Shown here piece by piece: positions 1 to 51,784 of a DNA stretch of 51,784 nucleotides (positions within the stretch are counted from its first letter, which is position 1; the number at the start of each line of letters is the position of its first letter). Origin of the DNA: Nemertoderma westbladi (Eukaryota; Animalia; Xenacoelomorpha); NCBI GenBank assembly GCA_032718475.1, contig JAUCBJ010008217.1, positions 1 to 51,784 of the forward strand, written 5' to 3'. Made by a program: the position numbers and the translations under genes. The notes under the pieces are model-generated. The model was not told the origin of the DNA and did no database searches. It saw only the letters and a program-made list of their open reading frames with translations.

Positions 1-3000
1 TGGGCTGGAACCCCTAGTGTGTGTGGCACTGGGACCCTAGTGTGTGTGGCACTGGGCTGGGACCCCTAGTATGTGTGGCACTGGGCTGGGACCACAAGTG
101 TGTGTGGCACTGGGCTGGGACCACTAGTGTGTGTGACACTGGTCTGGGACTCCTAGTGTGTGTGACACTGGGACCACTAGTGTGTGTGGCACTGGGACTG
201 AGACCCCTAGTGTGTGTGGCACTGGGACCACTAGTGTGTGTGGCACTGGGACTGGGACCCCTTAGTGTGTGTGGTACTGGGACCCCTAGTGTGTGTGGCA
301 TTGGACTGGGACCCCTAGTGTGTGTGGCACTGGGCTGGGACCACTAGTGTGTGTGACACGGGGTTGGGACCCCTAGTGTGTGTGGCACTGGGCTGGGACG
401 TGTGTGTGGCACTGGGCTGGGACCTCTAGTGTGTGTGGCACTGGGCTGGCACTGGGACCACTAGTGTGTGTGACACTGGGCTGGGACCCCTAGTGTGTGT
501 GGTACTGGGCTGGGGCCCCTAGTGGTGTGGCACTGGGACCACTAGTGTGTGTGACACTGGGCTGGGACCCCTAGTGTGTGTGGTCCTGGGATGGGACGTG
601 TGTGTGGCACTGGGCTGGGTCCCCTAGTGTGTGTGACACTGGGCTGGGGCCCCTAGTGGTGTGGCACTGGGTCCACTAGTGTGTGTGACACTGGGCTGGG
701 ACCCCTAGTGTGTGTGGCACTGGGCTGGGGCTCCTAGTGGTGTGGCACTGGTACCACTAGTGTGTGTGACACTGGGCTGGGACCCCTAGTATGTGTGGCA
801 CTGGGAACTGGGACCACTAGTGTGTGTGGCACTCCTAGTGTGAGTGGCACAGGGTTGGGACGTGTGTGTGGCACTGGGCTGGGACCCCTAGTGTGTGTGG
901 CACTGGGCTGGGGCCCCTATTGGTGTGGCACTGGGACCACTAGTATATGTGGCACTGGGACCCCTAGTATGTGTGGCACTGAGACCCCCAGTGTGTGTGG
1001 CACTGGGCTGGGACGTGTGTGTGACACTGGGCTGGGACTCCTAGTGTGTGTGGCACTGGGCTGGGACCCGTAGCGTGTGTGGCGGTGGGACCACCCTTGT
1101 GTGTGACCTGGGTTTTTTTTTTCAAAATGTCCGCTGTGAAAAGTTTCTAAACGGCGAGGAAAAATGTAGAAAATCTCTAATTTGTTTAGAAAACCAAAAT
1201 AACACCGAATATATAACACAGTCGATGTCGATCTACTTAGAAATAAACAATACCACGAGAAATGGGTGAGTTTATTTGATATTATAGAAGTTGGTACAAA
1301 TGAAGTTGATGGAGATGAATCAGATTTAGAGAATCAAGTATTCGATTCTGGTGAATGAACAAGGAACAAACAACATTATTAACTAATAATAAATTAATAT
1401 GGTTAATCTTCAATTTTGATTTACAGGTGTTTTTATTTCAAACGCTGTAGTAAAGTTTATATGTTTATATTATTCAATTTGTTGTTTGCAATATTTAATT
1501 TTAGAAATATTTCTAAACAAGTTTAAAAAATTTAGAAATCACTATTTTTATTTATAAATTTTACTAACATATTTAGAAAAAAAAACCCTGCGTGTGACTC
1601 TGGGCTGGGACCCCTAGTTTGTGTGGCATTGGGCTGGGACCCCTCAACTAGTGTGTGTGGCACTGGAACCCCTCGTGTGTGTGGCACTGGGCTGTGACCC
1701 CTCCCCTAGTGTGTGTGGTACTGGGACCCTCACCCTATTGTGTGTGGTACTGGGCTGTGACCCCTATTGTGTGTGGCCAGGTGTGTGTGGTACTGGGACC
1801 ACTATTGTGTGTGGAACTAGGATCCCTAGTGTGTGTGGCACTGGGGCACCCTAGTGTGTGTGGCACTGGGACCCCGAGTGTGTGTGGCACTGGGACCCCT
1901 AGTGTGTGTGGTACTGGGACCCCTAGTGTGTGCGGCACTGGGTTGGGACCCCTAGTGTGTGTGGCACTGGGACCACTAGTGTGTGTGACACTGGGCTGGG
2001 GATACCTAGTGTATGTGGCACTGGGCTGGGACCCCTAGTGTGTGTGGTACTGGGACCAATAGTGTTGTGTGGCACTGGGACCACTAGTGTGTGTGACACT
2101 GGGCTGGGGACACCTAGTGTATGTGGCACTGGGGTGGGACCCCTAGTGTGTGTGGTACTAGGACCAATAGAGTGTGTGGCACTGGGACCCCTAGTGTGTG
2201 TGGCACTGGGACCACTAGTGTGTGTGTGGCACTGGGACCCCTAGTGTGTGTGGCACTGGGTTAGGACCCCTAGTGTGTGTGGCACTGGGACCACTAGTGT
2301 GTGTGTGGCACTGTGACCCCTAGTGTGTGTGGCACTGGGTTGGGACCCCTAGTGTGTGTGGCACAGGGACCCCTAGTGTGTGTGGCACCGGGACCACTAG
2401 TGTGTGTGTGGCACTGGGACCCCTAGTGTGTGTGGCACTGGGTTGGAACCCCTAGTGTGTGTGGCACAGGGATACCTAGTGTGTGTGGCAGTGGGACCCA
2501 TAGTGTGCGTGGCACTGGGACCCCTAGTGTGTGTGGCAATGGGACCACTATTGTGTGTGTGGCACTGGGACCCCTAGTGTGTGTGGCACTGGGACCCCTA
2601 GTGTGTGTGGCACTGGGTTGGGACCCCTAGTGTGTGTGGCACTGGGACCACTAGTGTGTGTGACACTGGGCTGGGGATACCTAGTGTATGTGGCACTGGG
2701 CTGGGACACCTAGTGTGTGTGGTACTGGGACCACTATTGTGTGTGGAACTAGGATCCCTAGTGTGTGTGGCACTGGGGCACCCTAGTGTGTGTGGCACTG
2801 GGACCCCGAGTGTGTGTGGCACTGGGACCCCTAGTGTGTGTGGTACTGGGACCCCTAGTGTGTGCGGCACTGGGTTGGGACCCCTAGTGTGTGTGGCACT
2901 GGGACCACTAGTGTGTGTGACACTGGGCTGGGGATACCTAGTGTATGTGGCACTGGGCTGGGACCCCTAGTGTGTGTGGTACTGGGACCAATAGTGTTGT

Positions 3001-5101
3001 GTGGCACTGGGACCACTAGTGTGTGTGACACTGGGCTGGGGACACCTAGTGTATGTGGCACTGGGGTGGGACCCCTAGTGTGTGTGGTACTAGGACCAAT
3101 AGAGTGTGTGGCACTGGGACCCCTAGTGTGTGTGGCACTGGGACCACTAGTGTGTGTGTGGCACTGGGACCCCTAGTGTGTGTGGCACTGGGTTAGGACC
3201 CCTAGTGTGTGTGGCACTGGGACCACTAGTGTGTGTGTGGCACTGTGACCCCTAGTGTGTGTGGCACTGGGTTGGGACCCCTAGTGTGTGTGGCACAGGG
3301 ACCCCTAGTGTGTGTGGCACCGGGACCACTAGTGTGTGTGTGGCACTGGGACCCCTAGTGTGTGTGGCACTGGGTTGGAACCCCTAGTGTGTGTGGCACA
3401 GGGATACCTAGTGTGTGTGGCAGTGGGACCCATAGTGTGCGTGGCACTGGGACCCCTAGTGTGTGTGGCAATGGGACCACTATTGTGTGTGTGGCACTGG
3501 GACCCCTAGTGTGTGTGGCACTGGGACCCCTAGTGTGTGTGGCACTGGGTTGGGACCCCTAGTGTGTGTGGCACTGGGACCACTAGTGTGTGTGACACTG
3601 GGCTGGGGATACCTAGTGTATGTGGCACTGGGCTGGGACACCTAGTGTGTGTGGTACTGGGACCAATAGTGTTGTGTGGCACTGGGACCACTAGTGTGTG
3701 TGACACTGGGCTGGGGACACCTAGTGTATGTGGCACTGGGCTGGGACCCCTAGTGTGTGTGGTACTAGGACCAATAGAGTGTGTGGCACTGGGACCCCTA
3801 GTGTGTGTGGCACTGGGACCACTAGTGTGTGTGTGGCACTGGGACCCCTAGTGTGTGTGGCACTGGGTTAGGACCCCTAGTGTGTGTGGCACTGGGACCA
3901 CTAGTGTGTGTGTGGCACTGTGACCCCTAGTGTGTGTGGCACTGGGTTGGGACCTCTAGTGTGTGTGGCACAGGGACCCCTAGTGTGTGTGGCACCGGGA
4001 CCACTAGTGTGTGTGTGGCACTGGGACCCCAAGTGTGTGTGGCACTGGGTTGGAACCCCTAGTGTGTGTGGTACAGGGATACCTAGTGTGTGTGGCACTG
4101 GGACCCATAGTGTGCGTGGCACTGGGACCCCTAGTGTGTGTGGCAATGGGACCACTATTGTGTGTGTGGCACTGGGACCCCTAGTGTGTGTGGCACTGGG
4201 ACCCCTAGTGTGTGTGGCACTGGGTTAGGACCCCTAGTGTGTGTGGCACTGGGACCACTAGTGTGTGTGTGACACTGGGCTGGGGACACCTAGTGTATGT
4301 GGCACTGGGATGGGACCCCTAGTGTGTGTGGTACTAGGACCAATAGTGTGTGTGGCACTGGGACCCCTAGTGTGTGTGGCACTGGGCTGGGACCACTAGT
4401 GTGTGTGTGGCACTGGGACCCCTAGTGTGTGTGGCACTGGGACCACTAGTGTGTGTGTGGCACTGTGACCCCTAGTGTGTGTGGCACTGGGTTGTGACCC
4501 CTAGTGTGTGTGGCACAGGGACCCCTAGTGTGTATGGCAGAGGGACCCCTAGTGTGTATGGCACTGGGACCACTAGTGTGTGTGTGGCACTGGGACCCCT
4601 AGTTTGTGTGGCACTGGGTTGGAACCCCTAGTGTGTGTGGCACAGGGACACCTAGTGTGTGTGGCACTGGGGCCCATAGTGTGTGTGGCACTGGGACCCC
4701 TAGTGTGTGTGGCAATGGGACCACTAGTGTGTGTGGGGCACTGGGACCCCTAGTGTGTGTGGCACTGGGACCCCTAGTGTGTGTGGCACTGGGGTGGGAC
4801 CCCTAGTGTGTGTGGCACTGGGACCACTAGTGTGAGTGACACTGGGCTGGGGACACCTAGTGTATGTGGCACTGGGCTGGGACCCCTAGGACCAATAGTG
4901 TGTGTGGCACTGGGACCCCTAGTGTGTGTGGCACTGGGACCACTAGTGTGTGTGTGGCACTGGGACCCCTAGTGTGTGTGGCACTGGGTTGGGACCCCTA
5001 GTGTGTGTGGCACTGGGACCCCTAGTGTGTGTGGCACTGGGTTGGGACCCCTAGTGTTTGTGGCACAGGGACCCCTAGTGTGTGTGGCACTGGGACCCCT
5101 A
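1..5101. repeat. G/T-rich minisatellite, core ~24 bp CTAGTGTGTGTGGCACTGGGACCC with 5-bp (GGGCT/GGGTT) length variants; runs off the window start
   Basis: Visible tandem array. Identical repeat-derived ORFs recur at a 932-bp offset (1923/2855, 2430/3362, 2531/3463), showing a higher-order duplication. Confidence 0.97.
1108..1590. mobile_element. Non-autonomous hAT-like MITE inserted in the minisatellite
   Basis: AT-rich 483-bp insert. Left end CTGGGTTTTTTTTTTC and right end GAAAAAAAAACCCTG are inverted (CAGGG-type terminus, one mismatch at left). 8-bp flanking duplication TGTGTGAC (1100-1107) / CGTGTGAC (1591-1598). Confidence 0.75.
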
Positions 5102-5344
5102 AAACGAAACGAAAAGCGACAATAAAAAAACAAAATATGGTGTTCTTTTATACAAGCGACTTAATTTGAACTTATAAAGAAATTACCGATAAAATAAAAC
5201 GTTTGTAACATATAAATATAAACAAATATTCTGATATATTTAAAAATCAATACAATTGGATTTATATTACTGCGGTTCTATGTACTTTATATGACAGGCA
5301 GCACATTTCCGGCTCTACAAACAACAACCGTTCGATATTGCGCG

Positions 5345-7408
5345 TCACAACACCCAGTCCTCGACGCCGACTGGTTTGGGCGAGAGATCATAGATGACCC
5401 GGGAGACCCCTGGAACCGCGAGGATGCCGCTGACGAGATCGGCGAGGACATCGAGAGGAAGTTGGGAGGATCCGGGGAGCACTGGGGTCCCGGAGGCTCC
5501 GCAGTCCGATGAGAGGAACGGACGCAGAACGATGGAACGTTGGCAGCTCGGCTCGTAGGGAACGCGATCGAAGTGGAGCGGAAGGAGGTAGACGGGCGTG
5601 TGGAGCCGTGGATCCGGGGGGCCACCGAGCAGGGGATCCGGGGAGCCACCGAGCAGGGGATCCGGGGAGCCACCGAGCAATGCGGAGGCGACCACGTCCT
5701 CGACGAGTCGCAATGTGTTCAGCGACTCGGGGGAGATGTTCGTAGCCGTGACGTCATCCGGTCCTTCCTCTATGACGTCACCGAATATATAGACGACTCG
5801 GTCGGCCCCCTCGACGCAATTTAGGATGAGTTTAGCGAAGCGGAAGAGTAGCGGCCAGTCGGGAGTAGCAGTCGTCAAGGCAACCACGTGCCCCTGGAGC
5901 GTCTGGTTGCCCTGGCAACCAAGACCTGTTAGCGGGAGTAGAAGGGATCGCAGCGGGGGCGAGCCAATGAGGAAGGAGATGACGGAGGCGGACAGACCCG
6001 ACTCGATCCGTTGCACGTATGGATGATCGCGACCGCGGTTCGACTTGTAGTCGACGAGGAACGCAACGAGTCGACGGGTCTCCCGGAAGGCCGGCTCGCT
6101 CACGGGGGACGAGCTCGGCTCGACGCAGCCGATCCGCGCGAACAGCCCCCCCGGACCGCCGCCGCCGCGCAGCCCGAGTCCAGCCGCCACCTCCACGAGG
6201 TCCTCCGCGTTCACCTCCCGGAGCGGCTCCACCAGCCGTCCCGCGAGGCGCAGCTCGCGCACGAACGGGCGCTCGGCGGCGCGGCCCAGTTGCTCGGCCC
6301 GGAAGCCTCCCTGCACGAGGAAGGCCGAGTCCGCCCCCCGTAGCATCGACGACATCACCGCGTGCAACTCGTCTGCGACAATCACCCGTCGCTCATCCGC
6401 GTCGGTCGACCGATTTAGCGGGGCTGTCCGCCGCTTCTGAGAGGCCCCGCTAGAGGCGTCGCAGTACTGACTGTAGGTCCACGAGTTGAGAAACTCGATT
6501 CGCTTCCGAACGACCTGCACCGTTAAACCGAAGGAAGATAAACTCCTCGCGAGTTCCTCGCACTCCTCGCGTCGCTCGAACCCCGTGTCCACGTGCACCG
6601 GTCGCACGCTGTTACTAGGCAACGCCTTGCTCAGTAACGCGGCGCAGACTGTGGACCTAAACCCGCCGCTCACGAACACCACAACTACGCCGTTGCTCCC
6701 GACCCGTTTGCGGATCTCCGATAGGCAGCGGTTCACCTTGACTTGGGCCGTGAAGGTCGCGTTGCATCTCGCGATGTTGTAGACAAAGTTGCGGAACATG
6801 TGAACTCCGTTGGTGACAGCAGTGCCCAGCTGTCCGATATCTGGGTGGAATTGAATACCGTAGATATTCTTACCGCGGTTAGCTATTCCTATAACTAATT
6901 TTTCAAACATCGCGATTACATCAAACCCTTTCGCCACCGTCGACACTAAATGAACTTTATTTAAACGGCTATTTTGAAATTCTTTTAATTGTGAAAACAA
7001 AGGACATTTATTATCTAAGGTAAGTTTCAGCTGGCCGACGCTGTCTTGGCATTGTAAGTTAATATCACGTTCCGTCCCTCCGAAGTATTTGTTCATCAGA
7101 TGCATTCCGTATCCCACCGCCAGTATCGGAAGTCCCAAACTGTAAATCCGTTGGTCCAAAGACGGATGTGCTTCGTTCGAATAGCCGTTGCTATGGCAAC
7201 CAGCAATAATAATGGCCTTGAACCGGCGTTTCCGAATGAGGTCCAGCGGCGTGTTCGGGTGTAGGAATTCCGTGCTCACTTGGAACCCACGGATAACACG
7301 ATCGATCGCCCTTCCATATTGAGTTCCGGTGTCCAGGATAACAATATTGTCCGGTAAATTCTCGTCTAATCCATTAGACACCTGGACCGGTGGCGCAGTA
7401 TTGGCCAT
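5345..7408 (-). CDS. GMPS: GMP synthase (glutamine-hydrolysing)-like protein, 687 aa, intronless, with degenerate catalytic motifs
   Basis: Colinear with animal GMPS over the full length: IVILDTGTQYGRAIDR, GIQFHP, SGG..STVC, VHVDTGF, EPL, LPLHFDR..PSCQRSIVLRPF, PGVSRVIYDLSPKP..EDW. Nucleophile GICYG reads AVGYG, HPE reads HPD, PP-loop SGGVDS reads SGGFRS. Confidence 0.9.
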   Translation of the reverse strand: MANTAPPVQVSNGLDENLPDNIVILDTGTQYGRAIDRVIRGFQVSTEFLHPNTPLDLIRKRRFKAIIIAGCHSNGYSNEAHPSLDQRIYSLGLPILAVGYGMHLMNKYFGGTERDINLQCQDSVGQLKLTLDNKCPLFSQLKEFQNSRLNKVHLVSTVAKGFDVIAMFEKLVIGIANRGKNIYGIQFHPDIGQLGTAVTNGVHMFRNFVYNIARCNATFTAQVKVNRCLSEIRKRVGSNGVVVVFVSGGFRSTVCAALLSKALPSNSVRPVHVDTGFERREECEELARSLSSFGLTVQVVRKRIEFLNSWTYSQYCDASSGASQKRRTAPLNRSTDADERRVIVADELHAVMSSMLRGADSAFLVQGGFRAEQLGRAAERPFVRELRLAGRLVEPLREVNAEDLVEVAAGLGLRGGGGPGGLFARIGCVEPSSSPVSEPAFRETRRLVAFLVDYKSNRGRDHPYVQRIESGLSASVISFLIGSPPLRSLLLPLTGLGCQGNQTLQGHVVALTTATPDWPLLFRFAKLILNCVEGADRVVYIFGDVIEEGPDDVTATNISPESLNTLRLVEDVVASALLGGSPDPLLGGSPDPLLGGPPDPRLHTPVYLLPLHFDRVPYEPSCQRSIVLRPFLSSDCGASGTPVLPGSSQLPLDVLADLVSGILAVPGVSRVIYDLSPKPVGVEDWVL
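5610..5680 (-). repeat. In-frame 24-bp triplication within the GMPS-like CDS (LLGGSPDP x3)
   Basis: GGATCCGGGG(A/G)GCCACCGAGCA repeated three times; protein LLGGSPDP-LLGGSPDP-LLGGPPDP. Confidence 0.9.
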
Positions 7409-8794
7409 TCAAATACAATAATACAGTAATAACTACCGGTCTGACGGTTCGCAGACCTGCAGACGGTACTAAGATAAGATGGTACTGATCGGACTGTCGG
7501 ACTACGGTACTGACCTACTGCAGTACTGGGTACACTGGTACACAAAACTGCAAAACTACCGGTACTTTACTATCTGACCTGACTACTACTCAACTACTGT
7601 ACTACTGAACTGACTGACTAACTTTGGTCGGCCATTCTGTCTGTCTGTCATGCACAGTCACATCTCACATGGCATATTTTTTTTTTATCCGAACGCGGTT
7701 TATATTAACAAATAAGCGAAGGGCGGGAAATTTAAACCATACAAGGAAATTAAATAATATAAAATAATTAAACTGATTTTGATATTGTTATTATGATTTG
7801 CAGATTTGAGTCCGATTGATGAAATTATGATTTCTGTCCCACCCTTGTGTCGGCGTTGGCCAGCAAGATGGACATGGCATCATACTGTATTACAGTATTA
7901 CGTTACAGTACCGGTATTACTGTATTATAAAAACTGTCCGCCCACAGGCCACGGCCGGTCCGTCTAAACACCCAAATCACACAAAATTGACCAAATCACA
8001 ACAAATCACACCAAATCACAACAAATCACACCAAATCACAACAAATCACAACAAATCACACCAAATCACACACAAAATTCTAATTTTTATTTTTTTTTTC
8101 GTTTATTACTTTTTTAATCGTTTATCTACCACTGTCAGACTGTAATCTGCTCGACTTTACTTTTCAATTTTTTTTGTGATTTGGTGTGATTTGTTGTGAT
8201 TTGCAGATTTGGTATCATTCGGTGTGATTTGGTTTGGTGTGATTTGGTTTTGGGATTATTTTTTGTGATTTGGTTTGTGATTTGGTGTGATTTGGTTTGT
8301 GATTTAACCCTTGTGCTCTCTTTGAGGTCATTTTTGACCCATCGGAGATTTAAACTTACATAATTTTATCACACATTGATATTTTATCTCGAAATTTTGT
8401 GACTTTTATTATTTTATAGTGTATCTTAATTAGAAAAACAAAAATGTAAAAATTTGCAAGGGGGTCTATTCAATTTTACAATTTATACACATATTGTCTT
8501 TGAGGTCAAATTTGACCTCATCATGTTTTGTACCTATACCATTCAATATCAACGAAACATTTACTTATCTTAGCCTTCTCTGTACTGATGACTGAATGTA
8601 TGGTACTGGTCTAGTGGTCTAGCAGAAGCCTATATAGAATTATCAGATTGTAAATTAGATAAGTACCAGTACCGGTCACGGTCACAGCTACTCAAAACCA
8701 CGCTGTGGTCTGCAAATCTAAACTCAGTAGGTCCCTTTCTTCTGTGCTTGAATTCCAGTCAGCAGGTATGGGGCGCCGTTCTGGTCAAATGCAC

Positions 8795-9006
8795 ATGTCA
8801 TTCTCGCAGCGAGATGTCATTCTCGCAGCGAGATGTCATTCTCGCAGCGAGATGTCATTCTCGCAGCGAGATGTTATTCTCGCAGCGGGATGTCATTCTC
8901 GCAGCGAGATGTCATTCTCGCAGCGAGATGTCATTCTCGCTGCGAGATGTCATTCTCGCAGCGAGATGTTATTCTCGCAGCGAGATGTCATTCTCGCAGC
9001 GAGATG
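8795..9006 (+). repeat. Left subterminal array of IS3EU: 19-bp unit ATGTCATTCTCGCAGCGAG (~11 copies)
   Basis: Direct reading; contains the palindrome TCTCGC(A/T)GCGAGA. Confidence 0.93.
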
Positions 9007-9029
9007 GATTTATTATTCTAGAATTCATT

Positions 9030-9490
9030 AGACAATCTGAAATCATTAGACGTCCTTCATTACAAAAAATATTAACCTGGCTTGTGAGAAACCATTTAGT
9101 TCCCAAAGTGAATTGGACAAAGTTTACTCTCGCCGAGCTCCATCTGTATCTGCACTTTGGAAGGTTTTCAAATTTCCAGAAAATCTAAACAATGATCAAA
9201 TTGAGGCTCGGTTGTCGCTCAAAAATGTGCTTCGAGACTTCGATGAGAATATGATGTCTCTTTTCCTTCGATATGTTACTGGAAGTAACATAATGATATG
9301 TAACACTATTAATGTGGAATTTTTCAAACGGGATCGATTTTGTGAAACAAAGGCAGCTAGAGCCATTTTCGTCCAAACATGTGGTCCAACTCTTACATTG
9401 CCTGTTTGTTATGAGACATACATGGAAATGAAGGAAGACTTAATAAAACTTCTTCGTAACCCGCTAAGCTGGCAGTTTTCTGCACATTGA
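9030..9490 (+). pseudogene. 5'-truncated HECT E3 ubiquitin-ligase C-lobe (G2E3-like) carried inside IS3EU
   Basis: FLRYVTGS...INVEF...VQTCGPTLTLPVCY...W matches the HECT C-lobe pattern (FL.F.TGS; P.AHTC..L.LP.Y) with the catalytic-position Cys kept. No ATG start, and it begins almost at the subterminal array. Confidence 0.7.
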
Positions 9491-9782
9491 AACTCATACA
9501 AAATTGTTTAATATACATTGATGTTGATGTAACCTTAGTAAAATTTATTAGTATAGTTGAGATTAGACAAACTGTTTAAACTAAAAAAAACTAAAGATAA
9601 TATTTGTAATAGTATAATTAATACTGAATGTTGTAGAACGTTACTACAAAAAATACACTTTTAATCAATATACTGTATAACAGTATATAATTTAATCAAT
9701 GTACTGTATAACCAAATGTTAAAACAATATATATTATACAGAGATAGTTTCACCCTTCTTTTCAGTGTTGCCCCATCTCTCT

Positions 9783-9986
9783 CTACATTAGTGATTGAAC
9801 GCACTGTTTGTATAGATGAATACCGAAATTTCCATCGTCCTGAAGTGGATCAATGTTATGTAGTTGTATGGGTTGAAGTCCATGTTCGAACTCAGCCACA
9901 ATAATATCCCCCTCCTCTTCATTGTAACGTACTTCAAAGTTATCATATAATTCCTGTATATTGTCATTATCCAGGTGGGAGTTATT
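9783..9986 (-). CDS. Probable C-terminal exon of the IS3EU transposase
   Basis: IDPLQDDGNFGIHLY resembles the DPL....N.GI.LY tail I recall for this family. Preceded on the minus strand by a poly-C run plus AG. Donor site not resolved. Confidence 0.5.
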   Translation of the reverse strand, partial: NNSHLDNDNIQELYDNFEVRYNEEEGDIIVAEFEHGLQPIQLHNIDPLQDDGNFGIHLYKQCVQSLM

Positions 9987-10199
9987 GCTGGGGGGGGGGG
10001 GGGGGGGGGGGGTGTTTACCACTTTAGCCAAATTGTATATAATAGCCCAAAAATAGTTCAAGTTATAAAATGTGGCACTTTATATAATTACAATAGGAAT
10101 TCAAGATTCAAATTCAGGTAATCAAATTCAAAAATAAAACTGAAACCTGTGCTATTGACGTTAAAATAATGTGCAACTGTAACCTGTACAACATTTAGA

Positions 10200-11162
10200 T
10201 CAAAAACTATAATCTTTTAATAAAGAATCTGTAAAATGGTGAACTCCCCTTAAAATCATAGATTCGGTCCAAATTTGACTTGGAGATCTATTGTTCATTG
10301 AAGATAGTGCGTGTTCATTGAGTTGTTCAACTAGTAGTTGCAGTGATCTTCGTATACGTGGCATATAAATATAATGCAAAGCAAATATGTGCATGTCATT
10401 ATTACTGTCTAGATCCCCTGTGGATTGCAAATCTATGAAAATTGCTTTAAACTGATTAATAACAACTCTATTAACTTCGCGCCACATTCTTTCTATTCTC
10501 TGATTATGGACGCTACGTCCCACTATAAAACTGTTTCGATTCAACCCTCGATTTAGTAACATAAAGCGAGCTACGTCGAAGTTCTCGACACCACGATCGC
10601 CTCGTACTCTATGTGGAAGGCCGTAACATTTGACTGCCAATCTAAACAAGTCTAGAGCAACCTTGGCAGTGTTAGAATTTGACACCTCTAACGAAACAAC
10701 AAGGCGACTGAAGCCACCTATGACCCCATGTATAACAAATCGCCACTCAATGAGTTTGTGATCACTATCCATGTGCCACAGAGAATTCGCTGATCGAACC
10801 GAATATACCCGTCGTTGAATTGCTCTGTGGCGACGCATGGCTCTTCCTAATGGGTCCAACAAGTTAAATCTTTGACGTAAACGCCAACGCGGTACATAAA
10901 TGTCCAATGCTCGTAATGCTCCATTTAAATAAACCTCCCCAATGTTTGGAGTGTGAGAGATGATATTTCGAATTATATCATCCAAATCATCATCCGATAT
11001 TATGGTAAACCGATGATAACCTTGGCCATCTTCTCCAATTAGCTCTTCTCGGACTGTCTTCGGACTAATATTCATCAATCTAGCTATATCATCAGTTTTA
11101 AACCGTCGTTGTAAAAGTAAGCGTAAGCGATCTTCGTCGACAACAATTTTTAACCGACCCAT
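10200..11162 (-). CDS. IS3EU DDE transposase (integrase-core type), main exon
   Basis: N-terminal HTH-like segment (DIARLMNISPKTV), then LWHMDSDHKL, RVRGDRGVEN, GRSVHNQRIERMWREV giving D-D-E. The usual HG.IDG.SR motif reads HGVIGGFSR. Confidence 0.85.
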   Translation of the reverse strand: MGRLKIVVDEDRLRLLLQRRFKTDDIARLMNISPKTVREELIGEDGQGYHRFTIISDDDLDDIIRNIISHTPNIGEVYLNGALRALDIYVPRWRLRQRFNLLDPLGRAMRRHRAIQRRVYSVRSANSLWHMDSDHKLIEWRFVIHGVIGGFSRLVVSLEVSNSNTAKVALDLFRLAVKCYGLPHRVRGDRGVENFDVARFMLLNRGLNRNSFIVGRSVHNQRIERMWREVNRVVINQFKAIFIDLQSTGDLDSNNDMHIFALHYIYMPRIRRSLQLLVEQLNEHALSSMNNRSPSQIWTESMILRGVHHFTDSLLKDYSF

Positions 11163-11231
11163 TTCAGTGTTACAAGTAAAGTACAGATTAAGATACTGGA
11201 TTCAGTAAAATACAAATAAACAGAAAATGGG

Positions 11232-11565
11232 ACATCTCGCAGTGAGAATGGTATCTCGCTGCGAGAATGGCATCTCGCTGCGAGAATGGCATCTCGCTGC
11301 GAGAATGACATCTCGCTGCGAGAATGACATCTCGCTGCGAGAATGACATCTCGCTGCGAGTATGACATCTCGCTGCGAGAATGACATCTCGCTGCGAGAA
11401 TGACATCTCGCTGCGAGAATGACATCTCGCTGCGAGAATGACATCTCGCTGCGAGAATGACATCTCGCAGCAAGATTCTCGCAGCGAGAACACATTCTCG
11501 GTGCGAGAAGTCAATCTCGCTGCGAGAATGTATTCTCGCAACGAGATTCTCGCAGCGAGAATGGC
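11232..11565 (-). repeat. Right subterminal array of IS3EU: inverted 19-bp unit
   Basis: CATCTCGCTGCGAGAATGA repeats, the reverse complement of the left array, more degenerate toward the TIR. Confidence 0.93.
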
Positions 11566-12173
11566 ATGTGCATTTGACCAGAACGGCGCCCCATAAGCAG
11601 GTACGGTACTGTGCATTTTGATACGGATATCAATATAACTGAATACTGGAATAATATAATACCCTCATTATTTATCGATGCCAGGATTTATTATTTTCAC
11701 TGAGTGCATTGTTGAGTTGTGGGAGGTTTAGTTGCCTACTAATTCCACTAACAGACGCAGACAGGAGACAGACAGACAAACAGACAGACAACTTGATATA
11801 ATACTATCTACCTTACCTACAGTATAATAAAACTTACTAAAACCTATATCATTATACTGCTGTATTGATATGGTAATCTTGATATTTAATTGCAATGACT
11901 TACTGGTATCATACCATTACATCTGTACATTGCTAATTCTGATAACAGACAATGGACAGACAGACAAAAAACAGACAACTAAGATAATACTACAGTCTAA
12001 TATCTGAATATAAGTAGGCAACTTACATTCCTAAACCAGTCTGCCAGTACAGTAGCCTATCATTTTAAAGGTAACCACTGGATATTGAATCGCAGTGCCT
12101 TCTCATTTACATGAGGTCAAAATTGACCTCAAAGGAATCAAATGTTTGAGAAATGAAGGGGAACACAAGGGTT

Positions 12174-15100
12174 AAGGATAGGGGGACAGACACGGTGGTG
12201 GTGTCTGTACTTACATTCGATGTGATTTAGCTTTTAATCGTAGGGAAGATTTAGAGACTTCTGGACTTGTGACGAAGTTTTACTGGTGGAACTTTTACTT
12301 CCTAAAACTAAACCTATTTTAATCGGTACTTTATATCGGCCCCCTAAACAATCAGATTTTTTGCAAAATTTTGAAAATACAATTTTATGTAATCTTAGGT
12401 CAGACTGTGAAATATATTTCTTAGGTGATTTTAATATCTGTTACCATCACAAAGCATCCCCCATCTGCAAACAGTACCAAAGTATTTTAAATTTGTTTGG
12501 TTTAAAACAAATTATTCGAGATTCTACCAGAATTACCAGTAAAACTTCTACTTTACTAGATCACATCCTTTGTAATAATACCGATATTATTTCTCAATCT
12601 GGGGTTTTACCTATAGGTCTAAGCGATCATTTTATAGTTTTTTGCACAAGAAAGACACAAAAATCTTTTTTCGGGGATCATAAAACAGTAACAGTTAGGT
12701 CTATGAAAAATTACAGCAAGGAACGCTTTTTAAGTTTGTTAGTTAATTCTGACTGGGAACCCTGTTTTAAGGCCGCTGACATTAACCTTGCGTACACTGT
12801 TTTTAAAGATATATTTTTAAAGGCACTTAATACAGTAGCACCAATTAAAGAAATTAGTCTTAAACAACGCACTGAGCCCTGGATGACCTCGGGTATTCTT
12901 AGTAATATCAGAGAAAGAGATAACTATTTGTATAAATTTAGGAAATACCGTGTTTTAGCTGATTATAATAATTACTGCAAATATAGAAACCTTGTCCAAC
13001 GGGAAATAAAAAAAGCTAAATCTGAATATTTGTACAACAAAATAAGTGAGAATAAAGATAATCCTAAAAGTCTATGGTCTACCCTAAAATCTTTAGGTTA
13101 TAAAAACCTTAAATCTAAATCGAATATTGTTCTGCAAGATAACGGTGAACTGATTCATGATCATACTCTAGTTAGTAATTTATTTAATAATTATTTTACT
13201 AATGTTGCCTCTAATTTAGTTAAGAAATTACCGTTATCAAGTAATAAATATAGTATAGGGTCCGAAACTCTAAATAATTTTTATTTAGAAAAGTTACAAA
13301 ATTCAGAAAAGTTATTTTTAAAACCCGTTTCTGAGGATTTCGTTTTTAAAAATCTACTTAGCCTATCAGCCTCAAAAAGTACCGGTCTAGATCTAATACC
13401 TGCCCGTTTTCTTAAGGATGGTGCTGAAGTACTTAAAGTGCCTATTACTTTTATTATTAATTACTCTATCGTAGATAATGTAGTACCAGACGAACTGAAA
13501 TTAGCTAAGGTTGTTCCTCTGTATAAAAAGAATAGTAAAGTAGAACCCTGTAATTACAGACCTGTTAGTATCTTAAGTATTGTATCTAAAATTCTAGAAC
13601 GTTCTGTTTTTCTACAGCTGGAGGCACATCTTAGTAGGCTAAATCTGATCTATGAACTTCAGTCCGGTTTTCGTAAATCATATTCTACAGACACCTGCCT
13701 TATTAACTTAACTGATACAATTAGATGTAATAACGCAAAGGGTTTATATACTGGTATGGTAATGTTGGACCTACAAAAGGCTTTCGATACTGTAGATCAC
13801 GAAATTCTGCTTGGTAAGTTAGGCCTGATGGGTGTAGGTTCTATAGACTGGTTCAAGTCCTACCTGTCAGACAGAGGTCAAACTGTAGTCATTAGCAAAT
13901 CGCTGTCTACTGTACAAGAGATTACCTGTGGTGTACCGCAAGGTAGTATATTAGGTCCTCTGCTTTTTGTATGCTATGTAAATGATATGATAAGTAGTAT
14001 AGATCCCGATTTTAAACTCATTTTATATGCCGACGACAGTGCTCTTATTTTCTCTCATAAAGATCCTATCCATATTTCCCAAAAGTTAAGTGCAGTTCTA
14101 GAATCCTGTAATGAGTGGTTGGTTGATAATAAGCTATCCATTCACTACGGTAAAACTGAAAGTATTTTGTTTGGTTCCAAAAGAAAGTTAAAGAAGGTAA
14201 CTAAGTTTGAAGTCACTAGTAATGGACATAAGATTGAAAATAAAAAGGAAGTTAAATATTTAGGCGCCACATTGGATAACTGCTTATCAGGAGAAAGTAC
14301 AGTGAAAAATATTTTCTCGAAAGTTAACAGTAGGCTTAGGTTTCTATACAGAAATAAAAATAGTTTAAACACCGACTCCCGCAAGTTACTTTGCTCTTCT
14401 TTAATACAGTGTCATATGGACTATGCGTGCTCTTCTTGGTATGAAGGCTTAACCAAACAGCTTAAATGTAAATTACAAGTAGCTCAGAATAAAGTAGTAC
14501 GATTTATTAAAGACTACAAACCTAGGCACCACCTAACTCCAGATGACTTTTCTGAATCTGGACTACTTAACTTAGATAGTAGAGTTAAGCAGCTACGCCT
14601 TAACCATGTGCATAAAGTGTATAATGGTAAATGTCCCAATTACCTAAAACAAAAATTCAACAGAGTACGCGATACACACTCTTACAGTACCAGAGCTAGT
14701 GCTTCAAACTTCTACCTCCCGAATTGTAAATCCTTTGAATCTGATACTTTCTTTTTTAACGGCATAAAAAATTGGAACGCTCTGCCTAATGAAATTAAAA
14801 ACCTAAATAATCAACATTCTTTTAAATCTGCAGTTAAATCTCATCTCCGTGTGCAATGTAAAAATAGGTACAATAGTCCTACAGTAAGTTATTAGTTTAT
14901 TAATTATTTACTATTTATACTGTAATTACGTTTTATAATAAATTGTTCTGTACATTACATCTTTATCGTTGAGTCGGACATTGTCACGCTCTCGGTAAAG
15001 TTGTACATGTACATAATGTAATTACGTTTTATATTGGTTTTGGGTTAGCGTAGTGTAATATTGTATTTGTAACCAAGTAACATAAAGGACCCCCTTGGAA

Positions 15101-15227
15101 ATAAGCTGCAAAGCTTTAGGGGTAATCCTATATGTTATGTTGGACAATACCTTTATACCGGTACATTGTTTGGTGTATTTGTTATTGTTTTTACATAATG
15201 TATAAATAAATTTATCTATTATCTTTA
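12174..15227 (+). mobile_element. 5'-truncated non-LTR retrotransposon of the CR1/L2 group (Crack/Daphne-like)
   Basis: Starts within the APE endonuclease (KDR..DRHGGGVCTYIR, frameshifted relative to the main ORF), long EN-RT ORF, 3' UTR with a GGACCCC...GGGGTAATCC stem-loop-like motif (~15088-15129), AATAAA and a short TATCT tail. Confidence 0.88.
12286..14895 (+). CDS. LINE ORF2 endonuclease/reverse transcriptase (N-terminally truncated)
   Basis: YRPP, GDFN, LDHI, SDH (APE); [45 protein letters not shown] (RT); C-terminal HSYSTR...WNALP. Confidence 0.93.
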
Positions 15228-15936
15228 TTTGGTGTGATTAGTTGTGATTTGGTGTGATTTGTTGTGATTTGGTGTGATGTGTTGTGATTTGGTCTGATTT
15301 GGTGTGATTAGGTGTGTTTGTTGTGATTTGGGTGTTTAGACGGACCCGCCACGGCTTATTAGGCATATTGAAATTGAACGCTGAACTAAACTAAGCGTTA
15401 TGATAAGACCATCTCGCTAAAAGTCATGTAAAAACAAAATAAATCCTGAGTTAATTTCAAATAACGACATTAAATAATTATTTTAGGCCTACCTGTGTAC
15501 CGCCGTATGTTATCGTTCATTCACATTCTACCCAACGTACTGTACTTACAGCGGGTAGTTATTTATTGTTTTCATCTTAATAAGTGCCAAAAAATCAAAA
15601 AGACTATTTCAGCACAATAATAACTCATCTTGTGCATCTGTCCAATAAAGCACCCTGATGATATAAGGGATGGAGGAGGGTAGGGGGTGGGGGCGCCAGA
15701 AAAGCTCGCTACGAATCTGATTGCATCTTATTGTTTGTGGTGAGCAGTGCAGTGATCGGTAATTAGTAAAAAATAAAATAATGGATAGGAGTTAAAGACA
15801 ATAAGAGTGCCCCTAAACAGGAGGGTTTCCGAGTAAAAATCAGTTGCTTCTATTAAAAACTATTGAATATTATTATTATTTTAGAATAATATAAAAATAT
15901 AAATTTATCGTAAAATTTAATGCTTCAAATTCAGTA

Positions 15937-16175
15937 TCAAGGAACCACATTAATTCGTATATCAACATAAATTAAATCATCTTGATTGTCACCGGTTTCA
16001 TCCGCACCCAATTCGACCAGTTTAGCAGCAGATCTTCCAGTCCAATTATCGCAGGGCACGTCAGCGACAATCAAACTTTCTCTAAGAGAGTCAAACTGTA
16101 TGCGCCCCCTAGTGTCCGGTGTAAGAAGTGAAATAACATTAACCAGGTCGGGAGTACCACCGCCAGATATAAATC
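15937..16175 (-). CDS. Spectraplakin-like terminal coding exon t (phase 1 to stop): degenerate EF-hand 2 and short tail
   Basis: ttgtttacag|GATTTA...CCTTGA; phase matches exon s; LTPDTRGRIQFDSLRESL sits where EF-hand 2 is expected. Confidence 0.72.
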
Positions 16176-19100
16176 CTGTAAACAAAAACATCAAGTTACG
16201 AATGGATATTCCCGGCCGAACGTTCAGCGCTGGTGGCTGAATCAAGGTTGTTTTCATACCCTCAATAATGTCCGATTTAACTTCATAAATAACATTGATT
16301 GATATTTTTTCAATTTTTTATAAAATTAGAAATAATTTGGAGACCGACTCTTCGGGACTAACCTGTTATTCCCACAATTCATCGGGACTATCCTGAATTC
16401 CCACGACTCTTCGGGATTAACCTGTATTCCCACGACTCTTCGGTACTAACCTGTATTCCCACGACTCTTCGGGACTAACCTGTATTCCCACGTGACTCTT
16501 TGGTACTAACAGGTATTCCCACGACTCATCGGGACTAACCTGTATTCCACGACTCTTCGGTACTAACCTGTATTCCATGACTCTTCGGTACTAACCTGTA
16601 TTCCCACGTGACTCTTTGGTACTAACAGGTATTCCCACGACTCATCGGGACTAACCTGTATTCCACGACTCTTCGGTACTAACCTGTATTCCACGACTCT
16701 TCGGTACTAACCTGTATTCCCACGACTCTTCGGTACTAACCTGTATTCCCACGTGACTCTTTGGTACTAACAGGTATTCCCACGACTCATCGGGACTAAC
16801 CTGTATTCCACGACTCTTCGGTACTAACGACTAACCTGTATTCCCACGCGACTCTTCGGTACTAACCTGTATTCCCACGCGACTCTTCGGTACTAACAGG
16901 TATTCCCACGACTCTTCGGTACTAACCTGTATTCCCCACGACTCTTCGGGACTAACCTATATTCCCACGACTAATCGGGACTAACCTGTATTCCCACAAC
17001 TCTTCGGGACTAACCTGTATTCCCACGCGACCCTTTGGTACTAACCTGTATTCCCACGCAACTTTCGGTACTAACAGGTATTCCCACGACTCATCGGGAC
17101 TAACCTGTATTCCCACGACTCTTCGGGACTAACCTGTATTCCCATGCGACTCTTCGGTACTAACCTGTATTCCCACGTGACTCTTTGGTACTAACCTGTA
17201 TTCCCATGACTCTTCGGGACTATCCTGTGTTCCCACGACTCTTCAGGACTAAACTGTATTCCCACGCGACTCTTTGGTACTAACATGTATTCCCACGACT
17301 ATTCAGGACTAACATGTATTCCCACGACTCATCGGGACTAACCTGTATTCCCACGCGACTCTTCGGTACTAACAGGTATTCCTACGACTCATCGGGACTA
17401 ACCTGTATTCCCATGCGACCCTTCGGTACTAACCTGTATTCCCACGCAACTTTCGGTACTAACAGGTATTCCCACGACTCATCGGGACTAACCTGTATTC
17501 CACGACTCTTCGGGATTAACCTGTATTCCCACGACTCTTCGGGACTAACCTGTATTCCCATGCGACTCTTCGGTACTAACCTGTATTCCCACGTGACTCT
17601 TTGGTACTAACCTGTATTCCCATGACTCTTCGGGACTATCCTGTATTTCCACGACTCTTCAGGACTAACCTGTATTCCCACGCGACTCTTTGGTACTAAC
17701 ATGTATTCCCACGACTATTCGGGACTAACATGTATTCCCACGACTCATCGGGACTAACCTGTATTCCCACGCGACTCTTCGGTACTAACAGGTATTCCCA
17801 CGACTCATCGGGACTAACCTGTATTCCACGACTCTTCGGTACTAACCTGTATTCCACGACTCTTCGGTACTAACCTGTATTCCCACGACTCTTCGGTACT
17901 AACCTGTATTCCCACGTGACTCTTTGGTACTAACAGGTATTCCCACGACTCATCGGGACTAACCTGTATTCCACGACTCTTCGGGACTAACATGTATTCC
18001 CACGACTCATCGGGACTAACCTGTATTCCCACGCGACTCTTCGGTACTAACAGGTATTCCCACGACTCATCGGGACTATCCTGTATTCCACGACTCTTCG
18101 GTACTAACATGTATTCCCACAACTCATCGGGACTAACCTGTATTCCCACGACTCTTCGGGACTAACCTGTATTCCCATGCGACTCTTCAGGACTAACCTG
18201 TATTCCACGACTCTTCGGTACTAACATGTATTCCCACGACTCATCGGGACTAACCTGTATTCCCACGCGACTCTTCGGTACTAACAGGTATTCCCATGAC
18301 TCATCGGGACTAACCTGTATTCCACAACTCTTCGGTACTAACCTGTATTCCACGACTCTTCGGTACTAACCTGTATTCCCACGACTCTTCGGTACTAACC
18401 TGTATTCCCACGACTCTTCGGTACTAACCTGTATTCCCACGAGACTCTTTGGTACTAACAGGTATTCCCACGACTCATCGGGACTAACCTGTATTCCACG
18501 ACTCTTCGGTACTAACGACTAACCTGTATTCCCACGCGACTCTTCGGTACTAACCTGTATTCCCACGCGACTCTTCGGTACTAACAGGTATTCCCACGAC
18601 TCTTCGGTACTAACCTGTATTCCCCACGACTCTTCGGGACTAACCTATATTCCCACGACTAATCGGGACTAACCTGTATTCCCACAACTCTTCGGGACTA
18701 ACCTGTATTCCCACGCGACCCTTTGGTACTAACCTGTATTCCCACGCAACTTTCGGTACTAACAGGTATTCCCACGACTCATCGGGACTAACCTGTATTC
18801 CCACGACTCTTCGGGACTAACCTGTATTCCCATGCGACTCTTCGGTACTAACCTGTATTCCCACGTGACTCTTTGGTACTAACCTGTATTCCCATGACTC
18901 TTCGGGACTATCCTGTGTTCCCACGACTCTTCAGGACTAAACTGTATTCCCACGCGACTCTTTGGTACTAACATGTATTCCCACGACTATTCAGGACTAA
19001 CATGTATTCCCACGACTCATCGGGACTAACCTGTATTCCCACGCGACTCTTCGGTACTAACAGGTATTCCTACGACTCATCGGGACTAACCTGTATTCCC

Positions 19101-22100
19101 ATGCGACCCTTCGGTACTAACCTGTATTCCCACGCAACTTTCGGTACTAACAGGTATTCCCACGACTCATCGGGACTAACCTGTATTCCCACGCGACTCT
19201 TCGGTACTAACAGGTATTCCCACGACTCATCGGGACTAACCTGTATTCCACGACTCTTCGGTACTAACCTGTATTCCACGACTCATCGGGACTAACCTGT
19301 ATTCCCACGCGACTCTTCGGTACTAACCTGTATTCCCACGACTATTCGGGACTAACATGTATTCCCACGACTCATCGGGACTAACCTGTATTCCACGACT
19401 CTTCGGTACTAACATGTATTCCCACGACTCATCGGGACTAACCTGTATTCCCACGCGACTCTTCGGTACTAACAGGTATTCCCACGACTCATCGGGACTA
19501 ACCTGTATTCCACGACTCTTCGGTACTAACATGTATTCCCACGACTCATCAGGACTAACCTGTATTCCCACGCGACTCTTATGTACTAACAGGTATTCCC
19601 ACGACTCATCGGGACTAACCTGTATTCCACGACTCTTCGGTACTAACCTGTATTCCCACGACTCTTCGGTACTAACCTGTATTCCACGACTCTTCGGTAC
19701 TAACCTGTATTCCCACGACTCTTTGGTACTAACCTGTATTCCCACGACTCTTCGGTACTAACCTGTATTCCCACTACTCTTTGTTACTAACCTGTATTCC
19801 CACGACTCTTCGGGACTAACCTGTTTTCCCATGCGACTCTTCGGTACTAACCTGTATTCCCACGACTCTTCGGTACTAACCTGTATTCCTACGACTCTTC
19901 GGTACTAACCTGTATTCCCATGACTCTTCGGGACTATCCTGTGTTCCCATGCGACTCTTCGGTACTAACCTGTATTCCCACGACTCTTCGGTACTAACCT
20001 GTATTCCCAAGACTCTTCGGTACTAACCTGTATTCCCATGGCTCTTCACTCTTCGGGACTAACCTGTATTCCCACAACTCTTCCTCTTCGGGACTAACCT
20101 GTATTCCCACGACTCTTCGGTACTAACCTGTATTCCCACTACTCTTTGGTACTAACCTGTATTCCCACGACTCTTCGGGAGTAACCTGTTATCCCGTGCG
20201 ACTCTTCGGGACTAACCTGTTTTCCCATACGACTCTTCTGTACTAACAGGTATTCCCACGACTCATCAGGACTAACCTGTATTCCCACGACTCTTCGGGA
20301 CTAACCTGTTTTCCCATGCGACTCTTCTGTACTAACAGGTATTCCCACGACTCATCAGGACTAACCTGTATTCCCACGACTCTTAGGTACTTACCTGTAT
20401 TCCCATGACTCTTCGGTACTAACCTGTATTCCCACTACTCTTTGGTACTAACCTGTTTTCCCACGCGACTCTTCGGGACTAACCTGTATTCCCAAACATT
20501 TGCTGCAGTTCCAATATACCAATTTTCCCATCCTTGTTATATATTGTATCCCATTGATCGATTAGCTCACCAATCGTATGCCCGTTGCTATGTATGTGGC
20601 TAAGGAATCTCGTCTCCCAATCGCTCAATGTAAATTTGTTGTCAATAAAGTTAGTATTGAGTCTGTAAAGGGCGTTGTTGAGAAGAGACCTCCTCTGTTG
20701 ATACTTCAACCACAGTTCCTCCCAGAGATTGCACATAAAGACAACACATGGGTTGCTCAAATAGCACTGGACGAACGATTTAGAATTCCTATAATTGTTG
20801 AAATATATACAAATTATTACTATACAATAAAAATAAAACTATTTCAACATTATAGGCCTACTTCTACTACTGTACCATCTCGCTTTAAGTAACAGTTGCA
20901 AAGTTCTTTATTCAATGCAATTTGATTTAATTTATCCTAGCATTTTACCGGTAGGTATTAAAAAACAAAACGCTATTAAACCATTTATAAACTACTCCAA
21001 TGGGATCCAGCCATATAAACTTGCACCAATCACGAATCTGTTTTTGTTGATTAAGTGTAAGGTGCGTAATGCATTCCAAGCATTTGTAAACTATATAGGC
21101 ATCATATAATCTAAAATCATTCAGATTACAGTATATGAAACGCTTTTAAACATGACAAAATTACATCCTAAAACTCTTCCTTATGTCATGTCACATATTT
21201 TCCTTTACTAATTGCTGGTTATTTAACCATAAGTACCGGTAGTTAACTACTAATAATTGTATCGGCTATACTATACTGTTATGGCATACTTTTAGTATTA
21301 AAACCCCATTTTAGTATTAACTCATATTTTTTTTTAAGGAAAATAATTATGTACTCTTATTTTTATATGTGTCATGAATTCTATTGCATTATGTTCTCAT
21401 TTTAAAATGAGTTGAGTACACCATTAATTCGGAAAATCTTGCAATTTTGTAGTCATATTTTAGCCAGAATTTGCGCATCATCTTTGAATAATTGTCACCC
21501 ATCTTCTAGCCAATCGCGAATTTGCGCCTCATCTTTGAAAATATGTCACACATCGTTTAGCCAATCATTGATAAGGCCATTTCCGAATAAGGCCTTATCA
21601 ATATAAGGCAATATTTTCCGAATTAATGGTGTAGGCCCTACTCATTTTAAAATGAGAACATAATTCATTGAATTAGTGACTCTTATAAAAATATGAGTAC
21701 AAAATTGCAAGATTTTCCGAATTAATGATGTACTCATTTTAAAATTTATTTACTAACGCGCTATCATCGCTGAATATATCACTATCCTCCGATGACGTGG
21801 TTGGAAAGACGTTGCCTTGGTTACAACCCGTTAACCTATCAATGTAATGTTCCCGTTGTTTCATAGAACTTTCCATATTACGATGTTCTTCAACTATTAC
21901 ATACATCTGTAATTGTGAAACATTTTTATCTTTATTTCTAATATACAGTAATTATTATTAATGGGATAATATTTTTGGGCTAGTAATCAGCAGCTAGATG
22001 TACCATTATAGATCACTTCACATTACATTTTGCCCCTTCAACGATTTTCTACTCTACATTATGTGCCATCTATCCATTGTTTATGGAATAGAATACAATT

Positions 22101-25100
22101 AAACAAATATCCATAATAACTAGAAAGGCCATGATATCGATGGGTTGGTATACTTCATTCGTGTATAGATTTGCCAGTCTACTCATATCTAAAACTCGTA
22201 CGTATTCACCAATTACTTAATTACCTCATCCAAAGAATCAGGTAATATTAATTCGTTGTCAATACTGTCGCATGCACCTTGAAGCCATTCGATCATATCT
22301 TCTAGTAATTGTGCATCTTCGTTAAGAGTTTGTAACCTCTTGTGTAACCATGTAGCATAGTTGTCACTGCGATGGTGTAGATGATTGTATGAGGCTGAAA
22401 GATTAAGTAAGAATGAGTGAGTGAGTGAGTGAGTGAGTGAGTGAGTGAGTGAGTGAGTGAGTGAGTGAGTGAGTGAGTGAGTGAGTGAGTGAGTGAGTGA
22501 GTGAGTGAGTGAGTGAGTGAGTGAGTGAGTGAGTGAGTGAGTGAGTGAGTGAGTGAGTGAGTGAGTGAGTGAGTGAGTGAGTGAGTGAGTGAGTGAGTGA
22601 GTGAGTGAGTGAGTGAGTGAGTGAGTGAGTGAGTGAGTGAGTGAGTGAGTGAGTGAGTGAGTGAGTGAGTGAGTGAGTGAGTGAGTGAGTGAGTGAGTGA
22701 GTGAGTGAGTGAGTGAGTGAGTGAGTGAGTGAGTGAGTGAGTGAGTGAGTGAGTGAGTGAGTGAGTGAGTGAGTGAGTGAGTGAGTGAGTGAGTGAGTGA
22801 GTGAGTGAGTGAGTGAGTGAGTGAGTGAGTGAGTGAGTGAGTGAGTGAGTGAGTGAGTGAGTGAGTGAGTGAGTGAGTGAGTGAGTGAGTGAGTGAGTGA
22901 GTGAGTGAGTGAGTGAGTGAGTGAGTGAGTGAGTGAGTGAGTGAGTGAGTGAGTGAGTGAGTGAGTGAGTGAGTGAGTGAGTGAGTGAGTGAGTGAGTGA
23001 GTGAGTGAGTGAGTGAGTGAGTGAGTGAGTGAGTGAGTGAGTGAGTGAGTGAGTGAGTGAGTGAGTGAGTGAGTGAGTGAGTGAGTGAGTGAGTGAGTGA
23101 GTGAGTGAGTGAGTGAGTGAGTGAGTGAGTGAGTGAGTGAGTGAGTGAGTGAGTGAGTGAGTGAGTGAGTGAGTGAGTGAGTGAGTGAGTGAGTGAGTGA
23201 GTGAGTGAGTGAGTGAGTGAGTGAGTGAGTGAGTGAGTGAGTGAGTGAGTGAGTGAGTGAGTGAGTGAGTGAGTGAGTGAGTGAGTGAGTGAGTGAGTGA
23301 GTGAGTGAGTGAGTGAGTGAGTGAGTGAGTGAGTGAGTGAGTGAGTGAGTGAGTGAGTGAGTGAGTGAGTGAGTGAGTGAGTGAGTGAGTGAGTGAGTGA
23401 GTGAGTGAGTGAGTGAGTGAGTGAGTGAGTGAGTGAGTGAGTGAGTGAGTGAGTGAGTGAGTGAGTGAGTGAGTGAGTGAGTGAGTGAGTGAGTGAGTGA
23501 GTGAGTGAGTGAGTGAGTGAGTGAGTGAGTGAGTGAGTGAGTGAGTGAGTGAGTGAGTGAGTGAGTGAGTGAGTGAGTGAGTGAGTGAGTGAGTGAGTGA
23601 GTGAGTGAGTGAGTGAGTGAGTGAGTGAGTGAGTGAGTGAGTGAGTGAGTGAGTGAGTGAGTGAGTGAGTGAGTGAGTGAGTGAGTGAGTGAGTGAGTGA
23701 GTGAGTGAGTGAGTGAGTGAGTGAGTGAGTGAGTGAGTGAGTGAGTGAGTGAGTGAGTGAGTGAGTGAGTGAGTGAGTGAGTGAGTGAGTGAGTGAGTGA
23801 GTGAGTGAGTGAGTGAGTGAGTGAGTGAGTGAGTGAGTGAGTGAGTGAGTGAGTGAGTGAGTGAGTGAGTGAGTGAGTGAGTGAGTGAGTGAGTGAGTGA
23901 GTGAGTGAGTGAGTGAGTGAGTGAGTGAGTGAGTGAGTGAGTGAGTGAGTGAGTGAGTGAGTGAGTGAGTGAGTGAGTGAGTGAGTGAGTGAGTGTGAGT
24001 GAGTGAGTGAGTGAGTGAGTGAGTGAGTGAGTGAGTGAGTGAGTGAGTGAGTGAGTGAGTGAGTGAGTGAGTGAGTGAGTGAGACAATAAACACATATGT
24101 TTTTGACTGTTCTTGCTACCGGTATCTGTTCACACCTGTAATCATATTGAGACGATTTAGAATATTGTCTTTAGCTTTTGGATGGCACGTTTCCATCAAT
24201 TCTTCTCCATGTTGGACTAGCTCTTTTACGTCGATATAAATATTCCCTAAAGTTTCCTCAAACTCTTTATGTTCACTAAGTCTGTCTTGGACTTCATCCT
24301 CGTCTTCTAGACTGTCTTCTCCACTCGAAGAGAAATCCCTCTCGAAATCCGATAACTTATCAACCAAATCTTTCCAATGAGACTCAAATTTAATTGCGTT
24401 CGCCATCGACCTAATTGAAGAAATATTCCGATAATATAATAATTATTTACTTACTAATTACAGTATAACTATGTCATATTTAATAAAGATTTTCAAATTT
24501 GGAACTTGGTTGTCCAAAAAGTACTTGTTTCAAATAATCCAGTTAAATCCGCCACTTATCTATAAATAGAACATCACACAGTACTTTGACCTTGAGTATC
24601 TCGGCTCCACTTACTCTTTGAGGGTTTGCCTAACAGCTGTGCACTTCTGTTCGGAGGCATCCAGTCTATCTACTAACATCCCCAATTCCTTATTGCTATT
24701 CTCATCGTAGGGCCTGGTTGTAACTCCACTCAACGACTTCTGCCGAAGTGCTATTTCGTATTGCATTATCTATAAAAATAATAAGGAGTGTAAGTGTGTT
24801 GTAGTGGGGATTACACAATGTCACTTATACCATTTAATTACAAATTTTTGGACAAATTAGCTTTTATTTCACTCGCAGTTTTCCCCATGTGAAGAATACC
24901 AGGTTTTCATGGACAACCTAGATTACAGAGGATTAGAATATAACCTAAACAATAAATGAATTACTAAATGTACCTATTTTGAGAACAGCACATGGGCGCT
25001 ATTATCCCCCAACTCAGAATAAATTTAAATGTGCCTTAGGTAATTTATAGAATACAAAATATATATTTGTTTATAAAATTATAATTAAATTAAGAGAGGA

Positions 25101-28100
25101 AAAAACGTTGAAAACCTGAGAACCATCACCCTGGGCTGGGCAATGGGTATGGGTGGATATAAGAATATATCAGTCATCAATCGGCTATTTACTAATTACA
25201 GATAATATATACAGTAGATGTTTCAATCTCACATATATATATAGCACATTCCGGACACATGGCAAACTGTTTCTGAACTGGGTCCCTACCCAATTTGTAG
25301 CCCAGCATCCGGTGGCGGGGAACATTATACAACCTACCTTGTAGGCATTTGTGAGTTTACTGACAGTGTCAATATCACCATCAAGTTGACTAGAATCCGT
25401 TAGAATATTCTCCACATCAATCAGCCAATCAGCGATCGCGGTTGGAGAACTGAAAGAAATCAGCTGCCCCCTCTCCAATTCAGTGTGCCTATAAATAGCA
25501 GTGCAGGATATGTACTGCAGTAATGAGTCAATTAAACCCTTGATACACTGCAAACATTTTGACGTTAATTTAACGTTAATTTACGTTAATATTCTACCAT
25601 TCCAACGTTATTTTTTAACTTGTCCTTACGTTAAATTAACGTATTATTGGCCGGGGTTACTACGTTAACAATATACATATATTGTTATACAAACAGAAGG
25701 CATACAACTGTATCACTTCATATATGGGTTAAATATATTGCAATTATATATGTACAGTCCATTTTGAAAAAAAGTTATCTATAGCGCTCTAGATAATTAT
25801 TAAGAGCGCTCTAGTTATTATCTAGAGCGCTATAGATAATTTTTTTTCAAAATGTACATTTAGGGTTTCGTATAATTACGGACGTTAGATATTCGGTACA
25901 CTACCAGACTACTACCGGTTGGCTAATATAATATCTCACCATTGCTTAGATAATCCATCAACGCTCTCCCATGCAAGTTTAATGTTACGCAAGCAAGTTA
26001 CTATAAAATCGTCGTTGTCATTGGGACAATGTTCTAGAATGCTATCTCCCATTGCGTATAATTCGTCCAATCTGAGCTGTACAATAGTAATATATAAAAC
26101 CACTGATTAGTGGGACCTCTAAGTCAACGTCAAGTTATCCCAGACCTGCTGTGCCTAGTTACTATAGATGCTGTGCCTAGTTACTATAGATGCTGTGCCT
26201 AGTTACTATAGATGCTATGCCTAGTTACTATAGATGCTGTGCCTAGTTACTATAGATGCTATGCCTAGTTACTATAGATGCTGTGCCTAGTTACTATAGA
26301 TGCTGTGCCTAGTTACTATAGATGCTGTGCCTAGTTACTATAGATGCTATGCCTAGTTACTATAGATGCTGTGCCTAGTTACTATAGATGCTGTGCCTAG
26401 TTACTATAGATGCTGTGCCTAGTTACTATAGATGCTATGCCTAGTTACTATAGATGCTGTGCCTAGTTACTATAGATGCTGTGCCTAGTTACTATAGATG
26501 CTGTGCCTAGTTACTATAGATGCTGTGCCTAGTTACTATAGATGCTGTGCCTAGTTACTATAGATGCTGTGCCTAGTTACTATAGATGCTATGCCTAGTT
26601 ACTATAGATGCTGTGCCTAGTTACTATAGATGCTATGCCTAGTTACTATAGATGCTGTGCCTAGTTACTATAGATGCTGTGCCTAGTTACTATAGATGCT
26701 GTGCCTAGTTGCTATAGATGCTTTGCCTAGTTACTATAGATGCTATGCCTAGTTACTATAGATGCTGTGCCTAGTTACTATAGATGCTGTGCCTAGTTAC
26801 TATAGATGCTGTGCCTAGTTACTATAGATGCTGTGCCTAGTTACTATAGATGCTATGCCTAGTTACTATAGATGCTGTGCCTAGTTACTATAGATGCTGT
26901 GCCTAGTTACTATAGATGCTATGCCTAGTTACTATAGATGCTGTGCCTAGTTACTATAGATGCTATGCCTAGTTACTATAGATGCTGTGCCTAGTTACTA
27001 TAGATGCTGTGCCTAGTTACTATAGATGCTGTGCCTAGTTACTATAGATGCTGTGCCTAGTTACTATAGATGCTGTGCCTAGTTACTATAGATGCTGTGC
27101 CTAGTTACTATAGATGCTGTGCCTAGTTACTATAGATGCTGTGCCTAGTTACTATAGATGCTATATATATATAGGTACAATCAGCTATTGGGAATCGCCG
27201 ATCAATGATCCCAACCCCCCAGCTATTAGAGTTATTATTCGCCCCTACATACACTCCCAATGCATCCATCGATATACCTACTTACCTGTTTGGTTTGGAA
27301 TGCCTCAAGGAATTTACGGTAACTGGACAACAGACTACGGATTATATGTTCCTTATCTTGATCTCCTTGTTTCTGCTGAATTTCCTTTATATTTACCAGC
27401 TCCTCCCTGAATGTGATTGATGCTTCTTCCAACCACCCAATCAACTCATCGTATTTAATCAGAAACTGAAACAATATAGGATTTGTAACTGCTTATATTA
27501 TTATTATTGTAGTTCATGTAGTTGATATGTTTTATGTTTATGTAGTTTATAAGGACATATAAAAATATTCATAAAAAATACACAAAAAATAAATAGTTTT
27601 GAGATAAAAAAAATATAAGTTTAACTCACCGATTCACTTTTATTTTGATTCTCTAATAAGTTTTTCTCACGATTTTTCAAATTTGATATTAATTTCATAA
27701 AATCACATTGTATTTTCTGCAGTTGGTTCTGAATTCCGACCATTGTAGAACATTGTTGCGATTTACTATACGACTTTATTGTAATCTGTTTATCTAAATG
27801 TTGAACTCCTTCCAGCTCCACTGTTACGTCTCTTAGAATCTCCTGAAATACAATAATTAATAGGCCTATTAATTATTACTGTAAGAACGGATATATCAGA
27901 ATAATTAATATATTAATTTTTAATATATTATCTATATATATTTTTTTTGTACACAAAAAAGTTATTTTATCTAAAGGTGACTCACCGATAATCATCAAAT
28001 TATGCCAATAATAATTTATTAATATATTATAATATTAATTATAAATATTATATGTTAAATAAATGAAAATGGGTTGGTGGCGATTAAATACGGGGTAACA

Positions 28101-31100
28101 ATAAGGTGCCCTGAATCGAGTGGCGGGGTGTAAGTAAGCGCGGGAAGCCGATTTTTAAATCGGATGTGATTGGCTGCTAAAGATTTGACGTCATTACAAT
28201 GTGCCTTTTCAAATTTTTTTCAAAGAGATTTTCGATCGATTCAAATTCATATTAAATCTCAATCATTTCACACATGGCTTATATTAATTCAAAGCGGGGA
28301 GTCTTGCGGGTCTTTTGACACTACAATTAATTAAATTTACGACGAGGAAGATTGTTAAAATGATATTCACAATTGCAAATTCGGCAGATTGCCTGGACCA
28401 GTATGTAAGTAAGCACTCAGCCTATTACAGTACAGCAGCATTGCAGCTTACTTCATTAAGTAGGGGTTACCGGTGCACAATTACTGTATAATAGTCAAGT
28501 AGCCTACCAGCCTACTGCAGTACTGACAATTATTACTCTATTATAGTAACGGCTGAGGCTGACCGCTGTAACAGGCTGAGATAACTCCCCACCAAATATG
28601 ACTCCCCAGTCTTCTCAGCCTAGGCTGAGACACTCCCCAGTTTTCTCCCTATATTTATTAATTATCGGAAAGGAACAGGTTACAGTGGCGGGCTTTTCTA
28701 AACCAAAACAATACACGATAACTCAATAACATAGGTTATAGATTTATTTTTGCAATATACGAAAATAACACAGCTTGTACGGATATGTATTATAACTCAA
28801 TTAGGGGAGTCATCTCAGCCTAAGGGGAGTGTTCTCAGCCTAGGCTGAGATAACTGGGGAGTGTTATCAGCCTAGGCTGAGACGACTGAGGAGTGTTCTC
28901 AGCCTAGGCTGAGAGGAGTCATTTCAAGAAGAAGTTATTTCAGCCTTGCACACAGGTATTAGAAGTATAGTGTTATTTTAAATCTAATCTGTAGGCCTTA
29001 CCGTTGTGATAGCTTGGAATGCAGTATTGCTGCTGGAAATACTGGAAATACATTTTATCAATGTCATCACCATGAATTTAATTAATATTGTAGTGTCAAA
29101 AGACCCGCAAGACTCCCCGCGTTCAATTAATATAAGCCATGTGTGAAATGATTGAGATTTAATATGTATTTGAATCGATCGAAAATCTCTATCCATACCC
29201 TCTATCTAAACCAAGATAAGAAATTATCAGATCACTTTGTAATGACGTCAAATATGTAGCAGCCAATCACAGCCGATTTTCAAAATTGGTTCCCTGGCTT
29301 ACTTAATCCCGCAATATCGACCGTTTCCTGGTGTTTTTACAAAAATCACACCCCGCCACTCGATTCAGGGCACCTTGTTACCCCTTATTCGATTGTTTCT
29401 AGCCCAACTCGATTCAAGGCACCTTGTTACCCCTTATCCGATTGTTTCTAGCCCGACTCGATTCAGGGCACCTTGTTACCCCTTATTCGATTGTTTCTAG
29501 CCCAACTCGATTCAGGGCACCTTGTTACCCCTTATTCGATTGTTTCTAGCCCAACTCGATTCAAGGCACCTTGTTACCCCTTATCCGATTGTTTCTAGCC
29601 CGACTCGATTCAGGGCACCTTGTTACCCCTTATTCGATTGTTTCTAGCCCAACTCGATTCAAGGCACCTTGTTACCCCTTATCCGATTGTTTCTAGCCCA
29701 ACTCGATTCAGGGCACCTTGTTACCCCTTATTCGATTGTTTCTAGCCCAACTCGATTCAGGGCACCTTGTTACCCCTTATTCGATTGTTTCTAGCCCAAC
29801 AATTTTTTCGCGTACCAACCCTGTTACGAACCTTAGTTTCTCTAATCTGTTGTGTTATGGTTTCTAAGTGAATAGAAACTCGTTCAAAATCTTCAAACTG
29901 AAATTCCATGTCTTCCAATCGATCTCTGATCTTGTTGACAATTCCCTCAAAAACAGAGGGATCTTTCCCTGACCAATCAGATGTCTCTAACTTCAGTGTT
30001 ATTGAGACCTTGTAAGAAACCGTTTGCCAATTTCTGAAAAATAGTAGTTGGTAAATTTACCGCAAAATCGAAATAAAAGTTTATTGAAGGTTCTAATCGA
30101 ATGGAGCGTAACTCACTACTTAGGACTAGACTACTCTAGTTCATGTAATGTATAGAGGTGCTGTAAATTTATTAGACTTTATCCACTCTTCCAGGTCTAC
30201 CTTTTACCTGGGCCGCTGGCGGAATGGTTAGAACGCCAGACTTCCAACCCGGAGGTCACCAGTTCGATCCCACCTGGATGTCTCATTCACCCAAAACACC
30301 AATAACAGATTATTAAGTAAGTGTCTTTCGTGAAATCTCACTCTTTGTTGATAAACTTATTTTATACAAATATTCGCCTTCTCTTTGTAGAAGTAATGGT
30401 TTTTCCGATACGTTTTGTTATCGAATGACATTCATTGTGTAAATGACAATAAATCAATAAATAACCTCTTCAGTTTGTCGAGATCATCCTCAATATCAAG
30501 TCGTCCAGAAATATTGCATTGTTCGAGGAAAAACTTCGCCTTTGTCATCATATCACTGAGATTCAATATTTCGTTGGAAATTATATCGTCATTCTAATAA
30601 AATAATACAAAAAAATACGGTTTACTTTTGTACAACTTGGTACGAAGGAAGCTTAGGAGATTAGAACTGTGCGTGCTAGGGTACCAACTGTGCGTGCTAG
30701 GGTACCAACTGTGCGTGCTAGGGTACCAACTGTGCGTGCTAGGGTACCAACTGTGCGTGCTAGGGTACCAACTGTGCGTGCTAGGGTACCAACTGTGCGT
30801 GCTAGGGTACCAACTGTGCGTGCTAGGGTACCAACTGTGCGTGCTAGGGTACCTACTGTGCGTGCTAGGGTACCAACTGTGCGTGCTAGGGTACCAACTG
30901 TGCGTGCTAGGGTACCAACTGTGCGTACTGGGGTACCAACTGTGCGTGCTAGGGTACCAACTGTGCGTGCTAGGGTACCAACTGTGCGTGCTAGGGTACC
31001 AACTGTGCGTGCTAGGGTACCAACTGTGCGTTCTAGGGTACCAACTGTGCATACTGGGGTACCAACTGTGTGTGCGTGCTAGGGTACCAACTGTGCGTGC

Positions 31101-34100
31101 TAGGGTACCAACTGTGCGTGCTAGGGTACCAACTGTGCGTGATAGGGTACCAACTGTAACTGTGCGTGCTAGGGTTCCAACTGTGCGTGCTAGGGTACCA
31201 ACTGTAACTGTGCGTGCTAGGATTCCAACTGTGCGTGCTGGGGTACCAACTGTGCGTGCTAGGGTACCAACTGTGCGTGCTAGGGTACCAACTGTGCATA
31301 CTGGGGTACCAACTGTGTGTGCGTGCTAGGGTACCAACTGTGCGTGCTAGGGTACCAACTGTGCGTGCTAGGGTACCAACTGTGCATACTGGGGTACCAA
31401 CTGTGCGTGCTAGGGTACCAACTGTGCGTGCTAGGGTACCAACTGTGCGTGCTAGGGTACCAACTGTAACTGTGCGTGCTAGGATTCCAACTGTGCGTGC
31501 TAGGGTACCAACTGTGCATACTGGGGTACCAACTGTGTGTGCGTGCTAGGGTACCAACTGTGCGTGCTAGGGTACCAACTGTGCGTGCTAGGGTACCAAC
31601 TGTGCATACTGGGGTACCAACTGTGCGTGCTAGGGTACCAACTGTGCGTGCTAGGGTACCAACTGTGCGTGCTAGGGTACCAACTGTGCGTGCTAGGGTA
31701 CCAACTGTGCGTGCTATGGTACCAACTGTGCGTGCTAAGGTACCAACTGTGCGTGCTAGGGTACCAACTGTGCGTGCTAGGGTACCAACTGTGCGTGCTA
31801 GGGTACCAACTGTGCGTGATAGGGTACCAACTATGCGTGCTAGGGTACCAACTGTGCGTGCTAGGGTACCAACTGTGCGTGCTAGGGTACCAACTGTGCG
31901 TGCTAGGGTACCAACTGTGCGTGCTAGGGTACCAACTGTGCGTGCTAGGGTACCAACTGTGCGTGCTAGGGTACCAACTGTGCGTGCTAGGGTACCAACT
32001 GTGCGTGCTAGGGTACCAACTGTGCGTGCTAGGGTACCAACTGTGCGTGCTAGTGTACCAACTGTGCGTGCTAGGGTACCAACTGTGCGTGCTAGGGTAC
32101 CAACTGTGCGTGCTAGGGTACCAACTGTGCATATTTTGATTGCGGCTAGAATAAACCCCCTGCGCACCTGAGTTGGAGTTATCGAGTCGTCGACATTGAA
32201 TTCAATATCAACGATTTCATCTTTCCTCTTGTCGATTCGATTTTTTAAATCTCGCAATATTTCTACAGCGGTTCCCAATTTAGATATCTTTTCGTCAACT
32301 TCCTGGAATGTAAACGCGGTATAATAATAATAATAATATAAATATAATGATAATAAGTGTATATCGTTACAATAAGCTCAATTACTCTCGAGAGCCTTTA
32401 GCTTGTCAGCTAGTAATTTATTGTTTCACTAAACCTGATTGTTAACATTTATTTAATAAACTTAACTTATTAATTTTATCTGGACGGTCAGGGCCCTAAA
32501 CCGATTAGGTTCTCTGTTCGCAGAACACCGAACACTATTCCGGCCACGGAACTAGTCCAGCAGAATGCCTTTATAGAATCCTGGGATTTGGGGGACGAGA
32601 GGATCTCAGCAACTAAGCGAAAACGAACAATAGGATGTTCCTAGACCCCCCCCCCCCCCCAAAATTTATCCAGAAGACTTTTCGCCATACATAATGTGTT
32701 AAAAAAGTCTACGGTTCTCCGGCTAGGGCCAATTTGAGTCAAAAAGTCCGCTTCCCTAGCAACCACGTTGCTATGGAGATAAGTCCAGAACCGCTAATGC
32801 TACGGACTTGGGACCGGCGCCAAACTGTAGGCAGCATATGGGTTTACCTTCACATCCTTTTTTTTGGAGCGATCAGATCACGATCTTGACCATGATCAGC
32901 AAAGATCAGTTTTGATCAGCAATCGGACACTCAAGGCTTGCTCCAATCGAAAAACTTAACATTACAAAAAGATTCAGCGACCCCACATTAGTCATGATTC
33001 CCGTTAAAAGATTTTAAAAAAAGTGAATTCTTCCTGGTTAAAACCCAAGATCATGATCGCGCAAAGATCGGACTTTGTAAAATCGTAACTAAGCATTTTG
33101 ATTAAGCATTAAAAAAAAAATTGGCTCGATCGGACAACCAGTTCTCGAGATCTGATACCTGATCATTAAAGATCATATTTTTCGGTTTTTTCAAATTTTC
33201 TCGAAAACTTTGTTTGAGACCCCCGATTTTTTTTTTACGAATCGACTTCTATGATGAAGGGGCAACTTTTGAGCATTTCGAAATTTTCAAAAAGCGATTT
33301 GATCAGGCCGCGATCAGAAAAGATCGTGTTTTTGGTTTTATTTCAAAGACCAAGTCCTGGGAGTTCACCGTATGGAAAAACTTAACATCACAAAAAGATT
33401 CCTCACCCTCGAATTATGGGGGGTAGCCAAAATTTTGGCATAAAAAAGTTCAAGTCTAGTGGGTCAAAACTCAAGATCATGATCGTGAAAAGATCAGTAT
33501 ATTTAAAATCGAATCTAAGCATTTTTCTAATAAACATTCATTGTAAGAAATGTTCAATGGTCTATTTTGAGTTGATTAAAAAAAAAATTGGCTCGATCGG
33601 TCAACCGGTTCTCGAGATCAGCTTCCTGATCATAAAAGATCATGTTTTTCGGTTTTTCCCGATTTTCTCGAAAACTTTGTTTGAGACCCCCGATTTTTTT
33701 TTTACTAATCGACTTCTATTAAGAAGGGGCAACTTTTGGGTATTTCGAAATTTTCAAAAAGCGATTTGATCAGGCCATGATCAAGAAAGATCATGTTTTC
33801 GGTTTTATTTCGAAGACCAAGTCCTGTGAGTTCACCGTATGAAAAAACTTAACATTACAAAAAGATTCCTCACCCTCGAATTAGGGGGGGTAACCAAAAT
33901 TTGACCATAAAAAAGTTCAATTCTACGGGGTCAAAAGATCATGATCACAAAATGATCAGTTTTTTCGTAATTACTTCTGAGCATTTTGGGGCAAGTAGAT
34001 TAAAAAAAATTTCGACTCAATAGGCCTACCGGTACCGGAGATATGGTCGTCCAAAGACTGCTTCCGGTAATTCGAAAATATTTCGAAAACCCTTGATCGA

Positions 34101-37100
34101 ATTTTTTCCTTGAAAATATGTGAATGTACAGTTAGTGGACCCGCATCTAACAATATATCACAATCCATATTTCGGATGACAGGTACCGGTGAAATCAGAC
34201 TTTACCGAAAAAAATTCAAATTTTAGCTACTCATGTCTGACTATCTCGAAAACTATAATAGGTATGGAAATACTTTCACTGCAAGAAATGTTCGCCTATC
34301 CAATGCGCTTCTAACTCTGTGCTCGGATTTTGCATAGTTTCAAAACCTACAACTTAACCCCCCCAGCGGAGGGAACGGAGTGACCGGAGCGCCAGTACTA
34401 TCTTTCATTATTATGAAGTAATAAGGGCGGTGGGTGGGGTAGGTGGTGAACACTATTTATAGGGTGGAGGGAGGGTCTAGTATATTACATTAGGATATTT
34501 GATTTCTTTGCAATATAGTTTAGCTGCCTCAGTCTTATTTGTAATATGTTATACATTATACCAAATTATATCAAGTTTTAACATACTACATTGTCTACCT
34601 GTAGGAGAAATATACAATGTAGGGCTCATAATATATTTATAAATAGATTTAGTATATTTACATTGTATAACAGAGTTAATTGATACTATTACGGTATTAT
34701 ACTAAAGACGCCGCTTTGATATATCTGATCAAATGGCAATTTCTTGTATATTATCTATTTCACTATCTTGGGTATATCATTCAATTTCTAAAACTATAAT
34801 AATAAACATTTACTTTACTTCTTGTTTACTCGCATGGATATATTGATATAAAACACTTCAGTATAATATCTTATAGGGCCAAACACAGATTAATCGGAAT
34901 AATATGTTTAATTATTATTACAATGGGCACATTGAAGTAAGTAGTACATGAGTTTGATAAAATAATTATGAATCCGTATCTTATTCTACTTTGTCTATAT
35001 GGTTATGTTATATAATAATGTTACTTTATCACTTTGGTTTAAACCGATCTCCTTTACTATTACTTACTACTTATACTACTACTACTACTACTATTATTAC
35101 TACTGCTACTGACTACTACAGAGTTATATATTATAAGAGGATGGGGTTCGTGATTATTAGTTATTATACAAGTGCCCCTCGGCTATAGAGAGTCCACCCT
35201 CGGTTGCTTACTGGGTGCGTTATATGACGTCTATGAGAGGTCCGTTATGAACTGAATGTCAGGTGGAGTTTATATGTAAGTCGCGCTGTAGGCCTATTCA
35301 ATCTCATCTACTGTTGTACTGTTGTAAGGAAAATATAGCCGCTAATAAGATCGATTGCGATTAGAGGGGGGTTAACAAGTGAGAATGTCGTAGCAATTCG
35401 GGACTATAACAATAATGGATGGAAAGAAAGATCGATTGTGGGTTGTGGATCACAAACTCATTTAGTTTATCACAAAAATAATAAATAATTAAGGCGACAT
35501 TTAAAAAATGCGTGCTGATGGGAGTAAAGCCGACAACCGTTATAAGTTAAGGGAAAGGAACAGGTTATAGTGGTAGGCTATTATTAAAAAACAATTAATA
35601 AACGACAGTCAAAAGCGCAAGTTCCAGTTATATTTGACTTCATAATATTTATTTATATATATAAATATATATGTCATTATTTCTTTATATATATTATTTA
35701 TAAATATTTTACATTGGAGGTGTCTCATTGGTTCCCCCATGCTTGACACTACAACAAAGTCGCCTGCGCTTTGCAGGATATTGCTTTCGCCGTGAGGACC
35801 AACCAGTGCATAATCTTGTACGTTGGCAGTCTACTATGGAGTGAATAAGCATGGTGGACAGCCCATGACTTTCTTGAGACGCATATTAAAGGACACTGGC
35901 CTTGAAGATGCGGATGATCTAGTAAATGTCATGGGTGATAGGGAGTTGTGGCGGCGCAATTTTGTCGACAAGCCGGCACAGCATTCTGAAAAATGCAGCT
36001 GCAATGCAGCATGCCGATCCTAGTTGCAGTAGTAGTACTAGTAAACTTCATAATAATAGTTGTGGGTTGTCGGCTGTCGGTCGTCGGTTGTCAGCTAAGC
36101 TTTTACACCAGACATATATCAAATATGACTAACCTTGTGTAAATCATCCAATATTCCTTTTACTCTCAAACAACTGTGTAACATCGGCGAATCTTCAAAT
36201 CTTCCGCCACTCGCCCCCAAACCGTCTCTAATATGTTGGATAATGGTATTAAGTCGACCTTCCTTATCATCTATGTACTGTTTCATAGCCTAATATAAGT
36301 TGAAATAAAATAAAGACGTTACAATTTCACCGGCACAAATCCATAACAAACATCCCATAACAAATATCTTTACCAAATCGATTATATTGGATCCTCAGGA
36401 CTTACCTTATATCTCTTCGAACGATCATCTAATTGTTCAGCGGAGGTAACAGTTCCCCCAAGATCTCCGACCAATAGATGTCTAGTTTCGTATATCCAAA
36501 CTGATATCTCCGACATTTCTGTAAACTGTATCGATTTTTTATGAGTTTGAATTCCCTTTAACATTTCCGATAACGTTTGCTGAAGGTTTGACCACTTAAA
36601 ATTTACTAGCAACATCTGTTTGGTTAACTCAACTTCGTCCTCAATCAGGCAGCGACTGTAATAAATAAATCACAATGTTGTTTACTCATATCATTCCACT
36701 ATCCAAATAAATTTACACAAGTAACATTAAGAAGCTAAATAAGGTATTTATTAACGCTTAGTATTTTAAATTTGGAAATATCTATTATAAATATTTATTA
36801 AAGGTACTAACTCTATAAGTTTCTCTCCTCTCCTATTTAAGTCAATCAGTCGTTCACAACTTTCCTTTAGGACGCCCTCTATTTCCGCCAATTGCAATTC
36901 GTCTCCCCTTTGGCCAACTAACTCTGCCTGTTCACTCAAAACTGACAACCAATTATCAAACTCCTACAAATTAATCATAAACAAATAATAGCAATGTTGT
37001 TATCAGTATTAATTACTAAACAATACTTATTTTAACAAAGTAGCCTGTCCTATCATGTATCTTATTAATAATAATTATTAACATTAACATTAACATTAAC

Positions 37101-40100
37101 ATTATTTATTATCGCGGATCCGGATTCGGATTCTGTTTCGGAACCGGATCCGTTTTACTCTGACCCAAATAATAATGGTAATTATTTAATTAATTTTTAT
37201 TTTAAACACAACATTTTGTTTTAATACTTTGATATTTGACCAAATGATTTCAGTAAAGGATTTAGATTTTGTTAAATTTGCGTGGAGATTTTGGTTCAGG
37301 TTTTCAAGCCACGAAAAATTGTCTTTCAACTATTATGTTTTTGCACTAAAATTATAATAATAATAAAAATATTAAATAATAAAACAATGTTTTTCGGTTA
37401 CGGTACATTTGTTGTGTTTTGAGTTCGAGCGTTGATTTTAATTTTGGAATGTTCTAAGAAAGGTCAATGGTTTGATAATTTGTTAATTACATTATTAAAT
37501 AAAAATTTTGCCAAAGTAATTGGACACTCAATGAGTTGCGGTATGTTGGTCGTTATTCGGAGGTTTGATTCCCGTTTTGCGGCATGTTGGTCGTTATTCG
37601 GAGGTTTGATTCCCGTGCTGCGGCATGTTGGTCGTTATTCGGAGGTTTGATTCCCGTGCTGCGGCATGTTGGTCGTTATTCGGAGGTTTGATTCCCGTGC
37701 TGCGGCATGTTGGTCGTTATTCTGAGGTTTGATTCCCGTGCTGCGGTACGTTGGTCGTTATTCGGAGGTTTGATTCCCGTGCTGCGGCATGTTGGTCGTT
37801 ATTCGGAGGTTTGATTCCCGTGCTGCGGCATGTTGGTCGTTATTCGGAGGTTTGTTTCCCGTGCTGCGGCATGTTGGTCGTTATTCGGGGGTTTGATTCC
37901 CGTGCTGCGGCATGTTGGTCGTTATTCGGAGGTTTGATTCCCGTGCTGCGGCATGTTGGTCGTTATTCGGGGGTTTGATTCCCGTGCTGCGGCATGTTGG
38001 TCGTTATTCGGAGGTTTGATTCCCGTGCTGCGGCATGTTGGTCGTTATTCGGAGGTTTGTTTCCCGTGCTGCGGCATGTTGGTCGTTATTCGGGGGTTTG
38101 ATTCCCGTGCTGCGGCATGTTGGTCGTTATTCGGAGGTTTGATTCCCGTGCTGCGGCATGTTGGTCGTTATTCGGAGGTTTGTTTCCAGTGCTGCGGCCT
38201 GTTGGTCGTTATTCGGAGGTTTGATTCCCGTGCTGCGGCATGTTGGTCGTTATTCGGAGGTTTGTTTCCCGTGCTGCGGCATGTTGGTCGTTATTCGGAG
38301 GTTTGTTTCCCGTGCTGCGGCATGTTGGTCGTTATTCGGAGGTTTGATTCCCGTGCTGCGGCATGTTGGTCGTTATTCGGAGGTTTGTTTCCCGTGCTGC
38401 GGCATGTTGGTCGTTATTCGGGGGTTTGATTCCCGTGCTGCGGCATGTTGGTCGTTATTCGGAGGTTTGTTTCCCGTGTTGCGGCATGTTGGTCGTTATT
38501 CGGAGGTTTGATTCCCGTGCTGCGGCATGTTGGTCGTTATTTGGAGGTTTGATTTCCGTGCTGCGGCATGTTGGTCGTTATTCGGAGGTTTGATTCCCGT
38601 GCTGCGGCATGTTGGTCGTTATTCGGAGGTTTGTTTCCAGTGCTGCGGCATGTTGGTCGTTATTTGGAGGTTTGATTTCCGTGCTGCGGCATGTTGGTCG
38701 TTATTCGGAGGTTTGATTCCCGTTTTGCGGCATGTTGGTCGTTATTCGGAGGTTTGATTCCCGTGCTGCGGCATGTTGGTCGTTATTCGGAGGTTTGATT
38801 CCCGTGCTGCGGCATGTTGGTCGTTATTCGGAGATTTGTTTCCCGTGTTGCGGCATGTTGGTCATTATTCGGAGGTTTGATTCCCGTGCTGCGGCATGTT
38901 GGTTGTTATTCGGAGGTTTGATTCCAGTGCTGCGGCATGTTGGTCGTTATTCGGAGGTTTGTTTCCCGTGCTGCGGCATGTTGGTCGTTATTCGGGGGTT
39001 TGATTCCCGTGCTGCGGCATGTTGGTCGTTATTCGGAGGTTTGATTCCCGTGCTGCGGCATGTTGGTCGTTATTCGGAGGTTTGATTCCCGTTTTGCGGC
39101 ATGTTGGTCGTTATTCGGAGGTTTGATTCCCGTGCTGCGGCATGTTGGTCGTTATTCGGAGGTTTGATTCCCGTGCTGCGGCATGTTGGTCGTTATTCTG
39201 AGGTTTGATTCCCGTGCTGCGGTACGTTGGTCGTTATTCGGAGGTTTGATTCCCGTGCTGCGGCATGTTGGTTGTTATTCGGAGGTTTGATTCCAGTGCT
39301 GCGGCATGTTGGTCGTTATTCGGAGGTTTGTTTCCCGTGCTGCGGCATGTTGGTCGTTATTCGGGGGTTTGATTCCCGTGCTGCGGCATGTTGGTCGTTA
39401 TTCGGAGGTTTGATTCCCGTGCTGCGGCATGTTGGTCGTTATTCGGAGGTTTGATTCCCGTGCTGCGGCATGTTGGTCGTTATTCGGAGGTTTGTTTCCA
39501 GTGCTGCGGCCTGTTGGTCGTTATTCGGAGGTTTGATTCCCGTGCTGCGGCATGTTGGTCGTTATTTGGAGGTTTGTTTCCCGTGCTGCGGCATGTTGGT
39601 CGTTATTCGGGGGTTTGATTCCCGTGCTGCGGCATGTTGGTCGTTATTCGGAGGTTTGATTCCCGTGCTGCGGCATGTTGGTCGTTATTCGGAGATTTGT
39701 TTCCCGTGTTGCGGCATGTTGGTCATTATTCGGAGGTTTGATTCCCGTGCTGCGGCATGTTGGTCGTTATTCGTAGGTTTGTTTCCAGTGCTGCGGCCTG
39801 TTGGTCGTTATTCGGAGGTTTGATTCCCGTGCTGCGGCATGTTGGTCGTTATTCGGAGATTCGTTTCCCGTGTTGCGGCATGTTGGTCGTTATTCGGAGG
39901 TTTGATTCCCGTGCTGCGGCATGTTGGTCGTTATTTGGAGGTTTGATTTCCGTGCTGCGGCATGTTGGTCGTTATTCGGAGGTTTGTTTCCCGTGCTGCG
40001 GCATGTTGGTCGTTATTCGGAGGTTTGATTCCCGTGCTGCGGCATGTTGGTCGTTATTCGGAGGTTTGTTTCCAGTGCTGCGGCCTGTTGGTCGTTATTC

Positions 40101-43100
40101 GGAGGTTTGATTCCCGTGCTGCGGCATGTTGGTCGTTATTCGGAGGTTTGTTTCCAGTGCTGCGGCCTGTTGGTCGTTATTCGGAGGTTTGATTCCCGTG
40201 CTGCGGCATGTTGGTTGTTATTCGGAGGTTTGATTCCAGTGCTGCGGCATGTTGGTCGTTATTCGGAGGTTTGTTTCCCGTGCTGCGGCATGTTGGTCGT
40301 TATTCGGGGGTTTGATTCCCGTGCTGCGGCATGTTGGTCGTTATTCGGAGGTTTGATTCCCGTGCTGCGGCATGTTGGTCGTTATTCGGAGGTTTGATTC
40401 CCGTGCTGCGGCATGTTGGTCGTTATTCGGGGGTTTGATTCCCGTGCTGCGGCATGTTGGTCGTTATTCGGAGGTTTGATTCCCGTGCTGCGGCATGTTG
40501 GTCGTTATTCGGAGGTTTGATTCCCGTGCTGCGGCATGTTGGTCGTTATTCGGAGGTTTGTTTCCCGTGCTGCGGCATGTTGGTCGTTATTCGGGGGTTT
40601 GATTCCCGTGCTGCGGCATGTTGGTCGTTATTCGGAGGTTTGATTCCCGTGCTGCGGCATGTTGGTCGTTATTCGGAGATTTGTTTCCCGTGTTGCGGCA
40701 TGTTGGTCATTATTCGGAGGTTTGATTCCCGTGCTGCGGCATGTTGGTCGTTATTCGGAGGTTTGTTTCCAGTGCTGCGGCCTGTTGGTCGTTATTCGGA
40801 GGTTTGATTCCCGTGCTGCGGCATGTTGGTCGTTATTCGGAGATTTGTTTCCCGTGTTGCGGCATGTTGGTCGTTATTCGGAGGTTTGATTCCCGTGCTG
40901 CGGCATGTTGGTCGTTATTTGGAGGTTTGATTTCCGTGCTGCGGCATGTTGGTCGTTATTCGGAGGTTTGTTTCCCGTGCTGCGGCATGTTGGTCGTTAT
41001 TCGGAGGTTTGATTCCCGTGCTGCGGCATGTTGGTCGTTATTTGGAGGTTTGATTTCCGTGCTGCGGCATGTTGGTCGTTATTCGGAGGTTTGTTTCCCG
41101 TGCTGCGGCATGTTGGTCGTTATTCGGAGGTTTGATTCCCGTGCTGCGGCATGTTGGTCGTTATTCGGAGATTTGTTTCCCGTGTTGCGGCATGTTGGTC
41201 GTTATTTGGAGGTTTGATTTCCGTGCTGCGGCATGTTGGTCGTTATTCGGAGGTTTGATTTCCGTGCTGCATCTAACACGATTTCAGAGAATTGTGGACG
41301 TTGGATAGTTTTGGCTCTTTTCTAAGCTAGAAGAGTTCCCCGTAGCTTTCTACACAAAGATAACTAATTAGAATATGAATAGTAATGAAAAAAATTATAT
41401 CATCAATCAGCTTACCTGTAATTCTTTGAAATACTCCAAAAGTTCCGAATTCAATTCATTCCATTCATTTGCCTCTTTTGTGAATCGGAATTTTAATTCG
41501 TCTCTTAAACTATAAATTTCTTTTAACTCGTTGTACAAGAATTGGTGAGACCAATCTCCGAGAATATCAACCACAGCGTCAGCCTGCGAGGTGACATCGT
41601 CCACCGCAGATTCATAACCCGATAAATTCCGCAGTTTAATCTAAGAGTGTGGGTATAAACAGTAATTAGTAATGTAAGAGAGTAAACAAATAACATTATT
41701 TACACTTATCAAGTATATAATGTAAACAAATAACATTATTTACACTTATCAAGTATATAATGTAAACAATTAACATTATTTACACTTATCTAGTATATAA
41801 TGTAAACAATTAACATTATTTACACTTATCTATATAATGTAAACAATTCACATTATTTACACTTATCTAGTATATAATGTAAACAATTAACATTATTTAC
41901 ACTTATCTAGTATATAATGTAAACAATTAACATTATTTACACTTATCTATATAATGTAAACAATTAACATTATTTACACTTATCTAGTATATAGTGTAAA
42001 CAAATAACATTATTTACACTTATCTAGTATATAATGTAAACAATTAACATTATTTACACTTATCTAGTATATAATATAAACAATTAACATTATTTACACT
42101 TACTTATCTAGTATATAGTGTAAACAAATAACATTATTTACACTTATCTAGTATATAATGTAAACAATTAACATTATTTACACTTATCTATATAATGTAA
42201 ACAATTCACATTATTTACACTTATCTATATAATGTAAACAATTAACATTATTTACACTTATCTAGTATATAATGTAAACAATTAACATTATTTACACTTA
42301 TCTAGTATATAATGTAAACAATTAACATTACTTACACTTATCTAGTATATAATGTAAACAATTAACATTATTTACACTTATCTAGTATATAATGTAAACA
42401 ATTAACATTATTTACACTTATCTAGTATATAATGTAAACAATTAACATTATTTACACTTATCTAGTATATAATGTAAACAATTAACATTATTTACACTTA
42501 TCTAGTATATAATGTAAACAATTAACATTATTTACACTTATCTAGTATATAATGTAAACAATTAACATTATTTACACTTATCTATATAGTGTAAACAAAT
42601 AACATTATTTACACTTATCTAGCATATCTAGCATATAGTGTAAACAATTAACATTATTTACACTTATCTAGTATATAATGTCAACAATTAACATTATTTA
42701 CACTTATCTAGTATATAATGTAAACAATTAACATTATTTACACTTATCTAGTATATAATGTAAACAATTAACATTATTTACACTTATCTAGTATATAATG
42801 TAAACAATTAACATTATTTACACTTATCTAGTATATAATGTAAACAATTAACATTATTTACACTTATCTATATAGTGTAAACAAATAACATTATTTACAC
42901 TTATCTAGCATATAGTGTAAACAATTAACATTATTTACACTTATCTAGTATATAATGTAAACAATTAACATTATTTACACTTATCTAGTATATAATGTAA
43001 ACAATTAACATTATTTACACTTATCTAGTATATAATGTAAACAATTAACATTATTTACACTTATCTATATAATGTAAACAATTAACATTATTTACACTTA

Positions 43101-46100
43101 TCTATATAATGTAAACAATTAACATTATTTACACGTATCTAGTATATAATGTAAACAATTAACATTATTTACACTTATCTAGTATATAATGTAAACATTT
43201 AACATTATTTACACTTATCTAGTATATAATGTAAACAATTAACATTATTTACACTTATCTAGTATATAATGTAAACATTTAACATTATTTACACTTATCT
43301 AGTATATAATGTAAACAATTAACATTATTTACACTTATCTATATAATGTAAACAATTAACATTATTTACACGTATCTAGTATATAATGTAAACAATTAAC
43401 ATTATTTACACTTATCTAGTATATAATGTAAACATTTAACATTATTTACACTTATCTAGTATATAATGTAAACAATTAACATTATTTACACTTATCTAGT
43501 ATATAATGTAAACAATTAACATTATTTACACTTATCTATATAATGTAAACAATTAACATTATTTACACTTATCTATATAATGTAAACAATTAACATTATT
43601 TACACGTATCTAGTATATAATGTAAACAATTAACATTATTTACACTTATCTAGTATATAATGTAAACATTTAACATTATTTACACTTATCTAGTATATAA
43701 TGTAAACATTTAACATTATTTACACTTATCTAGTATATAATGTAAACAATTAACATTATTTACACTTATCTAGTATATAATGTAAACAATTAACATTATT
43801 TACACTTATCTATATAATGTAAACAATTAACATTATTTACACTTATCTATATAATGTAAACAATTAACATTATTTACACGTATCTAGTATATAATGTAAA
43901 CAATTAACATTATTTACACTTATCTAGTATATAATGTAAACATTTAACATTATTTACACTTATCTAGTATATAATGTAAACAATTAACATTATTTACACT
44001 TATCTAGTATATAATGTAAACAATTAACATTATTTACACTTATCTATATAATGTAAACAATTAACATTATTTACACTTATCTAGTATATAGTGTAAACAA
44101 TTAACATTATTTACACTTATCTAGTATATAATGTAAACAATTAACATTATTTACACTTATCTAGTATATAATGTAAACAATTAACATTATTTACACTTAT
44201 CTAGTATATAATATAAACAATTAACATTATTTACACTTACTTATCTAGTATATAGTGTAAACAAATAACATTATTTACACTTATCTAGTATATAATGTAA
44301 ACAATTAACATTATTTACACTTATCTATATAGTGTAAACAAATAACATTATTTACACTTATCTAGCATATCTAGCATATAGTGTAAACAATTAACATTAT
44401 TTACACTTATCTAGTATATAATGTCAACAATTAACATTATTTACACTTATCTAGTATATAATGTAAACAATTAACATTATTTACACTTATCTAGTATATA
44501 ATGTAAACAATTAACATTATTTACACTTATCTAGTATATAATGTAAACAATTAACATTATTTACACTTATCTAGTATATAATGTAAACAATTAACATTAT
44601 TTACACTTATCTATATAGTGTAAACAAATAACATTATTTACACTTATCTAGCATATAGTGTAAACAATTAACATTATTTACACTTATCTAGTATATAATG
44701 TAAACAATTAACATTATTTACACTTATCTAGTATATAATGTAAACAATTAACATTATTTACACTTATCTAGTATATAATGTAAACAATTAACATTATTTA
44801 CACTTATCTATATAATGTAAACAATTAACATTATTTACACTTATCTATATAATGTAAACAATTAACATTATTTACACGTATCTAGTATATAATGTAAACA
44901 ATTAACATTATTTACACTTATCTAGTATATAATGTAAACATTTAACATTATTTACACTTATCTAGTATATAATGTAAACAATTAACATTATTTACACTTA
45001 TCTAGTATATAATGTAAACATTTAACATTATTTACACTTATCTAGTATATAATGTAAACAATTAACATTATTTACACTTATCTATATAATGTAAACAATT
45101 AACATTATTTACACGTATCTAGTATATAATGTAAACAATTAACATTATTTACACTTATCTAGTATATAATGTAAACATTTAACATTATTTACACTTATCT
45201 AGTATATAATGTAAACAATTAACATTATTTACACTTATCTAGTATATAATGTAAACAATTAACATTATTTACACTTATCTATATAATGTAAACAATTAAC
45301 ATTATTTACACTTATCTATATAATGTAAACAATTAACATTATTTACACGTATCTAGTATATAATGTAAACAATTAACATTATTTACACTTATCTAGTATA
45401 TAATGTAAACATTTAACATTATTTACACTTATCTAGTATATAATGTAAACAATTAACATTATTTACACTTATCTAGTATATAATGTAAACATTTAACATT
45501 ATTTACACTTATCTAGTATATAATGTAAACATTTAACATTATTTACACTTATCTAGTATATAATGTAAACAATTAACATTATTTACACTTATCTAGTATA
45601 TAATGTAAACAATTAACATTATTTACACTTATCTATATAATGTAAACAATTAACATTATTTACACTTATCTATATAATGTAAACAATTAACATTATTTAC
45701 ACGTATCTAGTATATAATGTAAACAATTAACATTATTTACACTTATCTAGTATATAATGTAAACATTTAACATTATTTACACTTATCTAGTATATAATGT
45801 AAACAATTAACATTATTTACACTTATCTAGTATATAATGTAAACATTTAACATTATTTACACTTATCTAGTATATAATGTAAACAATTAACATTATTTAC
45901 ACTTATCTATATAATGTAAACAATTAACATTATTTATACTTATCTATATAATGTAAACAATTAACATTATTTACACTTATCTATATAATGTAAACAATTA
46001 ACATTATTTACACTTATCTATATAATGTAAACAATTAACATTATTTACACTTATCTATATAATGTAAACAATTAACATTATTTACACTTATCTATATAAT

Positions 46101-47185
46101 GTAAACAATTAACATTATTTACACTTATCTATATAATGTAAACAATTAACATTATTTACACTTATCTATATAATGTAAACAATTAACATTATTTACACTT
46201 ATCTATATAATGTAAACAATTAACATTATTTACACTATCTAGTATATAATGTAAACAATTAACATTATTTACTCTTATAGTGTAAATAATTAACATTATT
46301 TACTAATAGTACAACCTTTACGATTAGCAGATTATCCTTTATGTTGTGGCCGGTTTGTTTATGAGATTTATCATGATTGTATTTTTGTATTTCGCGTTGC
46401 ATCTTCTGATGGATGGCGTCTCGTGATGTCGAGAATCGGTGGGTCGATTCGTAACCGCAATGTAAAGTAGAACACTTGGATTCGAGTTGACCTTTTACCA
46501 AAGCACATCTCGTCAAACATTCTTCTATATCGTGTAAAGCTAAATAAAAATATAATTATTATAAATATAATTTTATAATCGTATGTAGGCCTATATTATA
46601 TTGTAAAGCTTATACAATTAGGAAGAGAAACGTATAAATCGTATAAAACATATACCCAATGGAATACATAAACCTACCGTTAGCTAAATCATTGTTATCA
46701 ATGTATCTGCTATCGTTGATTGTTTCTCCTAGACTTTCAATAATGTCCAGTTGCGAGTTAAACTCATTAACCAACGAGTTAACTCGCTCCAAAGTCTCTG
46801 CTAACTCATCCATCGTCGGTCTACTTGGATTTATTTCACTGAGTCGGTCAGATATTGAAGATATTTTCTTACTTAGCGAAACAATATAATTTACCTATGA
46901 GAATAATTATAGATAACATGCAGAAGGGTCTCAATGAATAGCAGTTAACATCAGTTAACATCGCTCGATAATTGTAAATTATAAAAGATAGTAGAACTAA
47001 TTATTTTATACTTTTACTGAAATTACTTTACTTACAAATGCGGATGGCATCTGAGAGTATCTGTCTGCTTCTGGGATGTCATCCTTGTCTTCAAACTCGT
47101 CGCTTTCCATTTGGGAATCACCAAGGCTACTATTTTCCACCTCACTAACACCGACATCGTCAACAGCCACGCGAATGCAGACATT
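15937..47185 (-). CDS. Divergent spectraplakin-like protein (MACF1/dystonin/Shot family), 3' portion; 20 exons, 1257 aa reconstructed, 5' end unresolved
   Basis: All 19 introns are GT-AG with matching phases (exon total 3774 nt). Trp-centred spectrin-repeat helices. NP.V..MCNLWEELWLKYQQRRSLLNNALYRL...FTLSDWETRF...KDGKI parallels the spectraplakin last-repeat/EF-hand segment. Confidence 0.8.
16345..20494. repeat. Intronic minisatellite, 28-31-bp unit (minus strand GTTAGT(A/C)CCGAAGAGTCGTGGGAATACAG), ~140 copies, overlapping the donor of exon s
   Basis: Direct reading. The last 11 nt of exon s are part of the array. Internal 1688-bp-offset duplication (ORFs 17314/19002). Confidence 0.97.
20484..20788 (-). 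CDS. Spectraplakin-like exon s (phase 2-1): end of last spectrin repeat and EF-hand 1 region
   Basis: attatag|GAATTC...AATACAG|gttagt; LWEELWLKYQQRRSLLNNAL...NKDGKIGILEL. Confidence 0.87.
21345..21745. mobile_element. Foldback/MITE-like inverted repeat in an intron
   Basis: ~100-bp arm 21345-21442 is the imperfect reverse complement of 21608-21706; a partial extra copy follows to 21745. Confidence 0.6.
21758..21906 (-). CDS. Spectraplakin-like exon r (phase 0-2)
   Basis: attacag|ATGTAT...AGCGC|gttagt; IVEEHRNMESSMKQREHYIDRL. Confidence 0.82.
22225..22394 (-). CDS. Spectraplakin-like exon q (phase 1-0)
   Basis: ctttcag|CCTCAT...GATGAG|gtaatt; QLLEDMIEWLQGA...LPDSLDE. Confidence 0.87.
22414..24083. 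repeat. (GAGT)n / (ACTC)n tetranucleotide microsatellite, ~417 copies
   Basis: Near-perfect; the only interruption I see is near 23995. Fills almost the whole intron between exons p and q. Confidence 0.98.
24136..24410 (-). CDS. Spectraplakin-like exon p (phase 2-1)
   Basis: caattag|GTCGATG...ATTACAG|gtgtga; LSEHKEFEETL...GEELMETCHP. Confidence 0.85.
24615..24769 (-). CDS. Spectraplakin-like exon o (phase 0-2)
   Basis: tttatag|ATAATG...AAAGA|gtaagt; IMQYEIALRQKSL. Confidence 0.82.
25338..25449 (-). CDS. Spectraplakin-like exon n (phase 2-0)
   Basis: ctttcag|TTCTCC...TACAAG|gtaggt; IADWLIDVENIL...GDIDTVSKL. Confidence 0.85.
25760..25854. repeat. 95-bp palindrome (mini-foldback element)
   Basis: CATTTTGAAAAAAAGTTATCTATAGCGCTCTAGATAAT ... 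ATTATCTAGAGCGCTATAGATAATTTTTTTTCAAAATG. Confidence 0.8.
25940..26076 (-). CDS. Spectraplakin-like exon m (phase 0-2)
   Basis: tgtacag|CTCAGA...CAATG|gtgaga; LDELYAMGDSILEHC...IKLAWESV. Confidence 0.85.
26147..27164. repeat. Intronic minisatellite, 22-bp unit TGCT(G/A)TGCCTAGTTACTATAGA, ~46 copies
   Basis: Direct reading; highly homogeneous. Confidence 0.97.
27286..27465 (-). CDS. Spectraplakin-like exon l (phase 0-0)
   Basis: gtttcag|TTTCTG...AAACAG|gtaagt; FLIKYDELIGWLEEA. Confidence 0.87.
27630..27842 (-). CDS. Spectraplakin-like exon k (phase 0-0)
   Basis: atttcag|GAGATT...GAATCG|gtgagt; IQNQLQKIQCDF...NREKNLLE. Confidence 0.85.
28091..29385. mobile_element. Non-autonomous DNA transposon with long (~250-300 bp) imperfect TIRs, probable TA TSD
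   Basis: TA|CGGGGTAACAATAAGGTGCCCTGAATCGAGTGGCGGGGTG ... CACCCCGCCACTCGATTCAGGGCACCTTGTTACCCCT|TA. The inverted match continues inward (GATTGGCTGCTA, TGACGTCATTACAA, GGGGAGTCTTGCGGGTCTTTTGACACTACAAT). Confidence 0.78.
28612..28915. repeat. Cluster of CTCAGCCTAGGCTGAG palindromes inside the TIR element
   Basis: Seen near 28614, 28834, 28866 and 28898, with half sites at 28577 and 28813. Confidence 0.7.
29358..29800. repeat. 49-bp tandem repeat (9 copies) spanning the transposon end and host flank
   Basis: Unit ACTCGATTCAGGGCACCTTGTTACCCCT-TATTCGATTGTTTCTAGCCCA: 28 nt of TIR tip plus 21 nt of flank. Confidence 0.93.
29832..30033 (-). CDS. Spectraplakin-like exon j (phase 2-0)
   Basis: ttttcag|AAATTGG...ACTAAG|gttcgt; NWQTVSYKV...QQIRETK. 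Confidence 0.78.
30210..30280 (+). mobile_element. tRNA-derived SINE head or tRNA pseudogene
   Basis: A-box-like TGGCGGAATGG, B-box-like AGTTCGATCCC, CTTCCAA loop between them; acceptor and anticodon stems pair poorly. Confidence 0.55.
30466..30593 (-). CDS. Spectraplakin-like exon i (phase 0-2)
   Basis: ttattag|AATGAC...AAGAG|gttatt; joins to give DDLDKLKR-NWQTV. Confidence 0.75.
30665..32131. repeat. Intronic minisatellite, 21-bp unit AACTGTGCGTGCTAGGGTACC, ~70 copies
   Basis: Direct reading. Confidence 0.97.
32168..32302 (-). CDS. Spectraplakin-like exon h (phase 0-0)
   Basis: attccag|GAAGTT...ACTCAG|gtgcgc; EVDEKISKLGTAVEILRDLK. Confidence 0.78.
32480..34397. mobile_element. Probable non-autonomous element with an internal ~467-bp tandem duplication (class uncertain, possibly Helitron/Helentron-derived)
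   Basis: TTGGCTCGATCGG..AACC.GTTCTCGAGATC blocks at 33121 and 33588 with colinear similarity after them, and partial copies before and after. GATC-rich, non-coding. Boundaries approximate. Confidence 0.45.
35715..36045 (+). mobile_element. 3' remnant of an RTE-clade LINE
   Basis: RLRFAGYCFRREDQPV..L..W, a frameshift, then GGQPMTFLRRILKDTGL..DL..VMGDRELWR, typical of an RTE C-terminus; short (GTA)n tail. Confidence 0.72.
36134..36289 (-). CDS. Spectraplakin-like exon g (phase 0-0)
   Basis: atattag|GCTATG...CACAAG|gttagt; AMKQYIDDKEGRLNTI. Confidence 0.8.
36406..36655 (-). CDS. Spectraplakin-like exon f (phase 2-0)
   Basis: attacag|TCGCTG...TATAAG|gtaagt; VNFKWSNLQQ...ISVWIYET. Confidence 0.85.
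36812..36963 (-). CDS. Spectraplakin-like exon e (phase 0-2)
   Basis: tttgtag|GAGTTT...ATAGA|gttagt; EFDNWLSVLSEQ...LNRRGEKLI. Confidence 0.82.
37537..41270. repeat. Intronic minisatellite, 41-bp unit GTTGGTCGTTATTCGGAGGTTTGATTCCCGTGCTGCGGCAT, ~91 copies
   Basis: Direct reading; a variant block recurs at a 1476-bp (36-unit) offset (37751/39227). Confidence 0.97.
41416..41640 (-). CDS. Spectraplakin-like exon d (phase 0-0)
   Basis: ctcttag|ATTAAA...TTACAG|gtaagc; IKLRNLSGYESAVDDV...EYFKELQ. Confidence 0.82.
41682..46303. repeat. Intronic AT-rich minisatellite, 40/37-bp unit GTAAACAATTAACATTATTTACACTTATCTA(GTA)TATAAT, ~115-120 copies
   Basis: Direct reading; fills nearly all of the intron between exons c and d. 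Rare variant AGCATATCTAGCAT occurs at ~42621 and ~44364. Confidence 0.97.
46316..46539 (-). CDS. Spectraplakin-like exon c (phase 1-0)
   Basis: tatttag|CTTTAC...GTAAAG|gttgta (weak donor); LHDIEECLTRCALVKGQLE. Confidence 0.7.
46678..46894 (-). CDS. Spectraplakin-like exon b (phase 0-1)
   Basis: ctcatag|GTAAAT...AACG|gtaggt; MDELAETLERVNSLVNEF. Confidence 0.78.
47036..47185 (-). CDS. Spectraplakin-like exon a (phase 0-0)
   Basis: ttttctag|AATGTC...GCATTT|gtaagt; NVCIRVAVDD...QMPSAF. Confidence 0.7.
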
Positions 47186-48970
47186 CTAGAAAAACACAAA
47201 CAGTCCTGAACTCAAACATTCTAGAAAAACACAAACAGTCCTGAACTCAAACATTCTAGAAAAACACAAACAGTCCTGAACTCAAACATTCTAGAAAAAC
47301 ACAAAGAGTCCTGAACTCAATCATTCTAGAAAAATACAAACAGTCCTGAACTCAAACATTCTAGAAAAACACAAACAGTCCTGAACTCAAACATTCTAGA
47401 AAAACACAAACAGTCCTGAACTCAAACATTCTAGAAAAACACAAACAGTCCTGAACTCAAACATTCTAGAAAAATACAAACAGTCCTGAACTCAAACATT
47501 CTAGAAAAACACAAACAGTCCTGAACTCAAACATTCTAGAAAAACACAAACAGTCCTGAACTCAAACATTCTAGAAAAACACAAACAGTCCTGAACTCAA
47601 ACATTCTAGAAAAACACAAACAGTCCTGAACTCAAACATTCTAGAAAAACACAAACAGTCCTGAACTCAAACATTCTAGAAAAACATAAACAGTCCTGAA
47701 CTCAAACATTCTAGAAAAACACAAACAGTCCTGAAATCAAACATTCTAGAAAAACACAAACAGTCCTGAACTCAAACATTCTAGAAAAATACAAACAGTC
47801 CTGAACTCAAACATTCTAGAAAAACACAAAGAGTCCTGAACTCAAACATTCTAGAAAAATACAAACAGTCCTGAACTCAAACATTCTAGAAAAATACAAA
47901 CAGTCCTGAACTCAAACATTCTAGAAAAATACAAACAGTCCTGAACTCAAACATTCTAGAAAAACACAAACTGTCCTGAACTCAAACATTCTAGAAAAAC
48001 ACAAACAGTCCTGAACTCAAACATTCTAGAAAAATACAAACAGTCCTGAACTCAAACATTCTAGAAAAACACAAACAGTCCTGAACTCAAACATTCTAGA
48101 AAAACACAAACAGTCCTGAACTCAAAAATTCTAGAAAAACACAAACAGTCCTGAACTCAAACATTCTAGAAAAACACAAACAGTCCTGAACTCAAACATT
48201 CTAGAAAAACACAAACAGTCCTGAACTCAAACATTCTAGAAAAATACAAACAGTCCTGAACTCAAACATTCTAGAAAAATACAAACAGTCCTGAACTCAA
48301 ACATTCTAGAAAAACACAAACAGTCCTGAACTCAAACATTCTAGAAAAACACAAACAGTCCTGAACTCAAACATTCTAGAAAAACACAAACAGTCCTGAA
48401 CTCAAAAATTCTAGAAAAACACAAACAGTCCTGAACTCAAACATTCTAGAAAAACACAAACAGTCCTGAACTCAAAAATTCTAGAAAAACACAAACAGTC
48501 CTGAACTCAAACATTCTAGAAAAATACAAACAGTCCTGAACTCAAACATTCTAGAAAAACACAAACAGTCCTGAACTCAAACATTCTAGAAAAACACAAA
48601 CAGTCCTGAACTCAAACATTCTAGAAAAACACAAACAGTCCTGAACTCAAACATTCTAGAAAAACACAAACAGTCCTGAACTCAAACATTCTAGAAAAAT
48701 ACAAACAGTCCTGAACTCAAACATTCTAGAAAAACACAAACAGTCCTGAACTCAAACATTCTAGAAAAACACAAACAGTCCTGAACTCAAACATTCTAGA
48801 AAAATACAAACAATCCTGAACTCAAACATTCTATAAAAACACAAACAGTCCTGAACTCAAACATTCTAAAAAAACAAAACGTCCTGAACTCAAACATTTT
48901 AGAAAAACATAAACAATCCTGAACTCAAACATTCTAGAAAAACACAAACAATCCTGAACTCAAACATTCT
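47181..48970. repeat. Minisatellite, 35-bp unit (minus strand TTGAGTTCAGGACTGTTTGTGTTTTTCTAGAATGT), ~51 copies, overlapping the acceptor of exon a
   Basis: Direct reading; the first 5 nt of exon a (AATGT) belong to the terminal unit. Confidence 0.97.
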
Positions 48971-49086
48971 TTGAAATCATAATATAAAGATTTGGTCGCA
49001 GTTATTAAATTAACCAGCCCAAGATAGAAACAGCCGGTGCTTCTACCTTCCATATGAATACAGGAGATTACAGCGTACACATTACG

Positions 49087-49715
49087 CACTGTGCGAATAG
49101 GTACACATACATTAGGACTACACTGTGCAAATAGGTACACATACATTAGGACTGCACTGTGCAAATAGGTACACATACATTAGGACTGCACTGTGCAAAT
49201 AGGTACACCTACAGTAGGATTCTACTTGGTGCAAATAGGTACACCTACACATAGTAGGACTACACTGTGCAAATAGGTACACATACATTAGGACTACACT
49301 GTCAAATAGGTACACATTCAGTAGGACTACACTGTGCAAATAGGTACACCTACAGTTGGACTGCACTGTGCAAATAGGTACACATAAATTAGGACTACAC
49401 TGTCAAATAGGTACAAACACAGTAGGACTACACTGTGCAAATAGGTACACCTACAGTTGGACTGCACTGTGCAAATAGGTAGACCTACAGTAGGACTCTA
49501 CTGTGCAAATAAGTACACCTACAGTAGGACTGCACTGTGCAAATAGGTGCATCTACAGTAGGACTGCACTGTGCAAATAGGTACACCTACAGTAGGACTG
49601 CACTGTGCAAATAGGTACACCTACAGTAGGACTGTACTGTGCAAATAAGTACACCTACAGTAGGACTCCACTGTGCAAATAGGTACACATACACATAGTA
49701 GGACTTCACTGCAAA
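49087..49715. repeat. Diverged minisatellite, ~34-bp unit GCACTGTGCAAATAGGTACACCTACAGTAGGACT, ~18 copies
   Basis: Direct reading. Confidence 0.92.
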
Positions 49716-50039
49716 GAGGTACACTGGCACTGTACTGTACAAAATATTATTATAAACTGACCTAGACTAAGTTGAAGAACTGAACATCTTTTATCTAACC
49801 AAACAATTTAATGGTGGACTATTATATAATTACACAAGTAAACGATAAACAAAACATTATTTTAAACTATTAAAAATTAAATCAAAAAGACCTGCAGTGC
49901 CCGAACTATATTTTGCTGCCTATTAGGGGTGTTTCACCCCTAATAAATAGTATTTTATCCCGTTATTATAGACATGTTTAGGACAAAGAGGTACAAGAAA
50001 TAAAAACTAATAAGTTCGTCCCTGCCTCAGAGTAGGGCA

Positions 50040-51010
50040 ACCTAACAACCTATGGATCTTTTCATGTAATCTCGTTGATCTCTATGGATGCAAAGCTATA
50101 CAGAAGAAATATATTAAACCGCATCAGGGATCCCACTGAGAGACTGTTACGTGGGAACCAAAATGGGTTCCGTAAAGGTCGTGGGACCATGGTGCCTATT
50201 CTGGCACTTATAAGGATAATCGAAGAGTTATCAATAAAGAAAGATTATCTTTGTTGACTTCCTTAAAGCCTTCGACTCAAGTCTCACGCTCACGTATGTT
50301 CAGCATTCTGGCAGCATATGGGATCCCTGAGGAAATTATTGCAGCTATCATCAGATCACTGTACGATGGTTCCACCACATTTGTGTCTACTACTGATGGT
50401 GACACAGATCCATTCGGAGTCTTATGGGGAGTCCTTCAGTGTGACACACTTGCACCATTCTTGTTCATAATTGTCGTTGATAACATTCTACTTATGTCCC
50501 TAGGTCATCTTAATAAAGATGGAGTGTGATAGTAACACCCCCTACTGGATCAAAAAGTAGAAGAAATCCAGCAGAGTACCTGATCAAGACTGATCGTAAT
50601 AATAACTGATCTAGACTTTGCCGATGACCGATGACTTATTAGGGGTGCTGTCAGAAATCACTAGAGGGAGCCCAACGGCTCCTCTGCTCATTGGAGCAGG
50701 TTGCTTATATTGATGGTCTTTTTGTTAACTCCAAGAAGACCAAAATCATGACAGTGAACCTAGACAGCCCACAAGAAATGTCTCATCGTAAGGGCATAAG
50801 CATCAGGGATAGCTTGCTTGAGCACGTGGATGACTTCTGCTACTTGGGATAATGGATACGGAAGTCAGGCGAAGACCTTCGGATGCGTTCACGGCATTGA
50901 ATAGTCTGTCCAAGAAGTCCCATAGAATAAAACGGAATCTCAAGGTTCGATTATTTAGGGCCAGCAGTAGAAGCAGTAATTTACCAGCACCGTAGTACCA
51001 ATCATCTGTG
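50040..51010 (+). mobile_element. Decayed RTE-clade LINE reverse transcriptase fragment
   Basis: AKLY..ILNRIR...NQNGFRKGRGT, ILAAYGIPEEII, GVLQCDTLAPFLFIIVVD, TDLDFADD; several frameshifts. Confidence 0.82.
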
Positions 51011-51050
51011 TGCATATAAGTTGAAGAAAGCGGGTACGACCAGTACCGGC

Positions 51051-51784
51051 GTACCCAGTACTCGTACCCAGTACTCGTACCCAGTACTCGTACCCAGTAC
51101 TCGTACCCAGTACTCGTACCCAGTACTCGTACCCAGTACTCGTACCCAGTACTCGTACCCAGTACTCGTACCCAGTACTCGTACCCAGTACTCGTACCCA
51201 GTACTCGTACCCAGTACTCGTACCCAGTACTCGTACCCAGTACTCGTTCATAGTACTCGTACCCAGTACTCGTACCCAGTACTCGTACCCAGTACTCGTA
51301 CCCAGTACTCGTACCCAGTACTCGTACCCAGTACTCGTACCCAGTACTCGTACCCAGTACTCGTACCCAGTACTCGTACCCAGTACTCGTACCCAGTACT
51401 CGTACCCAGTACTCGTACCCAGTACTCGTACCCAGTACTCGTACCCAGTACTCGTACCCAGTACTCGTACCCAGTACTCGTACCCAGTACTCGTACCCAG
51501 TAATGGTACCCAGTACTCGTACCCAGTACTCGTACCCAGTACTCGTACCCAGTACTCGTTCCCAGTACTCGTACCCAGTACTCGTACCCAGTACTCGTTC
51601 CCAGTACTCGTACCCAGTACTCGTACCCAGTACTCGTACCCAGTACTCGTACCCAGTACTCGTACCCAGTACTCGTTCCCAGTACTCGTACCCACTACTC
51701 GTACCCAGTACTCGTACCCAGTACTCGTACCCAGTACTCGTTCATAGTACTCGTACCCAGTACTCGTACCCAGTACTCGTACCC
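51051..51784. repeat. 13-bp minisatellite GTACCCAGTACTC, at least ~56 copies, runs off the window end
   Basis: Direct reading. Confidence 0.97.

What the first reader, a model, noticed from the sequence alone, without database searches (positions are those of the whole stretch)
16345..20494. A 4.1-kb satellite made of ~140 tandem copies of the gene's own exon|donor junction
Seen: on the coding (minus) strand exon s ends TGGGAATACAG|GTTAGT. The ~29-nt unit is this junction, so units start GTTAGT and most end ACAG in register with the real donor, giving a long chain of AG|GT sites. GTTAGT is also the donor of exons e, g and r, so it looks functional in this species. Reading past the first donor gives ACA GGT TAG, an immediate in-frame stop, so any downstream copy would truncate the protein before EF-hand 2. 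Inference: the spliceosome must pick the first of many identical donors, or the array acts as a length-dependent splicing/NMD dial or a recursive-splicing ladder. The units lack a polypyrimidine tract, which argues against use as acceptors. It also resembles the AG|GT tandem-duplication model of intron gain.
Basis: partly seen in the sequence, partly recalled or inferred. Interest (0 to 1): 0.8.

Follow-up and report, generated by a model that had tools for sequence, protein, structure and literature searches.

The report
Repeated splice donor in spectrin-like gene
In an invertebrate's spectrin-like gene, the end of one exon and its splice signal are copied about 140 times into the next intron, yet the one spliced transcript assembly seen uses the first copy, so this is likely a harmless example of a repeat type ("mirage") already known from lancelets and human genes.

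Summary
Observation confirmed: 140 in-register copies of the exon s|intron junction, 99 with AG|GT, 93 with the real donor's 9-mer, and a stop right behind the first donor. One public run whose contigs are spliced (X4) joins exon s to exon t at the first donor with no repeat letters; no other X4 contig lay on the first units. The gene is a 20-exon, 1270-codon spectrin-repeat/EF-hand frame whose introns are 63% tandem array. A junction-spanning array here is what random seeding gives. A mirror case in the same gene, 51 copies of exon a's acceptor, is spliced at the last copy. The best reading is a neutral 'mirage'/F7-type minisatellite, tolerated because the exon-adjacent copy is used. Recursive splicing lacks pyrimidine tracts; intron gain does not fit. 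A minor leak removed by NMD is not excluded. This scan noted many such arrays before, larger ones in this genome included. New member of a known kind; low interest.

The parts
20484..20788 (-). Exon s (305 nt): end of the last spectrin-like helix and an EF-hand-like loop; its last 11 bases are the exon part of the repeat unit
   Evidence: X4 contig covers 20483-20787 with 0 differences between two joints; Pfam EF-hand_5 E=0.085, below cut-off; Atlas EF-hand clusters at 0.91
20478..20486 (-). First and used donor, CAG|GTTAGT (intron starts at 20483); TAG stop at 20481-20479 if read through
   Evidence: Loose end of X4 contig at 20483 equals window 16145-16174; stop
16345..20494 (-). Minisatellite: 140 in-register copies of the 29-nt exon|donor junction, 55 distinct units among 139
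20389..20397 (-). Fourth copy with a perfect consensus donor CAG|GTAAGT, 89 nt downstream of the real one; no use seen
   Evidence: sequence; no X4 product seen, contig-level only
16691..19189 (-). Recent internal block duplication: 18379-19189 repeated at 16691-17501 (811 nt, 1 mismatch, offset 1688)
16176..16344 (-). Unique 169-nt 3' part of intron s-t with T-rich acceptor (AG at 16177-16176)
   Evidence: junction shown
15937..16175 (-). Exon t coding part: last 78 residues and stop; lost if any downstream donor were used
   Evidence: no family hit
47181..48970 (-). Mirror array in the same gene: 51 copies of a 35-nt unit holding exon a's acceptor plus 5 exon bases (50 of 51 keep AG); the last copy is used
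   Evidence: X4 contig enters the window at 47186 from an in-frame exon not found in the window
15937..47185 (-). Host gene: 20 modelled exons a-t, one open frame of 1270 codons, spectrin-repeat protein with a C-terminal EF-hand-like region; 5' part lies beyond the window
   Evidence: Pfam Spectrin E=1.2e-5 and 0.0038, both below cut-off; joints p-q, q-r, r-s, s-t seen in X4

Best explanation
The array is a 29-nt tandem repeat of the exon s donor junction that likely arose as a chance local duplication in a short intron and likely grew neutrally by slippage and unequal exchange, and the one spliced transcript assembly seen uses the first, exon-adjacent donor. Shown: the unit, its copies, the stop behind the first donor, first-donor splicing in run X4, and last-acceptor splicing at the mirror array. 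Inferred: (1) the ancestral intron was about 187 nt and a 29-nt duplication spanning its donor seeded the array; (2) growth came from the turnover that also filled six other introns of this gene; (3) the copies stay silent because only the exon-adjacent site is paired with a defined exon and, for donors, is also transcribed first, as in human F7; (4) rare use of later donors would give a protein 78 residues short and would mostly be cleared or tolerated. The array likely has no function of its own.
For: X4 contig 24 (2109 nt, depth 40.7) skips GT-AG introns at 20787/21757 and 21906/22225, leaves the genome at 20483 and goes straight on into exon t. Of 2 X4 records laid on 20440-22400 none covers 20440-20482, while DNA contigs do. 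Use of donor 2 would put the stop only 26 nt before the last junction, so by the recalled 50-55-nt rule it would escape NMD and should show if common. The mirror array is spliced at its last AG: both cases use the exon-adjacent copy. 17,282 of 27,436 modelled intron bases are array; 7 of 19 introns hold one over 400 nt. Random seeding predicts 0.78 junction-spanning arrays among 10 (2 seen, P=0.18), or 1.47 among 7 (1 seen). No sign of donor decay near the exon: 17 of the first 20 sites keep AG|GT against 11-16 of 20 further in. The commonest donor-side variants travel with one linked variant (28 of 33 CCT/CAT units carry T at +12), which points to an amplified lineage. An 811-nt block duplication shows ongoing turnover. 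In F7, only the most upstream of identical donors is used, and adding or removing monomers did not change this (PMC1557585).
Against: The RNA evidence is one run, listed 'DNA?' and read as RNA from its spliced joints; contigs drop rare forms and no isoform ratio can be had. In F7, downstream sites with a perfect consensus did compete (about 70-90% use), and copy 4 here is CAG|GTAAGT; its product would carry a stop 84 nt before the last junction and could be hidden by NMD. In IFI6 and CBS two extra donors are used (cited in PMC1557585). An unchecked note on this genome reports use of an inner copy in GALNS. The chance test rests on 7-10 arrays and a uniform-seeding model of my own.
Confidence: 0.84

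Rival explanations
1. Leaky competition: a minority of transcripts use nearby copies (2, 3 or the perfect copy 4), gain the immediate stop and are cleared by NMD or give a short protein; array length or variants would then tune gene output, by accident or under selection.
For: 92 extra identical donors and one better one; IFI6 and CBS use two extra donors, and perfect F7 pseudo-sites compete; stops for donors 3 and later lie 55 nt or more before the last junction; steady-state contigs cannot show degraded forms.
Against: No X4 contig holds the first units, and contig 24 runs unbroken through the junction; the donor 2 product should escape NMD (recalled rule) yet was not seen; monomer number did not change F7 splicing; arrays fill six other introns without any splice site.
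Confidence: 0.1
2. Recursive-splicing ladder: the AG|GT copies act as zero-length exons and the 4.3-kb intron is removed in steps.
For: 99 AG|GT sites; recursive splicing leaves no trace in mature mRNA (PMC8797253 passage), so the X4 contig does not exclude it; a position matrix from 19 acceptors separates poorly at the tail (best array AG -1.2, weakest real acceptor -4.1).
Against: Upstream 18 nt are purine-rich: pyrimidines 0.31 (max 0.39), at least 5 G, against 0.50-0.78 and 0-4 G at 20 acceptors; median matrix score -7.4 against +2.1. Mouse recursive sites have pyrimidine tracts and lie in introns over 51 kb. Longer array introns in this gene lack such units. A 29-nt step is below usual minimal intron size (recalled).
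Confidence: 0.02
3. Intron gain by AG|GT duplication: the array created the s-t intron.
For: The unit holds AG|GT, and mirages have been proposed as a route to new introns (PMC3087553 passages).
Against: The acceptor used lies 169 unique bases beyond the array and has its own T-rich tract; splicing to the last copy's AG would lead into the stop; with one copy the intron is 187 nt, like its 116-204-nt neighbours. Intron position in homologues was not tested.
Confidence: 0.02
4. The array's length is partly an assembly artefact (for example the 811-nt block doubled).
For: 811 nt with 1 mismatch at offset 1688; no spanning read seen.
Against: 55 distinct units among 139; DNA runs of two studies show high summed depth at the edge; X1's ratio of 32 fits the 28 simulated from the assembled array, though X1 may be the source sample and the ratio is not a copy number.
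Confidence: 0.02

Closest known systems
Amphioxus 'mirage' minisatellites (Adh3, troponin C, globins BflGb6 and BflGb9, PGBD5); PMC3087553 and PMC3902484, passages read
   Same: [quoted passage not shown]
   Different: 140 copies against 3-6 in BflGb6; an invertebrate not identified here; a donor array and an acceptor array in one gene; length instability between alleles or cells not tested here.
Human F7 intron 7 37-bp VNTR (Borensztajn et al. 2006, PMC1557585; abstract, introduction and most results read, parts 1-3 of 6)
   Same: First monomer spans the exon-intron boundary, so identical donors follow the real one; only the most upstream is used.
   Different: F7 has 5-9 monomers with 4 exon bases; here 140 with 11 exon bases and one perfect-consensus copy. 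Activation of the next copy when the first is mutated was shown for F7, not here.
Human IFI6 (6-16), CBS intron 13, LMNB2 and PDGF junction minisatellites (seen only as cited in PMC1557585)
   Same: 10-25 repeated donors behind the real one.
   Different: IFI6 and CBS use two extra donors; none was seen here at contig level, and any would stop translation at once.
Recursive splice sites (PMC8797253, passages read)
   Same: AG|GT motif inside an intron.
   Different: No pyrimidine tract, 4.3-kb intron, 29-nt spacing, exon-derived upstream bases.

Membership tests
Mirage / F7-type junction minisatellite | Tandem repeat whose unit spans a real exon-intron boundary of the host gene | tested here: met
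   Unit = 11 exon + 18 intron bases; boundary shown by spliced contig
Mirage / F7-type junction minisatellite | Many but not all copies keep the splice signal | tested here: met
   99 of 140 AG|GT, 132 of 140 GT
Mirage / F7-type junction minisatellite | Regular mRNA made from the authentic, exon-adjacent site | tested here: met
   X4 contig joins 20484 to 16175; one run, contigs only
Mirage / F7-type junction minisatellite | Length polymorphism or instability between alleles | tested here: inconclusive
   Internal 811-nt duplication; array start present in a second sample; no spanning contig; assembly B1 gave no match
Mirage / F7-type junction minisatellite | Next copy is activated when the first donor is lost | not testable with these tools
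   Needs a minigene or a mutant allele
Recursive splice sites | Pyrimidine tract before AG|GT | tested here: not met
   0.31 pyrimidine (max 0.39) against 0.50-0.78 at real acceptors
Recursive splice sites | Junction intermediates and saw-tooth nascent coverage | not testable with these tools
   Only contigs were served
Intron gain by AG|GT tandem duplication | Both splice sites of the intron derive from the duplicated AG|GT | tested here: not met
   Acceptor lies in unique sequence 169 nt past the array
Regulated unproductive splicing (AS-NMD) | A stop-bearing isoform is made and rises on NMD inhibition | tested here: inconclusive
   Stop is in place; isoform not seen in X4 contigs; no NMD-inhibited data
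Spectrin superfamily with C-terminal EF-hand pair (host protein) | Spectrin repeats followed by two EF-hands | tested here: inconclusive
   Spectrin and EF-hand hits below Pfam cut-offs; Atlas 0.91 to EF-hand clusters for exon s; nothing for exon t

The most novel reading that the evidence does not exclude
The array is a splice-site rheostat: the perfect fourth donor and its neighbours divert a real share of transcripts into a stop-bearing form that NMD removes, so allele length and unit variants set the output of this cytoskeletal gene; and in this animal splice junctions seed such arrays more often than chance, across many genes.
Probability: 0.07. Interest if true: 0.6.

Novelty: new member of a known kind. 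Interest (0 to 1): 0.15.

Why it matters
As it stands it is ordinary: another, fairly large mirage. Its use is as a natural test of splice-site choice. One gene carries 140 donor copies spliced at the first and 51 acceptor copies spliced at the last. A pure first-come rule explains the donor but not the acceptor, whereas exon definition explains both; NMD of upstream-acceptor products could also hide them, since that unit carries an in-frame stop. If the rheostat reading held, a minisatellite would set gene dosage through competing donors, which the F7 experiments did not find.

Tried and rejected
No whole genome is held for this window. No RNA holder was listed by the look-up of sequencing runs (6 runs); X4 was read as RNA only from its spliced joints. 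The same-species assembly B1 matched 21730-22400 but gave no true match for exon s, exon t, the 29-nt array or the 35-nt array: no information on allele length. The other 13 genomes with matches had only 25-70-nt chance-level hits. Homologue searches were empty or uninformative: exon s, 0 of 25 candidates; solved structures, 1 row at E=2.3, chance; exon t, 3 hits among 1.84 billion proteins, to unrelated repeat-rich or enzyme proteins; Atlas blank for exon t. X4 does not cover exons b and c, so the c donor (46316 or 46322, both in frame) is unsettled. Summed depth as a copy number was rejected: X2 and X3, one sample, give ratios of 7.6 and 95. Reading exon s as a last exon ending at GGT TAG, with the array in the 3' UTR, was rejected because X4 splices on to exon t. 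Selection against pseudo-donors was rejected. Paper searches for acceptor-type arrays and for AGGT intron gain gave nothing used; PMC10078293 passages did not treat junction-spanning units. No supplements were read.
Full report
Observation. TRF finds the array at 16345-20494, period 29, 140.0 copies. On the minus strand exon s ends in the 11 bases that open the array, and the donor register recurs 140 times, the real donor included: 93 of 140 read CAG|GTTAGT, 99 keep AG|GT, 132 keep GT, 21 are CCT|GTTAGT, 12 CAT|GTTAGT. A looser first parse gave 145 sites, 5 of them off-register artefacts that I dropped. The fourth copy is a perfect CAG|GTAAGT. Reading past the first donor gives GGT TAG, so every later donor would add a stop, 26, 55, 84, 113 nt and so on before the last junction. 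No copy of the unit lies elsewhere in the window.

Is it real DNA? Three DNA-type runs from two studies show summed contig depth of 837, 242 and 488 in the bin holding the first units, against 26, 32 and 5 in the flank. An X2 contig with two flank differences from the window still runs into the first units, so a second sample shares the array start. X1's ratio (32) fits the 28 simulated from the assembled array, but X1 may be the source sample, and X2 and X3 disagree twelve-fold, so this is no copy count. No read spans the array.

Host gene. Twenty exons on the minus strand (47185 to 15937), all with AG and GT ends, give one frame of 1270 codons with a single final stop. Spectrin hits are weak (E=1.2e-5 and 0.0038, below cut-off) and exon s has a weak EF-hand hit backed by Atlas clusters at 0.91. 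Exon t has no family hit; a second, degenerate EF-hand there is my by-eye resemblance to spectraplakin ends, recalled and untested. The nearest genome is labelled invertebrate; I did not name the species. GTTAGT is the donor of 4 of 19 introns.

Which donor is used. No run was listed as RNA, but X4 held 0.26 of the words, near the exon share, and its contig 24 (2109 nt, depth 40.7) skips introns q-r and r-s at GT-AG ends, comes in from exon p and leaves the genome at 20483. The loose letters equal window 16145-16174, the start of exon t. So the first donor is joined to exon t with no repeat letters. Only 2 X4 records were laid on the stretch and none covers 20440-20482. A donor 2 product would keep its stop 26 nt from the last junction and, by the recalled 50-55-nt rule (not known to hold in this animal), would escape NMD; it was not seen.

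Mirror case. The 35-nt array at 47181-48970 holds exon a's acceptor and five exon bases 51 times (50 with AG). An X4 contig (168 nt, depth 7.7) enters at 47186 from an in-frame upstream exon that is not in the window: the last copy is used. In both arrays the exon-adjacent copy wins. Exon definition explains both; first-come explains only the donor; for the acceptor, NMD could also hide other products, as that unit has an in-frame stop.

Chance. About 49% of the window is tandem array, and 17,282 of 27,436 modelled intron bases. With uniform seeding, 0.78 of 10 arrays should span a junction; 2 do (P=0.18). Within host introns collapsed to one unit, 1.47 of 7 are expected and 1 is seen. With one copy the s-t intron is 187 nt, like its 116-204-nt neighbours. 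These are small numbers and my own null model, but they give no excess to explain in this window.

Evolution of the array. 55 of 139 units are distinct; an 811-nt block recurs at 1688 nt with one mismatch. The frequent CCT and CAT ends travel with T at +12 in 28 of 33 units, which suggests one amplified lineage. AG|GT is kept in 17 of the first 20 sites and 11-16 of 20 further in, so nothing suggests that copies near the exon were purged. CCT|GTTAGT still matches the consensus at 6 of 9, as well as or better than 11 of the 19 real donors.

Rivals. Recursive splicing leaves no mark in mRNA (PMC8797253), so X4 does not exclude it, but the in-register AGs have 0.31 pyrimidines upstream against 0.50-0.78 at real acceptors; my position matrix agrees at the median (-7.4 against +2.1) and overlaps at the tail. 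Intron gain fails because the acceptor is unique sequence 169 nt past the array. A leak cleared by NMD stays open: in F7, perfect downstream sites did compete, and IFI6 and CBS use two extra donors.

What is known. Borensztajn et al. 2006 (PMC1557585; parts 1-3 of 6 read) describe the F7 intron 7 VNTR, where only the most upstream donor is used and monomer number did not matter, and cite IFI6, CBS, LMNB2 and PDGF. Lancelet 'mirages' cover both 5' and 3' borders and leave splicing regular (PMC3087553 and PMC3902484, passages). I reached the mirage papers through this scan's earlier notes, which list 61 findings with these words in at least 29 genomes and several arrays of 400-2,100 donor copies in this same genome; those notes are unchecked leads.

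Verdict. New member of a known kind; interest 0.15.

Noticed in passing
window 47181-48970: 51 tandem copies of exon a's acceptor junction; spliced contig uses the last copy. One exact X1 contig has depth 1441 against 28 in the flank (ratio 51). A related unit with 2-4 differences reaches depth 25,000 in X1 and 1249 in X4, so a far larger family lies elsewhere; whether it came from this acceptor or supplied it is open.
   Followed up: partly
window 22414-24083: 418 copies of TGAG (TCAC on the coding strand, resembling the recalled branch-point motif yUnAy) fill intron p-q and end 20 nt before the acceptor; X4 splices p to q across it.
   Followed up: partly
window 26147-27162, 29358-29800, 30665-32130, 37537-41270, 41682-46304: Five further unrelated intronic arrays (22, 49, 21, 41, 40 nt units); several leave only 52-193 non-array bases in their intron.
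   Followed up: partly
window 5348-7408 (-): Intronless, G+C-rich 687-codon GMP-synthase-like frame with GATase and GMP_synt_C hits, between 24-29-nt arrays. Looks divergent.
   Followed up: no
window 12244-14892 (+): 883-codon endonuclease plus reverse transcriptase frame of a LINE-type element.
   Followed up: no
window 8795-11560: Element bounded by inverted 19-nt arrays (8795-9006, 11231-11530) holding an integrase-core frame (rva_4, 10203-11201, minus) and a HECT-like fragment (9050-9487, plus).
   Followed up: no
window 16345-20494: The CCT|GT variant is the reverse complement of CAG|G at the same place, so it may be a 2-nt micro-inversion that was then amplified.
   Followed up: no
window 21230-21760: High-copy repeat with inverted parts in intron r-s; summed depth up to 74,000 in X2.
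   Followed up: no
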